A DNA stretch of 64,000 nt, taken from the NCBI GenBank assembly GCA_013359265.1, contig JABWCD010000015.1, positions 40,329 through 104,328 of the forward strand, read 5' to 3'. This DNA is from Candidatus Hydrogenedentota bacterium (GTDB lineage Bacteria; Hydrogenedentota; Hydrogenedentia; Hydrogenedentales; SLHB01). The notes beneath the pieces are model-generated. The model saw nothing but the letters and a program-made list of their open reading frames with translations. It made no database searches and was not told where the DNA came from. Numbering within the stretch: position 1 is the first letter of the stretch; each line of letters begins with the position of its first letter. A program made the translations under genes and the position numbers. Shown in pieces: positions 1 through 64,000 of the stretch.

Positions 1-3000
1 AGTGAAGCCTGCCCACAGTCAGATTGACGAGCGCCTCGCCGGAAACGCCGGTTAGCAGGTCGCGCGCAACAATGCGGTAACGCGTTGCGGGATCGTTCAG
101 CGCGAACGGAACGTAGGCGTCGCCTTCGCCCTTCTCGCAGACGATTTCCTGACCGTAGTGCGGCAGGGGGACGAGGGTTTCCGTGGTCACGGCGAACACA
201 TCGATCCGGACCAGGTGGTCTCCGGGCGTGGCTTTTCCCGTGTCGAGCGCGATGTGCAGCGGCGCGCGCGCGCCGGCCTGTACCGATGGAGGTGCAGTTA
301 GCGTACACGAGACGATTTCGTAGGGAAGCGCGGAGTAGAGCGCCGCGCCGCCGCGCACGAGTTCGGCCTCGACTTTCGCGGGGCGCAGGACCTTCATGCC
401 GGCGCGCAGGTCGTATACATGCGCAGACCGGTCGAATTTCAGCTTGACCTTCTGCAACTCGTCTGTGGTGTCGCGATTCGCGAGCAGGGCGACCAGGGCT
501 GCGTTCCCATACGCCGCGGCGAAGCGTTCTCCCTGGAATACTCTGCCCCTGCGCGACTCGAATTCGACTGTGCGCGTCGCGCCCGCGGACCGCAGCACTT
601 CGTCGAGCATGCCGCGCGCCCGGTCGAGCGCCGGAGCGTTGACGGAATGATTTATCAGGAGCGAAAGCGGCTGCTCCGAGCGCAATAACCACACGGGTGT
701 TGTATTCGCCAGCCCGCCGGTCTGCGCGCCGGCGGGTTCGACGCCTTCGTCCGCGCGGACATCCGCGAAGTCGCCGCTGACTTTGTGGCCGTCGATTTTC
801 AGCTCGGCCAAGGCGTTCGCGGGCGGGGCGGCGCGGGATGCGTTGGCATAGCGAATGCCAAACGTATCCGCCAGCGGCGGAGATTCGCGCGGCACACCGT
901 GTTCGTTGAACGCACCGGGCGCAATGTCCGCAATGACGCACCCTCCCGCCGCCGCGAACGATCGGATAGCCGCTACCTCCGCGTCGCTCAATGCGCGCGC
1001 CATAGGCAGAATTAACACTCGGTATCCGGCGAAGCCCGCTTTTTCGACGCGGTGCGCCGGCACGAAATCGTACGCGTAACCGAGTGCGCTCAGGGCCGAG
1101 GCAAACGCGCCTTCGGTCTCGGCGGAACTCACGCCGAACTGGTTGTCCACCTCGTTCAACCACGCGCTCGTCCGGCTGGTGTATATCGCGATATCCGCCT
1201 TCGACGGCGCGGACTTGAGCCAGAGGCGGGCGAGGCCGCCTTGGAGCGCCGTGGACTCGCCGAAAAACTCCGGCGCGAACGGCGCGACATCTCCGAACGG
1301 ATCGACAGCGGCCATCGCGGGGACGGCGGCAGTACTCGCGGTCACGTCGGGCCACCATATGCTGTGCGCGCGGTGCAGCAACGCGTACCACGGTAACCAT
1401 CGCAGTGTTTCCGGTGAGAGGTCCGCGGGCAACTGAATCCCGCCGATTCCGGATGCAGGCCGCGACGCGCGTGCAATCTCGATGGCGCGCAAGCCGGCTG
1501 GTGTCGCAAGCATATCGAGTTGCGACGCGAGCGCGCTCCAGTCGTATCCGGAGTAGAGTTCGTCGGCCGCCCGTGCCACGAGCCCCGTGCGCGAGCGCAT
1601 ATCCGCCATGCGTACGGCCCCGCGGGCCGAAACGTGAGTGCGCGCAAAACTCGCGTCCATAAACAGTCGAAAATCGATCCACGGAGCGTAGCGCTTGTTG
1701 TCGCGCGCCTGCTGCGCCGTAGCCGGCGCCGCGGCGGCGAACGATTCGTGCGATGTGCCCCATGCCCGGTTCAGCGCATCCAGGCCGGCATAGGTCTTGT
1801 TGAGGTATTCGGCGAATCCAGCCAGACAGTGGGTACACCTGCACAGGTCCTCCCGCGCCGCGCTCAGGCAATTGCCTTCGCCGAGCGACACGGCGGCCGT
1901 AGGGTAGTCGCGCACGAGTTGTGCCATGCCTTTGAGATAGGTCTGCTCCGATGCGATGAACTCGGGATTGTTGATACACGGCGCGCGGACTTCGGCGGGG
2001 GGCGAGTGATACGGCAGATATGACGTGATCTGCGGCACGACGCGCAGCCCCAGCGACGTCATGACACGCAGCGACTCCTCCGTCGCGGGAAACGAAACGG
2101 CCCCGAAACCCTGCGCCGCGAGGCTGCGGATATTTGCGCGCGCATTGAACTCGACGCCGCCGGACACGTCCGCGACCACATCGAACCGGTCCGTGGGATT
2201 TGGACCACGGACGGGCAGGTGTTTGTACGCGTAGGCGCAGTTACGCGCGTCCCACTCGGACATGACGACCGCATCCCGATCGGAGACAAAAACCTCCACT
2301 TTGACCATGTCGCCGATGAGGTCGGCGAAGCCGAGTCCGAGTTGCACCAATGCCGTTTCCGGCGGGATCGGCTGGTGGCGTTCGGCCACGATCCGCCCAA
2401 GGGGGTCAGTCGCGCGGGCCATCGCGAGGCACGGACGTTGCCGCGCGGGCATGGTGAACGTAATCCCGATACTGTCTTGCGGAAGGACGAAGGACTTGCT
2501 CAATGCGAGGTCAGCAATGCTCGGCCACGAATCGATCGTGACCACTTCGGAGTACCATTCGGCGACCTTGTCGCCATCAAGAAGCCAAATGTCGAGCCAG
2601 TATTCGCCTGCGCCCGCGACGACGACGAAATCGTGGGTTTGCGATCCCTTGCGAAGCGCATCGCGCTTTGGCGTAATCGTAATAGGCGGTTGGTTACGCC
2701 CGCGTTGGCGGACGCCGGCGCGCACGACATACGTTTTGTCCGCGGGCGCGGCGAGTTGAAGCTGGAACGGATGGAGGATTGTGGCTCCGGTGGGAAGGTT
2801 TGCGTCGACCATTTCCTCGAGACCCGGCGGGATTTGGATTTCCTCGGGGCCGGGCGCGGGCTTTGCGCTGACGCCGGCAATGGCTACCGGCACGTCGCGC
2901 CCACCCGCCCAACGTACAGCACGCGCCGCGAGCGAAAGGTAGGTGTCGAAATCCTCCTGTTCGGCGAGAAGCGGGTTCGCGAGCGCGGGAATGAGACAAT

Positions 3001-3706
3001 GGGCGAGCGGCCATTCGCCCTGATAGTCGATTTCAACGACGCGGCCTTGGCCTATCCTGCCGCATTGAACAAAGCCGAGCCCGGAGGTCCATTCCGCCGT
3101 CCGCTCCGCGCCGAGTCCGGTGGTCACGATCGCGCCCGATTCGTCCGGCGCGAACTCGTCGAGAAACGCTTTTAGTGAGTCCGGCAGGGTATGCCGGTGA
3201 TGGGCGAGCACAAGGCCAGTGCCGCCGCGGACTCTGTCGGCCAAGACCTGGAACACTTCCGGGGGCAATACGCTGAAATCGAAGTTGGCCGCGACAATGG
3301 CATCGAGCTTTCTGTCGAGTTTGTCGAGTAGATCGTGGACCACTTCATCGTGCGACGTACCTGGAATTTTGCGCGGGTACGCGTCTGGGCGGCCGAGGTG
3401 TGTGGCGTCCCACAGCGGGACAACCTCGGCGCGCATCTCGAGGCGGTGGGCCAGCTCCGCGGCGTCGCGCAACGCAAACCGCGGCGCGATGAACAGCACG
3501 CGCAACGGGCCTCCGTCCAACGGCACACCCCACTGCACGCCACCCTCGAGCGGCGGAATGACGATAGGCGCGAAGGCCGCGTCGCGTGAGTCGAGTTTTG
3601 GGGACGAATCTCCGAAGGGAAACGCAAGCGCGGCGTACGACGCAAGGAGCGCCGTGGAGTATACGATAGCGGCGCTCAACCGGCGAACCCGCAAGTTCGA
3701 GATCAC
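1..3706 (-). CDS. Large secreted glycoside-hydrolase family protein with a GH42-like (beta-galactosidase-like) core. The gene runs off the window at position 1 (3' end outside). The start is uncertain: GTG 3706, TTG 3694 or ATG 3781.
   Basis: Reverse-strand frame (end coordinate mod 3 = 1) reads through without stops from ~3781 to position 1. This explains why no long ORF is listed (no in-window stop). The N-terminus MISNLRVRRLSAAIVYSTALLASYAALA|FP is signal-peptide-like. The internal Cys cluster EGNCLSAAREDLCRCTHCLAGFAEYLNKTYAGLDALNRAWGT resembles the GH42 Zn-site plus the 'LNxAWGT' motif. All other listed ORFs in 1..3700 are short and Arg-rich (antisense artefacts). Confidence 0.6.
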   Translation of the reverse strand, partial: MISNLRVRRLSAAIVYSTALLASYAALAFPFGDSSPKLDSRDAAFAPIVIPPLEGGVQWGVPLDGGPLRVLFIAPRFALRDAAELAHRLEMRAEVVPLWDATHLGRPDAYPRKIPGTSHDEVVHDLLDKLDRKLDAIVAANFDFSVLPPEVFQVLADRVRGGTGLVLAHHRHTLPDSLKAFLDEFAPDESGAIVTTGLGAERTAEWTSGLGFVQCGRIGQGRVVEIDYQGEWPLAHCLIPALANPLLAEQEDFDTYLSLAARAVRWAGGRDVPVAIAGVSAKPAPGPEEIQIPPGLEEMVDANLPTGATILHPFQLQLAAPADKTYVVRAGVRQRGRNQPPITITPKRDALRKGSQTHDFVVVAGAGEYWLDIWLLDGDKVAEWYSEVVTIDSWPSIADLALSKSFVLPQDSIGITFTMPARQRPCLAMARATDPLGRIVAERHQPIPPETALVQLGLGFADLIGDMVKVEVFVSDRDAVVMSEWDARNCAYAYKHLPVRGPNPTDRFDVVADVSGGVEFNARANIRSLAAQGFGAVSFPATEESLRVMTSLGLRVVPQITSYLPYHSPPAEVRAPCINNPEFIASEQTYLKGMAQLVRDYPTAAVSLGEGNCLSAAREDLCRCTHCLAGFAEYLNKTYAGLDALNRAWGTSHESFAAAAPATAQQARDNKRYAPWIDFRLFMDASFARTHVSARGAVRMADMRSRTGLVARAADELYSGYDWSALASQLDMLATPAGLRAIEIARASRPASGIGGIQLPADLSPETLRWLPWYALLHRAHSIWWPDVTASTAAVPAMAAVDPFGDVAPFAPEFFGESTALQGGLARLWLKSAPSKADIAIYTSRTSAWLNEVDNQFGVSSAETEGAFASALSALGYAYDFVPAHRVEKAGFAGYRVLILPMARALSDAEVAAIRSFAAAGGCVIADIAPGAFNEHGVPRESPPLADTFGIRYANASRAAPPANALAELKIDGHKVSGDFADVRADEGVEPAGAQTGGLANTTPVWLLRSEQPLSLLINHSVNAPALDRARGMLDEVLRSAGATRTVEFESRRGRVFQGERFAAAYGNAALVALLANRDTTDELQKVKLKFDRSAHVYDLRAGMKVLRPAKVEAELVRGGAALYSALPYEIVSCTLTAPPSVQAGARAPLHIALDTGKATPGDHLVRIDVFAVTTETLVPLPHYGQEIVCEKGEGDAYVPFALNDPATRYRIVARDLLTGVSGEALVNLTVGRLH

Positions 3707-4031
3707 ACATTGAATAGCATTACTGCCATACCACGCGCGACGGCATACCACGCTCGACAGCGAGGCGGCGAATTCTCGCATGGCGCCTTGAAGTACAGCG
3801 AGACAATGCCGCTGTGGATCGTTCACGATTACTTTACTTGGCATATCGACGCGAGCGCCCGGCAGTTCGGTAAGGGTTGTACAGTTCGGGCATCCCGGTT
3901 CTCAGTTGACATGTGTTTATCATAGCGAAACCGGGAGTTAGGTGCTATGGCGCGGCGCATGTGATAGAGTATGCGCGCGCCCGGCAGTTGCAACGGGCGG
4001 TTTGGGCGCAGGGGGGCGGTGAGGTGGCAGC

Positions 4032-4493
4032 ATGCCGGACGACATGATCATGAGCCGTGACAGCCGGTCGCTGCGGCGGGGCAACCGCCGGGCGCCGCGC
4101 ACGGAGACGTGCCGGCCGTGCCTGGTGTGGCCCAAGGAAGTGCCGGGCTTGATCAACCAGGGCGTGATCATCAACATTAACCCGTTCGGGATGTGCATTC
4201 GGATGCTGGATTCGCTGGCGCCGGGCACGATGGTGCTGGTCCAGTTGATGCGGGACGAGGAGTTTCGCGTGCCGCTGTCGTCGCCGGTCGAGGGCACGGT
4301 GGTCCGGAACGCGGACGTGCCGGACGGGTTTATGGATCACGGAGTCGAAATCCTGCAGCGGGCGTTCGAGCAAAAGGAAACGAAAGTGCGCTACGCGGAC
4401 CAGCGCGCACGCGCGACGCAGCGCAGTCCGGTGCGAATGCACACCATCGATTTTCGCGTGGGGGACCGGGGCACAAGACGAACGGAGAGATAG
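4032..4493 (+). CDS. PilZ-domain protein (putative c-di-GMP binding)
   Basis: RRGNRR (RxxxR-like) followed ~25 aa later by NINPFG (D/NxSxxG-like), then beta-rich region. A GAGGTGG Shine-Dalgarno precedes the ATG. The stop is 1 nt before the next start. Confidence 0.5.
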   Translation: MPDDMIMSRDSRSLRRGNRRAPRTETCRPCLVWPKEVPGLINQGVIININPFGMCIRMLDSLAPGTMVLVQLMRDEEFRVPLSSPVEGTVVRNADVPDGFMDHGVEILQRAFEQKETKVRYADQRARATQRSPVRMHTIDFRVGDRGTRRTER

Positions 4494-4494
4494 C

Positions 4495-4872
4495 GTGAAA
4501 TCGCCTAAAATCCTAGTGGTGGACGACGAGCCGGATGTGGTGATGTTTATCGCGCGGACCCTGAACAGCGAAGGGTTTGACGTGATGAGCGCGTACGACG
4601 GAATCAGCGCGCTGGATCTTGCGGAGAACGAGACGCCGGACCTTATCGTCCTGGACATCATGATGCCGATGATGAGCGGGTACGAGGTGTGCGAACAGTT
4701 GAAGGCGAACCCGCAGACGCAGCACATTCCGATATTGTGCGTGTCGTCGGCGCACAATCCGAATGCGCGCGATCGCTCGCTCGAAGCCGGCGCGGCGACC
4801 CTGCTCCTTAAACCGTTCTCGCCGGCGGAGCTTGTCGCGCAGATCAAGCGGCACCTGCCTCAGCCGGTGTAG
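4495..4872 (+). CDS. Single-domain response regulator (CheY-like receiver)
   Basis: ILVVDDEPDV...DLIVLDIMMPMMSG...LLLKPF: the receiver fold with conserved Asp and Lys positions. Confidence 0.85.
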   Translation: MKSPKILVVDDEPDVVMFIARTLNSEGFDVMSAYDGISALDLAENETPDLIVLDIMMPMMSGYEVCEQLKANPQTQHIPILCVSSAHNPNARDRSLEAGAATLLLKPFSPAELVAQIKRHLPQPV

Positions 4873-4913
4873 CCGGCCCGTTCTTCGCGCAGCGCCCGCT
4901 CCGGACAAACCGA

Positions 4914-5471
4914 ATGACTCTCGCAAACCGCATTACCGTTGGGCGCCTCGTTTTGGTGCCCGTGTTTGTCGTGTTGATCATGTCCTACACACGGGATCAA
5001 CAGTGGCTTCGTTACGCCGCGCTGGGTGTGTTCGTGGCGGCGTCGATCTCCGACGGCATCGACGGGTTCATCGCGCGCGCGTACAACCAGAAGACGAAGT
5101 TGGGCGCGGTGCTCGATCCGCTCGCGGACAAGCTGCTGATCAATCTTGCGCTCGTATTCCTGGCCGTGAACGAGGAACTGCGCACACCGGTGCCCGCATG
5201 GTTTCCGGTGATCATACTCGGGCGCGACGTGATCATCGTGATTGGCGCATACTTGATCAACGAGTATTTCGGGCCGGTGCGGGCGCGGCCGCAAATCAGC
5301 GGCAAGCTGACGACGGCGTTTCAGATGGCGCTCATTATCGCGGTGCTGCTCGAATTGCCGCCGCGCGTTGTGTTCGGGATTCTGTATTTCACGTTGGCGG
5401 TCGCGATCGTTTCGTTTGCCGATTACCTCCGCGCGGGGATCAAACAAGTCGGAAATGAGGACCAAGCCTGA
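4914..5471 (+). CDS. pgsA: CDP-diacylglycerol--glycerol-3-phosphate 3-phosphatidyltransferase (CDP-alcohol phosphatidyltransferase family)
   Basis: DGIDGFIAR...G...DPLADK motif (D-G-x2-A-R...G-x3-D-x3-D). Multiple TM helices. The stop overlaps the der start by 1 nt. Confidence 0.85.
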   Translation: MTLANRITVGRLVLVPVFVVLIMSYTRDQQWLRYAALGVFVAASISDGIDGFIARAYNQKTKLGAVLDPLADKLLINLALVFLAVNEELRTPVPAWFPVIILGRDVIIVIGAYLINEYFGPVRARPQISGKLTTAFQMALIIAVLLELPPRVVFGILYFTLAVAIVSFADYLRAGIKQVGNEDQA

Positions 5472-6823
5472 TGGCGCGCAAAGCGAAACTGCCGTTGGTC
5501 GCGATCTGCGGCCGGCCCAACGTGGGCAAGTCGACGCTGTTCAACCGCATTGTGGGACGCCACAGCGCGATCGTTCACGACGAGGCGGGAGTGACGCGCG
5601 ACCGCGCGTACGGCGTCGCGGAGTGGGATGGTCGAAAGTTTCGGGTGGTGGACACGGGCGGGATCGTCGAGGACCCGACCGACCCCGTGACGCACAAGAT
5701 GCAGGAACAGGTGAAGGCGGCGCTGGACGAGGCCAGCATCATCGTTTTTGTCATCGACGGGCAGCACGTGTTGACGAAGGGCGACTTCGACATTCGCGAC
5801 AACCTGTTCAAGCACAGCAAGCCGATCATCGTCGCGGCGAACAAACTCGATAACGCAAGACTTCGCGAGAACCGCACGGAGTTTTACGAGTTGGGGTTGG
5901 GCGATCCGATTGCCGTGTCGTCGGGGCACGGGCTTGGTATCGAGGATCTGGTGGATGCGATCGCCGCTCACCTGCCGGAGAAGGTCGAGCACGTCGAGGA
6001 GATCGAGGAGCGGCAGGTGACGCGCGTGGCCATTCTCGGCAAGCCGAACGTCGGCAAGTCGTCGTACGTAAACGCGATTCTCAATGAGGAGCGGAGCATT
6101 GTCGACGATACCCCCGGCACTACGCGGGACGCGATCGACATCGATTTCAGGTGGAAGGGCAAAGACTATCTTCTTATCGATACCGCGGGCCTGCGAAAAA
6201 AGGCGGGTATCCGGAAGGAAGTCGAGCGGTTCAGCGTGGCGCGATCCTTGCGCGCCGTGCGCCGCGCGGACGTGTGCCTCGTGCTGATGAACGCCGACGA
6301 GGGCATCACCGAACAGGACAAACGCATCGTCAGCTACATCGTCGAGCAGGGCCGGGCGATGATTCTCGTGTGGACGAAATGGGACCTGGTCCAAGACAAG
6401 GAACGGCGCTTCAAGGACCTTGCCGACGAGATTGAATTCAAAGCGCCGTTCCTGAAACACGTGCCGAGCGTGACAATCTCGAACGTGACGCGGCAGCGCG
6501 TTTTTACCGTCTTCGAGTACATCGATCGCGTGGCGGCGGAGGCGGAGAAACGAATCCCTACGCACGAACTGAACAAGTTCGTCGAGGTCCTCCGCGCGAA
6601 CCAGGCGCCCGCGCTGCATCATGGCAAGATCGCGCGCATCAAGTACGCGACGCAGGTCAGCGTGAAACCGACGACGTTTGTGCTGTTCGTAAACAAGAAG
6701 GGGTTCTTCCACTTCAGTTACCTGCGCCACATCGAGAACCAGTTGCGCGAGAAGTACGGGTTCGACGGTGTGCCGGTCGTGCTCGAGCTGCGCGAGGGCG
6801 AGAAGCGGGAGGAGGAGGGGTGA
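5471..6823 (+). CDS. der: Ribosome-associated GTPase Der/EngA (tandem GTPase domains + KH-like C-terminus)
   Basis: Two P-loops GRPNVGKST and GKPNVGKSS, each with DTGG/DTAG G3 and NKxD G4 motifs. Confidence 0.95.
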   Translation: MARKAKLPLVAICGRPNVGKSTLFNRIVGRHSAIVHDEAGVTRDRAYGVAEWDGRKFRVVDTGGIVEDPTDPVTHKMQEQVKAALDEASIIVFVIDGQHVLTKGDFDIRDNLFKHSKPIIVAANKLDNARLRENRTEFYELGLGDPIAVSSGHGLGIEDLVDAIAAHLPEKVEHVEEIEERQVTRVAILGKPNVGKSSYVNAILNEERSIVDDTPGTTRDAIDIDFRWKGKDYLLIDTAGLRKKAGIRKEVERFSVARSLRAVRRADVCLVLMNADEGITEQDKRIVSYIVEQGRAMILVWTKWDLVQDKERRFKDLADEIEFKAPFLKHVPSVTISNVTRQRVFTVFEYIDRVAAEAEKRIPTHELNKFVEVLRANQAPALHHGKIARIKYATQVSVKPTTFVLFVNKKGFFHFSYLRHIENQLREKYGFDGVPVVLELREGEKREEEG

Positions 6824-6855
6824 TTTTGGATTTTGGACTTTGGATTTTGGATTGG
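6822..6855. repeat. Left arm of an imperfect long-range inverted repeat built from ATTTTGG-type heptads
   Basis: gattttggattttggactttggattttggattgg. Its reverse complement matches 6995..7026. Confidence 0.7.
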
Positions 6856-6994
6856 AAGTATGGCGGCGCGCAGTGGACGGCGACAGGTGCGCGCGATTCG
6901 CTCATGTGCGCGGAGCAAGAGCGAAACGACCCAAAGGACAAGAAGGACCTAAACAACGCCGGGCGGAGGGTCTGCGCCTACGAGGTTGGTCTTC

Positions 6995-7026
6995 AATCGA
7001 GAATCCAAAATCCAGAATCCAAATTC
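6995..7026. repeat. Right arm of the inverted heptad repeat (AATCCAAAATCCAGAATCCAAA)
   Basis: caatcgagaatccaaaatccagaatccaaatt. A shared 13-mer aatccaaaatcca is the reverse complement of the left arm. Confidence 0.7.
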
Positions 7027-7049
7027 GTTCAATTGTGGAAGACGGCGGC

Positions 7050-7685
7050 ATGTTAGCGACGGTACTCGCCATTGTTGCGTCGTATGTCCTCGGCTCGGTC
7101 CCCACGGGCCTTTGGCTGGGGTTGTGGCTGCGCAAGGTTGACATCCGCGAACACGGCAGTAAGAACATCGGCGCGACGAACACGATGCGCGTGTTGGGAA
7201 AGGGCCTTGGCGCGACCGCGCTGGCGGGCGACGCGCTAAAGGGCCTGATTCCGGTGTTGTTCGTCTCGCGGCTGAGCGACTGGCCGTACGCGGCGCTGGC
7301 GTGCGGTATCGCGGCGATTCTCGGCCACCTCGCGTCGGTCTTCCTGCGTTTCAAAGGCGGCAAGGGCGTCGCGACAAGTCTCGGCGTGTTCCTCGCGCTG
7401 TGTCCATTGCCGACGCTTGCCGCGGCTGTTACTTTTTTTGTTTTGGTATTTGCGACACGGATGGTCAGCGTGGGTTCGATCGGCGGGGCCATCGCTATGA
7501 CCGCAGGCGTGTATCTCATTCCGCACGATGTCGCTACCGCGCCGACGCACTTGATGCCGGGAGGTTGGGCGCTGCGCATCGTGGTGACGATCGTCGCGTT
7601 GCTGGTCATCGTGAAGCATCGCGCGAACATCGGCCGAATTATCCGCGGCGAGGAAAGCAAAGTTTTTTCAAAAGAATTGAAGTAG
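7050..7685 (+). CDS. plsY: Glycerol-3-phosphate acyltransferase PlsY
   Basis: GSKNIGATN motif and hydrophobic TM profile. The ORF track starts at 6768, but the Arg-rich upstream part overlaps the repeat element. The ATG at 7050 gives the canonical MLATVLAIV N-terminus. Confidence 0.85.
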   Translation: MLATVLAIVASYVLGSVPTGLWLGLWLRKVDIREHGSKNIGATNTMRVLGKGLGATALAGDALKGLIPVLFVSRLSDWPYAALACGIAAILGHLASVFLRFKGGKGVATSLGVFLALCPLPTLAAAVTFFVLVFATRMVSVGSIGGAIAMTAGVYLIPHDVATAPTHLMPGGWALRIVVTIVALLVIVKHRANIGRIIRGEESKVFSKELK

Positions 7686-7692
7686 CGTGGAT

Positions 7693-8139
7693 TTACACGC
7701 CGAATTGCCTGAGGTGGTGTTCGAAATGCACCACGTGCATACGCGCCCACCCATCGATTCCGATATCTCCGAAGAACGGGTGAGCGTGGGGTTTTATTTC
7801 TCCGGACTGCACGAGCTCCAAATACGTTTCGAGCACGGCGTGAAAGGTTTCGGTGTCAGCCGGGACCGGTTGGGGAACGGACAATTTCGATTCGACCTTC
7901 AGATTGCGCGGGACGGGCAGCCACCCACTCAAAGTGAGCGGACCAATTACGTTCCGCGTGAGCCAGTTTCCGGCGAACGGAAGCGCTTCGCCCTTTCCCA
8001 TCGAGTATCTCACCCAAAACGCGAGATGCCCGATCATCTGTTCGGGCGTCATGGTTCCCCAGACGGGTTTCGCGCCGGGCTTGATGCGGTTTAGGCGGGC
8101 GATGATGTCGTTAACGTAATCGTGATCGAAGGTGCGCAC
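7693..8139 (-). CDS. DinB/YfiT-like (DUF1569-type) four-helix-bundle protein
   Basis: C-terminal HVVHFEHHLRQ His-rich motif typical of the DinB_2 family. 148 aa. Confidence 0.45.
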   Translation of the reverse strand: MRTFDHDYVNDIIARLNRIKPGAKPVWGTMTPEQMIGHLAFWVRYSMGKGEALPFAGNWLTRNVIGPLTLSGWLPVPRNLKVESKLSVPQPVPADTETFHAVLETYLELVQSGEIKPHAHPFFGDIGIDGWARMHVVHFEHHLRQFGV

Positions 8140-8178
8140 GGTAATGATTGTACTTGCGGCGAATCGCGACTTGCGCGC

Positions 8179-9390
8179 TTACTCGTAGCGTAAGGCCTCG
8201 ACGGGGTCAACACTCGCCGCCTTGAGCGCGGGGTACGCGCCGAAAAAGATGCCAACCGTCGCGCTGAACGCAAACGCGACGACAATGGACCACATGGACG
8301 CCTCGATCGGAAACGACGGATAGAACTGCCGCATCACCCAGGTGCCCGCGTAGGCGAGCAGGATTCCGGCAACGCCGCCGATGCAGCTCAACGTAATCGC
8401 CTCGATGGCGAATTGCATGCCGATGTCGCGGCGGGTCGCGCCGACGGACTTGCGGATGCCGACCTCGCGCGTGCGCTCACGCACCGACACCAGCATGATG
8501 TTCATGATGCCGATACCGCCGACGAGCAGCGAAATTGACGCGATGCCCGAGAGCATGACCTTGAGTGCAACGAATATCTTGTCGAGCGTCGCAAGCATGG
8601 ACGTTTGGTCGAGAATGGTGAAATCCTCGGTGTAGTCGTGCGCGGCGATGAGAATCTTTTTCATGGAATCCGTCGCGACCTTCGTCTCATCCGGACTGTT
8701 TGCCTGGACGACGATTTGGTAGAGCTCGTCTTCGCCGCCGTAGAACATCTGTTGCCCGCTGAGCAGGGGCACGAGCGCGATATCGTCCGCGTCGATCCCC
8801 AGTGTGACGCCCTTGCGCTGCATCACGCCCACGACGAGATGTTTGCTCCGGTTGATGGATACGCGCTCGCCCAGCGGGTTGGTGCTGCCGAACAACTCGT
8901 CGCGCAGCCCCGCGCCGAGCACACAGACTTTGTTGTTCTTCTCGATGTCGTTTTCGTTGAGGAAGCGCCCGATATCGACGTGGACGTCGCGGATGCGTTC
9001 GAGGGCGGGGGTCACCGCGAGGATCATTGTGTCGCGTTCGCGGTCGCGGTATTTCACCGAGCCCGCGCCGAGCACTTCGGGCGACACCTCTTTGATGCCG
9101 ACTGCGTTGCGCTGAATCTCCTTCGAGTTCTCGTACGTGAGCTTGCGGAAGCTGCCGGCGATGATCGGCATCATGCCGGAGGTTTCCTGTTTGCCGGGCG
9201 TGATGATAAGCAGGTTGGTGCCCATGTCCGCGAATTCTTTTGCGACATAGGCCTGCGCGCCCTCACCAAGCGCGACGAGCAAAATGACGGCAAGCACGCC
9301 GATCGTAACGCCGATCATCGTCAGGAACGAGCGGACCCCGTTCTGCGCCACCGAATCGAGGGCAACGCGCATGTATTCAAGCCAAGACAT
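8179..9390 (-). CDS. ABC transporter permease, FtsX/MacB/LolCE family
   Basis: N-terminal TM, a large periplasmic domain, then 3 C-terminal TMs with the conserved [30 protein letters not shown]-like segment. No ATPase gene is adjacent. Confidence 0.85.
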   Translation of the reverse strand: [403 protein letters not shown]

Positions 9391-9513
9391 AGCTATCCTG
9401 CGTTTAGACTATGCAGTATAGCATCCGGTTGCGCGGCGCTTCACCCGCCGCGCAACGGTGACACCGGCTGGTAGCGTTCGCTACAATACGTTCGGTGCGC
9501 AGGAGTTACGACC

Positions 9514-10146
9514 ATGTGGGAAGAGATTGACGGGGCCATCGAAAAAATCAGAGATACGCGCGCGGGTTGGGTGACGCGGCGCGACGCCGTCGAGCTGCTC
9601 GGCAAGGTGGCGACCAAGGCGCTCGATGCGTTGCAGGATGCCAGCGACGAGATGGACGTGGACGTGAAGCGGTCCGTTGACGATATGCTCGGCAGAGCGT
9701 CCGCGGCGTTGAAAGGCGTGAAGCCGAAATTCGAGTCCACGCCGCCGACATTCGACGAACTTGCGAAATCATGCGCGAAGGAGGGGGTGAGGCAGGTCGA
9801 GCCGGACGACGAGGGCTACGTTGTTCGTGTGAAGTTGAAGGACGGCCGCACCCAGGCAGTTCACATCCGCCGGTTCAGTCGCGCGGACGGCGTCGCGCTG
9901 ATCCAGGTGTACACTATCTGCGGCAAGGCGGACGAGACCTCGTACGCGTGGGCGCTGCGCGCGAACATGAAGCTGATTCAGGGCGCAGTCGCACTCGCCA
10001 AGCAAGGCGACGACGAGCGGTTTGTGTTGACGATGTGCTTCCTCGCGAGCGAAGTCACGAAGTCCGAGATCAAAGCAGCCGTGAAGGAGGCCGCGTATTA
10101 CGGGGACTGGATCGAGCAGAAGGTCAGTGGCCAGGACGATTTTTGA
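9514..10146 (+). CDS. Hypothetical protein, YbjN-like (putative sensory-transduction regulator / T3SS-chaperone-like fold)
   Basis: The second half (GYVVRVKLKDGRTQAVHIRRF...LIQVYTICG...LRANMKL) resembles the YbjN family. Low-complexity N-terminus. Confidence 0.4.
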   Translation: MWEEIDGAIEKIRDTRAGWVTRRDAVELLGKVATKALDALQDASDEMDVDVKRSVDDMLGRASAALKGVKPKFESTPPTFDELAKSCAKEGVRQVEPDDEGYVVRVKLKDGRTQAVHIRRFSRADGVALIQVYTICGKADETSYAWALRANMKLIQGAVALAKQGDDERFVLTMCFLASEVTKSEIKAAVKEAAYYGDWIEQKVSGQDDF

Positions 10147-10148
10147 TC

Positions 10149-10661
10149 ATGGGCAACGCACCGGCGATGGATCGCGCACAGGCGCTCGAATTGATACGTT
10201 CCGGCTCCGCGACTGGTGCGGACCTGCGCGGCGTCGATCTGTCCGGAGCGGACTTGAGCGGTGTGCGTCTCTCCCACGCCGATCTTTCCGGGGCCAATTT
10301 GCGCGAAGCGAACCTTCGCGAAACGATCCTTGATGAAGCCGATTTGAGCGGCGCGGACGTTTCGGGCGCCAACTGCGAGTTTGTTGTCCTCGGCGGCGCG
10401 GACGTCTCGGATGCGGATTTCACCGGCGCCAATTTGCAGCGCGCGAACCTCGTGGGAACGAGGGGGCATCGCGCCAGGTTCGACCGCGCAAACCTGTATT
10501 ACTCGCGTCCGGGCAACGCCGACTTTCAAGGCGCGTCGTTTCGCGGTGCCGACATCACGCGCGCGATTTTCCGGCGTGCAAACCTGAGCGGCGCGGACCT
10601 GCGCGGGGCCGAGGGCCAGGCAAATTTTGAAAGTGCGACGCTTGAGGGGGTGCGGCGATGA
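10149..10661 (+). CDS. Pentapeptide-repeat protein
   Basis: Continuous A(D/N)LxG pentapeptide repeats (ADLRGVDLSGADLSGVRLSHADLSGANLREANL...). The ATG at 10149 is in frame within listed ORF 9771..10661. Confidence 0.8.
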   Translation: MGNAPAMDRAQALELIRSGSATGADLRGVDLSGADLSGVRLSHADLSGANLREANLRETILDEADLSGADVSGANCEFVVLGGADVSDADFTGANLQRANLVGTRGHRARFDRANLYYSRPGNADFQGASFRGADITRAIFRRANLSGADLRGAEGQANFESATLEGVRR

Positions 10662-11218
10662 TCGTCAAGCACTTTCTACTGAACGTAAACGAAGTTAATT
10701 CGTTCATCGCGGCGTGCCCCACGACGCGCGACGCGATGCTGATCGATGCGGGCGATTTCGACGAGCGCGTGTGCGCCTTTCTTGCCGAGAATGGGCTGAC
10801 GCTCTCGAAAGTTTTCATCACGCACGATCACTTCGACCACACCGACGGGCTGAGCGAGTACGTGAAGCGGTTTCGCGCGGAGGTCATTTCGGGCACGTCT
10901 CCCGTCGGTGGTTGCGGCGCGCGAATTGTCAAACACGGCGGCGAAGTCCGGTTGGGATCGCTCACCGGGCGCGTTTACTCGACGCCCGGCCACACGCCGG
11001 TCGGCTTAAGCCTTGCGTTTCCCGGACACGTCTTTACCGGCGATGCGCTCTTCGCGGGCTCGGTCGGCGGCACTGGATCGAAAGAGAACTATGATTTGCA
11101 GCTTGATTCGATCCGAAAGCACATCTTCACGCTGCCGGACGACACGCTGGTGCACGTCGGGCATGGGCCATCCAGTACCGTGGCAGTCGAGAAGAAATAC
11201 AATCCTTTTTTCGTGTAA
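10658..11218 (+). CDS. MBL-fold metallo-hydrolase (glyoxalase II-like)
   Basis: THDHFDH (HxHxDH) zinc motif and downstream His/Asp ligands. 4-nt overlap with the upstream gene. Confidence 0.8.
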   Translation: MIVKHFLLNVNEVNSFIAACPTTRDAMLIDAGDFDERVCAFLAENGLTLSKVFITHDHFDHTDGLSEYVKRFRAEVISGTSPVGGCGARIVKHGGEVRLGSLTGRVYSTPGHTPVGLSLAFPGHVFTGDALFAGSVGGTGSKENYDLQLDSIRKHIFTLPDDTLVHVGHGPSSTVAVEKKYNPFFV

Positions 11219-11269
11219 AGGGACCCGCTGTATTGCATCGTTACCCGCGCGCGCCTACCATGCGCGAAC

Positions 11270-12427
11270 ATGAGTGAGTGGAATTCGAGATCGGTGCGCG
11301 TGGTGCTGCTGCACAACTTCCTGTCGCCGACGCGCATCCCCTTGTTCGAGGCCCTCGCCGAACGCTTCGATCTTGACGTGTGGATACTCGGCGACATTCG
11401 ATCCGTGCGCGCGTGGCCGGCGGACGCGCCGGGCGCGCGTGCCCGGATTCGGACGTTGCCCCACTACACCATTCCTCTTGGCAGCCGATACAACGTCGTC
11501 CTCATTAACTACACGTTGCGCCGCGAATTGGCGCGTCTGAAGCCAGACGCAATCATTTGCTGCGGGTGGGATACGCCGGCGGCGTTCCTTGCTGCGCGAT
11601 TTGCGAGGCGAACCGGAACGCCGTTTATCGTGTGGAGCGGCAGCACGCCGGCGGAAACGACATTCGTGCGGCGCGTGACCAAGCCGTGGGTGCGCACGCT
11701 GGTGTGCGGCGCGGGCGCGTGGGTCGCATACGGGTCGCGCGCAAAAGAATATCTCGTGTCGCTCGGCGCGAACACGGACAAGACGTTCCTCGCCCACAAC
11801 ACCGTCGAACTGGCAGATTTCGCAAATGCGTGTGCGGCATCGGATGGCGTTGCATTGCGGGCGCGGCTGGGAATAGCGACGAAATATGTTGTGCTTTACT
11901 GCGGAAACCTGCTCGACTTGAAGGGTGTTGGAGACTTGATAGAAGCATTTTCGAAATTGGGCGAAAGCGACATAACGCTTGTACTCGTGGGAAGTGGCAA
12001 ACACGAAACGAAGTACCGCGCGCGCGCGAAGGAATTGGGTATCTCCGGCCGCGTTGTATTCGCGGGGTTTGCCCAGCCAGGCGATATGTCCGCGTATTAC
12101 GCCTTGGGCGATACCTTGATCGTGCCCTCGCGCAAGGAAGTTTGGGGGCTGGTAATCAACGAAGCGCTGGCTTGCGGCGTGCCGGTGATTGCGACCGACG
12201 CGTGCGGCGCGACGCCCGACCTCATCCGCGACGGCGAAAACGGATTCGTCGTTCCCGCGCGCAACCCCGACGCGCTCGCAGGCGCCATTGACGCGTACTT
12301 CGCTCACCCGGAGCGGCACCGTGCGATGCGCGATGCCGCGCGAGCATCGATCGCGCCGTTCACGATTGAGCGCGCCGCGGACGCATTTGTAGACGCTGTG
12401 CGCTGCGCCATGGGTAATCGGGCATGA
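11270..12427 (+). CDS. Glycosyltransferase family 4 (GT-B, group 1)
   Basis: EVWGLVINEALACGVPVIATD (E-x7-E motif) and C-terminal GT1 fold. Confidence 0.85.
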   Translation: MSEWNSRSVRVVLLHNFLSPTRIPLFEALAERFDLDVWILGDIRSVRAWPADAPGARARIRTLPHYTIPLGSRYNVVLINYTLRRELARLKPDAIICCGWDTPAAFLAARFARRTGTPFIVWSGSTPAETTFVRRVTKPWVRTLVCGAGAWVAYGSRAKEYLVSLGANTDKTFLAHNTVELADFANACAASDGVALRARLGIATKYVVLYCGNLLDLKGVGDLIEAFSKLGESDITLVLVGSGKHETKYRARAKELGISGRVVFAGFAQPGDMSAYYALGDTLIVPSRKEVWGLVINEALACGVPVIATDACGATPDLIRDGENGFVVPARNPDALAGAIDAYFAHPERHRAMRDAARASIAPFTIERAADAFVDAVRCAMGNRA

Positions 12428-13986
12428 ATTACGCCCGGCAGTTTGCGCAGCACGCGGCTCTGACAGTGCTGACAACGCTGCTGACCGGGGCGCTGTTCTA
12501 CGTGTTGCGCATAGTCCTGTACAAGAACCTGTCGCAGGACGAGTACGGCCTGTTCTACGTCGTGTTTTCCTGCGTCATGATCGTACAGACCATCGTCACG
12601 TTCGGTTTCGATCCGGGGCTGGTGCCGTTCATCACGCGCTATCGCGAGGAAGGAGATCCCAGCGCAATCAAATCGATCGCGTTGGGATCGCTTGTTCCCC
12701 AGGGATTCATCACGGCATTCGTCGTTGCCGCCTTTTTGGCCGTGCCGCCCCTGGCCGCGCCGTGGGTGGCGGCGTTTCCGGATGCGCCCGCGTTGTTCCG
12801 CACGCTTGCGCACCCGGCGTCGGCGTCGTTGTTCCGCATTCTCGCGCTGCACGCGGTGCTGGTGCTGATGTTCAAATGCGCGCAGCAGGTGCTGCTTGGC
12901 TTGCAGGCCATTGCCTGGCGCAACGCCGCCGACCTTGCGCGCGCGATTTTGTGCTTGGGCAGCGCTGTTGCGTTGCTGCACGCCGGTTGGGGAATCCGCG
13001 CGACCGCCGCGGCGTACACCCTCGGCGCACTTGCCGAGGCGGCGGTGCTGGCCATTGCGCTGTGGGTGTCTTTCCCGCATATAGTTCGCGCGCGCTTCAC
13101 GTGGCGTCCGGAGGCCGTGCGCCACGTGTTCGATTCGGGGAAGTGGCTGAGCGCCGGGTTCGGCGGGATCGTTGTGTTTTCTTCCGTCGATACGATGATC
13201 ATTTCGCTCGTGCGCAAGGAACTTCTCGACGCGGCCGCGTACCAGATTGCACTGCCCACCATCACGATCATGTACAGCCTGATGATCGCGGCGGGCATCA
13301 GCCTGTTGCCGATGGTGCGGACCTTGTGGCTCCGTAAGGAGTACGCGTTATTGACCGAGGGTGTGCAACGCATCTACGACACGGCGATTGGAGTCATGTT
13401 GCCCGCGGGGGTGCTTATCGCGTCCGGCTCGGACGTGCTCATGACGACGCTGTTCGGGAAAAACGTGCTGAACGCAGGGGACGCGTTTGACGTGTTGGCA
13501 GTCGGGGGCATTGCGTTCTTCCTTTCGTATATCAACCTGCACGTGCTCGCGGGAATCGACCAGGCGAGGGCTGCGGGCGTAGCGGTCATCTGCGGACTCG
13601 TCTTCGACGTCGCGCTCAGCGTGCCGCTTACGTATGCATTTGGAATCCGCGGCGCCGCCATCGCGGGAGTGCTCGGATATGCCTGCGTCATGGGTACCAG
13701 CCTTGTCGTCATTCGCCGCGCGTTGGCGATTCGGGTATCCATTAAGGCGATCATGGTCAGCGTGCTGATAAGCGCCGGCTGCGGGCTCGCTGCGCACGTG
13801 CTCAGGCGCTATGGGCTCATACATCTCGATCACCCGGTCACGAGCGCCGTATCGGGAGCGCTCCTTCTCGCGTTGGCGCTGGCCGCGCTAGAATTTATTG
13901 GAATTATTCATTTGCGTCATTTAATAACCACCATCAAGGGTGGGCAGGTGCAAACAATCCGCGAGCACAACCCGAAATGCGATTGA
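12424..13986 (+). CDS. Polysaccharide biosynthesis protein, Wzx-like MOP flippase
   Basis: ~14 predicted TM helices, 520 aa. 4-nt overlap with the GT4 gene. Confidence 0.7.
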   Translation: MNYARQFAQHAALTVLTTLLTGALFYVLRIVLYKNLSQDEYGLFYVVFSCVMIVQTIVTFGFDPGLVPFITRYREEGDPSAIKSIALGSLVPQGFITAFVVAAFLAVPPLAAPWVAAFPDAPALFRTLAHPASASLFRILALHAVLVLMFKCAQQVLLGLQAIAWRNAADLARAILCLGSAVALLHAGWGIRATAAAYTLGALAEAAVLAIALWVSFPHIVRARFTWRPEAVRHVFDSGKWLSAGFGGIVVFSSVDTMIISLVRKELLDAAAYQIALPTITIMYSLMIAAGISLLPMVRTLWLRKEYALLTEGVQRIYDTAIGVMLPAGVLIASGSDVLMTTLFGKNVLNAGDAFDVLAVGGIAFFLSYINLHVLAGIDQARAAGVAVICGLVFDVALSVPLTYAFGIRGAAIAGVLGYACVMGTSLVVIRRALAIRVSIKAIMVSVLISAGCGLAAHVLRRYGLIHLDHPVTSAVSGALLLALALAALEFIGIIHLRHLITTIKGGQVQTIREHNPKCD

Positions 13987-14040
13987 CGCTTACGCAGGCC
14001 CCCGGCACGAGTGCACATTCCAGGCACGTCGAGATGGCAC

Positions 14041-14069
14041 TTGACACGTATTGATCGCACGCGTATTCT
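14041..14069 (+). promoter_or_regulatory. Candidate sigma-70-type promoter (TTGACA-17 nt-TATTCT) upstream of the M4 protease gene
   Basis: ttgacacgtattgatcgcacgcgtattct lies in an AT-richer intergenic region ~250 nt upstream of ATG 14316. Confidence 0.25.
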
Positions 14070-14315
14070 GATGCCATTAACTACCGGTGTGTTGAAATCT
14101 TCTGGCGCGGCGATGGCGCGTGTGTGGTCTGCGAATTTTAACGTACACCAGTAGAGGTACTGACTGGGTAGTGGCCTAGGGTGTACCGATGTGCTTGCCG
14201 CGGGGGCGCTTTTCGCAAGCAGAGCGGTACGGGACGCACCATTGCGTGAACAACGGAGGATGTGCTGTACGCCGCGAGGCAGTATGGCGCAATGTTCTCA
14301 CGCGGGAGAGGTTTC

Positions 14316-17300
14316 ATGCGGTCCGGCAAGCTTGTGATTTTTGCAGTGGGGGTGGCTTTTGTGTGCGCCGCGTCGGCGCCGTACGCGCTGGCGGATACCG
14401 AAGATGCGGTGCGCGGCGTGCTGACGACGATGTCCGGCCCTAACATGCTGGACAATCCCCGCAGTTCGACAACCCCGGAGGGCTACCTGCGCCACGTCGC
14501 CGCGCCTTCCGGTAACGCATTTCAACCAAGTCCATCGGCAAAGAAGGCGGGCGCGCCAGACGCGATCGCCAAGTCGTTCTTGAAAGAACACGACGCTGCG
14601 TTCGGAATTCACGCCGGGGTGACGTTCACAACCAACCGTGTGAAGTCGGAAAACGCGCGCACGTTCGTCAAATTGGATCAGGTGTACAAAGGCGTCCCGG
14701 TGTTCGGCGCGCAGGCGATTGTTCAGATGAAGCCCGACGGCGGAATTGTTTCCATCCTGAGCGACATAATGCGTGACGCTCCGCGCGTGTACTCGGGTGA
14801 GTTGTCGCTGACTCCATTGTTGGATGGCGACGAAGCGGCGATTCTAGCGGCCGGGGTACTGGAAGACGAAAACCCGGGCATCGACTTTGAGACAAACGAT
14901 CCCGCGCTATACTTGTATGCGCCTCCGGTGATCGGCGCAACAGGCGCAGTGCGATTGGTCTACATCGTTGAAGCGAGCAACGCAGGCGCCGCCGTGGTGA
15001 TCGCGGAGCGGATATTGATAGACGCGCACAGCGGCGCAACGGCCCTGCGCATACCCATGATCCTCGAGGCGAAGAATCGCACCATCTACGACGCGGAGAA
15101 CGTGCCGGACGCAATCGGAACTTTGCGGCGCGCGGAAGGTCAGCCCGCCACAAACATCCACGATGTGGATGCCGCGTACGACTTTTACGGCGACACGTAT
15201 GATTTCTACTTATCCGAACACGGCCGCGACAGCATAGACGGCGCGGGTATGACGATGGATGCCACCGTGCGCTTTTGCTATGGATTCTGCCCTTTCCGAA
15301 ATGCGTTCTGGGACGGCGTGCGGATGTTCTTCGGCGAAGGCTGGGTGACTGACGACGTCGTCGGCCACGAACTTACACACGGCGTAACGCAACATGAGTC
15401 GAATTTAATCTATTCGTATGAGTCAGGCGCGCTTAATGAATCATTCTCAGATGTTTGGGGCGAATTTATCGATTTGGCGAATGCAGCCGGAACGGATACG
15501 CCGGAAGTCAAGTGGCTAGTTGGTGAGGACATTGCGAATCGCGGAGCGATTCGCAGCATGAAAAACCCGCCGGCCATGTCCGATCCGGACACGTATTTGG
15601 GGCCATTCTGGGTATTCGATTCGAGTGACAATGGAGGTGTCCACACGAATTCCGGCGTGAGCAACAAACTGTGCTATCTCCTAACCGACGGCGACACGTT
15701 CAATGGCTACATCATCGACCCCATGGGCATTCCGACCGTGGCCGAACTTTACTATGAGTGCCAGACCAATCTCCTCGGCGAGGGTTCGGATTACCCCGAC
15801 TTCGGCAACCAGTTGATTGTCGCGGCGGAGAACCTCGGGCTGAACGATGACGAAATCGACAATGTTGAGCGGGCGCTGTACGCGACGCGGATTCTCGAGT
15901 TTAAGTTCGATCCGCTGCGCCATTTCCGCGCCGCGGGCCGGTCGGGTGACAGCCGCGTCGCCTTGACGTGGAAAAACCCGACAGGTGGCGATTTTACTGG
16001 AGTAGATGTTGTCCGCAATTCCGACCGGTTCCCGGTGAACAATACCGATGGCACCGTTATCGCCTCGGTCATCAATGGGGCTGAAAGCCTGGTGGATACG
16101 CCGGGCGGCGGCGCGGGGACGGACTTTTATTACGGCATCTTTCCCCGTAGTGGCAGCTTCCCAGGCAACCTACCGCTGTTCGCGCGCGGGACAGTCGGGG
16201 TTGATGTGAACTTTTTGACTGAAGCGTTTTCGAACGGGACTGACCTATCGAACACGCAGATTACGATCGTTCCCGCCGGCGCAGTGCCGCTTATCGGCCC
16301 CGCTACGGAAAAGCCTGAGGTGTACTTTAACTACACGACGTACGACGCGCACGGTGCAAGCGCGGTAAAAATTGCGCCCAATTTTGACGGGACGCTTCCT
16401 GTAGCGAAGGAGGACTACTTCTTGCTCTCGATGGCGGATGACGGGGCGGTCGCATTCGAATCGAGTATTCCGATCCCGTTTTTTGGACGATTAATGGGTG
16501 ACCTGATTGTCTCGGCGAACGGGTTCATTGCCGCGGCGACCGACCAGTACGAGGCAGTGACCCTTAACCCAACCATAAGCCGAACGAGCCACTTTGCGAC
16601 GCCGCGAATTTCGTTCCTCTACTCCGATCTGGACCCGAGGAGCGGCGGAGAGGTTTGGGCGCGCACACTCGATGATCGACTGGTTATCACATTCGAAGAG
16701 GTACCGTCTTTTGATTCGAGCAACCTTGGCACACCCGGCGAAACGTTTGGAAACACGGTGCAGTGCGAGTTGTTCTATGGCGGACAAATCCGGTTCACAT
16801 ATCTTGCCCTTACCGCCGAGCGCGCCGTCGTCGGCATCTCCGACGGAAACGGCGTACCGCTGGACGTCAACGACATACTCAACGGCCAAAGCGCGGACCC
16901 GGCCGATTCCAACCTGAATTCATTGCCGGATTCGGTAGGGCTCGAGTTGCAACCGGTACCGATTGCGTTCCTCGAACCGGGCACGGTCCACGAGTTCACG
17001 GCAACGGCGCTTTCGACGCAGGGTCCACCGACCTACGCGATGTTCCCGTTGACTGAGCTCGGTGTACCTCAGATGACTGGGGCAACGCTCGACGCACAGA
17101 CTGGGGAGTTCAGTTGGGACACGACAGGCGTCTCAGACGGTGTGTACGGCATGATCCTGTGTGCCGCTGCGGGCCAGCTCACGTCGTGCCAGATTATCAC
17201 CGCTATTGTTGTTACATCAGATGTATTGCCGCAGGCGACGAATCTGTCGCTCACGCCGACCTCGCCGACGGACAGCGACAATCTCGTTGCGAGCTACACG

Positions 17301-17708
17301 TACGTGCATCCGTCTTTGCCGCAGGGTCCGTCCACGATCTACTGGTTTAAGGACAATGCCATCGTGCCGGCGTACACGAACCTGACGGTCGTGCCGCGCG
17401 CGGCGACAAAGCCGGGCGACTTATGGTACTTCCAGGTGCTTCCGGCGACCGTTTCCATCGGGACGTATGGCGGGCAACCCATATACCTGCGCGGCGCCCC
17501 GGTACTATCGAACGCGGTAAGCGTCGGGGCCGACATGAAGCTGGACACCAACGGCGACGGCAAGGTGAACTCGGTTGATCTGCAACTCGTGGTGCGCGGA
17601 TTGTTGGGTACATCCGAGCAGGGCATCGATCCGGACGTGAACGGCGACGGGAAGGAAGACGCCTCAGACGTTCAGACGATGATCAACTATATACTCGAGA
17701 AGCGTTAG
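14316..17708 (+). CDS. Secreted thermolysin-like (M4) zinc metalloprotease with a long beta-rich C-terminal extension and a terminal dockerin type-I module
   Basis: Signal peptide MRSGKLVIFAVGVAFVCAASAPYALA. HEXXH (VVGHELTHGV) plus the downstream GALNESFSD Glu ligand. The C-terminus has two Ca-loop repeats, DTNGDGKVNSVD and DVNGDGKEDASD. The listed ORF starts at GTG 14262; ATG 14316 is preferred because of the signal peptide. Confidence 0.85.
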   Translation: MRSGKLVIFAVGVAFVCAASAPYALADTEDAVRGVLTTMSGPNMLDNPRSSTTPEGYLRHVAAPSGNAFQPSPSAKKAGAPDAIAKSFLKEHDAAFGIHAGVTFTTNRVKSENARTFVKLDQVYKGVPVFGAQAIVQMKPDGGIVSILSDIMRDAPRVYSGELSLTPLLDGDEAAILAAGVLEDENPGIDFETNDPALYLYAPPVIGATGAVRLVYIVEASNAGAAVVIAERILIDAHSGATALRIPMILEAKNRTIYDAENVPDAIGTLRRAEGQPATNIHDVDAAYDFYGDTYDFYLSEHGRDSIDGAGMTMDATVRFCYGFCPFRNAFWDGVRMFFGEGWVTDDVVGHELTHGVTQHESNLIYSYESGALNESFSDVWGEFIDLANAAGTDTPEVKWLVGEDIANRGAIRSMKNPPAMSDPDTYLGPFWVFDSSDNGGVHTNSGVSNKLCYLLTDGDTFNGYIIDPMGIPTVAELYYECQTNLLGEGSDYPDFGNQLIVAAENLGLNDDEIDNVERALYATRILEFKFDPLRHFRAAGRSGDSRVALTWKNPTGGDFTGVDVVRNSDRFPVNNTDGTVIASVINGAESLVDTPGGGAGTDFYYGIFPRSGSFPGNLPLFARGTVGVDVNFLTEAFSNGTDLSNTQITIVPAGAVPLIGPATEKPEVYFNYTTYDAHGASAVKIAPNFDGTLPVAKEDYFLLSMADDGAVAFESSIPIPFFGRLMGDLIVSANGFIAAATDQYEAVTLNPTISRTSHFATPRISFLYSDLDPRSGGEVWARTLDDRLVITFEEVPSFDSSNLGTPGETFGNTVQCELFYGGQIRFTYLALTAERAVVGISDGNGVPLDVNDILNGQSADPADSNLNSLPDSVGLELQPVPIAFLEPGTVHEFTATALSTQGPPTYAMFPLTELGVPQMTGATLDAQTGEFSWDTTGVSDGVYGMILCAAAGQLTSCQIITAIVVTSDVLPQATNLSLTPTSPTDSDNLVASYTYVHPSLPQGPSTIYWFKDNAIVPAYTNLTVVPRAATKPGDLWYFQVLPATVSIGTYGGQPIYLRGAPVLSNAVSVGADMKLDTNGDGKVNSVDLQLVVRGLLGTSEQGIDPDVNGDGKEDASDVQTMINYILEKR

Positions 17709-17730
17709 GTATTAGTCGATACCGTATGAC

Positions 17731-17765
17731 GAGGCGTCAACGCAGTTGGCGCCTCGCATTTTTTC
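17731..17765 (+). terminator. Rho-independent terminator-like hairpin + T-run downstream of the protease gene
   Basis: gaggcgtcaacgcagttggcgcctcgc followed by attttttcg. Confidence 0.5.
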
Positions 17766-17947
17766 GTTTGGGGCCGGCGCATTGGACTGCGCGTGCAAAC
17801 CGTATCGTGCGACCGCCAAAGTACCTTCGACGCGGACCGATGCCCCCTGAAGAGTCTCGTGCTGTCTTGTTCGTTTTTCGAGTTCGGCGCCAAGTATCAT
17901 GACGGAATAGTCCGGTGCGCGTCGGGATTCATACTGGGTAGGGCAAA

Positions 17948-18820
17948 ATGGCAATAGACGGCGACGAAATCGCAAAGCTTCATGCGGAAGCGAAACGCAT
18001 TCGAAAGAATTTTCGCTACATTCACAAGGACCTGAAGCGTTCGCCGGAGAATATCGATCTACTGCGGCAGCGCGACCATCTGAGGAAGCGGTACGAGCAG
18101 ATTCAGGCGCGTTTGAACGAGGCAAAAGCGGCGGGCGACGCCGTGCCGCGGGAGCAGGAGGACGACTCGGACGGCGAGGCCATTGACATGTCCATCTTCG
18201 AACCGAAGCCGTACGAGATTCCGGCGGCGGTAAACGTTAAGCAGCGGGCCGCAGTTTCCGGGGGCCTGGGAGGATCGATGATTTCGGCGAAAGACATTCG
18301 AAACATCGTCAGCGTCGCGCTTTTGATCATCGTGCTGCCGTTTTTCTACCTGTACTTCGTTAAGGGAATGCGTTTTTACGAAGTGCCGACGAAATCCATG
18401 GAGCCGACGTTGAAGCCGGGCGACCGGATTATCGCGGTCCGCCCGCCGCGCTACGAACGCGGCGACGTGGTCGTGCTGCCCGATCCGCAGAATCCCGGCG
18501 ACTTCCTGGTCAAGCGGCTTGTCGCGTTCGGCGCTGACACGATTGAGATCGCGAACGGCAACCTGTTCGTCAACGGGCAGCCCGTCGGCGAGACGTACAC
18601 AAACGGACCGGCGGAAGGAAAGCTTGCGTTGACGACGGTCCCTGACGGAAACGTGTACCTGCTTGGCGACAACCGAAACGATAGCGAGGATAGCCGCGCG
18701 TGGGGGCCAAGGCCAATTGCTGATTTGGTGGGCCGCGTGTGGTTTGTCTACGCGCCGTCGGGGAGGCGAGGTTCGCTGGCAAACCATGCCGCCGCGTTTT
18801 CAGACGTTCCGGCGCCGTAA
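17948..18820 (+). CDS. lepB: Signal peptidase I (LepB). The listed ORF has a 110-aa coiled-coil-like N-terminal extension. A strong internal start (GGGAGGATCGATG at 18278) gives a canonical ~180-aa LepB.
   Basis: SMEPTL (catalytic Ser box), VKRLVAFGADTIEI, GDNRNDSEDSR box E. TM segment IVSVALLIIVLPFFYLYFV. Confidence 0.85.
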   Translation: MAIDGDEIAKLHAEAKRIRKNFRYIHKDLKRSPENIDLLRQRDHLRKRYEQIQARLNEAKAAGDAVPREQEDDSDGEAIDMSIFEPKPYEIPAAVNVKQRAAVSGGLGGSMISAKDIRNIVSVALLIIVLPFFYLYFVKGMRFYEVPTKSMEPTLKPGDRIIAVRPPRYERGDVVVLPDPQNPGDFLVKRLVAFGADTIEIANGNLFVNGQPVGETYTNGPAEGKLALTTVPDGNVYLLGDNRNDSEDSRAWGPRPIADLVGRVWFVYAPSGRRGSLANHAAAFSDVPAP

Positions 18821-18859
18821 CGGCGCACCCGGATTCGGCGAGATTCGCTTGGTAACAGG

Positions 18860-18875
18860 TTGTCACGCGTGACAA
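18860..18875. promoter_or_regulatory. Perfect 16-bp palindrome TTGTCACGCGTGACAA (candidate operator site)
   Basis: Read directly in the intergenic region downstream of lepB. No T-run follows, so it is not terminator-like. Confidence 0.4.
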
Positions 18876-19078
18876 CACAGTTGTTGTGGTCGAACACACA
18901 ACGTACTTGCCTGTTCCCGCGAAAACGCCTACCCGCCTGCAAGATAATGACTTAAGGTCGAAGTCCCGTTTGGCCCATGTCTTGCGTCACTTAAGCCCAA
19001 GTCTCGACGTCGAGGCGAAGTGGCACGGGGTCCCATGCGGGCCGCATAGGGATAGCGGCTGGAGGGCGCTAGACACCC

Positions 19079-19321
19079 ATGAGAACCATACAGGCCAACG
19101 AGTATCGGCAGCAGGCGATGCACCTGCTGCAAGAGATGAGTACTGCCTTACGGTACTTATCGACGGAGATCGACGGTGCGATTGCCGCCGATCGCAAGGT
19201 GGACCACGAATTGCTGCGGCGCATCTCGCAGGCGCTGCAAAAGCAGCAGACGCACCTCCTCAAGATAGCCGAATCGTCCGATCCCTACCGAATGCGACCG
19301 GAATTCAACCGGGCGAGATAG
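19079..19321 (+). CDS. Small hypothetical protein (80 aa, helical, not Arg-biased)
   Basis: Composition is unlike the surrounding Arg-rich artefact ORFs. GGAGGG lies ~13 nt upstream of the ATG. Weak support. Confidence 0.3.
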   Translation: MRTIQANEYRQQAMHLLQEMSTALRYLSTEIDGAIAADRKVDHELLRRISQALQKQQTHLLKIAESSDPYRMRPEFNRAR

Positions 19322-19384
19322 TTCCCGGCGAGCGTCTTCGTTGCGCGTGCGCGGAAGCTTCCGTACGCAGCTTGCACCGTTTCT

Positions 19385-20758
19385 TCACGATGCGAGCCGA
19401 GTCGCGTCCGCAGCGGAAGGCGCCGCGCCGGCGGGTTGGTTTAGCGCGGTTGCCGGCTCGGCCTGCGCGATGGGTGCGGCCGCGGCGCCGCGATTCGCCT
19501 CGCGCACAAAGACGCGGCTCAAGAACCCGCATGCGACACTGAATAACGCCGCCAGGGAGAAGCATGCGTAGAACCCCACGCCGTGAAGATGGTCGATGAG
19601 GTACCCAGCCGCGATCGGCGTAATCCCGATGGCGAGTGACGTGCCGATACTCCAAATGTTCGAGTAGACGACGCGGCGCTGCGCGCAGATGTAACCGAGC
19701 ATCGCGCGGTTCGCGGCAACGTTGAACGCGGCGTTGAACACGCTGGCAACGACAAAAACGGACCATAGCGCGACCTTGGTCCATGCCGCGCCCGGCACGA
19801 GCGCCATACACAGGAGGGCGCAGACGGCGTGGCCGAGCATCGACCAAAACATCGCGGCCGCGCTGCCCGCGTAGTCGGCGAAACGTCCCCACGATGCGAT
19901 TGTGAGGAAGATTCCCATGCTGCCTGCCGCCGTAATGCTCATGATGACAGCGGGCGTCAGCGTCAGCGCGTCGCGCATGTACAGCACGAGCGCGGAACCG
20001 AGCAGCCAGGTCAGGGCGGAATAGCCGAACGCCGCAGTGACGACGAACGCCATGAAAGCGTGGTCTCGAAACGCGGCACGGTAGCCGACGTAACTTACTT
20101 CCGGCGCCGCCGTGGCGCGGGTCGGACCGCCGCCGGGGATCAGCGCCATCCATACAAGGCTGGCCAACCCGGCGGCTATGCCGATGCCGTAGACCATGAG
20201 GAAGCGCCAGTCGTCGGCTGGGCCGGTAAGGAGCACCGCCTGAACCAGCGCAACGGCGACACTGGTCAACTGGGTGATCGCGGCTTCCATGCTGAAATAG
20301 GCGCCGCGCTGATCGACGGGCACCAGCTCGTGAAGCCAGGGCAACCAACCGCCGGCACCCATTGCGCGCAAAATGCAGAATGCGAGGATGCTCGCGACAA
20401 GCACGAACTGCGCGTAGTGAAGACCCCATCCGCGCACGAGTGGGATCAGGAAGACCGCGCCGGCGAGCAGATTGCGCAGCAGCCAGCCGGTGAGCATGAC
20501 GCGTTTCGGGCCGTAGTGGTTTACCAGCGGTACGGTCAGGCCGACGAGCAGCATGGACAGGGGCATAAAGGAAATCAGGAAGCCAACCAGCGAGGGCTGA
20601 ATATCGAGCGAGCGGGCGAACAGGATCATCGCCGGGCCGACGATGCATTGCCAGGAAACAACGTTGAAGACGATGAAGAACAGGAAGCGGCGCGAACCGC
20701 CGGTCAACCTGCTGAAGTCCGCTATGACAGGGATACCCACAATAAGTCCTTTTGCCAA
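19385..20758 (-). CDS. MFS transporter
   Basis: 12 TM-like hydrophobic segments, 457 aa. The competing same-strand ORF 19305..20648 is Arg-rich and rejected. Confidence 0.8.
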   Translation of the reverse strand: MAKGLIVGIPVIADFSRLTGGSRRFLFFIVFNVVSWQCIVGPAMILFARSLDIQPSLVGFLISFMPLSMLLVGLTVPLVNHYGPKRVMLTGWLLRNLLAGAVFLIPLVRGWGLHYAQFVLVASILAFCILRAMGAGGWLPWLHELVPVDQRGAYFSMEAAITQLTSVAVALVQAVLLTGPADDWRFLMVYGIGIAAGLASLVWMALIPGGGPTRATAAPEVSYVGYRAAFRDHAFMAFVVTAAFGYSALTWLLGSALVLYMRDALTLTPAVIMSITAAGSMGIFLTIASWGRFADYAGSAAAMFWSMLGHAVCALLCMALVPGAAWTKVALWSVFVVASVFNAAFNVAANRAMLGYICAQRRVVYSNIWSIGTSLAIGITPIAAGYLIDHLHGVGFYACFSLAALFSVACGFLSRVFVREANRGAAAAPIAQAEPATALNQPAGAAPSAADATRLAS

Positions 20759-20932
20759 CGGGCCGGGACGCGCGCCCTATGCGGATACGCGGGTATATGC
20801 GTACCGGGGCCGCCCCAGTAGCAATCCGCAGCGCGGGGAATTCGTTCCCGGAGACGGGCGGATTCCTAAACGTGATAGTTTACCGGAACCGGTACACGAT
20901 AACGAAATGACTGCGGAGAAACATGGAAACGA

Positions 20933-21619
20933 TCAAAAACGCGCTACGAGTTCGGCATATTCGACCAAGGCGTTGCGGCCCTTTTCGGTGAGGGCGTAGG
21001 TGCCCAGGGCGACGCGCTGAAACCAGCCGTAGACGTTATCGTAGAGAATAGGCGTCGTGCGTGGGCCTGTGCCGAGGGCGCGCAACGCTCGGGTGGTCAT
21101 GGGGCCGCTTTCGGCGAGCTTCAGCGCGATGCGGAGCGCGGCCTCGCGGTACGCTGTGACCAGTTTACGGCGGCTACTGCCGCCGGTGTTGTAGTCGCCG
21201 CTGCGGCCCGTCATTTCTTCGAGCATGGAGCGGCGGACCTTGTTTTGCTTGCGCCGTTGGGAAGGTTCGGGTTGGAGAACGATCTCGACCCGGCGTATGC
21301 GCGATCGCGGCGCAATGAAGATGAGGCCGACCTCGAGCCGCCGCAACAAGCGCCGGACGCCGCGCCATTGACGCGTCCATGCGCCGCCCTTGGGCCGGGG
21401 AATCGCAATGTAGACGGAATCGGTTGCGCGTTGGCGCTCGACGGCCTGGACCAACAGAGAAACGTTGAGCGTTCGTTTGAGTTCGATCACGATCAGCTCG
21501 TCCCCCCTGGTAGCGGCGACGTCGCATCCGTTCACTTCGGCGCGGACGGTGTAACCGATGGCTTCGAGATAGTCGCGCAGCGGCGGATACAAGTCCGCCT
21601 CGCGGAGAACGCGCGTCAC
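20933..21619 (-). CDS. Conserved hypothetical protein with a PD-(D/E)xK nuclease-like N-terminal motif and a winged-helix-like C-terminus
   Basis: GCDVAATRGDELIVIELK (D...E-x-K) after an N-terminal strand. The C-terminal half is helical. Confidence 0.5.
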   Translation of the reverse strand: MTRVLREADLYPPLRDYLEAIGYTVRAEVNGCDVAATRGDELIVIELKRTLNVSLLVQAVERQRATDSVYIAIPRPKGGAWTRQWRGVRRLLRRLEVGLIFIAPRSRIRRVEIVLQPEPSQRRKQNKVRRSMLEEMTGRSGDYNTGGSSRRKLVTAYREAALRIALKLAESGPMTTRALRALGTGPRTTPILYDNVYGWFQRVALGTYALTEKGRNALVEYAELVARF

Positions 21620-22797
21620 GATTCGGGGAGGGACTGGCGAAGCAAGCGCAGCGCGTTGCCGCCCATAATTTTCGCGATGTCGACGCCGGGAACACCCTGC
21701 TTTCGGAGTTCTTCGGTGATCTCGGCGAGACCCGCCGTATCGAACGGAGTCGTGACGACGCCGTCGAAATCGGAGCCGAGCCCGACGTGATCGATTCCGC
21801 CGATGTCCGCGACATATCGAATCGCAGCGACGATGGCCTTTACGTCATTCCCGCACACGGCGGTATCGAAGTACGCGACACCGACAACGCCGCCGGTCTT
21901 TGCGATGCCTTTGATATGTTCGTCGCTGATGTTCCTAACATTGTTGCAGGTACCCTTGACGCCGCCATGCGACAGAACGACCGGGCGCGTAGCCATGGCA
22001 AGCACATCGTCGATTACCGCGGGGGACGCATGAGCGACATCGACGAGAATGTGCAGCTCTTCCATCTTCTTCACACAATCGCGGCCAAACGGAGTAAGGC
22101 CGCCCTTGGACACGCCGTGCGCAGAGCCGCCGAGTTCGTTGTCGAAGAAGTGGGTAATACCCATCATGCGAAAGCCTACACTGTAGAGCGTTTGAATGTT
22201 GTCGAGTTTACCCTCGGCGCATTGCATACCCTCGATGCTCAGGATACCCGCGACAGCATTCCGATTTTCGTTGCGTTTGTCGAGGAACGCGTCCAATCCG
22301 CGGCCGGAAGTGATGACGGTAAGCGCGCCGTTCGACCGGCGCGCCGTGGCATGCAACTTCTCTGCCTGATAAATGGCGCGCTCAAGAAGGCTCGAGTAGG
22401 TGTTTCTCGGCCAACGCTGCATGATCGCGAGCGTAATGATGTTATCGGTATCGCCGGAGTTCATCTCGAAGTTCATTTTCTTGGGCGTCTTCGTAACCAC
22501 GGAGAACACCTGCAGTGCGTCATTGCCCTTCGCGAGTCGTGGGAGGTCGACGTGGCCTCGCGCGTTCTCGACGAGGAGGTCTCGGTTCCACAGCAGCGAG
22601 TCCGAATGGAAATCCGCCACGAACAGGGCGTCGTGCAACGTTTTTGCCTCGGCGGAAGGCGCGAACGGTGCGTCGCGAACGACGGCGTTGTTGTAGTAGT
22701 CGAACAAGGGCGGCACGAACATGAACGCGGCAAGTCCGCCGATCATCGCAAGTGTCAGGAGGCAACCGGCCGCCTGTATTAACCGTTTCTTCAACAC
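21616..22797 (-). CDS. Membrane dipeptidase (peptidase family M19)
   Basis: N-terminal TM anchor. DFHSDS metal motif. GITHFFDNELGGSAHG and HVGLGSDFDG motifs. Confidence 0.85.
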   Translation of the reverse strand: MLKKRLIQAAGCLLTLAMIGGLAAFMFVPPLFDYYNNAVVRDAPFAPSAEAKTLHDALFVADFHSDSLLWNRDLLVENARGHVDLPRLAKGNDALQVFSVVTKTPKKMNFEMNSGDTDNIITLAIMQRWPRNTYSSLLERAIYQAEKLHATARRSNGALTVITSGRGLDAFLDKRNENRNAVAGILSIEGMQCAEGKLDNIQTLYSVGFRMMGITHFFDNELGGSAHGVSKGGLTPFGRDCVKKMEELHILVDVAHASPAVIDDVLAMATRPVVLSHGGVKGTCNNVRNISDEHIKGIAKTGGVVGVAYFDTAVCGNDVKAIVAAIRYVADIGGIDHVGLGSDFDGVVTTPFDTAGLAEITEELRKQGVPGVDIAKIMGGNALRLLRQSLPES

Positions 22798-22826
22798 GGG
22801 TTCCCGCTTGTCACGTGATGCCGGGG

Positions 22827-23717
22827 TTACTTCGTTGCCGTCCTGGACTCGGCAATGACCGCGGCGAGCTCGGACGGGTTGTCGGTAAGAATGCTGTCCA
22901 CGCCCTGCATGACAAACTCCCTCATACGGTGCGGATCGTTGATCGTGTGGACCTGAAATCGAATCCCTTTCTCCTGCATTCTCTTAATTTCTTCGGAGGT
23001 CATGTTATAGCGGGCGATCATACCCTGATCGATCGAGAGGACATCCGCTTGCGGCAAATAGTCCGCCCACTTGGGACCACGCAATGCCATCAGCAGGGAC
23101 GTGCCGGTTTTCATGTCGTAGCAGTAGGCCATCGACGGGGCCAGTTCGCGCGCGCGGTCCATCGTCGGCGGGACGAACGATGCGAGCAATACGCGGTCTT
23201 CGGCCTTGGCATCGCGAATGACGGCGATTGCCGCGTCGGCGAGCGCGGGTTCGCCTTTGAGCTCGACAAGGACATGGGAGCCCGGTAGCGCGTCGAGCAC
23301 TTCCTTGAGAGTCGGAATTGTCAGGCCTTTTCCACGGTGCGGAAAGGTCGCGCCGTTGTCGGTCGAGAATTTGTGTCCCGCGTCGAGGGCCTTCACCTGC
23401 GCCAACGACATCGTGGAGACTTCGCCCGTGCCGTTTGTCGTCCGGTCGACGGTCTTGTCGTGCATTAGAACGACGGCCCCGTCCGACGTAAGGCGCGCGT
23501 CGGTTTCGAGCAGCACGTCAGGATGGGCCTTCAACACTTCCTGGAAGCAATACAGCGTGTTCTCCGGCCATTGGGAGGCGCCGCCACGGTGCGCACCGAG
23601 AAGGATTTGCTTGGAAAAGAAAGGCTTGTGCGCAGGCGATTGCGCGGACGCGGCAGCCGCGAACGCAAGTACTGCCGCGCAGAGCGTTGCATAAAACCTC
23701 ATTCGATGGGCTCCCAT
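22827..23717 (-). CDS. Glycerophosphodiester phosphodiesterase (GDPD family), secreted
   Basis: Signal peptide. GAHRGG...ENT...ETDARLTSDGAVVLMHD catalytic motifs. Confidence 0.85.
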   Translation of the reverse strand: MGAHRMRFYATLCAAVLAFAAAASAQSPAHKPFFSKQILLGAHRGGASQWPENTLYCFQEVLKAHPDVLLETDARLTSDGAVVLMHDKTVDRTTNGTGEVSTMSLAQVKALDAGHKFSTDNGATFPHRGKGLTIPTLKEVLDALPGSHVLVELKGEPALADAAIAVIRDAKAEDRVLLASFVPPTMDRARELAPSMAYCYDMKTGTSLLMALRGPKWADYLPQADVLSIDQGMIARYNMTSEEIKRMQEKGIRFQVHTINDPHRMREFVMQGVDSILTDNPSELAAVIAESRTATK

Positions 23718-23792
23718 TGTCGCGCCAATCCGCGAAGTGCGTATTATACACAGGCTGTATCTGAGGACGACGAGGCGAGGAGAGGCCTGAGT

Positions 23793-24671
23793 ATGACTTC
23801 ATTGGACGCATGGTGCGCAAAAGGAAAGCATTTTGATTACAGGGGATACCCAATATTCTACGTTGAGGAAGGGTCGGGCGAGCCGCTGGTGTGCATACAC
23901 GGATTTCCGACCGCCTCGTGGGACTGGGCGTGGGTTTGGCCGGAACTGACGAAGCGCTTTCGGGTCATTGCGCCGGACATGATTGGGTTTGGCTTCTCGG
24001 CAAAACCGCGCGCGTACGAGTATTCGCTGCGGGACCAGGCGACGCTGCACGAGCAGTTGTTGGCGGACCTTGGCGTGAACGCTGCAATTATCCTTGCACA
24101 CGACTATGGGGACACCGTGGCGCAGGAACTGCTCGCGCGGTTTGAAGAGCGAAACGCGGCGGGAGCGGATGGATTGCGCATTCGCGGCGTGTGCTTTCTG
24201 AACGGCGGCATCATTCCCGGTGAACACCGGCCGCGGCCCATGCAGAAGCTGCTTGCGGGGCCGTTCGGCGCGCTGATCGGCCGCCTCACGAACGAACGGA
24301 CCTTTAACAGAAGTTTCTCCGAAATCTTCGGGCCGAACACGCAACCGTCTCGCGAAGAACTGGCCCAGTTTTGGAGGCTGATCGAGCATAACGGCGGGCG
24401 TTACGTGTTGCACAAGGTCATTCGATACATGCGCGAGCGCATGCAGTATCGGGACCGGTGGGTCCACGCGCTGCAAGCGGCGAGCGTGCCGCGCCGATTC
24501 GTGAACGGGCCGGAAGACCCGGTGTCCGGGCGTCACATGGCGGAGACGTATGCAAGGATTGTCCCAGACGCGGACGTGGTACTGATCGAGGGGATTGGGC
24601 ACTATCCGCAGGTCGAAGCGCCGGAGCAGGTACTCGAGGCGTTCGATTCATTCGTCACAACGCTGCGGTAA
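23793..24671 (+). CDS. Alpha/beta-fold hydrolase
   Basis: HGFPTASWDW (HGxP oxyanion region). AHDYGD nucleophile-elbow variant (Asp nucleophile, haloalkane-dehalogenase/epoxide-hydrolase-like). C-terminal His. The ATG at 23793 is within listed ORF 23523..24671. Confidence 0.75.
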   Translation: MTSLDAWCAKGKHFDYRGYPIFYVEEGSGEPLVCIHGFPTASWDWAWVWPELTKRFRVIAPDMIGFGFSAKPRAYEYSLRDQATLHEQLLADLGVNAAIILAHDYGDTVAQELLARFEERNAAGADGLRIRGVCFLNGGIIPGEHRPRPMQKLLAGPFGALIGRLTNERTFNRSFSEIFGPNTQPSREELAQFWRLIEHNGGRYVLHKVIRYMRERMQYRDRWVHALQAASVPRRFVNGPEDPVSGRHMAETYARIVPDADVVLIEGIGHYPQVEAPEQVLEAFDSFVTTLR

Positions 24672-24746
24672 TCACGGCGGCATACTTGCGCCACATTTGT
24701 GGAAGCAGGAAATGGCGCGGGGCAAGCCGCTACAATCGGCTTGATC

Positions 24747-26789
24747 ATGGCCAGTGCGTCTGAAATGCCACAACCGCGGTTGCACGTGCGGTACCCGCGC
24801 GTGTTGCGTTTCGCGGATTACGCAGCCGGCGCCGCCGCGTTGTCAATTTCGTTTGCCGTGTACCTGAGGACGCTTGCGCCGACCGTCTATGGCGAAGACA
24901 GCGGTGAACTGATTGCGGCGGCCGAGACACTCGGCATCCCCCACCCCACCGGCTATCCGCTGTGGTGCATCGCGGCGAAAATCGTGATGACGATCGTGTA
25001 CGCGGGTGACGCGGCGTGGCGGGCCAACCTGCTGTCCGCGCTGTGCGGAAGCGGCGCAGTGTTGTGCACGGCGCTGATACTCTGCATTGTCGCGCGCAAC
25101 CGGATTGCGGCACTGGCCGGCGCGCTGTCGCTGGCGTTCTCGCTCGAGTTTTGGGAACAGAGCGTGATCGCGGAAGTGTATTCGCTGAACGCGCTCGTTA
25201 CGGCGGCGTGCATCTTGCTGCTCATCCTGTGGGCGGAGTCGCGCCGAAACGGTCTGTTGTACGCGGCGGGATTCCTGTTCGGCGTGGGGTTGGCGAACCA
25301 CCACGTGCTTTTGTTGTGCGCGCCGGCGTTCGCCGCGTATGTGCTCATGATTGGCGGCCTTCGGTGGGGCGCCTGGACGATGCACCTTATCACCCTGCTG
25401 GCCGCGTTCCTTGGGCTTTCGGTATACCTGTACCTGCCTATTCGATCGATGGCGAACCCGGCTATGGATTGGGGAAACCCGGAGACGTGGCCCGCATTTG
25501 TCGACGTGGTGACGCGGGCGCAGTACCGATTCATGATCACGGACGGCCCGCGATCATGGGAGCGGTTCTTCGATCAGGCGAGGACGTTCGGAAGCGTCTA
25601 TCTGAGCCAATTCACAATGGGCGTCGGCCTCTTTGCGCCGTTCGGCCTTCTCGTGTTGTGGAAACGCGAACATCCTGCGTTATGCGTCATGCTGGTTCTC
25701 GCATGGCTGGGCACGGTGCTTGGCGGCATACTTATTCCAAATTTTGGCCCGGACCGGTTATCGATCTGGCTTAACACAACGTATTGGATTCCGGCGTATT
25801 TGGTTTCGGCCATCTTTATTGGCGCGGCGATCGCCGGGGTGTGCGCAGCGACGCCGCGGCTGCCGGTACGCGCGGTCGTTGCGTTGGGGTTGTGCGTGGC
25901 TGCAGTCGCTGCGCCGTTCATCGCGAACTTCTCCCGCAACGACAAGAGCAGGTATTTCCTGGCGTCCGACTACGCGCGAAATATTCTGGCGACGCTCGCG
26001 CCGGGCGCGATTTATTTCGGCGACAGCGATTTGTCGCTGTTTCCCGTGATGTATTTTCAAATCGTGGAGCGGATGCGGCCGGACGTGCTGATCGCGAACC
26101 CGTATGGATATCCCATCGCGAGTGTGTATCGCGACATGCCGGAGGAGGTGCGCGCGACGTTCCAGAAGATTCCGACGGAGCAGGACGAACAGGTCATCTT
26201 CGAGTGGTTGGTACACAACAGCGGGCGTCCGGTGTACACCACCGCACAACGCCGCGCGAACGGTATCCTCGTGTATAACGAGGGTCTGCTCTACCGTTAT
26301 GCTCCCGCGGCGCAACCCATCGAACCCGATTCGCCGTGGGACCGCTATGCGTGGCGATCGGTGGACGAGTCGGATTTCGAGGATGACTGGTCTGCGGAGG
26401 TCATCCTGTCCGAATACTATTTTGCGCGCGGCCGGGCGGAGTTCGACGCGGGCCGCCGGGCGGCGGGACTGAACGCCTTCGAGCGGGCGGCCCACGTCGC
26501 GAGGGAGAACAAGGAGTCGCTGAATAACATCGGGTGCGCGGCCGCGGGCTACGGGTTGATGGATGATGCACAGCGCTACTTCGAGCTGGCGTGCGCACTC
26601 GATCCCGAATTTCATATGGCGCGGCTCAATCTTGGGCGCGCACACATGAAGAAAGGTCAATTCGAACGCGCGAAAGCGGAGTTTGACCGGGTGCCGGCAT
26701 CCGCGCCGGAAGACACCACGGCGAAGACGCTTGCAGCATATTGCGAACAAAAGATTGCCGAGGCTCCGACCGCTCCAGCGCCGTGGTAG
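24747..26789 (+). CDS. DUF2723-family polytopic membrane protein (GT-C-like, TMEM260/protein-mannosyltransferase-like) with C-terminal TPR repeats
   Basis: N-terminal ~420 aa has ~11 TM helices with a DUF2723-like GEDSGEL...HPTGYPLW motif. The C-terminus has TPR-like helices. The start could also be GTG 24699. Confidence 0.7.
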   Translation: MASASEMPQPRLHVRYPRVLRFADYAAGAAALSISFAVYLRTLAPTVYGEDSGELIAAAETLGIPHPTGYPLWCIAAKIVMTIVYAGDAAWRANLLSALCGSGAVLCTALILCIVARNRIAALAGALSLAFSLEFWEQSVIAEVYSLNALVTAACILLLILWAESRRNGLLYAAGFLFGVGLANHHVLLLCAPAFAAYVLMIGGLRWGAWTMHLITLLAAFLGLSVYLYLPIRSMANPAMDWGNPETWPAFVDVVTRAQYRFMITDGPRSWERFFDQARTFGSVYLSQFTMGVGLFAPFGLLVLWKREHPALCVMLVLAWLGTVLGGILIPNFGPDRLSIWLNTTYWIPAYLVSAIFIGAAIAGVCAATPRLPVRAVVALGLCVAAVAAPFIANFSRNDKSRYFLASDYARNILATLAPGAIYFGDSDLSLFPVMYFQIVERMRPDVLIANPYGYPIASVYRDMPEEVRATFQKIPTEQDEQVIFEWLVHNSGRPVYTTAQRRANGILVYNEGLLYRYAPAAQPIEPDSPWDRYAWRSVDESDFEDDWSAEVILSEYYFARGRAEFDAGRRAAGLNAFERAAHVARENKESLNNIGCAAAGYGLMDDAQRYFELACALDPEFHMARLNLGRAHMKKGQFERAKAEFDRVPASAPEDTTAKTLAAYCEQKIAEAPTAPAPW

Positions 26790-26937
26790 CTGGCATCGTG
26801 CGCAAGTCCCTGTTAGGCTTTCAGCGCCGGATGCGAGGGATTAATCCTTTGTCGCTTGGCCGGCATCGAAATAGACACGGAGCGGTTCGTTCCGGGTCCC
26901 GAGCGTGATCCGCAACAACAGAAGTACAGGCAGGATT

Positions 26938-28605
26938 ATGACCTTTCGATTGTTTGCCCTGGCGGCATGTCTGGCGATTAGCGTCCAAGCACAGGAAGCG
27001 ACTCCAGAGCCGGAGCGAACCGCCGAGCAAATGAGTTCACCGAGTGCCGCCGCCACCGAAATGGAAGCGCGGAAAGCCGCGGTCGAGACGCTGCTCGACC
27101 TTGCCATGGCGCAGGAGATGGCAATTCGGGACAGTCCGTCTATCGACGCCGCGGAAGCTCGCGTGACGCAGGCGGCGGCGCGCGTGAAGCAAGCGCGGGC
27201 TGCTTGGTTTCCGACGGTGTTCGCGACGGCGTCGGCGTCAAACACGTGGATTTCGGAGAGCGACTACAGTTTCGCCAAGCGGGCCGCATCGAACGGGTTT
27301 TGGACGTCGTTCGCGTTGGGCACTCAGGCGCGCTTGCAGGGCGAAGTGCTGACCTTTGCGCAGATCGTGAGCAACAATATTTCGAGCCTGTTCAATCCCG
27401 CGATTCAACCCGTCCCGCTCGTCGTCCCGAATACGGACCGGGCAATCGTGCAGGACTTGCTGAAAACGTCGCTGTATTCGATCGACGCGCGGAATGCGGT
27501 GAAAGACGAATTCGAGGCGTACACAATCAGCGTGGCGGCAGACTGGATTGTATTCAACGGGTTCGATCGGAAATTCGCGATACTGGAGGCGCGCCTCGGC
27601 GAGCTGCAGACGGAGGCCGCGCTGATTGAAGCACACCGCATTCTGCTCGACGCGGTCGCACAAGCGTACTATGCGGCGCAGCTTTCTCGCGAGAACATTG
27701 CCATCGCGGAAGCGGACGAAGCCTTCAATCAACTGCAACTGAAACAGGCGGAATTGCGCAAGAAAGTCGGTACGGGATCGCGCAGCGACGTGCTGAACTT
27801 CCAGGTCCGTGTGAACGCGGCGCGTGCGGCGTTGATCACGGCGCGCCAGAGCTACGCGATGGCGCTCATCGCATTGGCGGAACTGCTTGCCATGCCGGAG
27901 GCGAAGTTTCCGGAAACGATGGACCTCGCGCCGCTCGAAGAAGCGTCGTTAGAAACGCTAGAGCCGCCCGACCCCGATCGGCTCGTGGCGTACGCAAAGG
28001 AGCACCGCCCCGACTTGCAGGTGAACGAGTTGGGCATCGAACGCGCGAACGCAGTGATTGGCCGCGCGAAATCGCTTTTCTATCCGACAGTCCGCGCGCA
28101 CGTCTCGAAAGATGCCGTGCGGAACAACAACCTCGAGTTTCGCGAGGACGACTTCGGCACCACGATTGGTGTGACCGGAACATATGAACTGTTTGCAGGC
28201 GGGCGCAATCTGGCGCGGCTGCGCGAAACAAAGGCGGCCCGGGCCGAAGCGCAACATCTTGTAACAGAGACCGAACTGTCGGTCGCGTCCGACGTGCGGA
28301 CCGCCGTCGAGGATCTGCGCGCCGCCCAGGAACGCCTCGTCTTGCAGCGCGCGAACGCGGTCCTGGTCCAGGAGAACCGTGACCTCGTGCAGAAGGGTTA
28401 TGAAGGCCAAGTGGAACCGCTGGTGCGGCTCAACGAGGCACAGCGCGACCTGATTTCTGCCCAGGCCAACCTCGCGTTCGCGCGCGTCGCATTGCAGGCG
28501 ACATGGCACCGGGTGCGCACGAGCACCGGCGAGACGGTTGCCGGCTATTCCGTTGCCGATGGCGTCGCGACCGTCTCAAAGGACGAGAAACCCGCCGGCA
28601 AGTAG
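26938..28605 (+). CDS. TolC-family outer membrane efflux protein
   Basis: Signal peptide MTFRLFALAACLAISVQA. Two coiled-coil/beta repeats typical of outer-membrane factors. Confidence 0.75.
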   Translation: MTFRLFALAACLAISVQAQEATPEPERTAEQMSSPSAAATEMEARKAAVETLLDLAMAQEMAIRDSPSIDAAEARVTQAAARVKQARAAWFPTVFATASASNTWISESDYSFAKRAASNGFWTSFALGTQARLQGEVLTFAQIVSNNISSLFNPAIQPVPLVVPNTDRAIVQDLLKTSLYSIDARNAVKDEFEAYTISVAADWIVFNGFDRKFAILEARLGELQTEAALIEAHRILLDAVAQAYYAAQLSRENIAIAEADEAFNQLQLKQAELRKKVGTGSRSDVLNFQVRVNAARAALITARQSYAMALIALAELLAMPEAKFPETMDLAPLEEASLETLEPPDPDRLVAYAKEHRPDLQVNELGIERANAVIGRAKSLFYPTVRAHVSKDAVRNNNLEFREDDFGTTIGVTGTYELFAGGRNLARLRETKAARAEAQHLVTETELSVASDVRTAVEDLRAAQERLVLQRANAVLVQENRDLVQKGYEGQVEPLVRLNEAQRDLISAQANLAFARVALQATWHRVRTSTGETVAGYSVADGVATVSKDEKPAGK

Positions 28606-28677
28606 TGTCCGTCTCCGGTTCTGCGCGTGACTCCAACCGAGGTCTTGGCGTAGAGTACGCACTCGCGAGCCCGGTTG

Positions 28678-31347
28678 ATGCAAGTGCACCCACACAAAGA
28701 CAAAGTCACCGTTCTAATGCGCCGGTTGTTCGGCCGGTTGCGTCACGCGGCAGTGGTTTTCGCCGCGTCGCTGTTTACCGTTTCCGTTCCAAGTATCGCG
28801 GCGGAACGCAGCATGCCCATCAAGGTCGGCATTTACGAGAACCGGCCCATGGTGTTCCTCGACGACGACACGCGGCCCGCGGGGTTGCAGGTCGATATCG
28901 TTTCCGAGATTGCCAAAGCGCGAAAGTGGCCGATCGAATTTGTATACGGCACGTGGCAGGACTGCCTCGCCCGGCTGGAAGACGGCGAGATCGACGTCCT
29001 GCTCGATATTGGGTATTCGGACGAACGCGCCCAGCGATTCGATTTTACGTCCGAGTCTCTGTTTTCGACGTGGGCGCAGGTCTATGTGCCCCCGGGCTCG
29101 ACGTTGCTTGGCATACCGGACCTCGAGGGGAAACACATTGCGGTGATGCGCGGCGACGTGCACTACGCGGCGCTTCAGCGGTTATTGCGCGACTTCGGCA
29201 TCGCCGTGCACTACGTCGAGTATGACGACTACAAAGACCTGATGCAGGCGGTCGAGCATAAGCGTGTGGACGCAGGGTTGTTCAGCCGCATCGCGGGCTT
29301 GCAGCTCGAAAGCGACTACGGAGTGCGCCGCAGCTCGATCGTGCTCGATCCGATCCAGGTGCGTATCGCGTTTCCCAAGGGCAAGAATGGAGACATTCGC
29401 GACGCGATTGACGCCGACCTGCGCCGCATGAAGCGCGACCCGAATTCGGCTTATAGCGTGGCGATGGACAAATGGCTCGGAAACGTCCCGCTGATGGAGT
29501 GGCCATGGTGGTGGAAGTGGGCGGTGCTGGGTCTAGCGGCCTTTGCGTTGATAGGCGTCGGCGTCAACTCGCTACTGCGGCTCGAGGTACGCCGCAAGAC
29601 GTCGCAATTGACCGCTAAGAACGTCGAGCTCGAGCAGGAGATCGCTTCGCGCGCACGCGTCGAGTCCTTGCTTCAGGCCGGGCGTGAACGATTGTCGACG
29701 CAAAGCAGAGCGCTCATGACGCTTGCGCGAAGCGACGCGATCGACCGTGGCGATCTCGATGCCGCGCTCAGGCAAATCACGACGGCCGCGGCGCAGACGC
29801 TTGACGTCGATCGGTCGAGCGTGTGGATTGCGGAGTCGGACCTCTCCGCGATTCGCTGTATCTGCCTATTCGTTCGGTCAAAGGGCGAGTTTTCCAAAGG
29901 CGCCGAGCTGGCGCGAACCGATTACCCCATCTATTTCAGGGCGCTCGCCGAGAACCGAATCATTGCCGCGTCGGACGCCGCGCGCGATCCGAGCACATAC
30001 GAGTTCGCGGATAGTTACCTCGCGCCGTTGGGAATCACATCCATGCTGGACGCGCCGGTCCGCACAGGACAGCGGCTCATCGGGATTCTGTGCAACGAGC
30101 ATACCGGCGCCGCGCGGGAATGGAACTTGGAGGAAGAAAACTTCGCTGCATCGCTTGCGGATTTTGTCGCGCTCGCGCTGGAAGCGCACGAGCGACAAAC
30201 GGCCGAGGCGCGCCTGCGCGAGAGCGAGGAACGCAACCGTCTCATCATCGAGAAGGCGCTGGACGCGGTCATCATCGCGGACAATCGGGGTACCGTGATC
30301 GGCTGGAACGCCAAGGCGGAGGAAGTCTTCGGTTACGCGCGCGATGAAGCGATCGGACAGCCGGTTATTTCGCTCGTTGTGCCGGAGTCCATCCACGAGA
30401 TTGTTGCGCAGGAGTTTCTCGATATCCTTCGCTCCGGCCGCGGGCGTACGCGGCGCGATGTGCTGGCGAAGCGAAAAAACGGCGAGGAGTTTTACGCCGA
30501 GTTTTCGGTTTCGGCGTCTCGCGAGGGGCGGCGGTTTATCTATACCTCGTTCGTCCGCGACATCACGGAACAAAAGCGCGCGCAGGAGATGAAGGAGAAG
30601 CTCCACCAAATTGAGACCGAACTCGAACTTGCGCGAACGATTCAGCGATCGTTTCTGCCCCAACAATTTCCGGCGTTTCCGCATCGATGCGAATTCGAGG
30701 TTTACGCGGAAATGATTCCCGCCGCAAACGTCGGGGGCGACTTCTACGACTTTTATCTTCTCGACGACGAAAGGCTCGCCTTTGCGATCGGCGACGTGTC
30801 GGGCAAAGGCGTGCCCGGTGCACTGGTAATGGCAATGACCCTCACAATTTTGAAAGCGACGGCGGCTTCGACGCCGTCGGTATCGGACTGCGTTTCGCAG
30901 GTTAATCGGCTGTTGTGCAAGGAGAACGAGGCGGCGTTCTTCGTGACCTTGTTCTACGGCGTGCTGCATGTTCCGACCGGGAAGATTACCTTCGCGAACG
31001 CAGGGCATCCTCCCCCCTTTCGCGTATCCTCAACGCGGGGCGTCAAGCCGCTTGATGGAACTGGCGGGTTGATACTTGGTGTATTCGAGGAAGCACAGTA
31101 CAGTGAGGGCGAGATCGCGCTGAAGTCGGGGGAGAGCGTCCTGTTGTTCACGGACGGCGTAACCGAGGCCATGAACGAATCCAACATCCTGTATACGGAG
31201 GAACGGCTCGAACAGACGCTGCGCGGCGTTTCGGGAATGCCTGCGACGCCGCTGGTAGCGCACGTGGTGAAGGACGTTGAATCGTTCGCCGGCGACGCGC
31301 CGCGGCACGACGACATAACGCTGCTGGCGTTGCGGTATTTGAGTTGA
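28678..31347 (+). CDS. Multidomain sensor: periplasmic solute-binding (SBP family 3-like) domain - TM - GAF - PAS - PP2C/SpoIIE-type Ser/Thr phosphatase (RsbU-like)
   Basis: The N-terminus has a signal/TM plus an SBP_bac_3-like region, then a second TM (WWWKWAVLGLAAFALIGV). GAF-like region (~330-480). PAS (IIEKALDAVIIADNRGTVIGWN). PP2C motifs GGDFYDF and GDVSGKG. Confidence 0.75.
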   Translation: MQVHPHKDKVTVLMRRLFGRLRHAAVVFAASLFTVSVPSIAAERSMPIKVGIYENRPMVFLDDDTRPAGLQVDIVSEIAKARKWPIEFVYGTWQDCLARLEDGEIDVLLDIGYSDERAQRFDFTSESLFSTWAQVYVPPGSTLLGIPDLEGKHIAVMRGDVHYAALQRLLRDFGIAVHYVEYDDYKDLMQAVEHKRVDAGLFSRIAGLQLESDYGVRRSSIVLDPIQVRIAFPKGKNGDIRDAIDADLRRMKRDPNSAYSVAMDKWLGNVPLMEWPWWWKWAVLGLAAFALIGVGVNSLLRLEVRRKTSQLTAKNVELEQEIASRARVESLLQAGRERLSTQSRALMTLARSDAIDRGDLDAALRQITTAAAQTLDVDRSSVWIAESDLSAIRCICLFVRSKGEFSKGAELARTDYPIYFRALAENRIIAASDAARDPSTYEFADSYLAPLGITSMLDAPVRTGQRLIGILCNEHTGAAREWNLEEENFAASLADFVALALEAHERQTAEARLRESEERNRLIIEKALDAVIIADNRGTVIGWNAKAEEVFGYARDEAIGQPVISLVVPESIHEIVAQEFLDILRSGRGRTRRDVLAKRKNGEEFYAEFSVSASREGRRFIYTSFVRDITEQKRAQEMKEKLHQIETELELARTIQRSFLPQQFPAFPHRCEFEVYAEMIPAANVGGDFYDFYLLDDERLAFAIGDVSGKGVPGALVMAMTLTILKATAASTPSVSDCVSQVNRLLCKENEAAFFVTLFYGVLHVPTGKITFANAGHPPPFRVSSTRGVKPLDGTGGLILGVFEEAQYSEGEIALKSGESVLLFTDGVTEAMNESNILYTEERLEQTLRGVSGMPATPLVAHVVKDVESFAGDAPRHDDITLLALRYLS

Positions 31348-31476
31348 GGCGCCGCCACGGATGGACTCCGAACGTATGCCTGGGCGGCATTTCCTCCATT
31401 ACAATTGCGGCGCCGGAGCTGACGCAATTCCAATTGGTATCCGCAGCGTTTGACCGAGACTTGGGGGTAACTACCT

Positions 31477-33018
31477 GTGACTGAATTATGGGGCCGGAGG
31501 GCCTGCTGGGTTGTGATCGCGGCGGGTGTCGTGACGACGGTCGCGTTGCAGGCGTTCGTTCCGGCGGAGGAAGTGTTTTGGTCCGGCGACGGCGGCCTGA
31601 AGAACCTCATGGCGAAACAGTTTGCGCGCGGAACGATGCACGTCGATCTGCGACTGACGGAAAAGGAATGGGTACGCGAGTTATGGTCGTCCGGCCTGCA
31701 CCCGGGCGCGGTCGGCAACTACATGTTCGACATGGACGGCAAATACTTTTCGGTGTTTCCATACCCTTTTCCACTTTTCAGCGCGCCGTTCTATGCGCTG
31801 TTTGGCGTGCGTGGCTACTATATCCTTCCGGTGGTGTCGCTCTGGGCGCTTTGGATTTCGATGTACCTGGCGATGCGGCGCGCGTGTCTTGACGCATGGA
31901 AGATCGCGCTGTTGATGTTTGCGTTTATATTCGCCATGCCGGTCACGTTATACGGAGCTACATTCTGGGAGCATACGCCGGGCCTTGCACTCGCGATCAT
32001 CCCCGTTCTGTACACACTGCGTTATGACGACGAAGAGCCGGGCAGGATTGGGCCGACGCTCGCAGGTGCGTCGTTAGGACTCGCGGTGTGGTTTCGGCCG
32101 GAGACTCTGGCGCTTATTGCCGTGCTGATACCCGCGATGTTCGTGTGGCGCAAGGCGGCGCTCGGGATTCGGGGTTGGTTTCTGTTTTCGAGCGCGGCAG
32201 CCGGGATGATCGTCCTGTTCTTTGCGCTCAACTATTTTTTCTACGGCTACGCGCTCGGCACCCACGGGATTCAAATGACCAGCGGGGAACATTCGGCGCT
32301 GGGATGGGGCGTATTGGCGGAACGCTTCGCGCGCCTCGCCAGATTGACCGTGCATTATGCGCCCGTGGGCGGGTTCATGGTCTTCCTCCTCGGCGCACTT
32401 GCCGCGACGAAACGTTTCGCTTGGCGCAACGAATCCTCGTACTTGTTTGCGGTTGCCCTGCTTTTCTTTCCGCTGATGGTATTCATGGTCCCATCCGATG
32501 GTGGGTTTCAAATTGGGCCTCGGTTCGCGTTTATCGAGTTTGCTCTTATCATCCTTATCTGCGCGTTTGCATGGCGGACACTACCGCGATCGCGGGCGCT
32601 TCGCGCCGCGGCGGCCATCGTTCTCTTGTTGACCGTACTGTTGGGCATGAAACGAAGCGCGCTTCACGAAACACGTTGGCTCGCCGAAGCGTACCGAACG
32701 CGCGTACTGCCCGCCTACACGTTCATTGCCGAGCGCGACGAGAGCGTCCTGGCCGTGTCGCGCGTTGAGGCAACGCTGGAACTCGGCGGATTGATGGACG
32801 AAAAAGATTTCTTCGCCGCGTTCGATGACGAGAAATTCGCAAGACTGCTCGATGGGCTACGCGCCCGGAATATCGACCGTTTTCTGTTCGTTGCATTCGG
32901 CGATCGGAACACGGAACAAGACTCGGCGATTCAACACGAAGCAGCCAAGGCGCTTCGCATTGAGCCGCTCGGCAGATACGGCGAGCATTTCTATTGTTAC
33001 GCGGTGACAATCCCGTAA
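31477..33018 (+). CDS. Polytopic membrane protein, GT-C-type glycosyltransferase-like (ArnT/PMT_2-like)
   Basis: GTG start. ~12 TM helices, 513 aa, with loop motifs reminiscent of dolichyl-phosphate-mannose/ArnT-type transferases. Confidence 0.5.
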   Translation: MTELWGRRACWVVIAAGVVTTVALQAFVPAEEVFWSGDGGLKNLMAKQFARGTMHVDLRLTEKEWVRELWSSGLHPGAVGNYMFDMDGKYFSVFPYPFPLFSAPFYALFGVRGYYILPVVSLWALWISMYLAMRRACLDAWKIALLMFAFIFAMPVTLYGATFWEHTPGLALAIIPVLYTLRYDDEEPGRIGPTLAGASLGLAVWFRPETLALIAVLIPAMFVWRKAALGIRGWFLFSSAAAGMIVLFFALNYFFYGYALGTHGIQMTSGEHSALGWGVLAERFARLARLTVHYAPVGGFMVFLLGALAATKRFAWRNESSYLFAVALLFFPLMVFMVPSDGGFQIGPRFAFIEFALIILICAFAWRTLPRSRALRAAAAIVLLLTVLLGMKRSALHETRWLAEAYRTRVLPAYTFIAERDESVLAVSRVEATLELGGLMDEKDFFAAFDDEKFARLLDGLRARNIDRFLFVAFGDRNTEQDSAIQHEAAKALRIEPLGRYGEHFYCYAVTIP

Positions 33019-33121
33019 CGCGATTTCCACCCCCGGATTTCTGGACAGTCCCGGCGCGAATTCGCCATACTTTCTGTTCTTGGGTGGCGCCATTTTCTTG
33101 GCGAAACGTGGAGTGCAATTC

Positions 33122-35245
33122 GTGCGAGTTCGGTGGACCCATGCGGCGCTTGCGGCTGTCGCGGTTTTGAATGGCGCCTTCGCGGTACACGCTGAAATCG
33201 ACGGCGGCGTGCGCAATCAGGCGGGTTGGGAGCCGCTGTTCAACGGCAAGGACCTGACGGGCTGGTACACGTTCCTTCAACAACTCGGCAAGGGCGCCGA
33301 CCCGGACCAGGTCGTTTCCGTAGAAGACGGCGTTATTCACCTCTACAAGCACGCGCCGCAGGGCGGCAACGTCGTGATGGGTTATATTTCCACGGAGACG
33401 GAATTCGAGAACTATCACCTTCGCATCGAGTACAAGTGGGGCGGGAAGACGTTCGAGCCGCGCCTGGCGCTGCCGCGCGACGCCGGAGTCTATTACCACA
33501 TCGTTGGCGACGACGCAGTCTGGCCGAAATCGCTGCAATATCAAATCCAAGTAGACGACGTGGGCGACTTGATCGCGTTGTACGGTGTCGCGTGCGACAC
33601 CTGGATCGATCCCGCTACGAAAGCGGACGAGATGGCGACGTTTCTCGATTCTATTGACGGCGGCGAGGCGCGCACGCTCGGCGGCCCGGGTATCGCGTAT
33701 CAAAAGCGCCGCGGCATGTACGAACTCGAGGGATGGAACACGCTCGAAATCATCTGTCACGGCAGCACTTCGATGCACATTCTCAACGGCAAGCTCGTGA
33801 ACCGGTGTGAGAATATCCGCTATGCCGATCACGAGTCGGGCGCGCCGCCGCGGCCGTTGAGTAAAGGGCGCATTGCGCTCGAGATCGAAGCAGCGGAACT
33901 CTTCTACCGCAACATCGAGATCAAGCGTTTGCCCGCGCCGGGAGAAAAGCCCGCGCCCATCGAAGGGCCGGACGCGACGCTCGCGGTCGGCGCCGCCGCG
34001 GCGAACCTTATCGGCGACAACGACATGGTCATGGCGGGCGGCATCGGGCCGTGGAAGCCAAACGGGCAGGAAGGCCAACTGCGCGCGACGGCCTTGGTCG
34101 TGAGTAAGGAGCCGTACGGCGCGCTCGCGTTCGTCGGCTGTGACGTCCTGTTCGTAACGCGCGAGGTTGTGGACTCCGCGCTCGCCGAGATTCAGAGCGC
34201 AACAGGCATTCCACCGGAACGCGTGCTGGTGAACGCATCGCATACGCACAGCGCGCCGAGCACGATTCGCGTACACGGGTACGGCCCCGAGGAGCGGTTT
34301 CGCAAGGCCGTGCGCAACGGCATCGTTGAAGCCGTGAAACGGGCGCACGCAAAACTCGAAGACGGATGCACGTTCAACTATGCGCTAGGCGCGGAATACG
34401 GCGTCGGCGAAAACAGCCGGCTGCTATTGGCCGACAATACGATTTTTTGGATTGGACCGCATGAAGACCGCGTGCGCCCGACCGATCCGTTCGATCCGGA
34501 GCTGCCGGTGTTCGCGTTTTATGGCCCAGACGCAAAGCTGCGCTCAATCCTGTATAACCACTCGACGCATACGATTGGCACCGTTTCGGGCAGCGTGCGC
34601 TCGCCATCGTACTACGGACTCGCGGCACAGCAAATCGAGCAAGAGAATGGGGCGACTGTGTGCTTCCTCGAAGGCGCTTCCGGCTCCACGCACAACTTGT
34701 ACTTGACGACACCGGTAATGATCGAGCGAATGAAGGCTGCGATCAAAAACACGATCGATAAAGGAGCGCCGCAGCGCATCCCAAAGTTGGGCGCAATTCG
34801 GCGTCCTTTCACCTTTAAGGTGCGCACATTCGACGAGCAAGCCGAGGAACAGAAGGTGAGTTCCTACGTGAATAAGCGCGCCCCCGCGGGGGCGGAGTAC
34901 ACGATTGGCGTGTTCCGCACGATGCGCGAAGAAATGCGCGCGCAGCAGGGCGAAGCCCGGGAAACGTACCTGCAGGCGATACGGATTGGCGATGTCGCCG
35001 TTGTCGGTGTGCCGGCGGAGTACTTCACGGTGTTGGGAATCGAAATTAAGCGGCGGTCGCCGTTCGCAAACACGGTGGTTGCCGAGTTGAGCAACGATTG
35101 GATCGGCTACGTCGGCGACCGAAAGGGCTACGAGCGCGGGGGCTACCAAACGTGGTTCGGCTACCACAGTTATTGCGAGATTGGAACCGGGGAAGCCATT
35201 GTGGACGAAGTTGTGCGAATGCTGGACGAGCTGTTCGCAATGTAA
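33122..35245 (+). CDS. Secreted fusion protein: N-terminal DUF1080 (3-keto-disaccharide hydrolase-like jelly-roll) + C-terminal neutral/alkaline ceramidase-like domain
   Basis: GWEPLFNGKDLTGW...IEYK...GRIALEIE...FRNIEIKRL is the DUF1080 signature. The C-terminal half is ceramidase-like (MAGGIGPW...GCDVLFVTRE...NASHTHSAP). The start is ambiguous (TTG 33080 or GTG 33122 giving a signal peptide). Confidence 0.65.
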   Translation: MRVRWTHAALAAVAVLNGAFAVHAEIDGGVRNQAGWEPLFNGKDLTGWYTFLQQLGKGADPDQVVSVEDGVIHLYKHAPQGGNVVMGYISTETEFENYHLRIEYKWGGKTFEPRLALPRDAGVYYHIVGDDAVWPKSLQYQIQVDDVGDLIALYGVACDTWIDPATKADEMATFLDSIDGGEARTLGGPGIAYQKRRGMYELEGWNTLEIICHGSTSMHILNGKLVNRCENIRYADHESGAPPRPLSKGRIALEIEAAELFYRNIEIKRLPAPGEKPAPIEGPDATLAVGAAAANLIGDNDMVMAGGIGPWKPNGQEGQLRATALVVSKEPYGALAFVGCDVLFVTREVVDSALAEIQSATGIPPERVLVNASHTHSAPSTIRVHGYGPEERFRKAVRNGIVEAVKRAHAKLEDGCTFNYALGAEYGVGENSRLLLADNTIFWIGPHEDRVRPTDPFDPELPVFAFYGPDAKLRSILYNHSTHTIGTVSGSVRSPSYYGLAAQQIEQENGATVCFLEGASGSTHNLYLTTPVMIERMKAAIKNTIDKGAPQRIPKLGAIRRPFTFKVRTFDEQAEEQKVSSYVNKRAPAGAEYTIGVFRTMREEMRAQQGEARETYLQAIRIGDVAVVGVPAEYFTVLGIEIKRRSPFANTVVAELSNDWIGYVGDRKGYERGGYQTWFGYHSYCEIGTGEAIVDEVVRMLDELFAM

Positions 35246-35297
35246 CGCTCTCGTAGGAATATCGAGAGTCAGTCCGCAGGGGGAAAAAGAAGTAAAC

Positions 35298-38237
35298 ATG
35301 AAATCTATTGTGCTTGCCGTTTTGATGTGCGTTGCGGCCGCTGCGGGCCATGCTCAAGACAATCCGGCCGATCATCCGGTTGACAAAGTGCGGGCCGCAC
35401 TGCGCCTGGCCGATTCCTCGTTGACAATCGAGTGTGTGGCGAGCGAGCCGGACGTCATCGACCCCGTCGCTGTGACGTGGGACGAAGACGGACGCATGTA
35501 CGTTGTCGAGATGCGCGATTACCCGGCCGGGCCAGTGGGTGGAACCATTCGCCGGTTGACTGATGAAAACCAAGACGGACGTTACGAGCACGCTACGGTC
35601 TTTGCGGACAACCTGCCGTTTCCGAACTCCGCGCTCGCATACGACGGCGGGCTGCTCGTGACGGCGGCGCCGAACATTTGGTTTCTAAGAGACAATGACG
35701 GGGATGGTGTCGCGGACGAGCGGCGTGTCGTGCTCACCGGCTTCGGCGAAGGCAACGAGCAGTTGCGGATCAACGGGCTGTTCTGGGGCTTGGACAATTG
35801 GATTTACGCGGCCAATGGCCGTAGCGACGGTGAGGTACGCAAGCCAGACGACGGGCCGGAGACGGCAATTCCGCTTCGGCATCGAGACTTGCGTTTCAAG
35901 CCTGACGGCAGCGCGGTCGAAGCGATTGCGGGTTTCAGTCAATTCGGAATCTGTCAGGACGATTGGGGCAATCGCTTTCTCTCGTGGAACACCGTCCCGA
36001 TCCGTCACGTCGCGATCGAGGAGCGCTACCTCACGCGCAATCCGCATCTTGCCGTTACTTCGACCGAATCCCTCATAGCAGCGAAGGACCTGCGAATCTT
36101 CCCGGTTGTCCCGAAGCAGCAACGATTCAACACTGAGGTCATCGACTCGTGGAATGCGAGCTGCGGCCTGACGATTTATCGTGGCGACAAAATGCCCGCT
36201 TACGCCGGCAACGCATTTGTGTGCGAATCGGTGACCAGCCTGGTGCACCGTATGGTGCTGGAGCCCAACGGCCCGACCTTCGCGGCGCGGCGCGGCGACG
36301 CGGGCGTCGAATTTCTTGCGTCAACCGATCTGTGGTTCAAGGCAGTGAACCTTGCGACGGGACCCGATGGCGCGTTGTACGTGGTGGACTTCGCGCGCGA
36401 GTGGACCGAGCACCCTGATTTCGTGCCGGAGGGAATGCGCAGCGCCGTGAACTGGCGCAACGGCGACACGCTGGGACGCATCTGGCGCGTTCGTCCGCGA
36501 CAGTGGCCGGCGGATGGCTATGTAGTCCAGAAACTTTCGAGCGCGGCGCCGGGCGATCTGGTGCAGATCCTGGATCACGCAAACGCGTGGTACCGCGCAC
36601 AAGCGCAGCGGTTGTTGGTAACGCGGAAGGATGCATCGACCGTGCCCGCGCTAAAAGAAGTCGTACGTTCCGCATCCACGCCGCAGGGCCGCATCCATGC
36701 GCTGTGGACGCTGGAAGGAATGCAGGCGCTTGACGACGCGACCGTGGCCGGGGCGCTGGAAGACCACGACGCGCGCGTGCGCCGCCAGGCCGTATTGCTG
36801 GGCGAAACGCGCGCGGCAAACCCAAAGGTCCTTGTCGCGATGGCGAAGTTGTCCGCCGACCCCGATCCCGCGGTTCGGTTCCAACTGGCGGCATCCGCGG
36901 GAAGTCTTTCCGCGGATGCGCGCGTGGGGATTTGTCTCGAGATCGCGCAGACTGACGCGGTGGACCCGTGGTTTCGCCTCGCACTGCTTGGCAGTACGAA
37001 TGCCGAGACCCTGAAGTTCATTCTTGCGCTATTCGAGCGTTCACAAGGCGACATGGATGCGTACGCCTTCGCCAGATTCGAGTTCCTCGGCGCGTTGTGC
37101 GAAGTTGTGGGCAAGTCCGGGCACTCGGAAGATATCACGGCGCTGCTGGCGGCGATCGCGCGCCAGCAATTCATCACGGCGGTGCCGGATTTGGCGATGT
37201 TCTCCGGCCTCGCGCGGGGACTCTCGCAGTCCAAGAAGCCTTTGCGTCAATGGCTCATCGATCCGCCCGCAGGACTAACGGGAGAGACGATTGCCGCGCT
37301 GGGCCGCGTGTTCGCGTCGGCAGATTACGTTGCGCACAAGGACGACGCGCGCGACTTTCTCCGCGCCGCAGCGGTGTACGTGTTGGCGCAGGACCCCGAT
37401 CCGTCCGGTGTCGAGACCGTAAAGAAGCTGCTGGCCGGTGGCGACAACGACGCCGTGCGGAACGCCGCGCTGGATGCGTTGGTGAACGGCGGGGACCAGG
37501 CGGTGGTCGCGTCAATGATCGCGGACTGGCGCAAGCTGACGCGGCCCGCTCAGCGGGCGTTGGTCGCGAGCATGGTACGATCGCCCGACTCCGCAACGGT
37601 CCTACTGGACGCCATCGGCGCCGGCACGCCGTCGCCGTTGGAGATCGATCCGGCCGCGCGCGAAACCTTGAAAGCGTATCCGGTCCCCAAGTTAAGAGAG
37701 CGCGCGGCATCGCTTTTCGTCAGTTCGACCGCGGGCGCGAAGGCGGACGTGATTAGGACGTATTCCGCGGCGCTCGATCTTGCGGGCGACCGTGCGCGCG
37801 GGGCGGGCGTGTTCGCGCTGAATTGTCTGCCGTGCCACACGATTCAAGGCGTTGGCCAGCACGTTGGACCCGATCTGAGCGGCATTGCGAGCAAGACAAA
37901 GGAGCAACTGCTGCACTCGATCGTCGATCCGAGCGCGGAGATTTCGCCTGACTACATCAACTACACGATCTCGACCGTGGACTTCGAGATCGTCAACGGC
38001 GTGCTCGGCGGCGAGACGGCGTCGAGCATCACGCTGAGACAGGCGGCGGGAATCGAAACGACCGTGCTGCGGGAGAACATCGAGGAGATGACCGTCAGCG
38101 ATCAGTCGCTGATGCCGCAAGGATTGGAGGCAGCGTTTGACGTGCAGGGTATGGCGGACCTGCTCGAATTCCTGCACCATCCCGACCGGAAAATGTTGGA
38201 GGACGCCGCGAGAGCAGCCTTGCCGCCACAGGAGTAA
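35298..38237 (+). CDS. PVC-type heme-binding CxxCH protein: membrane-bound dehydrogenase-like beta-propeller domain + HEAT repeats + C-terminal cytochrome c domain
   Basis: Signal peptide MKSIVLAVLMCVAAAAGHA. N-terminal beta-propeller motifs (VTWDEDGRMYVVEMRDYP). HEAT-like repeats in the middle. C-terminal CLPCH heme-binding site. RBS agggggaaaaag upstream. Confidence 0.85.
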   Translation: MKSIVLAVLMCVAAAAGHAQDNPADHPVDKVRAALRLADSSLTIECVASEPDVIDPVAVTWDEDGRMYVVEMRDYPAGPVGGTIRRLTDENQDGRYEHATVFADNLPFPNSALAYDGGLLVTAAPNIWFLRDNDGDGVADERRVVLTGFGEGNEQLRINGLFWGLDNWIYAANGRSDGEVRKPDDGPETAIPLRHRDLRFKPDGSAVEAIAGFSQFGICQDDWGNRFLSWNTVPIRHVAIEERYLTRNPHLAVTSTESLIAAKDLRIFPVVPKQQRFNTEVIDSWNASCGLTIYRGDKMPAYAGNAFVCESVTSLVHRMVLEPNGPTFAARRGDAGVEFLASTDLWFKAVNLATGPDGALYVVDFAREWTEHPDFVPEGMRSAVNWRNGDTLGRIWRVRPRQWPADGYVVQKLSSAAPGDLVQILDHANAWYRAQAQRLLVTRKDASTVPALKEVVRSASTPQGRIHALWTLEGMQALDDATVAGALEDHDARVRRQAVLLGETRAANPKVLVAMAKLSADPDPAVRFQLAASAGSLSADARVGICLEIAQTDAVDPWFRLALLGSTNAETLKFILALFERSQGDMDAYAFARFEFLGALCEVVGKSGHSEDITALLAAIARQQFITAVPDLAMFSGLARGLSQSKKPLRQWLIDPPAGLTGETIAALGRVFASADYVAHKDDARDFLRAAAVYVLAQDPDPSGVETVKKLLAGGDNDAVRNAALDALVNGGDQAVVASMIADWRKLTRPAQRALVASMVRSPDSATVLLDAIGAGTPSPLEIDPAARETLKAYPVPKLRERAASLFVSSTAGAKADVIRTYSAALDLAGDRARGAGVFALNCLPCHTIQGVGQHVGPDLSGIASKTKEQLLHSIVDPSAEISPDYINYTISTVDFEIVNGVLGGETASSITLRQAAGIETTVLRENIEEMTVSDQSLMPQGLEAAFDVQGMADLLEFLHHPDRKMLEDAARAALPPQE

Positions 38238-38242
38238 GAGCC

Positions 38243-39715
38243 ATGCGTACCTACTGGGCCGCGATTCTGGCGGTGCTTGCCGCCATGGGCGCAAATGCGC
38301 AACGAAACGCGGACGACACGCCGTTACCCCAGGATCCGAAACAACTGATCTATGGCCACGCTCGCGTGGTCCACGCGCCCCCCACGTTCACGCCCCCGCC
38401 GGGCCCGCTCCTGTTTCTGGACGAGTACTTCATCGACGCGAGCGAAAACGTCTCGCGCGAAGTTGAGAGTCCCCAGCGTCGGGAATCGATTCCGAACCCC
38501 ATCGTGACCGGCAAAGAGGATGGGTGTTTTCAGCCGTACATGACAGTCCTGCGCGACGAGGAGAAGGATGTGTTTCGGCTGTGGTACGGGCGGCACACCG
38601 ATGCCATGGATTCGAACCGTTCGCGCATTGGGTACTTGGAGTCCACAGACGGAATTCGCTGGGAACGCCCGGCGCGCACGCTCAACGATCCCGGGCCAAT
38701 TCAGTTCGGTGTCGCGGTCGTTGATACCGGCGCGAATGCGCCCGAGTTGACGCGCCGGTACATTTACGCTTGGCATATCGACGGCTGGTTGAGTCTGGCC
38801 GGCTCCGCGGACGGCATCGCATGGTCCCCCCTCGATCCCTCGCGGGTGGTCAAACACAGTCATGACATCAACGGTTTGTATTTCGATCCGGTCCGCAACC
38901 GCTTCGTCGCTACCATTTCCGTCTATCGACCCGGCTACGATTGGAAGAACAACCGGCGCGTGACCATGCACAGTCTCAGCACGGATTTGAAGTCGTGGTC
39001 GGTCCCGCACTACGTCGTGCTGCCGTCTACGGAAGTCGATGACGGCGAGACGCAGTTCTACGCGATGGACGGTTACCTTGCCCGTGGGCGCACCGTGATC
39101 GGCATGGTAAAAGTGTTGCGGGACGATTTGAAAGCAGACGATCCGCCGGACCCGCCCGACGCGTACGGTGTCGGGTATACGGCGCTGGCGTGGTCCCACG
39201 ACGGCGTGCATTGGCTTCGCGACACCGCGCACTTCTTCGATCCGGACCCGCGCAAGGGGGCGTGGGACCACGCACACGCGTGGATCGACGAGCAGGTCCC
39301 GGTTGGCGGCGACGTGTATCTCTACTACGGTGGATACGCGCGCGGCCACAAGGTGAACCGATTCGAGGAACGGCAGATCGGGTTGGTGACGATGAAGCGC
39401 GACCGGTACGTAGCGCGCGTGGCCGGTAAAACGCCTGGCGTGTTGCGCACGGTTCCATTCACGTTCATTGGCGAATCGCTGTCCATCAACGCCAATGCGA
39501 GCGGCGGTGGGATTCGAGTGCGCGTACTCGACGACACGGGAGGGCCCGTTCGCGGGTTTTCATACGAGGATTGCACGCCGATTACGGGCGACTCGCTCGA
39601 TGCTCCGATTGAATGGAAGGCAAAAGCCGTCGCGTTGCGCGGAAAGTTGATTCGGCTGGAGTTTGCGCTGAAGGACGCGCGCTTATACGCGTTGAACATC
39701 GTGGGCGCGGAATAG
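38243..39715 (+). CDS. Secreted hypothetical protein, probable beta-propeller glycoside hydrolase-like (GH32/GH43/GH117-type fold) with C-terminal beta-sandwich
   Basis: Signal peptide. Repeated Trp/Asp-rich beta-strand blocks. C-terminal beta-sandwich-like region. Family not assigned with confidence. Confidence 0.45.
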   Translation: MRTYWAAILAVLAAMGANAQRNADDTPLPQDPKQLIYGHARVVHAPPTFTPPPGPLLFLDEYFIDASENVSREVESPQRRESIPNPIVTGKEDGCFQPYMTVLRDEEKDVFRLWYGRHTDAMDSNRSRIGYLESTDGIRWERPARTLNDPGPIQFGVAVVDTGANAPELTRRYIYAWHIDGWLSLAGSADGIAWSPLDPSRVVKHSHDINGLYFDPVRNRFVATISVYRPGYDWKNNRRVTMHSLSTDLKSWSVPHYVVLPSTEVDDGETQFYAMDGYLARGRTVIGMVKVLRDDLKADDPPDPPDAYGVGYTALAWSHDGVHWLRDTAHFFDPDPRKGAWDHAHAWIDEQVPVGGDVYLYYGGYARGHKVNRFEERQIGLVTMKRDRYVARVAGKTPGVLRTVPFTFIGESLSINANASGGGIRVRVLDDTGGPVRGFSYEDCTPITGDSLDAPIEWKAKAVALRGKLIRLEFALKDARLYALNIVGAE

Positions 39716-39934
39716 GGCGCGCGTCGAGGCGGTATCCACTGCGCCTCGTGTACGAAACTCAAAAAGGGGTAACCACGTACCGTCCGGGTTTGTGGCCAGA
39801 CTCGACCGTAATCCGCCCAAGCGAGGCCAGTGCAAATCGGCGTTCGGGAATTCGGGGACACCCACCGCCGGCGCAGCCGATTTCGTGTTCGTAGCCGGCC
39901 TCGCATTCGGCGGCAACAGTCGTTCACATCGAGA

Positions 39935-41620
39935 TCAGAACTCGATCGAAGTATAGAAGTAGACAAAGTCCTGGTCGTCGTCGCTGCGGCCGCCGATGTT
40001 GCGCAGGCCATATTCGTCGGTAAACGCAATACCCTCTCCAATTGCGTCGCCGGTGAACCAGTGGGACCAGCCAAGCTCGAATGTGAGGTTGTCGGAGTAC
40101 GCGTAGGTAACCCAAAGGGACGTCTGCCAGCCGAGGTCTTTCGAGCCGTCCTCAGTCCAGAACGAAAGCGCGGGCGCAACAGGAACCTTCCAGTCACCGA
40201 ATGTAACGCCAACCGGACTGTCAAACCCTTCGATCAATTCGAGGTACGACAATGTCAGTCCGAGTTCCACGCGTTCACTCGGGTATGCGTTTACGCCGAT
40301 ATAACCTTTCCAGAAGTTCGACATTGCGGTCACGTCGATGAACATGTCTTCGAGCCACGAGGTGAACAGGCGATTGAACGAAACGCTGCTATCCGGACGG
40401 TCGAACGGATTGAGCCACTCGAGAAACGAAATGTCCCGGTTGTCCTCGCCGCCGTAATACGCGCCGCCCAGAAACGCGCGGGTGCTCCACGTGAGCGGAG
40501 TCGTCCATCCCACTTCGAAGTGCCCGGCCCACGAATCGTATTCGGCGTCATCGTCGCCGTAGAGCTGGTTGGCTGGCTTGAACAGGAACCCGGTGGAATC
40601 GGCATCGCCCCACTGGTAGGCCGCCTCCGCTTCCCAGTCGAACCCGCTCCACGTGCCCGCCCCGCGCGCGCCCACGGTGTGCAACTGCGTGGCATCGTAG
40701 TCATCCAGATTTGCGGCGTCTTCCAGCCATTCGATTGGCGCGGCGAAATTAGTGTCGTTCAGGCTGCCCGCGTCGCGGAGATACATGTAGTAGGCGTCGA
40801 ACTGCAGGTTGGACGATACGGGCGCTGTACGCCCGCGAAACGGGCCGTTGCGCATGAATGCGTCGTACATGCCATAGACGACCCGCATGGGGAACAGCAT
40901 CTGGCGCATGTTCTGGGGCATGATACCCGCGCTGCCGTCACCAATTGCCCACGTGGCGTACATGCCGTAGAAGTCGACGTCTCCATCCTGCTCGCTTGCG
41001 CCACGCTCGGCGAGCTTGCTTGCCCACGCGTCGATGCGCATTGTCTCATCTCCGATCGTAAGGCGCATTGCATCGAAGGAGAGGCCGACGAACGGGTCTG
41101 GTCCGGAATCGCTTCCCATGAGCCAGCCGGAACCGAACTCCAACTCCTGCCGCCCGATGCGTAATTGCGCAGGAAGGCCGAAGAGTTTGTCGACACTGAT
41201 ATAAGCCTGATGGATATCGATTCCGTCGATCGAGTTCCCGCGGGCGTCGCGGCCAGTCAGGTAGTCGGAACGAAAATCGTCTCCCCATCCTGACACGTTG
41301 TCCAGCTCGATGAACGCGGTGACTTCGTTCGTGAAGTCGGCAAGCACGTGGAGTCGTGTGCGCTGCTCCCAATAATCGGCGTTGTGTCCACCGTCACCCG
41401 CGCGCAGCCAAGACGCAGTGTTGTATGGGCCTATAGGCCGCGAGGGCAAGAAGAAGTTTGGAATGCGCTCGGCGTTCCCGCTCCGCTCGAACAAGTTCGA
41501 ATACCACGCGCCGTAGATTTCGATTTTGCCGCCGATCTCGACATTCTGGAGATCGCCGGGCGCCGGCGCAGCGGCGAGAATAAAGATGCCGGCCACCAGT
41601 AAATACGTCGGAATTCGCAT
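39935..41620 (-). CDS. Outer-membrane beta-barrel protein (alginate-export/porin-like)
   Basis: Signal peptide MRIPTYLLVAGIFILAAAPAPG. Alternating amphipathic beta-strands rich in Y/W/G. C-terminal ...YFYTSIEF with terminal Phe. Confidence 0.65.
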   Translation of the reverse strand: MRIPTYLLVAGIFILAAAPAPGDLQNVEIGGKIEIYGAWYSNLFERSGNAERIPNFFLPSRPIGPYNTASWLRAGDGGHNADYWEQRTRLHVLADFTNEVTAFIELDNVSGWGDDFRSDYLTGRDARGNSIDGIDIHQAYISVDKLFGLPAQLRIGRQELEFGSGWLMGSDSGPDPFVGLSFDAMRLTIGDETMRIDAWASKLAERGASEQDGDVDFYGMYATWAIGDGSAGIMPQNMRQMLFPMRVVYGMYDAFMRNGPFRGRTAPVSSNLQFDAYYMYLRDAGSLNDTNFAAPIEWLEDAANLDDYDATQLHTVGARGAGTWSGFDWEAEAAYQWGDADSTGFLFKPANQLYGDDDAEYDSWAGHFEVGWTTPLTWSTRAFLGGAYYGGEDNRDISFLEWLNPFDRPDSSVSFNRLFTSWLEDMFIDVTAMSNFWKGYIGVNAYPSERVELGLTLSYLELIEGFDSPVGVTFGDWKVPVAPALSFWTEDGSKDLGWQTSLWVTYAYSDNLTFELGWSHWFTGDAIGEGIAFTDEYGLRNIGGRSDDDQDFVYFYTSIEF

Positions 41621-41689
41621 GTTTCACACCCCCGGTCGTGAAGTGTAGTTATGCAAATGACGGGCGTTTCGTCAAGCACCTTCTTGAAC

Positions 41690-43903
41690 CTACCCTGCTT
41701 CGGCGCGCGCCTCGGCCATCCCTCCCGCGGATTCCCGCTCGCGAGTCCACATCAGGAAGCGTTCGATTCGGTCATAGACTTCGATTGCGCCGTCTCCGTT
41801 GATAATGCCGTGGCGGCTGGAATCTAGGACGACCAGTTCCTTCTGGTGCGTGCCGATCTGGCTGAATATGTTTTGGCCACTCGACGGCTCGACCAGTGGG
41901 TCGCGGAACCCTTGAATGACGAGCGAAGGGACGCAGACGTCTTTCAGCACGCCCTCCATCGCGGACATCGCTTTACCCAGTTCGCGCACGCCGGTGATAG
42001 GGTTGCGCGCGTAGTTGATGTGCTTGTTCTCGGGGTGGTTCTCGATGAATTCCCAGCCCTGCCCGCCGCGCAGGCGCGTAATGAGGCTGTTCATCGACAC
42101 CAGTTGCGAGGCGAAACGCGCCATGTAGTTGCGCAATTGCAGGGGCGCGTTGATGGAAAACACCGCTTTAATCTTGTCTTTCTTGCGCCCCGCCGCCAGT
42201 AGGGCAAGCGTGCCGCCCGTGGAGAAGCCGCCAAGCACGATGTAATCGGTCAGGCTCTTGATGATCGCGTAGCCGCGGTTCAGCGATTCGTACCAGTCTT
42301 CCCACGGCGTTCGTGCAAGGTCCTCGGGCGACGTGCCGTGCCCGCGCAGCCGCACGCCGTACACCGCGAACCCGTGGTGCGCGAAAAACTCGGCCATTGC
42401 GCGGACTTCCAGCGGCGCCGCCATGTAGCCGTGCACGAGCACCATGCCTGCCTTGTATTTCGGCGGCGCAATCAGGAACGGCCGGCCGACGTCCATCGGC
42501 CGGCTTTCACCGGGTTTCGCGAAGTTCGCGTAGTCCAGTTCGAAAAGTTCGTTGTCTTCCTTGAGAAAGAGTTCGCGGATTTTTCCGGACAGCACGGGCC
42601 TGGGAATTGCCGCGACATTTCGGATGATTCCCGTGAGGATGGAGAGCGGCTCGACCTCGTTTGCGATGACGGTCGTGATTTCGTCCTTGCGCACACTGTG
42701 GAAGTCGCCTTGCCCCGTGCGCATCTGGGAGTTGCGCACGTACTCATTTCCCTCTTTGATGAGAATTCCGTCGTTAATGCACAAGTCGAGGAAGTCGGTG
42801 AAAATCGGCGCGGAATCTTCGTAGATGATGTCTCGGTATGACTTGTCCAGAAAGTGGTGCAGCCGGTGCTGATTGAGTTGCTTGATCTGGTGTACGGCCA
42901 GGAAGATGCGGTTACGATACGCGCGCTCGGTAAACTTGCGGGCACGCTGATAACGAATGAGTGTTCCGAAAATGTGATCGTAGTTTACCGTGGTGTTGCG
43001 GTAGATGTCCGCCATGAACCGAATCATCAAACGCCGAGCGGCCTCGTTAAACCCGGATTCCGGGTCTTCTTCCAGCGCGTTCAGATCGGTCTCGATCGAT
43101 TCGACGAGCAGCTTGCAGTCGGTTTCCTGCAGGTAGTGGCCCACCTCGATGGGATCGCCGAAGGTCACGTCGATGTCGGTGTCCTTCGACAGGACAGTGC
43201 CCTCGACGGACAACTCCTCGATGGCGCGTTTGCTGAGGTCTTTCGCGAACGCCCGCGCTACGCGGAGCATCATATTCTCGCGCGCGCGAATCGGAAAATA
43301 GGTAACGTTCACAGGCACGACGAAGGTGCGCTTTTGCAGGGCCTGCTCGACATTTTGCAGGCCGAGATGCGAGAGAATCGGCTGGATGGCGGGCTGTTTG
43401 TCCGCGCGGTCTTTGAAGCACGCAAGCCGTTGGCGGTAGTACTCCGCGCGCAGCGCGAGCACGGCCGCGCCGGTGTGCGGCGGGCGGCGGATGCCCTTGC
43501 TGTAGACCTTAAACTCGCCTTTCGGATCGACTACCTTTTTGTCCTTAATCATCCCGCCTTCGGGAAAGATGATCCACGGGTGCTCGCCCGTGAGCAACGA
43601 ATTGACGATGATCTTGTCGCGATCGGGATCCTGCGTGGATACGTTCCCCATCGACAACAAATATTGGCCGATCCTGCCGACGAAAAGTTCCGCCGCGGCC
43701 AGCGACCAAATCTCCTTGCCGGTGTACTTATGGAGGACATACGGGAGAAGCACGGTTTCGATGCGAGTGAAGTGGTTAACGACATAGATGATCGCCATGT
43801 CGTCCTTGATCCCGTCGATGTTATGGACGCGAATGTTGGCCTTGATGAGCTTCGTGGCGATGTCCAAGGCCCATTTGGTGGACTTTAGTGCGATTGCTCC
43901 CAT
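41690..43903 (-). CDS. Fusion protein: N-terminal 1-acyl-sn-glycerol-3-phosphate acyltransferase-like (PlsC family) + C-terminal alpha/beta hydrolase (lysophospholipase/esterase-like)
   Basis: VVNHFTRIE (NHxxxxD/E motif I) and IIFPEGGMI (FPEGG motif III) in the first ~200 aa. C-terminal VLVHGYMAAP...GFSTGG (GxSxG)...D...H hydrolase elements. Confidence 0.7.
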   Translation of the reverse strand: MGAIALKSTKWALDIATKLIKANIRVHNIDGIKDDMAIIYVVNHFTRIETVLLPYVLHKYTGKEIWSLAAAELFVGRIGQYLLSMGNVSTQDPDRDKIIVNSLLTGEHPWIIFPEGGMIKDKKVVDPKGEFKVYSKGIRRPPHTGAAVLALRAEYYRQRLACFKDRADKQPAIQPILSHLGLQNVEQALQKRTFVVPVNVTYFPIRARENMMLRVARAFAKDLSKRAIEELSVEGTVLSKDTDIDVTFGDPIEVGHYLQETDCKLLVESIETDLNALEEDPESGFNEAARRLMIRFMADIYRNTTVNYDHIFGTLIRYQRARKFTERAYRNRIFLAVHQIKQLNQHRLHHFLDKSYRDIIYEDSAPIFTDFLDLCINDGILIKEGNEYVRNSQMRTGQGDFHSVRKDEITTVIANEVEPLSILTGIIRNVAAIPRPVLSGKIRELFLKEDNELFELDYANFAKPGESRPMDVGRPFLIAPPKYKAGMVLVHGYMAAPLEVRAMAEFFAHHGFAVYGVRLRGHGTSPEDLARTPWEDWYESLNRGYAIIKSLTDYIVLGGFSTGGTLALLAAGRKKDKIKAVFSINAPLQLRNYMARFASQLVSMNSLITRLRGGQGWEFIENHPENKHINYARNPITGVRELGKAMSAMEGVLKDVCVPSLVIQGFRDPLVEPSSGQNIFSQIGTHQKELVVLDSSRHGIINGDGAIEVYDRIERFLMWTRERESAGGMAEARAEAG

Positions 43904-44032
43904 CGCGATCCCTTTGTGAGCGACTCCATTGGACGGCGCCGGACTCGCCGGCTAGCGTCGGCACTATAGCCCATTGATGACTCCCCGACAATCTATCGGT
44001 ATCATGCCGCGAAACCTTGAGCGCCGGGTGGC

Positions 44033-45250
44033 CTAATTCGATGCTGCGCCCGGCGGCCGTCCTTCACGCGCCGTGTTTTCGATGATATCAGCCGCGGTGT
44101 TTGCGCCATCGCTCGCTCGTACGAGTCCCGCCATGCGTTGCGCCGACGATCGGCACGATTCGCTCTCGACGATTTCGCGAACCGCGCCTGCAAGCATTCC
44201 GTTCACCGCGTCGCGCAATTCCAATATGCGGCAGAACCCGTGACCCGCAGCGATGCGCGCGTTGATGCGTTGTTCGTTGTGCGTGGGCACGGCGAGCATA
44301 GGCACGCCGTGCTGCAGCGCCTGGTACATGCTGCCGTTTCCACCGTGAAAGACGAGGGCACTGCACCGCTTCAGAATCTCCGCGCCGGGCGCGAAATCGG
44401 TCATGCGGAAATTCGTGGGCAGATCGCCCAGGGCGCCGCGATCGACTTGTCCGCCTGTGGTAACGATGAAACGGTATGGCAGCTTCGCAAGCGAATCGAG
44501 CGCGGCCCGCAACACGACGTCCAGGACGCCGGTCGAGCCCATCGTGAGATAAACGTTTTTCGTCCCGTCGTCCAATTCCGAAAACCAGTCAGGCGCCGGC
44601 GCCGGATAGTCGAACAGGATCGGTCCTGTCATGCGCGCGTTGCGCAACACGCCGCTCGTCTCGTACATGCCGGGCAGGTCCGGCGAGAGCAGCGGTACGG
44701 ACAGGAATAAGTCGACGGCGCGTATTGCGGGTTTGCCGTGTTTCGCGTACACGCCGCGGCGTTTTGCCGCGAGAAACACGGCATCGTAGGCGTCCCAATA
44801 AAAGCGCCACATCCGGCGAGAGAGAATGCCGTCGATATAGTAGGCGTTGTATACGTTGACGGCGGGCACGCCGGCGATATACGCGGCGTTGCTCATGGAC
44901 ATCGTTGCGAATCCGGCCACGGCGTCCGGCCGTTCCGCTTTGATGACCTCGACCTGGCTTTCCATGATCTCGCCAACGGGCATCCATTTAGCCGGTGAGC
45001 AGACGGCGCCCACGGTCCCGCGAAATCCCGCTGTCGTCATCCTTTCCCAGAGGTAAGAGAAGTTGGGCTCACGCACGGGTACCGTGTTGAAAGCCGCCTT
45101 CGCCACAATGTCCATTCGGGAACGATGGTGCGTCGTATTTTCGGCCGCGAACACTACGTCGTGTCCGCGGTCGCGCAGGACACGCGCGACCTCGTAACTC
45201 CGGGATACGTGCGCGAGAACCTGAGAGAGCGGGAAGAAGACGAACTTCAT
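44033..45250 (-). CDS. Glycosyltransferase family 1, MGT/UDP-glycosyltransferase-like
   Basis: C-terminal VFHGGNGSMYQALQHGVPMLAVPTHNEQ nucleotide-sugar binding motif (GT1/UGT signature). Confidence 0.8.
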   Translation of the reverse strand: MKFVFFPLSQVLAHVSRSYEVARVLRDRGHDVVFAAENTTHHRSRMDIVAKAAFNTVPVREPNFSYLWERMTTAGFRGTVGAVCSPAKWMPVGEIMESQVEVIKAERPDAVAGFATMSMSNAAYIAGVPAVNVYNAYYIDGILSRRMWRFYWDAYDAVFLAAKRRGVYAKHGKPAIRAVDLFLSVPLLSPDLPGMYETSGVLRNARMTGPILFDYPAPAPDWFSELDDGTKNVYLTMGSTGVLDVVLRAALDSLAKLPYRFIVTTGGQVDRGALGDLPTNFRMTDFAPGAEILKRCSALVFHGGNGSMYQALQHGVPMLAVPTHNEQRINARIAAGHGFCRILELRDAVNGMLAGAVREIVESESCRSSAQRMAGLVRASDGANTAADIIENTAREGRPPGAASN

Positions 45251-46020
45251 GGGTTTAGGCGCTGGGACAGCAGCCAGTTTACGTGGCTTGGGCGCGAATA
45301 CGTCATGTAAAAGATTTGATGGTCCGCGCCGGGAATTTCGACGTACTCGACGGTGCCACCCAATTCCCTGATCGCATCCACCAAATCACGGGATGTCTGG
45401 ACGGGCGTCGCCGGGTCCGCGTCGCCGTGGGCGATGAAGATCGGAATGTCGGTCAACATGGGTGCATACTCCACGTCGACCGAACCGGCAATGGCGAACA
45501 AACCCGCGAAGATGTCCGGCGTGTCGATGACGTAATGCATCGCCCGGATGCTGCCGGTCGACGCACCCGCAACGTAGATGCGCTCCGGGTCTACGCTGTA
45601 GTCCTGCTTGAGTTGCTCAAGGACCGCGTTGAATATCGCGTTTCCGTCCTCTATGGAAATGAAATAGGGTAGCTGCGGAAGCGCGACAAGGCAGGGGTAC
45701 AGTTCGGGGTGCGAATCGAGAGCGAGCCCGATTCCGTCCCGGTACGGCGCGGCGCCATCCGTCCCCGCTTGAAACAGGCCGTGCCAATAGAGAATCAGGG
45801 GGGTTGGCGTCGCAGGGTCGTAATTGTCCGGTACGTATACGATGTACCAAGGCTTCTCTCCTCCGACTTGTATCTGGTATCGATACAGGCGGTGCGCGAA
45901 GTTTCCTGCCGTGACGGGGTCACGCCGGGGGCAGCCCAGGTTCATGCCGGCGAGGATTAGGACAGCGATTGCGGCTGCGGCTGCGCGAGACCCGCGCCGT
46001 CGCGTATTACCTGGCTGCAT
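45247..46020 (-). CDS. Lipoprotein alpha/beta hydrolase (esterase/PHB-depolymerase-like)
   Basis: Lipobox LAGMNLGC. GASTGS nucleophile elbow plus Asp/His (IAHGDAD). 4-nt overlap with the downstream GT1 gene. Confidence 0.75.
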   Translation of the reverse strand: MQPGNTRRRGSRAAAAAIAVLILAGMNLGCPRRDPVTAGNFAHRLYRYQIQVGGEKPWYIVYVPDNYDPATPTPLILYWHGLFQAGTDGAAPYRDGIGLALDSHPELYPCLVALPQLPYFISIEDGNAIFNAVLEQLKQDYSVDPERIYVAGASTGSIRAMHYVIDTPDIFAGLFAIAGSVDVEYAPMLTDIPIFIAHGDADPATPVQTSRDLVDAIRELGGTVEYVEIPGADHQIFYMTYSRPSHVNWLLSQRLNP

Positions 46021-46029
46021 CGCTTGACA

Positions 46030-46212
46030 CTACGATTCGATGCGCAGCGCACCCGAGGGGCACCGATGGACCGTGTCGCGGATCGCGTCCTCGGCGGCCT
46101 GGGTATTGTCGATGACGATTTTGTCGTTCTCCTCGCGGAATACTTTGGGTAGCAGCGTGCAGCAATCGCCGCTGTGGATGCAGGTATCCTCGTCCCACGT
46201 AACTTTGAGCAT
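46030..46212 (-). CDS. Divergent 4Fe-4S mono-cluster ferredoxin-like protein (60 aa)
   Basis: CIHSGDCC...C pattern (C-x2-G-x-C-C...C-P). Fer4_19-like. 10-nt gap to the esterase gene. Confidence 0.55.
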   Translation of the reverse strand: MLKVTWDEDTCIHSGDCCTLLPKVFREENDKIVIDNTQAAEDAIRDTVHRCPSGALRIES

Positions 46213-46412
46213 GGTTCACACCTCCACTGGGAAGTAGTATTCCCGGCGGTGGTTCGCAATGCAACCGCCACGCGCCAGTTTGTTGGAAATCCGCCGCCCC
46301 CCATGTATACTTCCGCCGTATCAATGGCGCAGCACGTGGACCCGCCTTTCGCGCTAGGAGCCTTCAGCGCCGCCACGTGGGCTTTCCGGGATGTGGAGCG
46401 TAATGCATACGC

Positions 46413-47849
46413 ATGGGTTTTAGCGCGTACGACCCCGAGGGGTTCTATGACGAGATGTTCGAGGCGCCGGGCGAGCCCCGCCCCGGGGCACAGGTGCTCG
46501 TCGAGAAGATCAATTTGCTCGGCACCGATTTGTTGCGCGAACGCCAACACGCCGCGGAGCGAACGCTCTTTGAAATGGGCATCACATTCAACGTCTACGG
46601 CGACAACGCGGGCACGGAGCGAATCTTCCCGTTTGACATCATCCCTCGCATCGTCAGGGCCGGCGAATGGGAGCGCATCGAGAAGGGCCTGAAGCAGCGC
46701 ATTTTCGCCCTGAACAAGTTTATCGACGACGTATATCACGACGGCGCAATCTTGCGCGATGGCGTGATTCCGGAGCACGTGATCAAATCGGCCTCGTCGT
46801 TTCGTTCGCAGTGCATCGGACTGAACCCGCGGCGCGGCGTGTGGTGCCACATCACCGGCACGGACCTCGTACGCGACCGCGACGGCACCGTGTACGTGTT
46901 GGAAGACAATCTCCGCTGCCCTTCCGGCGTGTCGTACGTGCTCGAAAACCGCGACGTAATGAAGCAGACGTTTCCGCTCGTGTTCGAGGCGTTGCTGGTG
47001 CGTCCGGTGGTCGATTACCCGATGCGCCTGTTGGACATGCTGATCTCGCTGGTGCCCGAAGGCGTGGCGCGCCCGAAAGTCGTCGTGCTGACCCCCGGCA
47101 TCTACAATTCCGCCTACTTCGAGCATTCGTTTCTTGCGCAGCAGATGGGCGTCGAACTCGTTGAAGGGCGCGACCTGCTGGTGAAAGACGGCTACGTGGT
47201 CATGCGCACCACGAAGGGGTTCGAGCGCGTGGACGTCATCTACCGCCGGATCGACGACGATTTCCTCGACCCGATGGCGTTCCGGCCGGATTCGATGCTC
47301 GGGGTGCCGGGTATTCTGGACGTGTACAAAGCGGGCCGGGTGGCGCTTGCAAATGCGCCGGGAACCGGTGTGGCGGACGACAAGGTCATCTATGCGTACG
47401 TGCCGAAGATCATTAAGTATTATCTAAACGAGGACCCGATCATTCCCAACGTGCCGACTTTTGTCTGTTGGGACGACAAGGAGCGGGACCATGTCCTCGC
47501 CAATCTCGACAAACTGGTCGTAAAAGCCGCCAACGAATCCGGCGGATACGGGATGCTGGTCGGGCCGCACGCGTCCGCCGAGGACCGCGCCAAGTTTGCC
47601 GATTTGATCAAGGCTAACCCGCGGAATTACATCGCGCAGCCCACGCTGTCGCTGTCTCGCGTGCCGACGATCGTCGACGACCATTTCGAAGGCCGTCACG
47701 TGGACCTGCGCCCGTACATTTTGTACGGCGAGGACATCTACGTGCTGCCGGGCGGGCTCACGCGCGTGGCGCTCAAGAAGGGATCGCTGGTGGTGAATTC
47801 GTCGCAGGGCGGTGGCAGCAAAGACACGTGGGTGGTCGAGGAGCAGTAG
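46413..47849 (+). CDS. Circularly permuted ATP-grasp protein, type 2 (CP_ATPgrasp_2)
   Basis: 478 aa. Family-typical blocks (FNVYGDN...[28 protein letters not shown]). It pairs with the alpha-E gene 5 nt downstream. Confidence 0.75.
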
Positions 47850-47853
47850 CCGT

Positions 47854-48819
47854 ATGTTGAGCCGAGTTGCCGATTCGATCTACTGGATGAACCGATACAT
47901 CGAGCGCGCGGACAATGTCGCGCGGTTCGTCGACGTCAATTACCATCTGCACCTCGACCTGCCGTCGATGAACGGTGAGCAGTGGGAAGCGCCGATTCAG
48001 ACGACCGGTGACTACGACGCGTTCGTCGGGCGGTTGGGCAAACCGACGCGCGAAACGGCGCTCCGCTTCCTGGCCTTCGATACCCTGAACCCAAACTCGA
48101 TCCTCTCGTGCCTTAGCGCTGCGCGCGAGAACGCGCGGACGATTCGCGAGATTATTCCGTCGGAAATCTGGGAGCACGTCAACACGTTCTACATCATGGT
48201 ACGTGAAGCCGTGCAAATGCGTTCGTTCTTCGATTCGCCGCACGAATTTCTCGAACAAGTCAAGAGCGAAAGCCACCTGTTCACCGGCATTACCGAAAAC
48301 TGCATGCCGCACGGGGAAGCCTGGCACTTCGCGCGTCTTGGCCGGTTCATCGAGCGGGCGGACAAGACGCTGCGCATTCTGGACGTCAAGACCTTTCTCG
48401 CGTTGCCGTCCCGGGTCGACGTAGGCGACGCCTTCGATTCCATCCAGTGGTCCGCGCTGCTGCGTTCGGTGAGCGCGTTCGAGGCCTACCGCAAACGCCA
48501 CGGCAGCATCGAGCCCGACCGCGTTGCGCAGTTTCTCGTGCTCGACCGCGAGTTTCCGCGCGCCGTGCTTTATTGCGTGCATGCCGCGGAAGACTCGCTC
48601 CACGCCATCTCACACACGCCGGAGGACTCCTTCAGCAACAGGGCGGAACAACGCATCGGCCAACTCGCTTCGGAACTGGCGTACGCCGATATTCAATCCA
48701 TTGTCACCGAAGGATTGCACGAGTATCTCGACGATTTGCAGCTCAAGCTCAACAAGGTAGGCGACGCGATCTTCGATACGTACTTTGCGCTGCATCCCGT
48801 GGAACCGGTGCGCAGGTAA
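47854..48819 (+). CDS. Alpha-E domain protein (DUF403)
   Basis: MLSRVADSIYWMNRYIERAD N-terminus is the hallmark of alpha-E proteins that follow CP-ATP-grasp genes. The ATG at 47854 is within listed ORF 47812..48819. Confidence 0.75.
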   Translation: MLSRVADSIYWMNRYIERADNVARFVDVNYHLHLDLPSMNGEQWEAPIQTTGDYDAFVGRLGKPTRETALRFLAFDTLNPNSILSCLSAARENARTIREIIPSEIWEHVNTFYIMVREAVQMRSFFDSPHEFLEQVKSESHLFTGITENCMPHGEAWHFARLGRFIERADKTLRILDVKTFLALPSRVDVGDAFDSIQWSALLRSVSAFEAYRKRHGSIEPDRVAQFLVLDREFPRAVLYCVHAAEDSLHAISHTPEDSFSNRAEQRIGQLASELAYADIQSIVTEGLHEYLDDLQLKLNKVGDAIFDTYFALHPVEPVRR

Positions 48820-48906
48820 TTCGGCATCACGATACCGAGGGGCGCGCACGCTTCCTGCTTCACGCTGCTCGTAATCGCACCCGATTCTCCGCGATAATCG
48901 GGCCAT

Positions 48907-49821
48907 ATGAAAGAACTGCTCGAACTTCGTGGTATTGTCACCGTCCTCAATACGCCATTCCTTAGTGACGACACGTTGGACCTCGATGGGGTCCGTCGAA
49001 ACGTAGCCTACGCGATCGATGCAGGCGTGGCGGGTTTTCTCGTTCCGGCGATGGCGTCCGAGGTAGGCAAGCTTTCCGCGCACGAGCGGTTGGCCGTTGT
49101 CGACTGCGTGGTAACGACCACGTCGGGACGGGTGCCGGTCATCGGCGGCGCATCCGCGCCCTGTCAGTCCGATCGGCTCGCGGCGGCGCGCGACCTAATC
49201 GGATTGGGCTGTGCGGGCATATTGGTCAGCATTCCGTACGAAAGCGATGAATCCTACCGCCGCGACGTGCACGGGTTGGCGGAGTTGCAGCCCAACTTTC
49301 TTATGCTGCAAGACTGGGATTTCACCGGAAGCGGACTTCCTCTTCCCTTGATTGTCCAATTGTTCGACGAGGTAGAGTCGTTTCGGTGCCTTAAGATAGA
49401 GACTGCTAATGCCGGCGCAAAGTACACAAATGTGCTGAATGCAACGGCGGGGCGCCTGCACGTTTCCGGCGGGTGGGCAGTGACGCAGATGATCGAAGGA
49501 CTCGACCGCGGCGTACACGCGTTCATGCCCACGGGATTGCACCGCGCGTATGCGCGCATATTCTCGCAATACGCTGAGGATGACCGCAGCGGCGCAGTCG
49601 CCTTGTTTCATCGGCTCTGCCCGATTCTCGCTTTCTCGAACCAACATCTCGACATCTCGATTCACTTCTTCAAACGCCTATTGCACACGCAGGGCATCTA
49701 CGCGACAGCGCGCGTGCGGAATCCGATTACGCCCTTCGACGCCTATCAGGAGCGCCGAGCGGCAGAACTCATCGCGCTGGCAGTCGAAATAGAAAACGAC
49801 CTTCGCGCTGTCATCGGGTAG
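48907..49821 (+). CDS. Dihydrodipicolinate synthase-family class I aldolase (DapA/NAL-like)
   Basis: TIM-barrel aldolase pattern with a candidate Schiff-base Lys in FRCLKIE and a (G/A)xxxE N-terminal motif (AMASEVG). Substrate not assignable. Confidence 0.6.
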   Translation: MKELLELRGIVTVLNTPFLSDDTLDLDGVRRNVAYAIDAGVAGFLVPAMASEVGKLSAHERLAVVDCVVTTTSGRVPVIGGASAPCQSDRLAAARDLIGLGCAGILVSIPYESDESYRRDVHGLAELQPNFLMLQDWDFTGSGLPLPLIVQLFDEVESFRCLKIETANAGAKYTNVLNATAGRLHVSGGWAVTQMIEGLDRGVHAFMPTGLHRAYARIFSQYAEDDRSGAVALFHRLCPILAFSNQHLDISIHFFKRLLHTQGIYATARVRNPITPFDAYQERRAAELIALAVEIENDLRAVIG

Positions 49822-49836
49822 CCTCGACACGCCTCA

Positions 49837-49866
49837 GTTGCCGACGCGACGGGTCGGCAACTTCTG
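49837..49866 (+). terminator. Rho-independent terminator-like hairpin (9-bp perfect stem GTTGCCGAC/GTCGGCAAC, 7-nt loop) then TTCTG
   Basis: cagttgccgacgcgacgggtcggcaacttctg lies directly after the aldolase stop. The T-tract is short. Confidence 0.45.
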
Positions 49867-50089
49867 CACAGTTCCATCCTTCTGGGAAAGTATTGCCGAT
49901 TACCTGTCGATGTCGATGGAAAAATTTGCCGATTTTTCTTGCTTCATCTAAAGCATTCTGCTAGCATAGGGCAAGATATGCCACTATGCCTGTGAATACC
50001 ACTATATATTGTGCGATGAAGCGAATTGGCGAGTCGGCACGGTTCGTGCCTTGCTGGCAGTGGGAATCTCGGCACGGAGTTCAGGGGAC

Positions 50090-53000
50090 ATGAGCGGACC
50101 TAACACCGGTAATCCGGCGAGCGGTGGCTCATCGCCGGTTCCTCGTTTCATCGACCAAGACGAGATAGACGCAGCCTTGGCGCAGGCGCAGTCGGTGACC
50201 AAGTCAGCCCCACCGCCCGGCAACGTGAAGCTTAGGCCCGAGGACGTCCCTGCCCCGCCACCGTTCGTGCCCGGAAATGACCTCGGCCTCTTGTCCCAGA
50301 ACGAGATCGACGCGGTACTGCATGGTCAAAAGTCGGGATCGCAATCCTCGACGCAGCCGCCGCAGGAATCCCAGGCTGTTGACCAGTCGGAGATCGACCG
50401 GCTTTTGGCAGCAGCCGAAGCGGACCCGACAAACTTCGCTGCCGCCGAACAGGCATTGCGAAAAGTCGAACAGGCCGATATCGACGCCTTGGCCGCGTCG
50501 GGCAACGCAGCGGATGCGTTGGGCGACGACACCCCGCTGGCGGGTATGGACCAGAACAATGCCACTCTGACTCAATCGGAATTGGACAAGCTGATTTCCG
50601 GTGGCGAACCGGAACAGCAATTGGGCGGCGGCGAACTGGACGCCGTGCTGTCGCCCATCGAACCGGTCGATCCGTCTGAGGCGGCAATTAGCGTGGATGC
50701 CGCGCCCGTAACGCTGGGGCAAGCCGAGCTGGAGGCCCTGCTTGCTGCGCACCCGATGGAGCGGGCCGAACCCGTCGCGCCACTACCCATCGCGACGCGG
50801 ACGGATGAAGACGACCCCGTCGAACGTGCGGCGCGCGAGAACGCGCAGGCGAACGTTGGCCTTGAGAACCTTGCCGCCGCCGTGCCGGACCCGACGGCAG
50901 GCGAACAGCCGCTCGCGCAAGACTTGATCGATTCGCTCTTGGCGCAGGCTGCGCAGGCCGCGGCGACGCCGGAAGCGCCACCCAAGGCCGCATCGGCCCC
51001 GCAAGGCGTGGACCTGAAACAAGGCGAGGCCGAGGCCGTCGCGCTTTCGGACGACGATTTTGCCGATTTAGGCATCTCGATGCCGACTCCGCAAGTGTCG
51101 CTCGTCAGTGAGCCGGCCGACGAGGCGCGGGAGCCGGCAGAAGACGCCTCTCCCGTCGTGCAACGGCGGCTCAATCGCGATGCAAAGTTCCCCGCGAAGG
51201 TCGCGGCGTCCATCGCGGCCGCGCTTGTGGTGGGAACGGGTACCTTTGCGTACTTATGGTCACAGCGGGCCACTCCGGAAACACTCGAAAAACCGGCCGC
51301 CGAAGTGGAACACCGCGACCTGGAAGAAGTTATTGCAGTCGCGCGCGAGTTGATGGGAAAGGGGGAATACGTGAGCGCGATGCGGGAGCTGGGCGCGGCA
51401 ATCCGCCATGCGGAACCGGGTCTGCTGCTGAACGAAGCGCGCTTCTTGCACGTCGAGGCCGGCTATCGATCGTTGCCGCCAAAGCCAAAAGCGGTCGATA
51501 TCGAGACGGTGCTGAAGAACATCGAGGACGTCATCGCGCTCGCGCCAAAGTACTCCCGCAACCCGGAGGCGCTCGAGTGGAAGGCGGAGTTGTACGAACG
51601 AACCGGCGCCATCACCACGGCGCGGGACACGTATGAGCGCATCCTGACAAACTATCCCACCACACCAAACCGGGACCACACGCTTCTGCAGCTCGCGCGG
51701 CTCGCGTTTCAATTGAATTACTTCGATGACGCTGAGAAGGCCTTGACGAGCATCGTTCAGGATTTTCCCGATTCGCCGCACAAGAGCGAAGCGCAGATGA
51801 TGCTCGCGAAGTGCTACGAGTCCACGGGCCGCGTGGCCGACGCAATCGCGACGTATGCGACGGTAGCGGCGGAGCGGACGGAATCGCGTGTCGGCGCGGA
51901 AGCGGCACTTGCGCTTTCGCGAATTGCCGATGCGTCGGGCGACACGCCAGGCGCGATCCGGGCGCTCGAGAACCGGCTGCAAACGTCGACAACAGTGGAC
52001 GGCAATGACGCCGTGTACGTGGAGCTCGCAAAGGCCTACCGCAAGGCCGGCAAACCGGCTGACGCCGTGCGCGTGGCGCGTGAGTTGCTCAATTTCTTTC
52101 CTGATAGTTCGCGCGTGCCTGAGGCTGTTGTCGAGCTGACCAAGGCCATGGACGAGAGCGGCGATTCCCGGCAGGCGATTGACCTGGCGCAACAGGCGGC
52201 GGAGCGTTTCGACAAGAACGCGGCCGTCGCAAAGAACCGCGCGCTGATGCTGAGCAAGACGAACGATACGCGGGCCGCGGCCGAAGCGCTGGTGAAGGCC
52301 GACGAACTGGGCGCGAACGATCCCGAGGTCTTGCTCGACGCCGGCCGGAAGTATTCGGAACTTGCGGAAAAAGAAAAAGCGCTGGAAGTATTCAACAAGG
52401 TCATCGAGAAATATCCGGACACTGAGCAGGCAGTCGAGGCAGGCGTCGCATTGGGCCGCGAGCAGTATGCGGCCGGCGATATCGCGGGCGCGATCGATCG
52501 GCTTATGGCGCTGACCGAAGCGCCCAATGCGTCCAGCAAGCAACTCGCCATTCAGTCCGCCCTCGGCGATATCTATACGGACCTCGGCCTGAAGAAGCGT
52601 GCGACCGCCGCGTACGAACAGGTCGCCTCGCTCGCAACCGATCCGGAAACGCTCGCGCACGCGGCGACTGTGTTGCTCGAAAATGGGGCGATCGGTTCCG
52701 CGCTTCCCGTGATTCGTAAAGTGGACACGGCACGGTTGCCGTCAAAAGCCGGTTTCGATTTTCTCATGGCGCAAGGCCGCGCCATGCTTGACCTCGACGC
52801 GGTGGCGGCGCTCGACAAGATGCAACAGGCGTTCGAGCTGTATCCCGTCGAGCGGACACCCGAAGACTTCGAGTACCTCGTGCGGGCCTGCCTCGAAACC
52901 GGCAAGACGGCGCACGCGCGCATCCTCGTGAGCGATTTCGACACCTACGTCGAGAAACACCCGGAAGAACGAGAGCGATTGCAGCGAACCGCCGCGCTGT

Positions 53001-53326
53001 GGGGCGACGCATTGTTTAACGCGGGCGATTACCGCGGAGCGTTGGACGCGTACGCGCTCGCAGTCCCACCGGCGCCGGAACCCGCGCAGGACGACGAGGA
53101 ACCCGCCGGCGAGGCGACCGCGCCGTCGGGCGATGCGCTTTGGGCCACGTTTCAGCGTGCGAACGCGATGCTGAAACTGGACGATTACGCGAGCAGCATT
53201 CCCATCCTGGACGAGCTCGCGTCGGGCGATACGCCTTACGCGGAGGATGCGCGTATCAAGGCGGAGTATGCGCGGCTCGAACAACGCTTGCGCGGCGGCG
53301 GCGCCGTGATCGCCGAGGGCGGGTAG
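50090..53326 (+). CDS. Large membrane-anchored TPR-repeat protein with an N-terminal low-complexity region carrying ~7 tandem 'SQxEIDAxL' motifs (FliM-N/CheY-docking-like)
   Basis: Motifs: FIDQDEIDAALAQ, LSQNEIDAVLHGQ, DQSEIDRLLAAA, EQADIDALAAS, TQSELDKLISGG, GGGELDAVLSP, GQAELEALLAAH. Single TM helix VAASIAAALVVGTGTFAYLW at ~380-400. Then >600 aa of TPR-like helical repeats. The listed ORF begins at TTG 50009; the first ATG is 50090. Confidence 0.75.
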   Translation: MSGPNTGNPASGGSSPVPRFIDQDEIDAALAQAQSVTKSAPPPGNVKLRPEDVPAPPPFVPGNDLGLLSQNEIDAVLHGQKSGSQSSTQPPQESQAVDQSEIDRLLAAAEADPTNFAAAEQALRKVEQADIDALAASGNAADALGDDTPLAGMDQNNATLTQSELDKLISGGEPEQQLGGGELDAVLSPIEPVDPSEAAISVDAAPVTLGQAELEALLAAHPMERAEPVAPLPIATRTDEDDPVERAARENAQANVGLENLAAAVPDPTAGEQPLAQDLIDSLLAQAAQAAATPEAPPKAASAPQGVDLKQGEAEAVALSDDDFADLGISMPTPQVSLVSEPADEAREPAEDASPVVQRRLNRDAKFPAKVAASIAAALVVGTGTFAYLWSQRATPETLEKPAAEVEHRDLEEVIAVARELMGKGEYVSAMRELGAAIRHAEPGLLLNEARFLHVEAGYRSLPPKPKAVDIETVLKNIEDVIALAPKYSRNPEALEWKAELYERTGAITTARDTYERILTNYPTTPNRDHTLLQLARLAFQLNYFDDAEKALTSIVQDFPDSPHKSEAQMMLAKCYESTGRVADAIATYATVAAERTESRVGAEAALALSRIADASGDTPGAIRALENRLQTSTTVDGNDAVYVELAKAYRKAGKPADAVRVARELLNFFPDSSRVPEAVVELTKAMDESGDSRQAIDLAQQAAERFDKNAAVAKNRALMLSKTNDTRAAAEALVKADELGANDPEVLLDAGRKYSELAEKEKALEVFNKVIEKYPDTEQAVEAGVALGREQYAAGDIAGAIDRLMALTEAPNASSKQLAIQSALGDIYTDLGLKKRATAAYEQVASLATDPETLAHAATVLLENGAIGSALPVIRKVDTARLPSKAGFDFLMAQGRAMLDLDAVAALDKMQQAFELYPVERTPEDFEYLVRACLETGKTAHARILVSDFDTYVEKHPEERERLQRTAALWGDALFNAGDYRGALDAYALAVPPAPEPAQDDEEPAGEATAPSGDALWATFQRANAMLKLDDYASSIPILDELASGDTPYAEDARIKAEYARLEQRLRGGGAVIAEGG

Positions 53327-53758
53327 ATGACGGGCATCGTCGAGCGCATCAGCGACTATTTCGCGCGGCAAATCGCACTTTACAAGCAAATGCTCGCGGA
53401 ACAGGACCAAATTCTCGCGCTGCTGAACGCGGGCGAATTGGAGGACGCCGAGAAGCTCGCGTCCGCCCATGCGCGCGAAAGCGCCGCCCTCGAACAGGAG
53501 TTTCACGCGCTGCTGCGCGAATGGAATTCGAAGTTGCACGGCGCGGAAGAGTATGCGCCGGTCCGCGCGCTCGCCGCGGAGGCGGCGCGCCTCGCCGGGC
53601 GCCTCGAGGAATTCGTAACCGTCGCAGCGGGTAACGCGCGCGAACGGCGCGAGGCCGTAAAACGCGAGTGGGAGGCGATCCGGCGCGGACAAAACGTAAT
53701 CGACCGGTACAGGACCATCGACCCCAGTGAATTCGATCGCATCGACAAACGCGCCTAG
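53327..53758 (+). CDS. Small all-helical hypothetical protein (FlgN-like/chaperone-like), translationally coupled to the TPR gene
   Basis: TAG-ATG junction with the upstream gene. 143 aa. Heptad-rich, acidic. Confidence 0.55.
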   Translation: MTGIVERISDYFARQIALYKQMLAEQDQILALLNAGELEDAEKLASAHARESAALEQEFHALLREWNSKLHGAEEYAPVRALAAEAARLAGRLEEFVTVAAGNARERREAVKREWEAIRRGQNVIDRYRTIDPSEFDRIDKRA

Positions 53759-54923
53759 CGCGCAAGGATTGACGCCGTTTGGGCAGGACGCGGACATCCG
53801 CGCCCTCGCGGACGCGTTCGAAATCTTCACACGCACGACGCAGACGATGGAAGAGTCCTATCGCCGGCTCGAAGCGCGCCTCCAAGAGCTCGATCGCGAA
53901 CTGGAATCGAAGAACCGCGAACTCGCAATCACGACCGACTACCTTAGTTCGATCATGGAAAGCATGTCCGACGGCGTCATTGCGGTTGACACGCTGGGAA
54001 TCGTGACCACGTTCAACACCGCGGCGAGTCGCGTGCTCGGCTACGATGCGCGCGACGCCGTCGGCCAGCCGTTTATCGACGTGTTTGGGCGCGAGTTTGC
54101 CGTGCCGTCCGGCCGGCACGGGCGGGAATTGCGCGCGGAGGACGGACGCGCGGTGCGGGTCAGCGAATGCGATTCGCCGCTGTTCGATCGATCGCTACGG
54201 CGCATCGGCACAGTAAAGGTTTTTCAGGACCAAACCGAGATCGAATCCCTGCGCACACGGCTACAACATCAGGATCGCCTTGCGGCGATTGGACAGATGG
54301 CGGCGACGGTCGCGCACGAAATTCGCAATCCGCTCGGGGGCATTCGCGGGTTTGCCGCGTTGCTTGCGCGCGATATTGTCGACGAGGATCCCCGCGCGCG
54401 GCTCGTCGAGAAAATCCTTGCTGGCGCAAAGGCACTCGAACGCGTCGTCACCGATCTGCTCGAGTTTACGCGGCCGCTGCAACTCCGGCGGCAATCGGTT
54501 CCGCTGCGCGAATTGGTCACGTCCGCGCTCAGCTATGTGGACCGTGGCGCACGGACTCTATCGATCGAGAATGCGGTAAGTGGGTCTGTGCATGTTGCCG
54601 GCGACCCCGACAAGCTGAGGCAGGTGCTGCTGAATTTGCTGTTGAACGCCGTGCAAAGCATCCAGCAGGACGGTCAGATTCGGATTGAATCTGCGCTGGT
54701 GGATGGATGGATCGAACTGCGCGTAATCGACGACGGGTGTGGCATGACGCCGCGGCAATTGGAACAGATATTTTCGCCGTTCTTCACGACGAAGGAAAAA
54801 GGCACAGGACTTGGGCTGGCAATCGCGTTGAAAATCGTCGAGGCACATGGAGGTCGTGTAGCGGCGACGAGCGCGCCGGGCGCGGGGTCCACCTTTACTA
54901 TCGCGTTACCGCGGGCGGAGTGA
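53727..54923 (+). CDS. PAS-domain sensor histidine kinase (NtrB/AtoS-like, cytoplasmic)
   Basis: PAS (IMESMSDGVIAVD). H-box HEIRNPLGGIRG. N, G1 and G2 boxes (GTGLGLAI). GTG start overlaps the upstream ORF; the start is uncertain. Confidence 0.8.
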   Translation: MNSIASTNAPSAQGLTPFGQDADIRALADAFEIFTRTTQTMEESYRRLEARLQELDRELESKNRELAITTDYLSSIMESMSDGVIAVDTLGIVTTFNTAASRVLGYDARDAVGQPFIDVFGREFAVPSGRHGRELRAEDGRAVRVSECDSPLFDRSLRRIGTVKVFQDQTEIESLRTRLQHQDRLAAIGQMAATVAHEIRNPLGGIRGFAALLARDIVDEDPRARLVEKILAGAKALERVVTDLLEFTRPLQLRRQSVPLRELVTSALSYVDRGARTLSIENAVSGSVHVAGDPDKLRQVLLNLLLNAVQSIQQDGQIRIESALVDGWIELRVIDDGCGMTPRQLEQIFSPFFTTKEKGTGLGLAIALKIVEAHGGRVAATSAPGAGSTFTIALPRAE

Positions 54924-54925
54924 AT

Positions 54926-56281
<1,356 letters not shown>

Positions 56282-56291
56282 CCGGTAGCGG

Positions 56292-56780
56292 TCATTCGAG
56301 TGACCGCGTGATTTTTCCCGCGTGTACTTGGCAAATGGCGAGTGCGAGTGCGTCAGCAGCGTCGTCGGGGCGAGGCGCCGCGTCGAGGTTGAGCAGAATC
56401 TTGATCATGTTCTGCACTTGCTGCTTCGTCGCCTTGCCGTAGCCGACAACGGCGTTCTTCACCTCCAGCGGGCTGAACTCGCCGATCGGCAGGCCCGCCA
56501 TTTCCGCGGCGAGCGCGATGACGCCGCGCGATTGCGCCACGGAAATTCCGGTGGTCACGTTGCGCGAGAAGTAGAGCTTTTCTACCGCGACGGCGTCGGG
56601 GCGGTATTCAGCGATGAGGCGCGCGGTTTCCTCGTGGATCGTGTGCAGGCGCGCGGAGAAGGGCGTATTCGCGGGGGTCGAGATGACGCCGTGCGCAATG
56701 TGCGTGAGCCGCGTGCCCTTGCCCTCGACGACACCGTAGCCGGTCGTCGCGGTACCCGGGTCGAACCCCAGCACGCGCAT
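56292..56780 (-). CDS. ruvC: Holliday junction resolvase RuvC
   Basis: MRVLGFDPGTATTGYGV N-terminus and catalytic acidic residues. 162 aa. Confidence 0.9.
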   Translation of the reverse strand: MRVLGFDPGTATTGYGVVEGKGTRLTHIAHGVISTPANTPFSARLHTIHEETARLIAEYRPDAVAVEKLYFSRNVTTGISVAQSRGVIALAAEMAGLPIGEFSPLEVKNAVVGYGKATKQQVQNMIKILLNLDAAPRPDDAADALALAICQVHAGKITRSLE

Positions 56781-56785
56781 GCGGG

Positions 56786-57535
56786 CTAGTTCATGGCCGC
56801 GGCCATGTCCTCGTCGGAAATATCGAAGTTCGCATAGAAATCTTGCACGTCGTCGTTATCTTCGAGCGATTCCATCAGCCGCAGAATCGCTCCGACGTTT
56901 GCGCCCTCGACTTTAACCGTCGTCTTCGGAATCATGGTCAGTTTCGCTTCTTCAACCTTGATGCCCATCTGCTCGAGCGCGTTGACAACGGCGTGAAGGT
57001 CGGCATCGAGTGTCTTCAACTCGTACATGTCGCCATCGGTGTCGACGTCTTCGGCGCCGGCCTCGATGGCCTTCTCGAAGATTTCGTCGTCCGTCAAGCC
57101 TGTTTTCGCAACGGTAATGAGACCTTTGCGGTCGAAATTCCAACCGACCGCGCCCGCCTCAGCCATGGCGCCATTGTTCTTCGTGAAGATATGGCGAATC
57201 TCGGACACGGTGCGGTTCTTGTTGTCGGTAAGGACATCCACGAGGACGGCGACGCCCGCGGGGCCATAGGCCTCATAGCGCGTCTCTTCGTACACGACTC
57301 CGGGGATTTCGCCGGTCCCTTTCTTAATGGCGCGATCGATGTTGTCCTTGGGCATGTTTTGTCCGCGCGCGGCGAGCAGTACCGTGCGCAGGCGCGGGTT
57401 CGCGTTCGGGTCGCCCCCGCCGAGTTTTGCGGCGACGGTGATTTCCTTGGCCAATTTCGAGAATATCTTGCCGCGCTTGGCGTCCAGCGCGCCCTTCTTG
57501 CGCTTGATGGTGCTCCACTTGCTATGTCCGGACAT
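56786..57535 (-). CDS. yebC: YebC/PmpR-family DNA-binding transcriptional regulator
   Basis: [32 protein letters not shown] is a near-invariant family N-terminus. The start is set at the internal ATG 57535 rather than the listed 57628. Confidence 0.9.
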
Positions 57536-57682
57536 GACTACCCTTCTGCGCGGCGCGGGGCCGCATTTGCCCTTCAAAGACCCGATTTTGCGGCACACAG
57601 TATACCAACCGATGCCGTTTGCGCGCAATTCCCGCGAGGACTATAGTTCACACAAGCTGCGGCAATTACGTGGGTATCGATC

Positions 57683-58504
57683 ATGGCCAATCCGCTCAAA
57701 GTAGTCACGAACTACTACCAGCATTTCAGCGCGGACTTCACGCTGCCGGTGCCGGAACATGGGTTCGGCGGGTGGAAGAAGGCTGAGCTGGAATTCGCAC
57801 CGGACCACACCGCGGTCGTAGTGATGCACGCGTGGGACTGCGGGACCTACGAGCAGTTCCCTGGGTGGCATTGCGCGGTGCCGTATATTCCGCGCGCGGC
57901 GGACGTGGCGAAACATGTGTTCCCCGAACTGCTGAGTGCGGTGCGTAAATCGCCGCTGCCGCTGATGCATGTCGTAAGCAGCGCGGGTTACTACAAGAAG
58001 TATCCCGGTCACAAGGCGGCCGTTGATCTGGCGGGGCCCGCGCCGGACGGGCCGGAGCATGCGGCATCGGACCCGTTGCGCGACAAATTGTCGGAGTTCA
58101 AGCAGGCGCATGTGTTTCCGGGGACTGCGAACCTCGCGGACATCGATAAGGGATTCGGCCGGCTCGATTTCGATCCGTATGCAAGACCGCTGGACAACGA
58201 GTACATCTGCGAGGATGGACACCAATTGTTTGCCGTGTGCAAAAAGCTCGGCGTGAACCATTTGATCTATGCGGGATTCGCGATCGACGGATGTCTGCTG
58301 ATCTCGCCCGGCGGAATGGTGGACATGAACCAGCGCGGGCTGATGTGCTCCGCGATTCGGCAGGCAGTTGTTGCGATTGAAAGCAAGGAGTCGGCGCACA
58401 ATCAGTTCGCGAAAGAACTGGCGTTGTGGCGCGTGGCGCTGCTGTTCGGGTTTGTGTTCGATGCGGACGATTTCACACGGGCACTGAAAGCCTACGAGAA
58501 TTAG
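57683..58504 (+). CDS. Hypothetical protein (possible isochorismatase-like cysteine-hydrolase fold)
   Basis: 273 aa. VVVMHAWDCG and LIYAGFAIDGCLL segments loosely resemble the isochorismatase-fold Asp/Cys regions. Weak. Confidence 0.35.
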   Translation: MANPLKVVTNYYQHFSADFTLPVPEHGFGGWKKAELEFAPDHTAVVVMHAWDCGTYEQFPGWHCAVPYIPRAADVAKHVFPELLSAVRKSPLPLMHVVSSAGYYKKYPGHKAAVDLAGPAPDGPEHAASDPLRDKLSEFKQAHVFPGTANLADIDKGFGRLDFDPYARPLDNEYICEDGHQLFAVCKKLGVNHLIYAGFAIDGCLLISPGGMVDMNQRGLMCSAIRQAVVAIESKESAHNQFAKELALWRVALLFGFVFDADDFTRALKAYEN

Positions 58505-58557
58505 GTTGGAATCGATCTACCGACCAAAAGAATCTTAGCAGGAGCGCAACGCCCCAC

Positions 58558-59001
58558 CTAACCTTGCTGGCCAAAGAAATACCGATCGGAAATGCGCGCG
58601 ATTCTATCAAAGTCTTCTTCGGTCAGATGACGAGCAGCAGTACCTTCGCAAACGTAGAAATCAGTTGTAGCGACAGTCTTGAAATAGCGTTTCGCGTCTT
58701 TGTCTCGAACATTCCTGATATTGACGTGGCATTTGTCACCGGTTGGACTCGGGACGTATTCCAACGTGCATTCGAATGGAAGATTATCGGTATCGAAGGA
58801 CCAAAAGACGATCAGACTGCCTGCAACGCTCGTGTAAAACTTGGAGACGTGTTCGCAGACTGTATGTCCCAATTGTCGTATGCAAACTTCATCCACGACC
58901 GATATACCACCATCTTTTCCAGACGATTGGAAGGCAGGACTTGTGAAGCGACGCCCCCTTCTGTCGAAATGTATGGCTTGGAGAAGTCGAATGACTCGCA
59001 T
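58558..59001 (-). CDS. Hypothetical protein (147 aa). Overlaps the upstream ORF by 190 nt in another frame: possible frameshifted continuation or internal start.
   Basis: Non-Arg-biased, protein-like composition (…VPSPTGDKCHVNIRNVRDKDAKRYFKTVATTDFYVCEG…). Confidence 0.35.
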   Translation of the reverse strand: MRVIRLLQAIHFDRRGRRFTSPAFQSSGKDGGISVVDEVCIRQLGHTVCEHVSKFYTSVAGSLIVFWSFDTDNLPFECTLEYVPSPTGDKCHVNIRNVRDKDAKRYFKTVATTDFYVCEGTAARHLTEEDFDRIARISDRYFFGQQG

Positions 59002-59396
59002 AGATCCTTTCTCAGTTCCTGAATCTTGCTTGTGGACGCATCAAGTGTCAGATCGTCCTCTGATTCTATCTCAGCGTCTTCCACTTCATGGACATAATCT
59101 ATGCATCGCTCGTTTCTAACCGTAAACTCCAAACAATGTAGACCCTGATAGATCCTTATTAGAACGTCGCCTTGCATGCCAGGAAAGGCATCCGATTCGA
59201 GAAATCCGTGTTTGCGCGCGTGAAGGACGAGAGACTTAGCAGTATTAATCACAGAATCTTCGAACCGCAGGCCATCACCAAACGACCACCCTTCGCCCAG
59301 TCTTGAAAACGTCTCGATCTTTCGTACGGCGAGCGGTCGCGGATCTATCTGCGGTTGAGTTGGCGGAAGACAAGGCATCGTTGAGTAGCCGTTCAT
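58812..59396 (-). CDS. Hypothetical protein (194 aa), ATGA-coupled to the DUF3467 gene
   Basis: Start codon overlaps the DUF3467 stop (ATGA). Acidic and mixed composition; no recognisable family. Confidence 0.5.
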   Translation of the reverse strand: MNGYSTMPCLPPTQPQIDPRPLAVRKIETFSRLGEGWSFGDGLRFEDSVINTAKSLVLHARKHGFLESDAFPGMQGDVLIRIYQGLHCLEFTVRNERCIDYVHEVEDAEIESEDDLTLDASTSKIQELRKDLCESFDFSKPYISTEGGVASQVLPSNRLEKMVVYRSWMKFAYDNWDIQSANTSPSFTRALQAV

Positions 59397-59692
59397 TTCC
59401 GACTTTTTTCCAAGCTGTTATTGATGTCGTCTGTTGTCATGATCGTGTTACCGGTCAAAGCTTCGAGATTGGCGATGAGCTCATTCAACTTCTGTGACAA
59501 ACTTTTCGCTGCCGTAAACGACAAATTCAAAACAGCGGCGGGTGGGCCGTTCCGCTGCAGCACCACAACAATATCGCCGGATCCGAGCGCGTTTGTAAAT
59601 CCGTTGGCGTATATGTGGGGAATCGTGCCCTTTTGTGCCTCTTCGATGGCGTTTGCGACCACCTCTCCGAGCCCTGCCTGCTGATTCTGCAT
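59393..59692 (-). CDS. DUF3467-family small protein (99 aa)
   Basis: IPHIYANGFTNALGSGDIVVVLQRNG contains the conserved YAN block of DUF3467 proteins. Confidence 0.55.
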   Translation of the reverse strand: MQNQQAGLGEVVANAIEEAQKGTIPHIYANGFTNALGSGDIVVVLQRNGPPAAVLNLSFTAAKSLSQKLNELIANLEALTGNTIMTTDDINNSLEKSRK

Positions 59693-59797
59693 CTAACTTG
59701 TATCTCCGCTGGACGCCCTAATCATGTCACCATAAGATGATAGCGGAATCGCCTCGTTCCAAACAAAGCTTGTTTAACCCCAAAAGGTTGCGTCATT

Positions 59798-60286
59798 TCA
59801 AACTTTACCGCGAGACAACAGCGCGCTGACTACCGCGCCGAAGCCACGAAATAGCACGCCAATCGAAAAAACTTGCCCGATGACGGGCGCCATAAATGCC
59901 GCTTCCATGGTGATGCCGCCGTAGATAATCGTTTGTGTCGCCGACCAGTTGCGTTCGCCGCGCAGCCGTTGACCGATGTCGTTGTACGCGATCATGTAGC
60001 CCGTCAACGCCGCGGCCGCCGTTGCGAGCAGAATCACGATTCCCAGTACGCCCAGCGGTTTGAGCTGCGCGTTTGTAAGCGCGGTGAACAGAAAGAAAAG
60101 CAGGAGGCCGTTGACCACCCCCAACACAAACGAGCGCTTTCCGCGCGTCTGGTAAACGTTCAATGCCCGGGCGGTGAACGCCGGCGCGGACTTGTCGAGC
60201 CAAACGCTCATCGCGACACACCCGGCCTTTACGGCGAGCAGCCCGAGCAGCGCCGCCATGAAACCAAGGGCTTTCTCCGGGGTCAT
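59798..60286 (-). CDS. Small integral membrane protein (4 TM)
   Basis: The start is taken at the internal ATG (MTPEKALGFMAALLGLLAV). The listed 223-aa ORF has an Arg/Cys-rich N-terminal artefact. Lies 1 nt downstream of the anti-sigma gene. Confidence 0.5.
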   Translation of the reverse strand: MTPEKALGFMAALLGLLAVKAGCVAMSVWLDKSAPAFTARALNVYQTRGKRSFVLGVVNGLLLFFLFTALTNAQLKPLGVLGIVILLATAAAALTGYMIAYNDIGQRLRGERNWSATQTIIYGGITMEAAFMAPVIGQVFSIGVLFRGFGAVVSALLSRGKV

Positions 60287-60287
60287 C

Positions 60288-60866
60288 CTACGCTCTCCAC
60301 TTTCGGTTGCGCACGGGTTCGCCGGCCGCGAGGCGCAGACGATACGCTTCGGCGCCGTTGAGGCACACCAGCAGCACGACAGCCGCCGCGGCGACCGCCC
60401 AGAGTAACGGCGACGAGACTGACGCGAACACGGCAGTGAAGTCGCTCCAGTACCGCTGCACCGCCGCAACGTCTTCCGTGATTGACATCTCGCGCAGCAG
60501 CCAATCCGGCGTGGCGGCGGTTTGGTTCGCGTAGTCCCACCACAGGTACGGGTCCGTGGGCACAGCGTAATACACGGTCAAACCGACGAGTAACGCACAT
60601 GCGGCAACCGCGGCCGCGGGCAGCCACCAGCGGGCGTCGTTTGCGTACGAGGGTTCCGCGGCCAGACGCATTTTTACGCGTTGCTTGAGCGCATTGCGCG
60701 GGACTTCGAGCGGCATCGCGGCAAGTGATGCGGCAATTGACCACAAGGTATCGCGATACACGGCACATTCGGCGCACGTTGAAGCGTGGCCGCCGTCTGG
60801 AGGTCCCGCACCCGCATCGAACGCCTCGCGCAATTGCGCGCGGTATATGCCGCACTCGTTCGTCAT
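60288..60866 (-). CDS. Anti-sigma factor, zf-HC2 type with one TM helix
   Basis: CGIYRAQL...H-x3-C-x2-C zinc-finger-like N-terminus. Central TM (WWLPAAAVAACALLVGLTVYYAV). 4-nt overlap with the sigma factor gene. Confidence 0.7.
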   Translation of the reverse strand: MTNECGIYRAQLREAFDAGAGPPDGGHASTCAECAVYRDTLWSIAASLAAMPLEVPRNALKQRVKMRLAAEPSYANDARWWLPAAAVAACALLVGLTVYYAVPTDPYLWWDYANQTAATPDWLLREMSITEDVAAVQRYWSDFTAVFASVSSPLLWAVAAAAVVLLVCLNGAEAYRLRLAAGEPVRNRKWRA

Positions 60867-61567
60867 GTCTCTTTATCCAATAATTCGCGCAGGCGCTTGC
60901 GGGCGCGGTGCAACGCGACTTTCGCCGCTTCTTCGTTCATGTTCAGCGTGTCCGCCGCCTCGCGAATCGTCATTCCTTCCATGTAGTGCAGGTGTACGAG
61001 CGCGGCCGGCTGCGCGGGCAACAGGCTGACCGCGCGCGCCAGACGGTCGGACAACTCGCCGCGCGCCGCGAGGTCCCGCGCGTCTTCCGCTTGCGTATGG
61101 ACTGCGTCCATAACGTCATCGAAGTCGAGCGCAATACCGCATCCCCGCCGCTGCCGCGATCGAATTGCGTTCAGCGCAAGGTTCGTTGCGATCGTATACA
61201 ACCAGTTGCGAAACGGGCGCGCGCGGTCAAAACTTCCGAGATTTCGGTACGCCCGGAGAAACGTTTCCTGGACGACGTCCTCGGCTTCCTCGCGGTTTCG
61301 CGTCATGCGATACACGTGCGTATAGATGCGCGCGGTGTAGGCATCGACGAGCGCGTCGAACGCGCCGCGCTCGCCGGACAGCACGCGCGCGACGCATTCG
61401 GCTTCCCATGCGGCACCGGCACTCTGGCCCTGGGTCTCCCCCGCCACCGCGTTCTCCTGTTGACGCACGTGCGCAAGCACACGGCCAGGCCAGCGCGATG
61501 CGGCGCGGCCGCGCGGGCCATTGTCGGGCCAGCGCACAAACGCGGTCAACCACGCGGTGTCAGGCAT
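60863..61567 (-). CDS. ECF-type RNA polymerase sigma factor (sigma-70 family, sigma-24-like)
   Basis: Region 2 (EDVVQETFLRAYRNL...FRNWLYTIATN) and region 4 (LHYMEGMTIREAADTLNMNEEAAKVALHRARKRLRE). The start is uncertain (ATG 61567; the listed ORF extends to 61831). Confidence 0.8.
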   Translation of the reverse strand: MPDTAWLTAFVRWPDNGPRGRAASRWPGRVLAHVRQQENAVAGETQGQSAGAAWEAECVARVLSGERGAFDALVDAYTARIYTHVYRMTRNREEAEDVVQETFLRAYRNLGSFDRARPFRNWLYTIATNLALNAIRSRQRRGCGIALDFDDVMDAVHTQAEDARDLAARGELSDRLARAVSLLPAQPAALVHLHYMEGMTIREAADTLNMNEEAAKVALHRARKRLRELLDKET

Positions 61568-62681
61568 AGATCCCCAACGGGAGCACGGCGTAGTCCGGAA
61601 ATACGCGCGAGAAATCCGACATGCCGCTGTGCCGCGCGAGAATGGGCGCAAGCACGTCGCGGTAGTTGTTCTGCACCGGCAAATCGCCGGGGGCTTCGAG
61701 TTTGTCCATAGCGAGACCTTTCCAGTCGCAGTATACCTTGCCGCCGCGCGCGCCGCCCCCCATGACGAACATGACGCTGGCGCGGCCGTGGTCGGTGCCG
61801 AGCGACGCGTTTTCGTACACGCGGCGGCCAAATTCGGTCATCACGACGAGTGTGGTATTGCGCATCGCACCGTTCAGGTCGGCGTGGAACGCGGCCATGC
61901 CTTCGGCCAACTGCTTCATGAGGGGGTCCATCAAGGCGCCCGACGCGAAATGCGAATCCCACCCGCCGAGATCAAGACAGGCCGCTTCCAATCCGACATT
62001 CGCTTTCAGCATTTGCGCGATGCGGCAGAGTCCATCGCCAAGTTGGCCCTGGGGATAGTTTGCGCCGTTGCTTGGCGTGTAACTCTTCTCGTCGAGTTGC
62101 GTGATCTTTCCGAGCGCGGCGAGTGTCGAGCGCGCGGCGACGCCGAGCGCGTCCGTTTCGGGTGCGTAGAGGCGTTCGAGCGCGGACATCGCGGCGGGCG
62201 CGCGTTCGCCGAGCGCGAAATCTGCGAAGGATTCCATGACGACCGTCGCGGGAGCGCCGCGCAAGGCCTCCGGGGCGGCACTGCCGATGGCAACGGCTGC
62301 CAGTGGGCCGCCGGGGCCGTTTGGGCGGTAGCGCAAATACCGTCCAAGCCAGCCGCCGCCACCGGTACCGCCATGCTCCATCGAGTCCTGCGCTTCGAAG
62401 TGCGAGCGGGTCTGGTCCTCGGAGCCGGCGCAATGAACGATGGCGAGGTCGCCGGCGCGGTAGAGATCGGCGAGCGGCGCGAGCTGCGGATTGAGCGCGA
62501 AGGTCCCGTCGAGGGGTGCAGTCGATTGTTTGGATATGCCGACTAACGGACGCGCGTTGTAGTACGCATCGTCCTCGACTGGCACGACCATGTTGAGGCC
62601 GTCCGCGCCGCCGCGGAGAAAGATGACGACGAGGGCGTTCTTCGAGTCGCCGTTTCCGTTGATGAAGCCTGTGTTTTGCAT
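61560..62681 (-). CDS. DUF1501 domain protein (sulfatase-like fold)
   Basis: LVVIFLRGGADGLNMVVP N-terminal hallmark. 373 aa. Overlaps the sigma factor gene start by a few nt. Confidence 0.8.
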   Translation of the reverse strand: MQNTGFINGNGDSKNALVVIFLRGGADGLNMVVPVEDDAYYNARPLVGISKQSTAPLDGTFALNPQLAPLADLYRAGDLAIVHCAGSEDQTRSHFEAQDSMEHGGTGGGGWLGRYLRYRPNGPGGPLAAVAIGSAAPEALRGAPATVVMESFADFALGERAPAAMSALERLYAPETDALGVAARSTLAALGKITQLDEKSYTPSNGANYPQGQLGDGLCRIAQMLKANVGLEAACLDLGGWDSHFASGALMDPLMKQLAEGMAAFHADLNGAMRNTTLVVMTEFGRRVYENASLGTDHGRASVMFVMGGGARGGKVYCDWKGLAMDKLEAPGDLPVQNNYRDVLAPILARHSGMSDFSRVFPDYAVLPLGIYA

Positions 62682-62846
62682 GGTTAGGAGTCCAAGCCGA
62701 TGGGGGTTGCGGGAGGAATGGGAGCTATGGGAAGAATGGGAGCAATGAGACGAACAGGAGATGCAGATGTACGTCGGCGAAATTGCGAGGATTCTCCCAG
62801 GGCTCTCATGGTTCGCATTCCTTCCATGGGTGTCATCAATCTCATT

Positions 62847-64000
62847 CTAAAACCGTTGGAACGCGGGGGACGCGATCATGAAGACTGGGCCGGCGGCGGA
62901 TTGTGCGCAGCATTCGTTTTCCAGCGGCGTCGCGCTGCGACCGAGCAAATGGGCCACCAGCATCTGCTCGCTGCCCGCGCATTCGTCCAGTTTTTTCCAG
63001 TCGACCCGCGTGCCTGCGATTCGGTCCTGCGCGAGCGCGGCGGTAAAGTGCCAACGCCACAACATCGATCCCATCCAATGCTCGGCTTCCTCGGGGTACC
63101 CGTCGGGAGTCGGATACTGGAACGGCGTGTGACCCATGCGCAGCAGGTATTGATACAGCGCTTCGTTCGGATCGCATTCCGCCGCCGTAGCGCGCAGCGC
63201 CGACGCGATGAAGCGGAACGGGCGTTTGAACTTCGCGTCCTTCGACGAGCGAAACGCTTCCGTGGCGAACAGCGCGCGCAGGGTCGTCTTGACGTCGCCT
63301 TCCGATTCCGCGAATGCGTTCGCGACGGCGTCCACCGCGGGTTGCGGCGGTGAGTCGGCGATAAACCGGCGGCACAGTTTCCACGCGAGGTACTGCGCGG
63401 TTGAGGGGTGGGCCGTGACGATCTCGATGACGCGGTCGATGTCCTGTTCGCCCAGTCCGGCGGGTATTGTTTGTCCCAAGACCGACTTCTCGCCGTCGTC
63501 GTGCCAGTGCTTGCGGAATTCGACACGGCCCTTGAAGAACCGTTGCTCCGAGCGCACGGTCCACCCGGTCAGGCATCGCGCGACTTCCATCACGTCGCGC
63601 TGTGTGTAGCCGCCGTGTACGCCGAGCGTGTGCAATTCGAGCAGTTCACGCGCGTAGTTCTCGTTTGGTTTCTCCTCCGGATTGGTCTTGCGGTTCACGC
63701 GTCCGTCGAGGTACCAGAGCATGGCGGGACTCAGCGCCGACGCGCGGACCATGTCCTTGAAATTGCCCAGTGCGTGCTTGCGGATGACGTCGCGGTCATC
63801 CGCGGTCTTCAACCACGCGCAGTCGCCTTTCGATTGCGCGATGTTGAAGTGATCAGTCCAAAACTCGACCATCACCTCGTACAGTTGCCGCTTGCTGTAA
63901 ATGGCGCGCTGCATCGACGCGCGGGTCAGTTCGCGCAACAGCAGGTCCTGTTTGTATTCGAACAACTCGCCCAGCGGCGCGGCGACCGTTTCGTTGCGGC
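62847..64000 (-). CDS. DUF1800 domain protein, 5'-partial (N-terminus beyond window end)
   Basis: FWTDHFNI and HTLGVHGGYTQRDV motifs. The frame stays open to the window edge upstream of the listed TTG start. Canonical DUF1800-DUF1501 pair. Confidence 0.75.
   Translation of the reverse strand, partial: RNETVAAPLGELFEYKQDLLLRELTRASMQRAIYSKRQLYEVMVEFWTDHFNIAQSKGDCAWLKTADDRDVIRKHALGNFKDMVRASALSPAMLWYLDGRVNRKTNPEEKPNENYARELLELHTLGVHGGYTQRDVMEVARCLTGWTVRSEQRFFKGRVEFRKHWHDDGEKSVLGQTIPAGLGEQDIDRVIEIVTAHPSTAQYLAWKLCRRFIADSPPQPAVDAVANAFAESEGDVKTTLRALFATEAFRSSKDAKFKRPFRFIASALRATAAECDPNEALYQYLLRMGHTPFQYPTPDGYPEEAEHWMGSMLWRWHFTAALAQDRIAGTRVDWKKLDECAGSEQMLVAHLLGRSATPLENECCAQSAAGPVFMIASPAFQRF

Follow-up and report, generated by a model that had tools for sequence, protein, structure and literature searches.

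Inverted (ATTTTGG)4ATTG arrays at the der-plsY junction of a Candidatus Hydrogenedentota genome as a probable case of the intergenic heptanucleotide repeat class

The der-plsY junction of this Candidatus Hydrogenedentota genome carries two copies of (ATTTTGG)4ATTG in inverted orientation, which very probably belong to the class of intergenic heptanucleotide tandem repeats (Mrazek LSSR, STRR and the repeats of Rehm). This element is not what remains of a transposon, nor is it a conserved RNA regulator. Its arms follow from a border rule, by which the 5' end of the G-rich strand of an array lies against a gene border, and not from mobile-element ends or a purpose-built stem; the interior is an ordinary unconstrained spacer. 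As the best overall explanation we favor, as probable, this heptanucleotide-array identity combined with a stem role of the arms on a der-plsY co-transcript. The features are given below in positions of the window, the whole stretch of 64 kb that was analyzed.

5471-6823, plus strand: der, encoding the ribosome-biogenesis GTPase Der, the upstream gene (from the ORF list)
6823-6854, G-rich strand plus: left array, (ATTTTGG)4 + ATTG (direct reading, Tandem Repeats Finder, repeat search)
6855-6993, strandless: interior, 139 nt, 62% GC, without detectable constraint
6994-7025, G-rich strand minus: right array, (ATTTTGG)4 + ATTG (direct reading, Tandem Repeats Finder, repeat search)
7026-7049, plus strand: 24-nt linker from the right array to the plsY start, with SD-like GGAAGA at 7037-7042
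7050-7685, plus strand: plsY, encoding glycerol-3-phosphate acyltransferase, the downstream gene, ATG at 7050
6820-7056, plus strand: spurious 78-aa ORF, reading through both arrays
6768-7049, plus strand: spurious extension of plsY, reading through the arrays

The left array, read on the plus strand, consists of ATTTTGG, ATTTTGG, ACTTTGG and ATTTTGG followed by ATTG, with a single substitution in the third unit. Its 5' end abuts the der stop and overlaps it by 1 nt: direct reading shows that the last base of the TGA (6821-6823) doubles as the first base of the first heptad. The right array is the reverse complement of a left-type array, placed 24 nt upstream of the plsY ATG, with its 5' end facing plsY and the inner tail ATTGAAGACC. 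It is degenerate, the minus strand reading AATTTGG, ATTCTGG, ATTTTGG, ATTCTCG and ATTG (4 substitutions). The preliminary description of this DNA had reported tandem ATTTTGG/ACTTTGG heptads right after the der stop and an inverted copy just before plsY, and both are real. At 6822-6853 Tandem Repeats Finder detected 4.6 copies of period 7 with 92% matches; at 7002-7023 it detected 3.1 heptad copies. The repeat search returned the inverted arms 6822-6854 and 6994-7026 (33 nt, 85% complementary, 139 nt apart), and the 13-nt perfect complement described previously is present (TGGATTTTGGATT). AT-rich heptads are otherwise absent from the window, as had been stated: the heptad pattern, allowing up to 3 mismatches, gave 6 matches in the 64 kb, all at this junction (shuffles: mean 0.46, 0 of 100 reaching 6), and Tandem Repeats Finder detected no further AT-rich heptad array there. 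About 150 kb from close relatives likewise contained no heptad array besides those at the der-plsY locus.

The flanking genes are well defined. The Der product is 100% identical to the NCBI entry "ribosome biogenesis GTPase Der" of a Candidatus Hydrogenedentes MAG, and the called der gene has Pfam matches to MMR_HSR1 and KH_dom-like. The sequence is identical in L001, a second, independent assembly of this strain, which shows that the der-plsY arrays are not an assembly artefact; the L001 plsY call matches Pfam PF02660 and agrees with the ATG at 7050, and the PlsY N-termini of relatives line up with the same start. The two ORFs that cross the arrays had been suspected as artefacts, rightly so on this evidence: the 78-aa ORF matched only itself among 5.8 billion proteins, and by direct reading all frames are free of stop codons within the arrays. 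No sigma-70-like promoter was found in the der-plsY spacer, which is weak evidence since Hydrogenedentes promoters are unknown. An intrinsic terminator was considered as an identity and rejected, no terminator-like site (a short GC-rich hairpin followed by a T run) being found on the plus strand between 6500 and 7300. The tRNA/tmRNA search of the spacer with ARAGORN detected nothing.

In relatives whose Der is 83-90% identical, both arrays persist at these two gene borders. The left array has the same position and orientation in L002, L003 and L135 and is offset by 5 nt in L006, and its 1-nt overlap with the stop was found in four lineages. Perfect four-unit right arrays lie at the same place in L002, L134, L135 and L006. 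In the window and in L002, L134 and L135 the linker from the right array to the ATG measures exactly 24 nt, and in L006 7 nt; its length is fixed and its sequence is not conserved, with no obvious SD in L134 and L135. Over 11 arrays from 5 Hydrogenedentes lineages only 13 of 308 positions deviate from the consensus, a sign of constraint on the arms, whereas the four-fold degenerate sites of der are 46-58% identical between array-bearing lineages against 42% expected by chance. The arrays are absent from more distant relatives (71-79% Der identity). They are also absent from L004 (87% Der identity), which has no spacer and an ATGA overlap of der and plsY, and from L132, with an 8-nt spacer; in the spacer-less relatives generally, the two genes overlap (ATGA) or lie 3-8 nt apart.

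This presence/absence polymorphism (ATGA in L004 and 8 nt in L132 against array-interior-array in the other relatives), the 33-nt terminal inverted repeats with 85% complementarity and a shared tail of arrays in Terriglobia, similar to that of the right arm (see below), could suggest a MITE, as had been proposed, or a foldback-type element: a cassette of ~235 bp with heptad arrays as TIRs, inserted between originally overlapping der and plsY. MITEs and REP/REPIN elements often lie between co-directional genes and, like the der-plsY arrays, are short, intergenic, inverted in symmetry and able to form RNA hairpins. MITEs are multicopy elements with duplicated flanking bases and an interior that is conserved. 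The der-plsY interior is unique and unconserved in comparison: blastn of 6855-6993 against the window and all fetched loci returned only itself and the same-strain L001, and the orthologous cassettes have wholly different interiors, those of L002, L003 and L006 being unalignable with that of the window (scores within the shuffle range). Direct reading of the flanks GGAGGGGTG and CGTTCAATTG found no common direct repeat and no target-site duplication. Elsewhere the arrays are mostly single and follow a gene-border rule, unlike random insertion, and we know of no transposase associated with heptad arrays. We conclude that a mobile element is highly unlikely here. REP/REPIN identity was rejected as well: each REP unit is a palindrome of its own, 20-40 nt long, and a single canonical arm self-folds at just -2.6 kcal/mol, i.e. 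without a hairpin of its own.

One marginal similarity was observed between the window interior and the reverse-complemented L002 interior, a GGAC-rich stretch scoring 30 against a shuffle maximum of 29. The idea of an invertible segment was dropped at this margin.

The RNA fold of 6815-7035 on the plus strand reached -89.5 kcal/mol against -67.5 +/- 4.3 for shuffles (z = -5.15), and together with the repeat search it bears out the earlier suggestion that pairing of the arms could give a long stem around a GC-rich loop. The minus strand folds about equally well (z = -5.56). The interior alone gave z = -0.21, and thus the excess over shuffles is due wholly to the arms. The folds of three lineages gave z = -3.4 to -5.2, and the interiors of four lineages folded no better than shuffles (z from -1.1 to +0.06). 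The modeled arm-arm RNA duplex pairs 28 of 32 positions at -37 kcal/mol. Compensated arm substitutions were not found in four Hydrogenedentes pairs (0 shared variants), and across 31 array pairs among the loci listed 9 of 113 variants were shared, 6 of them from one pair, which argues against strong selection for the stem itself. The SD-like GGAAGA of plsY sits outside the stem, and the stem therefore does not simply occlude plsY initiation.

The fold and the site directly upstream of plsY might also suggest a structured RNA controlling plsY translation, for instance a riboswitch, leader or sRNA sensing some signal. Rfam 15 gave no match for the whole window at the gathering score or for 6700-7150 at E <= 10, covariation was not detected, and the interior is unconserved and folds like shuffles in the four lineages. 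The element is moreover absent at 71-79% Der identity and from L004 and L132. A dedicated regulatory RNA is thus largely refuted and, in our estimate, extremely improbable. The preliminary description had tied its two proposals to further copies, to conservation or covariation in relatives and to a fold better than that of shuffled controls: no other copy of the whole element was found in the window and the fetched loci, and no covariation, while the arms are conserved and the fold does beat the shuffles.

The properties of the heptad as a class were measured on at least 120 loci listed from the genome scan (~870 kb). The arrays were detected in at least 8 phyla, including Cyanobacteria, Acidobacteriota, Chloroflexota, Planctomycetota, Verrucomicrobiota and Hydrogenedentota. 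About half of the listed GGATTTT-array loci are cyanobacterial, often with other heptad arrays directly adjacent. Single arrays occupy 69 of the 120 loci listed, and pairing is therefore not a defining feature of the class. Tandem arrays of period 7 dominate the same 870 kb (134 arrays, against 10, 11, 4 and 6 for periods 5, 6, 8 and 9). Counting units with at most 1 mismatch, 99 of the 154 arrays listed have four units, 31 have three, 15 have five and 9 have six or more. Neighboring heptads without G runs (GGTAATT, AGGAGTT, AGATTTT) also fall off sharply above 4.5 units, ATTTTAG, which has just one G per unit, is a frequent partner in array pairs, and TTTTGAA arrays were found among the listed loci as well (L116). 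The literature search for the exact heptad dimer returned only unrelated primer or probe matches.

The border rule was detected by a symmetric ORF test of 160 arrays among the loci listed, with crude ORF calls (longest ORFs of at least 100 codons). Within 20 nt of the 5' end of the G-rich strand, a co-directional ORF stops in 41 of 160 arrays and a diverging ORF starts in 44; the corresponding counts for the 3' end, taken as mirror image, are 8 and 10 of the 160. The 5' neighbor ORF was the nearer one in 95 cases against 30 (p = 5e-9), with median distances of 17 and 102 nt. Since der and plsY are co-directional and have an array at each border, an inverted pair is automatic under this rule. 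The der-plsY arrays share the features of the class, i.e. head-to-tail units of 7 nt, a non-coding site, four units and the border geometry; with regard to dispersal, they occur at this one locus within the 64 kb.

The Terriglobia contig L206 has an identical layout (stop-array ... array-start) at two tandem-gene junctions and contains 5 heptad arrays in 13.5 kb; arrays with a common tail of ~25-35 nt recur there at least three times. The right-arm tail of the window, ATTGAAGACCAACCTC, resembles this Terriglobia tail. The contig came from a scan of viral contigs, which gave 18 stretches with an array; at least one of them, L206, is really a Terriglobia chromosomal fragment, and we do not infer phage-borne spread.

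The closest known systems are the heptamers GGGAATC of Xanthomonas and GGGGA(C/T)T of Nostoc PCC 7120, which prefer four units and have the same border geometry, and whose inverted pairs are able to form stem-loops (Rehm et al. 2015, PMC4692102). Like them, the ATTTTGG arrays are intergenic tandem units of 7 nt with a four-unit preference, and in both the copy number and sequence vary among close relatives while the position is kept. GGGGATT read as GGATTGG has a GGATT core in common with GGATTTT. The ATTTTGG arrays differ in having two Gs per unit with no stable quadruplex predicted, in being AT-rich inside a genome of 60+% GC and apparently rare in that host, and in their occurrence in Hydrogenedentota and at least 8 phyla.

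G-quadruplex formation was demonstrated for the related three- and four-G heptamers and tied to their four-unit bias (Rehm et al. 2015, PMC4692102). Each canonical ATTTTGG array has exactly four GG tracts, and a two-tetrad quadruplex in DNA or RNA might accordingly explain its preference for four units. For a two-tetrad quadruplex joined by three 5-nt linkers ViennaRNA gave +12.8 kcal/mol, with no quadruplex in the MFE structure, against -8.4 for (GGGAATC)4. Heptads without G runs fall off sharply above 4.5 units as well, and the single-G ATTTTAG arrays are common partners, so that we consider the quadruplex explanation very unlikely for these arrays.

Slippage, perhaps favoring 7-nt units, and arm-arm conversion could produce the arrays as function-less microsatellites, their position reflecting tolerance and the stem being accidental. 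The slippage hypothesis for the heptamer excess reportedly goes back to Mrazek 2007 on long simple sequence repeats, and no function was ever shown for the heptamer class (Rehm et al. 2015, PMC4692102). The uncompensated arm variants and the two related lineages that do without any spacer agree with this explanation, and concerted evolution by slippage or conversion could homogenize arrays without function. Slippage predicts steadily falling lengths, however, and a sharp four-unit mode was seen, dropping from 99 to 15 arrays between four and five units. The same heptad with four units persists in five lineages with near-saturated synonymous sites, and the heptad recurs in at least 8 phyla. Neither the strong 5'-border asymmetry nor the fixed 24-nt linker is explained without selection or a directed process, and function-less microsatellites appear rather unlikely to us.

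The preferred reading adds to the heptanucleotide-array identity a role of the stem on the der-plsY transcript. If der and plsY are co-transcribed, as we infer, the (GGAUUUU)4 after the der stop would pair with the (AAAAUCC)4 upstream of plsY into a stem of ~28 bp, which would loop out the variable interior and bring the der stop beside the plsY initiation region. Duplexes longer than 20 bp are generally substrates of RNase III, and RNase III cleavage of the arm duplex could separate the der and plsY cistrons. In another scenario, a ribosome that terminates at the der UGA might melt the outer stem and free the A/C-rich right arm by the plsY start; such a melting step would preserve the translational coupling that spacer-less relatives get from the ATGA overlap. 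The geometry (1-nt stop overlap, fixed 24-nt linker, gene overlaps in spacer-less relatives) and the stem energy are consistent with coupling or processing. We propose stem processing or translational coupling tentatively, and hold with low confidence that co-transcription and stem formation take place in vivo.

The arrays could instead act as independent single-strand border signals, with pairing irrelevant or avoided. An (AAAAUCC)4 leader might recruit ribosomes (S1, standby site) or an RNA-binding protein, and (GGAUUUU)4 might act separately, for example as RNase E-type sites, for which the consensus is RN↓WUU. Arrays elsewhere are mostly single, and by the border rule the RNA entering a gene always carries (AAAAUCC)n; the fixed 24-nt linker and the lack of an obvious SD in L134 and L135 also fit such a signal. 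We know of no binding protein for heptad arrays. Binding of S1, Csp or CsrA was proposed for TAACTGA direct repeats directly upstream of start codons, which occur in marine Beggiatoaceae, Cyanobacteria and Bacteroidetes (MacGregor 2015, PMC4679880), and (TTTTGAA)3-4 or (TTCAAAA)3-4 near start codons of Nostoc PCC 7120 was linked to translation (Pradhan et al. 2022, preprint, 10.1101/2022.06.06.494920). If both arms are on one RNA, a duplex of -37 kcal/mol would out-compete single-strand readers unless melted, and we judge independent single-strand signals fairly improbable at this junction. Rho loading by the G-free (AAAAUCC)n was also considered and rejected, since about half of the listed carriers are cyanobacteria, which to our knowledge lack Rho.

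Both of these repeat systems are partial parallels. TAACTGA (2-6 copies) and ATTTTGG form heptamer arrays adjoining start codons, and both are scattered over phyla in a way that suggests transfer or a common reader; the TAACTGA sequence differs, and its arrays, of which just one set in 170 is inverted, are otherwise nearly always direct and described mainly from the start-codon side. TTTTGAA and TTTTGGA are one base apart, and both occur as 3-4 units in a row no more than 100 nt from a start codon or promoter, but the former is described from one cyanobacterium and upstream of genes only, with modest effects and an unresolved mechanism. The STRR of heterocystous cyanobacteria are likewise tandem heptamers in non-coding DNA, with a different heptad sequence. 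As reportedly described by Mazel et al. in 1990, they are abundant dispersed repeats used for fingerprinting, without a border rule or a four-unit mode. Three STRR heptamers are described from Calothrix PCC 7601. STRR and Rehm-type repeats are abundant genome-wide, whereas the copy number of ATTTTGG here looks low.

For this locus, the result is mostly tidying up: the element is not a transposon and not a riboswitch, the two crossing ORFs are artefactual, and the (ATTTTGG)4ATTG arrays are very probably a further example of an already described heptamer repeat class. The junction is also a compact natural test case, since related lineages have either the cassette or a direct gene overlap. More broadly, an AT-rich heptad with two Gs has, across many phyla, the same two unexplained regularities as the G-rich heptamers of Xanthomonas and Nostoc. 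A four-unit mode and a border rule in a heptad without a predicted quadruplex weaken the G-quadruplex explanation of the class, and favor in its place a reader that recognizes sequence or length, or a directed process that generates arrays at gene borders. As a speculation that we think quite unlikely, (ATTTTGG)4, and perhaps heptamer arrays generally, would mark gene borders in at least 8 phyla by a signal of quantised length and locked orientation, which a conserved cellular machine would read without quadruplex folding, and the Hydrogenedentes pairs would clamp a freely evolving spacer and so keep der-plsY coupling or processing intact. If this border-signal reading is true, the G-quadruplex rationale for the repeat class would be overturned.

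In the window, the der-plsY spacer carries two heptad arrays of the form (ATTTTGG)4ATTG, the left and right arms, and the element they form is a new member, by heptad and by phylum, of the gene-border heptamer repeats, a class that is known but functionally unexplained. The feature is genuine and non-random, and the arms were confirmed in sequence as stated in the preliminary description.

Features of the der-plsY spacer in the window, by direct sequence reading
6821-6823, plus strand: der stop codon TGA
6823-6854, G-rich strand (G-strand) on plus: left array, ATTTTGG ATTTTGG ACTTTGG ATTTTGG ATTG
6994-7025, read on the minus strand: right array, AATTTGG ATTCTGG ATTTTGG ATTCTCG ATTG
7050, plus strand: plsY start codon ATG, 24 nt past the right arm

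Tandem Repeats Finder detected period-7 arrays at both arms (4.6 and 3.1 copies), and a repeat search detected inverted arms of 33 nt, 85% complementary and 139 nt apart. The part of the source genome examined was 64 kb; all 6 matches to the heptad pattern in this window lie at the der-plsY locus (shuffle mean 0.46). An independent second assembly of this strain carries an identical element. The protein encoded upstream matches the Der GTPase of a Candidatus Hydrogenedentes MAG at 100% identity, and the gene downstream contains the PlsY domain PF02660. The ORFs crossing the spacer, suspected earlier to be artefacts, are indeed so: a homologue search with the 78-aa ORF across the element returned only the ORF itself, and the N-termini of relatives lend no support to the Arg-rich extension at the 5' end of plsY. 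Such spurious ORFs are possible only because the arrays have no stop codon in any frame.

An exact scan for GGATTTTGGATTTTGGATT in one genome per GTDB species detected at least 120 stretches; by record title, the matches listed comprise about 59 from Cyanobacteria, 22 from Acidobacteriota, 18 from Chloroflexota, 6 each from Verrucomicrobiota and Planctomycetota, and 9 others. Allowing one mismatch per unit, 31 arrays among these matches have three units, 99 four, 15 five and 9 six or more; the four-unit mode is not an ascertainment edge, since the query demanded only about 2.7 units. Array position was analyzed with both sides treated identically, using crude calls of ORFs of at least 100 codons. 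Among the matches listed, 41 of 160 arrays have a co-directional stop within 20 nt of the G-strand 5' end and 44 have a diverging start there, versus 8 and 10 mirror cases at the 3' end. The nearer neighbour is on the 5' side in 95 arrays versus 30 (p = 5e-9; medians 17 versus 102 nt), and in 64 versus 16 by a cruder greedy gene call. That each array is an independent site for a single-strand reader of the S1, Csp or RNase E type has some appeal, since arrays elsewhere are mostly single (69 of the 120 loci listed have one array within 8 kb), but we know of no reader for heptad arrays and consider this unlikely.

Where exactly two arrays occur among the matches listed, the hairpin-forming order (plus, then minus) is the commonest, 19 versus 6 for the opposite. 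In 13.5 kb, the Terriglobia contig L206 contains five four-unit arrays, and two of its tandem-gene junctions show the exact der-plsY layout of stop, array, array and start. Under the border rule, in which the G-strand 5' end adjoins the neighbouring ORF, an array at the der end would have its G-strand on plus and an array before plsY on minus; as the genes are co-directional, the two border arrays would necessarily form an inverted pair, so neither a transposon nor a stem designed as such is needed to account for the arms. Departures from consensus are common to both arms in 9 of 113 cases in 31 convergent pairs; 6 of the 9 come from one pair with a different heptad and none from the four Hydrogenedentes pairs. 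This lack of compensation is consistent with a border-rule origin of the inversion.

The window arrays match the class described by Rehm et al. 2015 (PMC4692102) on each class feature tested, except quadruplex competence. That work reported heptamers without established function, GGGAATC in Xanthomonas and GGGGA(C/T)T in Nostoc, with the same four-unit preference and border placement, and noted that inverted pairs may form stem-loops. Mrazek 2007, as summarised in later papers, gives heptanucleotides as the most over-represented long simple repeats; TAACTGA arrays lie directly upstream of start codons, with S1, Csp or CsrA proposed as readers (MacGregor 2015, PMC4679880), and (TTTTGAA)3-4 occurs near start codons in Nostoc 7120 (Pradhan 2022, 10.1101/2022.06.06.494920). 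A literature search for the GGATTTT dimer (the same heptad in another phase) as a bacterial repeat found no paper. The locus is ordinary for its class.

The four-unit preference of heptamer repeats has been attributed to the four G tracts required by a quadruplex (Rehm et al. 2015, PMC4692102). In the ViennaRNA quadruplex model the GGATTTT quadruplex (two tetrads, three 5-nt linkers) has an energy of +12.8 kcal/mol and no G4 appears in the MFE structure, versus -8.4 kcal/mol for (GGGAATC)4. Unselected neighbouring arrays of other heptads also drop sharply above 4.5 units in the 870 kb around the matches (L008-L127), so the four-unit regularity seems independent of G content as far as the model energy goes, and both results make a G-quadruplex element highly improbable. 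Perfect arrays of other heptads, for example AGATTTT, GGTAATT, AGGAGTT, GCGGATT and AGTCATT, are frequent beside GGATTTT arrays there, with 134 period-7 arrays versus 10, 11, 4 and 6 of periods 5, 6, 8 and 9 around the matches listed.

Several related arrays were noted. At window 62711-62746 there is a four-unit array of period 9, GGGAGGAAT GGGAGCTAT GGGAAGAAT GGGAGCAAT, with four GGG tracts, quadruplex-competent on paper; about 30 nt separate its G-strand 5' end from a minus-strand ORF that starts at 62681, the same border-abutting geometry as the heptads. In an Anaerolineae contig (L061:4313-4435), three direct (ATTTTGG)4ATTGG copies with 10-11-nt spacers form a 42-nt higher-order repeat. 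Cyanobacterial and acidobacterial convergent pairs (L025, L040, L055, L064, L066, L084) often set an (ATTTTGG)n arm against an (ATTTTAG)n arm, giving G.U wobbles on one strand's transcript and A.C mismatches on the other; a perfect DNA palindrome is avoided. L206 is a Terriglobia chromosomal fragment, though listed as viral in IMG/VR (its 1463-aa ORF matches a Terriglobia MAG protein at 88% identity), with array sites at 2494-2635, 3253-3280 and 12199-12317; three of its five arrays have a common 25-35-nt tail, ATTAAAGACCARAACCCTCCATC, which the right-arm tail of the window, ATTGAAGACCAACCTC, resembles. Right after the last GG, the octamer ATTGAAGA occurs more often than any other sequence (12 of 193 arrays, and 3 more carry ATTAAAGA; several phyla); it flanks arrays in the window (6986-6997), L006, L134, L045, L062, L089 and L217, and in L062 is itself expanded as (ATTGAAG)n.

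Among the Hydrogenedentes relatives, arrays stand at both borders in L002 (Der 90% identical to the window; left array beside the der stop, right array ahead of plsY), L003 (left side; Der 89%) with L134 (right side, same sample), L135, and L006, L007 and L133 (Der 83-84%). L004 and L005 (Der 87%) have no spacer, the genes overlapping in ATGA; array-free spacers measure 8 nt in L132 and 3-146 nt in L128-L131 (Der 71-79%). About 70 further, more distant plsY loci had no arrays (365 kb scanned in all, L128-L135 included). Four-fold degenerate sites of der are 46-58% identical between the window and array-carrying lineages, versus 42% by chance, so neutral sequence is near randomised. Over the 11 Hydrogenedentes arrays, only 13 of 308 positions depart from (ATTTTGG)4. 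In four lineages the left array shares one base with the stop codon. The linker from right array to ATG measures exactly 24 nt, with unconserved sequence, in the window (7026-7049), L002, L134 and L135, and 7 nt in L006; L134 and L135 linkers have no obvious Shine-Dalgarno motif. The reading of the arrays as function-less slippage products is improbable given this fixed linker, the four-unit mode, the heptad identity across phyla and the border asymmetry.

The arms and where they sit are conserved, unlike the interior: interiors are 139-174 nt and mutually unalignable, except for a block of about 40 nt in the close pair L003/L135. A MITE (proposed in the preliminary description) or foldback element would account for the presence/absence polymorphism of the cassette, and the recurrent ATTGAAGAC(C) tail is its sole other support; it is very unlikely, as the interior has no second copy in the window or the loci compared and is unconserved, and the flanking bases are not duplicated. 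In metagenome 3300020198, contigs break off within the interior: L003 ends 181 nt past the left array and L134 starts 86 nt before the right. This may reflect strain heterogeneity of the interior or trouble assembling through inverted arrays. The L002 interior (2895-2935) has four 9-nt units, GTCCTTTAG GTCCTCTTC GTCCTGTAC GTCCTTTCA, and the window interior (6923-6945) two GGAC-containing units in opposite orientation, GGACAAGAA GGACCTAAA; the likeness is marginal (score 30 versus shuffle maximum 29).

For 6815-7035, the predicted RNA fold reaches -89.5 kcal/mol (z = -5.15) on the plus strand and z = -5.56 on the minus strand; relatives fold likewise (L002 z = -3.4, L006 z = -4.6). The whole element thus beats shuffled controls, but the interior alone does not (z = -0.21), so the excess stability lies entirely in the arms (duplex -37.0 kcal/mol, 28 of 32 positions paired). 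Interiors of the other array-carrying lineages also fold no better than shuffles. A dedicated riboswitch or leader (a structured RNA element was the other earlier proposal) is extremely unlikely, lacking conservation, covariation and an Rfam match; the element is neither a MITE nor a conserved regulatory RNA. In L131 (11367-11455; Der 71%), without heptad arrays, the spacer holds an unrelated long hairpin (z = -3.9; arms CGAAAAAUGGGGACUGACUCGAAUUACCUCC and complement), so a long der-plsY stem may have arisen more than once.

If der and plsY share one RNA, the arms would pair into a predicted stem of about 28 bp, from the stop codon to 24 nt before the start codon, with the interior looped out. 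Duplexes that long are generic substrates of RNase III, and termination of a ribosome at UGA would melt the outer stem, leaving the A/C-rich right arm exposed beside the plsY start. Since cassette-free relatives couple the genes (ATGA overlap or 3-8-nt gap), preserved coupling, or controlled uncoupling by cleavage, is a reasonable role, which we propose tentatively; against it stand arm substitutions that are uncompensated, two strands that fold equally well and an SD-like GGAAGA that lies outside the stem.

Taken together, a cross-phylum, four-unit, border-locked heptad without a predicted G4 sharpens the question of what makes or reads such repeats.

Follow-up and report, generated by a model that had tools for sequence, protein, structure and literature searches.

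Thermolysin-like enzymes of family M4, among them thermolysin, bacillolysin and the B. cereus neutral protease, have a two-lobed catalytic domain that carries an HEXXH motif, the glutamate of NExxSD, and Tyr157, Asp226 and His231 (thermolysin numbering); their pro-forms carry an FTP/PepSY propeptide. The type I dockerins of cellulosomal enzymes, for instance those of C. thermocellum Xyn10B (1OHZ/2CCL), Cel9D (4FL4) and CelS (1DAQ), consist of two tandem Ca-binding loops (D-x-N-x-D-G-x-x-N/D-x-x-D), each leading into a helix, and lie at the very C-terminal end of secreted hydrolases. Dockerins also occur on cellulosomal peptidases, including an S8 double-dockerin protein of C. thermocellum, whose docking to a cell-bound scaffoldin has been shown experimentally, and an R. 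flavefaciens cysteine peptidase that binds ScaE (PMC12484212); further precedent for dockerin-tethered peptidases has been published (PMC11557425). For Planctomycetes, the ‘planctosome’ hypothesis (Andrei et al. 2019, ISME J, PMC6461901) envisages a cohesin/dockerin complex with dockerin-bearing zinc peptidases. The idea of a dockerin-tethered peptidase is already in print (PMC6461901, PMC12484212); a literature search for dockerin and thermolysin found no paper describing a fusion of these two.

Here we describe a gene from a 64-kb stretch of DNA (the window) that encodes a predicted M4 protease with a C-terminal dockerin. The protein shares with thermolysin-like enzymes the motifs, the residue equivalents, the two-lobed domain and the FTP propeptide, and with cellulosomal dockerins the paired loop-helix segments and their terminal position. 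Like the cellulosomal peptidases, it joins a protease to a dockerin, but those enzymes are of other catalytic classes and belong, in a Gram-positive envelope, to a complex for polysaccharide degradation. It resembles the ‘planctosome’ (PMC6461901) in that a secreted zinc peptidase of a diderm lineage outside the Firmicutes bears a non-cellulosomal dockerin, with surface-tethered protein degradation as the proposed role. The ‘planctosome’ peptidases, however, are M12B or M14 rather than M4, the phylum differs, and that system, a published model that is a hypothesis only, includes a cohesin, an adaptor and an LTD anchor protein, whereas the window has no cohesin.

Results

Gene structure and local signals

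The features to which we refer are listed below, with positions in the window.

14041..14069, + strand: candidate sigma-70-like promoter, TTGACA-17-TATTCT, within the 330-bp upstream gap (pattern match only)
14316..17708, + strand: M4 protease and dockerin gene, 1130 aa (ORF list, Shine-Dalgarno sequence, public contig, Pfam)
14316..14393, + strand: predicted Sec-type signal peptide, residues 1-26 (read from sequence)
14394..15080, + strand: propeptide, residues ~27-255, FTP motif and then an alpha/beta unit (Pfam FTP, AlphaFold2)
15081..15890, + strand: M4 catalytic domain, residues ~256-525 (Pfam, PDB matches, orthologue alignment)
15918..16193, + strand: FN3-like beta-sandwich module, residues ~535-626
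16203..16925, + strand: central beta-rich domain, ~240 aa, residues ~630-870 (AlphaFold2 model, orthologue alignment)
16941..17210, + strand: Cadherin/He_PIG-like Ig module, residues ~876-965
17232..17510, + strand: second Ig-like beta-sandwich module, residues ~973-1065 (AlphaFold2 model)
17544..17696, + strand: type I dockerin, residues 1077-1127, two loop-helix segments (Pfam, AlphaFold2, PDB matches)
17730..17766, + strand: intrinsic-terminator-like hairpin followed by a T-run (terminator scan and sequence)

The open reading frame, on the + strand, has candidate starts at 14262 (GTG) and 14316 (ATG) and ends at 17708, with its stop codon at 17706-17708. ATG 14316 is the likely start, since a Shine-Dalgarno sequence, GGGAGAGG, lies ~6 nt 5' of it and the identical 1130-aa product was called independently on a public contig (Logan SRR10914235_2323). 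The promoter candidate agrees with the consensus at 10 of 12 positions, one such site having been found where the scan would expect 0.3. The terminator-like hairpin, 22 nt 3' of the stop codon with a 12-bp stem that includes 8 G-C pairs, suggests that the gene forms a monocistronic unit. Rfam and tRNA scans of the 64-kb window returned no matches.

A Wzx-type flippase gene is kept immediately upstream of the protease gene in four genomes, in three of them together with a GT4 gene. The downstream signal peptidase I gene was considered as a functional partner and rejected: it adjoins the protease gene in the window and in the identical contig only, and not at the family loci L002, L004 and L006.

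A prepro-protease of the thermolysin family

Residues 1-26, MRSGKLVIFAVGVAFVCAASAPYALA (followed by DT), consist of a basic n-region, a hydrophobic core and an A-L-A cleavage motif, contain no lipobox, and would act as a Sec-type signal peptide. Within the propeptide, Pfam FTP matches residues 107-147 (14634-14756) with 38.1 bits against a cutoff of 21. In the full-length AlphaFold2 model the fold is interrupted, and pLDDT is low, at residues 249-253, and we infer a maturation site at the end of the propeptide, at residue ~255.

Membership of family M4, put forward in a first-pass annotation together with the scans that could establish it, is confirmed by Peptidase_M4 (residues 280-359, 68.9 bits, cutoff 22.4) and Peptidase_M4_C (residues 362-524, 119 bits, cutoff 24.4), both above their curated cutoffs; the match to the N-lobe profile covers positions 62-145 of 145 only. 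The two motifs cited there, HEXXH and GALNESFSD, were verified by translation. The former is HELTH, residues 351-355 (15366-15380), comprising H351, E352 and H355; the latter lies at 15426-15452 and contains E375, the third zinc ligand, which is 20 residues past H355 in an NExxSD motif that aligns with that of bacillolysin. Y366, D438 and H443 (the last two in DNGGVHTNSG) retain thermolysin spacing, and we take them to be the equivalents of thermolysin Tyr157, Asp226 and His231. None of H351, E352, H355, Y366, E375, D438 and H443 varies among 37 orthologues that are 35-71% identical.

Searches of PDB sequences matched bacillolysin (E 8e-44), neutral protease and thermolysin, with E values from 8e-44 to 5e-34. 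The NCBIfam equivalog models for ProA and leptospiral thermolysin scored far under their cutoffs; the protein is assigned to the M4 family but not to either of these orthologue groups. As judged from its sequence, it is a zinc endopeptidase of family M4 (thermolysin) that would be made in prepro-form and secreted, with its predicted catalytic residues intact and a clear domain boundary at residue ~525 in both Pfam and AlphaFold2.

A beta-rich stalk

Classical M4 enzymes lack the ~600-aa C-terminal extension found here, which comprises four beta-sandwich modules and the dockerin. The beta-rich part had been put at ~700 aa; its all-beta character holds in the AlphaFold2 model (pLDDT 91, pTM 0.88), but its true length is ~550 aa (residues 528-1075). 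Fold matches to the second Ig-like module (973-1065) were generic Ig/FN3 only. The central domain is modelled confidently, and its residues G724, G736, Q816, E818 and G823 are invariant in the 37 orthologues; its profile found nothing significant among PDB sequences, and in the window protein it has no Pfam match. Its assignment as a NIDO domain (nidogen-like, PF06119) was rejected, the window protein giving no match even at E 10; Pfam NIDO matches in 4 of 20 homologues were weak (best E 0.005), and a NIDO relationship may be regarded as a weak lead.

The C-terminal dockerin

Dockerin_1 (PF00404) scores 46.6 bits at the C-terminus (E 4e-12; gathering cutoff 22.9), whereas EF-hand_5 reaches 11.2 bits on the same loops, below its cutoff of 25.9. 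At profile level these loops are thus predicted to form a dockerin, as the first-pass annotation had it, and not a generic EF-hand. Type I dockerins are defined by two duplicated segments of ~22 residues each. Here two 12-residue Ca loops, DTNGDGKVNSVD (17544-17579, D1077-D1088) and DVNGDGKEDASD (17634-17669, D1107-D1118), both verified by translation, have acidic or amide residues at positions 1, 3, 5, 9 and 12, and each leads into a helix; the helices begin DLQLVV and DVQTMIN and are predicted by AlphaFold2 at residues 1086-1096 and 1116-1128. Across the 37 orthologues (35-71% identity) D1077, N1079, D1081, D1088 and D1118 are invariant, and the conservation of predicted catalytic and dockerin Ca-ligand positions is far beyond chance.

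Compared with PDB sequences, the domain comes closest to type I dockerins of C. thermocellum (E 4e-5 to 2e-3). Compared with solved cellulosomal dockerins of proven cohesin binding, however, the linker between its segments is 6 residues shorter, its helices bear a conserved D-(L/V)-Q-x-V-(V/I) signature in place of the Ser-Thr / Lys-Arg recognition pairs, its cargo is a protease, and its host is Hydrogenedentota-like. We regard the C-terminal domain as a bona fide type I dockerin that appears to be under selection and is predicted to bind Ca. An exhaustive HMMER search of a 1.84-billion-protein library found that the nearest dockerins are often tandem arrays of 4-16 copies; a word-indexed homology search with the dockerin alone returned two short fragments.

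A conserved Hydrogenedentota family

More than 100 full-length homologues have the same architecture, and one orthologue (P0005, 63% identity) is encoded in a 6.6-Mb assembly, GCA_963852985.1. The named close homologues all come from Candidatus Hydrogenedentes/Hydrogenedentota, a phylum assigned by NCBI to the FCB group and not to PVC, so the earlier description of a ‘PVC-like genome’ is not supported. Nor is the notion of a sporadic, ‘isolated’ dockerin: the protein belongs to a large, conserved Hydrogenedentota family already represented in public databases, and other named Hydrogenedentes proteins (P0330, P0368, P0376, P0388) share its dockerin type. When a genome collection was searched with the family alignment, the matches listed were mostly generic M4 proteins of many phyla, with few from Hydrogenedentota and none from the species of the window.

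Among the 120 best homologues, 94 have a terminal dockerin, no more than 12 residues from the C-terminus. At least 10 further homologues keep the core of M4, FN3 and central domains but end in a hydrophobic helix and an Arg/Lys tail; the dockerin thus sits where a cell anchor would be. Some relatives carry TSP3 Ca-binding repeats (PF18884/PF02412) in the C-terminal region instead of the dockerin, and they still end in a membrane-anchor-like tail. A PEP-CTERM or other xxx-CTERM signal, considered for the tails of the dockerin-less relatives and of the L087 cohesin protein described below, was rejected: NCBIfam gave no PEP-CTERM match, and PVV-CTERM reached only E 0.9 on the hydrophobic-helix tails.

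Candidate cohesin partners

The earlier remark that the window shows no recognisable cohesin is borne out by Pfam scans of ~40 window ORFs and by local searches with a cohesin query and with the cohesin proteins of locus L087. The 64-kb window holds no second dockerin, and the flanks of the family loci L001-L084 contain neither a cohesin nor a second dockerin.

Small proteins that combine a cohesin with a dockerin of the same subtype (DVQLVIN..LG helices) do occur. On rescanning, both domains exceed their Pfam cutoffs in P0245, P0288, P0289, P0290, P0301, P0318 and P0373; P0290 was translated from L087, and the cohesin and dockerin of a further protein, P0287, are taken from precomputed annotation only. 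This subtype is shared by the L087 cluster and by P0245, P0288-P0290 and P0301, whose source is labelled FCB group. At L087, on contig JAVEWL010000062.1 of an FCB-group MAG (GCA_034004565.1), three adjacent genes encode a dockerin protein, cohesin protein(s) with hydrophobic helix and Arg tails, and a cohesin-dockerin adaptor; the assembly encodes a further dockerin protein. An orthologue fragment of the protease, P0234 (33% identity, dockerin included), is probably from the same MAG, judging by organism name and accession proximity. L087 comes from another organism, however, with a protease orthologue only 33% identical, and the window has no equivalent of its cluster.

Discussion

We lean towards a reading in which a secreted M4 protease is tethered through its dockerin by a cohesin encoded elsewhere in the genome. 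Sec would export the prepro-protease; the propeptide would serve as intramolecular chaperone and inhibitor until the enzyme cleaves it off by itself, as other members of family M4 do; and the Ca2+-loaded dockerin would bind a membrane-anchored or adaptor protein bearing the cohesin. The mature enzyme (~875 aa) would then be held on the producing cell or in a complex, with no free diffusion, while the beta-sandwich stalk may act as a spacer, a substrate-binding region, or both. The overall role would be surface-tethered extracellular proteolysis for nutrient acquisition. Cohesin-mediated surface tethering is plausible, and is strengthened by the retention of a terminal dockerin among the homologues (94 of the best 120), others having a membrane-anchor-like tail, by the existence of cohesin-dockerin proteins of the same dockerin subtype, and by the presence in GCA_034004565.1 of a cohesin/dockerin cluster and, probably, a protease orthologue fragment. 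Counting against it are the shorter linker, the pairwise matches of the dockerin, which are hardly better to solved dockerins than to EF-hand proteins, and the lack of a cohesin or second dockerin in the window and in the flanks of L001-L084.

The dockerin might, alternatively, be a Ca2+-dependent structural or adhesive module that binds no cohesin, either stabilising the enzyme or holding it to cell-envelope material or exopolysaccharide from the adjacent GT4/Wzx genes, or to prey or detritus surfaces. The lack of a cohesin in the 64-kb window would fit such a module, as would the upstream Wzx-type flippase and GT4 genes, and orphan dockerins are common outside Firmicutes; for many dockerins outside cellulosomes no partner is known, as Peer and colleagues (2009, cited in PMC6461901) reportedly noted. 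The tandem arrays among the nearest dockerins are likewise unlike one-to-one scaffold docking. The replacement of the dockerin by TSP3 Ca-binding repeats points the same way, but since the TSP3-bearing relatives keep a tail that resembles a membrane anchor, what has been exchanged seems to be anchoring and not Ca binding per se; cohesin proteins of the same dockerin subtype, clustered with dockerin proteins, also speak against a non-cohesin module, which we hold to be possible but doubtful.

Several M4 proteases lose C-terminal PPC/PKD domains by cleavage, and the vibriolysins are a familiar case of C-terminal processing in the family. By that precedent, and given the clear boundary of the catalytic domain, the extension and dockerin could be a transient secretion or folding aid, the active enzyme being free, soluble and ~30 kDa. 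Yet ~600 aa of conserved, confidently modelled domains and an invariant dockerin would be much sequence to keep up for a part that is thrown away, and the relatives whose C-terminus carries a membrane anchor argue for a persistent location signal, making cleavage improbable. The chance that the C-terminal loops are a fortuitous or generic EF-hand-like pair is slighter still, and this reading is already largely refuted. Although in pairwise phmmer comparison the EF-hand protein CaBP1 (E 5e-4) comes nearly as close as the solved dockerins (E 4e-5), the profile scores separate the two classes, and the dockerin-type duplicated loop-helix, which has a short linker and closes the sequence of a secreted enzyme, the retention among homologues and the fusion of the same subtype to cohesins all oppose it.

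If tethering by cohesin is taken further, it is conceivable, though speculative, that Hydrogenedentota and allied diderm FCB-group lineages build a cell-surface cohesin-dockerin ‘proteolysome’, in which membrane-anchored cohesins and adaptors like those of L087 display the M4 protease and other dockerin-tagged hydrolases, while sister lineages use a direct tail anchor; the Wzx/GT4 neighbourhood might couple display to envelope glycan.

At present the window protein stands as a well-annotated representative of a family whose members in databases number more than 100. Its dockerins are compact, with ~55 aa and a short linker, and their recognition signature, D-L/V-Q-x-V-V/I-N, is distinct; they might be orthogonal to clostridial pairs and so lend themselves to designer scaffolds. 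Should the tethering account prove true, the ‘planctosome’ idea would gain a tractable, highly conserved test pair, formed by the dockerin of the M4 protease and the small cohesin-dockerin adaptors. Were docking to a cohesin borne out, a little-studied, uncultured diderm phylum would possess a clear cohesin-dockerin assembly for the degradation of protein, not polysaccharide.

Gene structure and domain organization

The protease gene lies in an open reading frame (ORF) whose likely start, an ATG at 14316, is preceded at ~6 nt by the Shine-Dalgarno sequence GGGAGAGG, and an independent gene call on Logan SRR10914235_2323, a public contig bearing the same DNA, yields an identical product of 1130 amino acids. 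Pattern matching places a promoter-like site before the gene and a strong terminator-like hairpin after it, so that it looks monocistronic, although pattern matches are not proof.

14262-17708, forward strand, M4-dockerin ORF
14041-14069, promoter-like site in the 330-bp gap upstream of the protease gene
~17730-17756, terminator-like hairpin (12-bp stem, T-run)

The N-terminus (MRSGKLVIFAVGVAFVCAASAPYALA, followed by DT) reads by eye as a predicted Sec signal peptide and, on inspection, lacks a lipobox. A Pfam scan of the protein detected four domains above threshold; residues 528-1075, which match no Pfam family, give a confident all-beta AlphaFold2 model (50 homologues; pLDDT 91, pTM 0.88).

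Residues 107-147, FTP (Pfam, 38.1 bits)
Residues 280-359, Peptidase_M4 (Pfam, 68.9 bits)
Residues 362-524, Peptidase_M4_C (Pfam, 119 bits)
Residues ~535-626, FN3-like module (AlphaFold2 model)
Residues ~630-870, larger conserved domain (AlphaFold2 model)
Residues ~876-965, cadherin/He_PIG-like Ig module (AlphaFold2 model)
Residues ~973-1065, further Ig-like module (AlphaFold2 model)
Residues 1077-1127, Dockerin_1 (Pfam, 46.6 bits against a cutoff of 22.9; E 4e-12)

The catalytic domain matches PDB chains of bacillolysin, B. cereus neutral protease and thermolysin (E 8e-44 to 5e-34), and H351, E352 and H355 (HEXXH), Y366, E375 (GALNESFSD), D438 and H443 are invariant in 37/37 aligned orthologues (35-71% identity). 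These residues, together with both above-threshold peptidase domains, bear out the M4 assignment of the first-pass annotation; judged by its sequence, the protein is an M4 enzyme with an intact, non-degenerate predicted active site. The C-terminal dockerin that the same annotation had described is likewise upheld, Dockerin_1 clearing its cutoff whereas the generic EF-hand_5 alternative, at 11.2 bits, falls well under its own. The domain consists of two segments, D1077-TNGDGKVNSV-D1088-LQLVVRGLLG and D1107-VNGDGKEDAS-D1118-VQTMINYILEKR, with helices at 1086-1096 and 1116-1128 in the full-length structure model; D1077, N1079, D1081, D1088, Q1090 and D1118 are invariant in the 37-orthologue alignment. 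Its top PDB sequence matches, obtained with the last 61 residues, are type I dockerins of C. thermocellum (Cel9D 4FL4, E 4e-5; Xyn10B, CelS and CelD, ~5e-4 to 2e-3), although the linker of clostridial dockerins is 6 residues longer.

Genomic neighborhood

11270-13986, forward strand, GT4 glycosyltransferase and Polysacc_synt (Wzx/MOP-type flippase) genes, directly upstream of the protease gene
L002 2975-5664, L004 2958-5629 and L006 930-2513, upstream counterparts at orthologous loci
17948-18820, forward strand, signal peptidase I (Peptidase_S26), directly downstream of the protease gene
2-3901, reverse strand, very large ORF (>1300 aa) running past the left window edge
35181-38237, forward strand, DUF7133-HEAT-cytochrome c protein
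61560-63965, reverse strand, DUF1501/DUF1800 pair
60863-61831, reverse strand, ECF-type sigma factor adjoining a low-G+C stretch

The protease orthologues at L002, L004 and L006 are 63%, 50% and 40% identical, the last accompanied by the flippase only, and the gap separating the GT4/flippase genes from the protease gene is ~330-370 bp at all three loci and in the window. This conserved neighborhood may be a sign of functional coupling to an envelope or to an exopolysaccharide; alternatively, it may be no more than conserved synteny. Adjacency to signal peptidase I is not kept at the orthologous loci; the window copy carries an unusually long charged N-terminal extension (~120 aa) ahead of its membrane segment.

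Elsewhere in the window, the ORF at the left edge shows GH42-like beta-galactosidase domains at weak scores (Glyco_hydro_42M, 35.5 bits), the greater part of its product having no assignment, and four sizeable forward-strand ORFs (31477-33018, 38243-39715, 9514-10146, 57683-58504) have gene-like codon composition and match no Pfam family at E <= 1e-3. The stretch at ~58500-60870 is low in G+C (0.52 vs. ~0.61 for the window) and contains several ORFs on the minus strand, 99-223 aa in length, that match no Pfam family; its genes may be foreign or lineage-specific.

Family distribution and alternative C-termini

The same architecture (FTP, M4 and M4_C at one end, Dockerin_1 at the other) recurs in more than 100 full-length homologues, which are 1100-1300 aa long, and M4-dockerin proteins are already present in public databases under the automatic name ‘M4 family metallopeptidase’. 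An orthologue of 63% identity, P0005, is encoded on a 6.6-Mb contig of GCA_963852985.1. The named close matches carry this name and come from Candidatus Hydrogenedentes, Hydrogenedentota or Hydrogenedentales, with two exceptions: one Nitrospiraceae-labelled MAG and a single fragment whose annotation reads ‘Dockerin protein’. The phylum Hydrogenedentota is assigned by NCBI to the FCB group, not PVC, and the earlier description of the genome as ‘PVC-like’ therefore finds no support. That label was probably prompted by the DUF7133-HEAT-cytochrome c and DUF1501/DUF1800 families, which are frequent in Planctomycetes and Verrucomicrobia.

A local HMM, built from family dockerins and run on the 120 best homologues, located a dockerin <=12 residues from the C-terminus in 94. 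At least 10 others (~14 by eye) have in its place a hydrophobic helix and, after it, a tail rich in Arg/Lys; in three Phycisphaerae-type members the C-terminus is a divergent dockerin-like pair, and the rest comprise several truncated partial sequences and others with unrelated C-terminal regions. Anchor-tailed members keep the core of M4, FN3 and central domain, often with TSP3 repeats preceding the tail; these tails matched none of the curated sorting-signal models. As far as sequence can tell, the dockerin thus alternates with membrane-anchor-like tails among relatives, and their shared position suggests that it occupies the site of a membrane or cell anchor.

Candidate cohesin partners

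Pfam scans of ~40 ORFs and local searches with cohesin queries agree with the first-pass remark that no cohesin is recognizable in the window, and a regular expression and dockerin HMM found no second dockerin there or in the flanks of the related loci L001-L084. The last 61 residues, searched against 1.84 billion representative proteins, gave 804 matches at E <= 1e-3, among them M4-family fragments and many multi-dockerin proteins. All 39 matches scanned with Pfam contain Dockerin_1, with cargo domains including Peptidase_S8 (5 proteins) and Peptidase_C11, and two (P0153, P0245) also contain Cohesin. Five proteins from this search (P0123, P0124, P0129, P0132, P0137) have 7-16 tandem dockerin-like modules each; some poly-dockerin proteins include an S8 or C11 peptidase, and the protein that combines 9 dockerins with S8 carries the name Patescibacteria.

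Querying with P0245 retrieved small cohesin+dockerin proteins that form a family, mostly of 210-310 aa (P0245, P0287-P0290, P0301), with longer members P0318 (412 aa) and P0373 (436 aa); both domains exceed Pfam cutoffs in every member rescanned (all except P0287). The dockerin helices of this family have the form DVQLVIN..LG and resemble those of the M4 family, and the same search returned further dockerin proteins assigned by name to Candidatus Hydrogenedentes/Hydrogenedentota (P0330, P0368, P0376, P0388). One adaptor, P0290 (MDX9972323.1), belongs to a three-gene cohesin/dockerin cluster in GCA_034004565.1, a MAG labelled ‘FCB group bacterium’.

L087 (JAVEWL010000062.1) 1164-4918, three-gene cluster containing P0290
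Cluster gene, N-terminal-dockerin protein with TSP3-like repeats
Cluster gene, 520-aa ORF with two cohesin modules, a hydrophobic helix and Arg-rich tail coming after each (may be two fused gene calls)
Cluster gene, 210-aa cohesin-dockerin adaptor

A further dockerin protein of this MAG is P0273 (MDX9973432.1). We infer from the shared organism name and the closeness of the accessions that the MAG also encodes P0234 (MDX9973928.1, ‘FCB group bacterium’), a contig-edge fragment whose alignment with the window protein spans residues 622-1129 (33% identity) and takes in the dockerin.

Discussion

Sec export and autocatalytic propeptide removal are established for M4 enzymes. The present protease would follow this route and then stay bound to the cell surface or within a complex, its C-terminus docking in a Ca2+-dependent manner to a cohesin protein encoded elsewhere, with the beta-sandwich stalk as spacer and/or substrate binder. 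This full statement, cohesin docking included, is the one towards which we lean.

The swap with anchor-like tails is the main argument that the dockerin's job would be localization; that the C-terminal extension is instead discarded seems improbable, and both Ca loops are kept in 37/37 aligned orthologues. In the pairwise PDB sequence search, CaBP1 and other EF-hand proteins score nearly equal to clostridial dockerins, a near tie that leaves the discrimination to the Pfam profile and context; on these, chance EF-hand loops are a very remote prospect, and the enzyme identity and dockerin call are almost certainly correct. A cohesin-independent Ca-binding or adhesive role is a possible though doubtful reading: in its favor, simple one-to-one pairing of dockerin and cohesin is hard to reconcile with the poly-dockerin arrays; against it, by the likeness of their dockerin helices, cohesin proteins with the same dockerin subtype as the M4 family do exist.

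True cellulosomes are known to contain dockerin-bearing peptidases, S8 and cysteine peptidases among them (PMC12484212). PVC bacteria are reported to carry cohesin/dockerin sets of a non-cellulosomal kind (PMC11557425), and for Planctomycetes there is the proposal of a ‘planctosome’, a cohesin-dockerin complex with Zn peptidases of families M12B and M14 (PMC6461901). Our literature search turned up no account of a fusion between M4 and dockerin modules, and none of dockerins in Hydrogenedentes specifically. The M4-dockerin finding itself is solidly real and only modestly surprising; of more interest are the alternation between dockerin and membrane tail and the candidate adaptor family, which together make the docking hypothesis directly testable.

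Follow-up and report, generated by a model that had tools for sequence, protein, structure and literature searches.

A conserved pairing of a ceramidase-like hydrolase with a propeller-HEAT-cytochrome c protein as a candidate periplasmic catabolic module in a Hydrogenedentota bacterium

Three co-directional genes (ORF1 to ORF3) encode secreted proteins within the window (the whole stretch of 64,000 nt analysed from a Candidatus Hydrogenedentota bacterium), and the first two very probably form a functional unit. The conserved core appears to be a ceramidase-like hydrolase gene followed by a gene for a propeller-HEAT-cytochrome c protein, a partnership apparently undescribed so far. As a whole, the favoured explanation is advanced tentatively: ORF1 and ORF2 would represent, in Hydrogenedentota, a conserved periplasmic module of two components that breaks down a carbohydrate-containing substrate, probably N-acylated or otherwise derivatised. 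A Zn hydrolase of the neutral-ceramidase fold would cooperate with, and probably contact, a quinohemoprotein-like oxidoreductase (ORF2), in which HEAT repeats serve as spacer between a propeller with the fold of PQQ sugar dehydrogenases and a built-in heme c with His/Met ligation. The hydrolase domain would cut an amide (or ester/lactone) bond in the first step, and in the second the propeller would oxidise a sugar hydroxyl and feed the electrons into the respiratory chain by way of its heme c domain. The DUF1080 domain gained in this lineage would then either act on the keto-sugar, by beta-elimination/hydration of the kind known from the 3-keto-glycoside pathway, or bind the glycan, while ORF3, presumably translationally coupled to ORF2, may act as a lineage-specific accessory glycosidase- or phosphorylase-like enzyme trimming the same glycan.

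Gene organisation and domain content

The features of the locus are as follows.

33042 to 33071, forward strand: match to a sigma-70-like promoter (TGGACA-18-CATACT) within the gap of 103 nt that precedes ORF1
33122 to 35245, forward strand: ORF1, secreted DUF1080 and neutral-ceramidase-like Zn-hydrolase fusion (707 aa, GTG start)
33122 to 33193, forward strand: predicted ORF1 signal peptide, residues 1-24, cleavage between AFAVHA and EIDGG (sequence reading)
33224 to 33925, forward strand: DUF1080 (PF06439) jelly-roll domain, residues 35-268, LEIEA for canonical LQDHG
33989 to 35242, forward strand: neutral-ceramidase-like catalytic domain, residues ~290-707 (HTH, NSR, NHSTH, PAE, GY and GGY motifs)
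35298 to 38237, forward strand: ORF2, secreted PVC-type heme-binding protein with DUF7133 propeller, HEAT and cytochrome c (979 aa, ATG start)
35418 to 36500, forward strand: DUF7133/TIGR02604 six-bladed beta-propeller
36558 to 37694, forward strand: HEAT-repeat helical region (HEAT_2, three stretches)
37785 to 38177, forward strand: TIGR02603 c-type cytochrome domain, CxxCH (CLPCH) at 37824-37838, distal Met in SLMPQG
38243 to 39715, forward strand: ORF3, secreted protein with predicted five-bladed beta-propeller and C-terminal beta-sandwich, of an unclassified glycoside-hydrolase/phosphorylase-like family (490 aa)
39725 to 39748, no strand assigned: inverted repeat with 7-bp arms (CGAGGCG-10 nt-CGCCTCG), located between ORF3 and the porin gene, which converge

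All three ORFs are real genes; the same products of 707, 979 and 490 aa were obtained by independent gene calling on two Logan assemblies, and homologues number hundreds to thousands. ORF1 is 100% identical to protein P0001 of a Candidatus Hydrogenedentes MAG, and the N-termini of its homologues are equal in length and alike in hydrophobicity. A signal peptide can be read directly from the sequence of every product (cleavage AAAGHA/QD in ORF2 and MGANA/QR in ORF3). An RBS-like GGGGAAAAAG lies 5' of ORF2; ORF3 starts at an ATG 5 nt past the ORF2 stop codon and is preceded by a GGAG that overlaps the 3' end of ORF2. Coordinates, spacers and signal peptides thus uphold the initial annotation in describing three consecutive secreted forward-strand genes; its spacer range of 5-50 nt fits ORF2-ORF3 (5 nt) and is slightly exceeded between ORF1 and ORF2 (52 nt). 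Given these short spacers, the lack of terminator-like sites between the three genes and the secretion of all products, a single operon is predicted.

The promoter match is the sole one in the 31-42 kb region; since such matches are not enriched (1 found against 3.1 expected in shuffles), it is merely a positional hint. The inverted repeat downstream of ORF3 was not called an intrinsic terminator because it lacks a T-run. Among the scanned ORFs of the window, no sugar transporter or regulator linked to the operon was found. Lipid-related genes occur nearby in the window, on the other strand.

Profile searches agreed with the initial domain assignments for ORF1 (DUF1080 and ceramidase-like) and ORF2 (beta-propeller, HEAT and CxxCH cytochrome c). 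ORF1 matched PF06439 over the full profile (positions 1-187 of 187; E 7e-30, 104.9 bits against a cutoff of 26.8) and, at residues 315-416, PF04734 over profile positions 31-141 of 509 only (E 2e-10, 40.4 bits against a cutoff of 32.1), both above gathering cutoffs. ORF2 matched PF23500 (DUF7133; E 2e-122), HEAT_2 and Cytochrom_C as well as the NCBIfam models TIGR02604 (254.3 bits, cutoff 122.2) and TIGR02603 (122 bits, cutoff 68.15), and its heme domain aligns to domain 2 of the diheme protein 7ZS0 (E 1.5e-12) with CLPCH and SLMPQG in register. For ORF3, earlier described as beta-propeller glycosidase-like, no HMM match was obtained (including the GH130, GH32, GH43 and GH137 families); close homologues gave only GH32N at E 0.02-0.04, and the best PDB hit of the ORF3-family profile (A1) had E 0.15. 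Its AlphaFold model is nevertheless confident (AF2, pLDDT 92) and supports that description, with Foldseek matches to 7FIR, 4UDK, 5MUI, 1VKD and GH32 entries (E 1e-10 to 1e-8), predicting a five-bladed propeller and beta-sandwich of the GH130/GH137/GH32/GH43 kind.

The ceramidase-like hydrolase and its conserved partner

Adjacency was assessed in 80 species-level genomes with a ceramidase-like relative, 72 of which had enough downstream sequence to judge. A DUF7133 domain starts within 1 kb downstream on the same strand in 34 of the 72, and lies nearby in five further genomes; about half of the ceramidase-like relatives do not adjoin a DUF7133 gene. The chance expectation is ~0.1-0.3% per neighbour slot, an estimate based on the 20 TIGR02604 genes among the 7,728 genes of Limnoglobus roseus (PMC7397252). 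The adjacency spans Planctomycetota, Verrucomicrobiota and Hydrogenedentota, and the pair is retained while every other neighbour differs. Most adjacent DUF7133 copies share 50-60% identity with ORF2 (overall range 28-80%), as against 26-34% for those paralogues at the same loci that are clearly non-orthologous (L028, L043, L063 and L076).

Furthermore, the two components occur as single-ORF fusions of the order ceramidase-like domain, LamG_3, DUF7133, HEAT and cytochrome c (L047, L056, L063 and L046). The ceramidase-like domain comes first in the fusions P0362, P0367, P0369 and P0439 and last in P0364, and in P0361 two copies flank the propeller; P0365 and P0368 resemble further fragments of such fusions. 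The possibility that the LamG_3 of these fusions is a cryptic DUF1080 was rejected (hhalign probability 3%). Adjacency in three phyla together with independent gene fusions in both domain orders bears out the functional link proposed earlier between ORF1 and ORF2. Conservation does not, in contrast, extend to the triad: among the relatives, only the closest (L009) has ORF3 behind the pair, most ORF3 homologues being located elsewhere, and the partner retained by the cytochrome protein is the ceramidase-like domain rather than DUF1080, as the initial annotation had it.

In the alignment of the family profile (A2) to neutral ceramidase of Pseudomonas aeruginosa (PaCD, 2ZWS; E 1e-12), His97, His99, Arg160, His204, Glu411, Tyr448 and Tyr460 all correspond to invariant residues (H90/H92, R149, H199, E349, Y379 and Y391 of A2). 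His97, His204, Glu411 and Tyr448 are Zn ligands and His99, Arg160 and Tyr460 catalytic; by alignment, both sets are intact in ORF1. The fold family, the aligned residues and secretion are shared with neutral ceramidases (PaCD; human ASAH2, 4WGK), but the match is remote, PF04734 being covered over only ~110 of 509 positions. ORF1 also lacks the C-terminal Ig-like domain, ending ~30 residues past the last position aligned to the PaCD catalytic domain, and stand-alone relatives have only ~445 aa compared to 646 for the 2ZWS chain. Moreover, fusions and gene neighbourhoods link the hydrolase to carbohydrate-active or redox proteins and not to sphingolipid genes, a context that argues against a sphingolipid role; the glycolipid substrate suggested earlier found no direct support. 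A glycan or glycoconjugate is the likely substrate, because fusion partners of the ceramidase-like domain include GH32 (P0106), GHL10 (L076), LamG_3 and DUF1080, a carbohydrate-related gene order is seen in L071 (below), and a protein resembling ORF2 acts on lactose.

Oxidoreductase or glycoside hydrolase

The six-bladed propeller of ORF2 is closest in fold to sGDH/AA12, its best structural matches being dehydrogenases, and lactonase and other hydrolase propellers are also close structural neighbours. No GSDH Pfam match was found in ORF2, and its propeller profile retrieved nothing from the PDB at E <= 10, with no sequence-level match to PQQ dehydrogenases; sequence similarity to PQQ sugar dehydrogenases and AA12 CcPDH (sGDH 1C9U, 2ISM, 6JT5 and 6I1T) is undetectable. 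Furthermore, the cytochrome of CcPDH is b-type and N-terminal, whereas that of ORF2 is c-type and C-terminal, after ~400 residues of HEAT repeats.

The earlier statement that the substrate of PVC-type proteins is unknown overlooks Lac161_ORF7 (GenBank AGW45552), encoded on a Chthoniobacter-like soil cosmid of the PVC group, which shares the three-part architecture of ORF2 (TIGR02604 propeller, HEAT_2 and CxxCH cytochrome c) and is the only assayed TIGR02604 protein (Cheng et al., 2017; PMC5342196). The purified protein freed glucose from lactose and was reported as a beta-galactosidase, i.e. a hydrolase and not a dehydrogenase. The same putative operon encodes the five-bladed propeller enzyme Lac161_ORF10, an arrangement that mirrors ORF2-ORF3; Lac161_ORF10 also freed glucose and was modelled on 1VKD (PMC5342196), itself among the best structural matches of ORF3. 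The loci differ in that ORF8 and ORF9 separate the two Lac161 genes (5 nt here), Lac161_ORF10 belongs to Pfam DUF377 whereas no Pfam family matches ORF3, and the described part of the Lac161 locus (ORF6-ORF12) lists no ceramidase-like or DUF1080 gene, unlike ORF1 here (PMC5342196).

These data could be read without redox chemistry, ORF2 being a propeller-type glycoside hydrolase like Lac161_ORF7 with a structural, regulatory or sensor heme domain, and ORF1 and ORF3 further hydrolases of a conventional glycan-degrading operon. Such a reading, consistent with the release of glucose by both Lac161 proteins without added electron acceptor (PMC5342196), with the handling of TIGR02604 proteins as putative glycoside hydrolases in planctomycete genomics papers and with the hydrolase propellers near ORF2, is quite improbable. 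The lactose assay relied on a coupled peroxidase read-out with a heme protein (PMC5342196) and is unreplicated, the best structural matches of the propeller are dehydrogenases, and a c-type cytochrome domain with His/Met ligation, kept throughout the family (TIGR02603 well above cutoff) and in most fusions scanned, argues for electron transfer. Because its heme domain has CxxCH and a distal Met, ORF2 is, on balance, somewhat better regarded as an oxidoreductase than as a plain hydrolase, and a periplasmic oxidative route for the operon is plausible.

The DUF1080 domain and the position of oxidation

The Q-x-H sugar-binding motif of DUF1080 is E-x-E in ORF1, LEIEA aligning to LQDHG of the structures 4JQT, 3U1X and 3HBK; judging from the Q-x-H spacing, LQDHG probably corresponds to the Gln273/His275 site of BT2157. 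Both glutamates (E254 and E256) are invariant across 22 fusion homologues, and this acidic cluster resembles a functional site more than the surface of a generic CBM. Fusions of DUF1080 to the ceramidase-like hydrolase occur in ~24 clusters, in which DUF1080 is strongly conserved. As it is missing from the Planctomycetota and Verrucomicrobiota versions of the module, except for L071 (three separate genes in the order ceramidase-like, DUF1080, DUF7133), it is not essential and appears to be a Hydrogenedentota-specific add-on to the core.

DUF1080 enzymes, labelled hydrolases in the initial annotation, are now viewed as lyase/hydratases (Nasseri et al., bioRxiv 10.1101/2024.03.25.586180). The substrates of BT2157 are exclusively 3-keto-glycosides, and the enzyme requires a partner dehydrogenase (Liu et al., 2021, PMC8121099; bioRxiv 10.1101/2024.03.25.586180). 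The BT2156-BT2160 and Alistipes AL1-4 pathways resemble the present operon in clustering a secreted DUF1080 protein with a periplasmic oxidoreductase and in a stepwise, non-Koshland logic of glycoside cleavage. However, their oxidoreductases are NAD-bound Gfo/Idh/MocA proteins instead of a propeller-cytochrome c protein, BT2157 has the canonical Gln273-x-His275, the ceramidase-like domain is absent there, and their TIM-barrel lyase partner has no counterpart in the immediate neighbourhood here. LacABC and ThuAB, cytochrome c-dependent periplasmic 3-ketoglycoside dehydrogenases (cited in PMC8121099), resemble the proposed route in coupling periplasmic sugar oxidation to cytochrome c and, in some bacteria, precede DUF1080-type enzymes, but their families (GMC flavoprotein; ThuA/ThuB) are unrelated to those here. 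No known sugar 3-dehydrogenase (Gfo/Idh/MocA, GMC/LacABC or ThuAB) was found among the scanned ORFs of the window, and the oxidoreductase candidate adjoining DUF1080 belongs to a different family, DUF7133.

A scheme that elaborates the initial annotation would have ORF2 oxidise a glycoside at C3, with electrons passing to its own heme c, DUF1080 cleave the 3-keto-glycoside by beta-elimination/hydration, the ceramidase-like domain handle a lipid (ceramide-type) aglycone of a glycolipid, and ORF3 serve as obligatory third member. The enzymes of sGDH/AA12 fold known to us oxidise free sugars at C1, not glycosides at C3, and we know of no sGDH-fold enzyme that makes 3-keto-glycosides. This scheme is opposed by the known chemistry of the fold, and also by the core lacking DUF1080 in Planctomycetota and Verrucomicrobiota, the LEIEA motif, the confinement of the triad to L009, glycan-directed rather than lipid-directed fusion partners (GH32, GHL10 and LamG_3) and lipid-related neighbours that are encoded on the opposite strand and conserved no further than L009. 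The requirement of BT2157 for a 3-keto substrate and a dehydrogenase, the precedent of LacABC and ThuAB, the conserved DUF1080-hydrolase fusion, the gene order of L071, the sugar-dehydrogenase-like fold of ORF2 and the presence of lipid-related genes near the operon speak in its favour, and it is considered unlikely.

Oxidation at the reducing end, equally unlikely, would instead turn a free sugar or oligosaccharide into a lactone at its anomeric carbon (as in sGDH, Asd and AA12), with the ceramidase-fold Zn hydrolase as cognate lactonase or sugar-preparing deacylase and DUF1080 and LamG_3 as carbohydrate-binding modules only. Dehydrogenase-lactonase gene pairs are common, which fits this scheme, as do the two unrelated ConA-like domains (DUF1080 and LamG_3) at equivalent hydrolase positions and a non-canonical DUF1080 motif compatible with lost lyase chemistry. 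Nevertheless, we know of no lactonase of the neutral-ceramidase fold, the full amidase-type catalytic set of ceramidases is kept, the invariant acidic cluster points away from simple binding, and Lac161_ORF7 cleaved a glycosidic bond. For the favoured two-component module, passage through a 3-keto intermediate handled by DUF1080 is one variant and a rather doubtful one.

Domain content of the operon products

The window is part of the chromosome of an uncultured Candidatus Hydrogenedentes bacterium. Three consecutive forward-strand genes, ORF1 to ORF3, make up the operon, and these are listed below together with the neighbouring features that enter the discussion.

Features of the operon and its neighbourhood (positions in the window; L009 is the locus of the closest relative)
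24699-26789: TMEM260/PMT-like GT-C glycosyltransferase with TPR repeats
31477-33018: multi-pass membrane protein of 513 aa directly upstream of ORF1; no Pfam match; 62% identity in L009
33122-35245, plus strand: ORF1, 707 aa, DUF1080 and ceramidase-like domains
35298-38237, plus strand: ORF2, 979 aa, propeller, HEAT and cytochrome c domains
38243-39715, plus strand: ORF3, 490 aa, propeller protein
39935-46020, minus strand: convergent cluster with an AlgE-like porin, an acyltransferase and alpha/beta-hydrolase fusion (737 aa), a GT1 and an esterase

Sec signal peptides are readable from the sequence at all three N-termini. The products are matched by independent gene calls, two Logan assemblies also contain the locus, and the NCBI MAG proteins P0001 and P0121 are 100% identical to ORF1 and ORF3, respectively. 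The P0001 record (692 aa) starts 15 codons later (33167 vs 33122) and loses the signal peptide; the N-termini of homologues support the longer, predicted 707-aa form. The spacers measure 52 nt (ORF1-ORF2) and 5 nt (ORF2-ORF3), and a GGAG ahead of the ORF3 start overlaps the 3' end of ORF2; translational coupling of ORF2 and ORF3 is therefore likely. Promoter and terminator scans of the operon region were uninformative. The domain contents proposed in the initial annotation (a DUF1080-ceramidase fusion, a propeller-HEAT-cytochrome c protein and a glycosidase-like propeller) were all correct, the first two being recovered by HMMs and the third by an AlphaFold model.

In ORF1, PF06439 (DUF1080, “3-keto-disaccharide hydrolase”) covers residues 35-268 (E 7e-30) and PF04734 (neutral ceramidase, N-terminal part) residues 315-416 (E 2e-10). 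The ceramidase-like part aligns to Pseudomonas aeruginosa neutral ceramidase (PaCD, 2ZWS) with an E of 8e-8 for ORF1 itself and 1e-12 for a 32-member family profile. His97, His99, Arg160, His204, Glu411, Tyr448 and Tyr460 of PaCD, which serve as zinc ligands and catalytic residues in the structures of PaCD and human nCDase, all stand opposite family-invariant residues (in the motifs HTH, NSR, NHSTH, PAE, GY and GGY), and the domain is thus predicted to be catalytically intact. It is a remote relative of neutral ceramidase rather than an orthologue and, in contrast to true ceramidases, is devoid of the C-terminal Ig-like domain.

ORF2 matches DUF7133 (E 2e-122), HEAT_2 and Cytochrom_C in Pfam, as well as TIGR02604 and TIGR02603, both far over the NCBIfam cutoff (“PVC-type heme-binding CxxCH protein”). 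Its heme domain, with CLPCH and a distal Met, aligns with domain 2 of the solved diheme protein 7ZS0, while the propeller profile found no sequence-level match among solved structures, leaving fold comparison as the sole workable route. Quinohemoprotein dehydrogenases and the fungal AA12 pyranose dehydrogenase likewise combine a propeller and a cytochrome in a single polypeptide. Genomes of the PVC group and of Hydrogenedentota carry dozens of TIGR02604/DUF7133 and DUF1080 gene copies. Literature searches for DUF7133 returned no paper. Given Lac161_ORF7 (AGW45552), which has the architecture TIGR02604, HEAT and cytochrome c, the family is not wholly uncharacterised: the purified protein was reported to release glucose from lactose (PMC5342196). 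Lac161_ORF7 shares a putative operon with Lac161_ORF10, an enzyme whose five-bladed propeller was modelled on 1VKD (PMC5342196), and this pairing echoes the arrangement of ORF2 and ORF3.

Conservation and fusion of the ceramidase-like and cytochrome c proteins

The main result is that a ceramidase-fold hydrolase and a PVC-type propeller-cytochrome c protein form a conserved partnership and are repeatedly fused. No description of this partnership was found in the searchable literature; the searches returned no paper linking ceramidase-like proteins with these cytochrome proteins, nor ceramidase with planctomycetes. A DUF7133-HEAT-cytochrome c gene lies directly downstream of two distant Hydrogenedentota-type fusions and of one planctomycete stand-alone ceramidase-like gene, all other neighbours being different among the three. 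A scan of a genome collection gave 317 species genomes with a ceramidase-like relative, and the best 80 were analysed: of the 72 genomes with enough downstream sequence, 34 have a same-strand DUF7133 domain whose start lies no more than 1 kb downstream, and five more have one nearby. Since Limnoglobus roseus holds 20 TIGR02604 genes among 7,728 (PMC7397252), chance would account for such adjacency in a fraction of a percent of cases. Identity of the adjacent copies to ORF2 falls mainly at 50-60% (range 28-80%), and clearly non-orthologous paralogues (26-34% identical) also occur at the same loci. The neighbours of unpaired ceramidase-like genes were housekeeping or unrelated genes (phosphoglycerate mutase, GAR synthetase, CRISPR Cmr genes, an SSF transporter), and no alternative partner emerged among them. 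Sulfatases beside ceramidase-like genes (L088, L051 and other loci) were considered as a further signal and rejected, as they occur at about the frequency expected from their abundance in the phyla concerned.

When 1.84 billion representatives were searched exhaustively, 7,279 clusters of the ceramidase-like family were recovered (E <= 1e-3), and all six long representatives scanned were DUF7133 fusions. At the loci L047, L056, L063 and L046, single ORFs of 1,380-1,920 aa run in the order ceramidase-like domain, LamG_3, DUF7133, HEAT and cytochrome c. The ceramidase-like domain comes first in the database proteins P0362, P0367, P0369 and P0439, comes last, behind the cytochrome domain, in P0364, and is present in two copies in P0361, while cytochrome or propeller motifs flank it in P0365 and P0368. 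The occurrence of fusions in both domain orders implies that they arose independently and that the two proteins are tightly coupled in function, probably by physical contact. ORF1 and ORF2 very likely act together, and this part of the initial interpretation is supported by conserved adjacency and by fusions. The partnership predicts a hydrolase coupled to a cytochrome-linked oxidation step in the periplasm, and a fusion-confirmed partner for one DUF7133 subfamily offers a concrete testable handle, indicating which proteins to co-express.

The proposal of a three-gene unit fared differently. Across 80 related genome loci (tblastn), ORF3, the upstream membrane protein and the porin were syntenic only in L009, and ORF3 homologues elsewhere lie apart from the pair; the triad was therefore rejected as a conserved unit. 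The conserved unit is the hydrolase part of ORF1 with ORF2, whereas DUF1080 and ORF3 are lineage-specific additions, the Hydrogenedentota DUF1080 fusion being one variant of the ceramidase-like/propeller-cytochrome c partnership.

Two further arrangements were observed around the ceramidase-like genes. In some Verrucomicrobiota and Planctomycetota MAGs, two to four paralogues form tandem arrays (L088:1-11000, L044, L045, L043, L076) among which SGSH-type sulfatases and a DUF7133-cytochrome c gene are interspersed. A conserved planctomycete cluster (L039:27-16613, L013, L023 and about 15 other loci) encloses the pair and has the order Ser/Thr kinase, Wzy_C-like membrane protein, ECF sigma factor, 136-aa protein, approximately 800-aa protein (weak GH20b/GH67N-like N-terminus), ceramidase-like gene, DUF7133-cytochrome c gene and 140-aa protein, which suggests dedicated ECF-sigma regulation of the module. 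The flanking kinase, ECF sigma factor and approximately 800-aa protein have no counterpart in the window except for a generic ECF sigma match.

Accessory domains and the probable substrate

Stand-alone ceramidase-like proteins (about 445 aa, 55-60% identical) are abundant in Planctomycetota and Verrucomicrobiota, while only about 24 protein clusters (at 90% identity) contain the DUF1080 fusion, the named ones all being Hydrogenedentes. Fusions of the ceramidase-like domain with a complete GH32 (P0106), GHL10 (L076) and LamG_3 lectin-like domains also occur, so that its fusion and neighbour partners are glycan-directed and not lipid-directed. LamG_3 occupies the place equivalent to DUF1080 in the PVC fusions; the idea that it is a hidden DUF1080 was rejected (hhalign probability 3%). 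At L071, a planctomycete MAG locus, the ceramidase-like, DUF1080 and DUF7133 parts are three successive genes, the stand-alone DUF1080 (Pfam E 8e-38) having the motif LQAEG.

The DUF1080 protein BT2157 breaks down 3-keto-trehalose (PMC8121099) and has been redefined as a 3-keto-alpha-glucoside 1,2-lyase and 3-keto-2-hydroxyglucal hydratase, in which His275, Gln273 and Lys245 bind the sugar together with a metal (bioRxiv 10.1101/2024.03.25.586180). As BT2157 was absent from the PDB sequence matches of the DUF1080 profile, the motif comparison was based on other solved DUF1080 proteins. These have LQDHG close to the C-terminus, which, judged by spacing, would correspond to Gln273-x-His275, and the ORF1 equivalent is LEIEA. 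Both Glu residues of LEIEA and a set of other polar residues are invariant in 22 of 22 fusion homologues; the domain is thus strongly constrained with an altered site, and may either still be catalytic on another substrate or serve as a binding module.

ORF3 and its family were left unplaced by Pfam, NCBIfam and solved-structure sequence searches. The AlphaFold model (46 homologues, pLDDT 92) is a five-bladed propeller with a C-terminal beta-sandwich, the best PDB matches being GH130 mannoside phosphorylases, BT_0996, 1VKD and GH32 enzymes. The family (1,335 matches, 55-60% identical, many invariant Asp/His/Glu) extends over Hydrogenedentota, Planctomycetota, Verrucomicrobiota, Armatimonadota, Omnitrophica and one record labelled Bathyarchaeia, with some members fused to PA14 or GDSL-esterase domains, and is a candidate unclassified glycoside-hydrolase/phosphorylase family. 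On long contigs its members occur in unrelated contexts, once beside GH127- and GH43-like genes.

Bacteria of the PVC group and Hydrogenedentota play a major part in the breakdown of complex glycans. A glycan or glycoconjugate is the likely substrate of the module. In the mechanism with the best support, the hydrolytic step would be amide-type because the ceramidase machinery appears intact, with periplasmic zinc-dependent hydrolysis by ORF1; the propeller would oxidise a sugar, electrons would exit via the heme c of ORF2 itself, and DUF1080 and ORF3 would act as lineage-specific helpers. The pathway initially proposed, namely C3 oxidation of a glycolipid substrate followed by DUF1080 cleavage, now seems unlikely, since DUF1080 is dispensable for the module, its motif is altered, the triad is not conserved and, to our knowledge, no C3-oxidising enzyme has the sGDH fold. 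Oxidation may instead take place at the reducing end, followed by lactone or amide hydrolysis, or the operon may be purely hydrolytic with a non-redox heme domain. A broader form of the coupled hydrolase-oxidase reading, to be taken as frank speculation with the odds well against it, is that the ceramidase fold was repurposed from lipid to glycan in the PVC group and Hydrogenedentota. A periplasmic N-deacylase or related amidase, docked on a propeller-HEAT-cytochrome c quinohemoprotein, would then form an unrecognised respiratory-chain-linked machine for oxidative degradation of glycans or glycoconjugates, with the Glu-for-Gln/His replacement in DUF1080 adapting a keto-sugar lyase/hydratase site to the amino-sugar product of the deacylase. 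The coupled reading would bring non-lipid substrates into the ceramidase superfamily and add to the oxidative, non-Koshland routes of glycan breakdown that are now emerging as a class.

Genomic surroundings of the operon

Among the scanned ORFs of the window, none near the operon encodes a sugar transporter, a regulator or a PQQ-related protein. The neighbours include GT-C-type glycosyltransferase-like membrane proteins, an outer-membrane efflux protein and a SpoIIE-type sensor phosphatase. The convergent cluster looks like lipid or glycolipid-related chemistry adjoining the operon; its acyltransferase, as well as its porin, is syntenic in L009 and not conserved further. The window is devoid of tRNA genes and Rfam elements. 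At 58400-59700, GC content dips to 0.52 (about 0.61 elsewhere) over three small minus-strand ORFs (58558-59001, 58812-59396 and 59393-59692), which may represent a small acquired islet. A secreted M4 (thermolysin-like) metalloprotease of 1,148 aa with a C-terminal type I dockerin is encoded at 14262-17708. Finally, a DUF1501 and a DUF1800 gene are paired, as is typical of planctomycete-type genomes, at 61560-63965 on the minus strand, and PSCyt/PSD1 and DUF1501 pairs are found just downstream of the module at the related loci L003 and L005.
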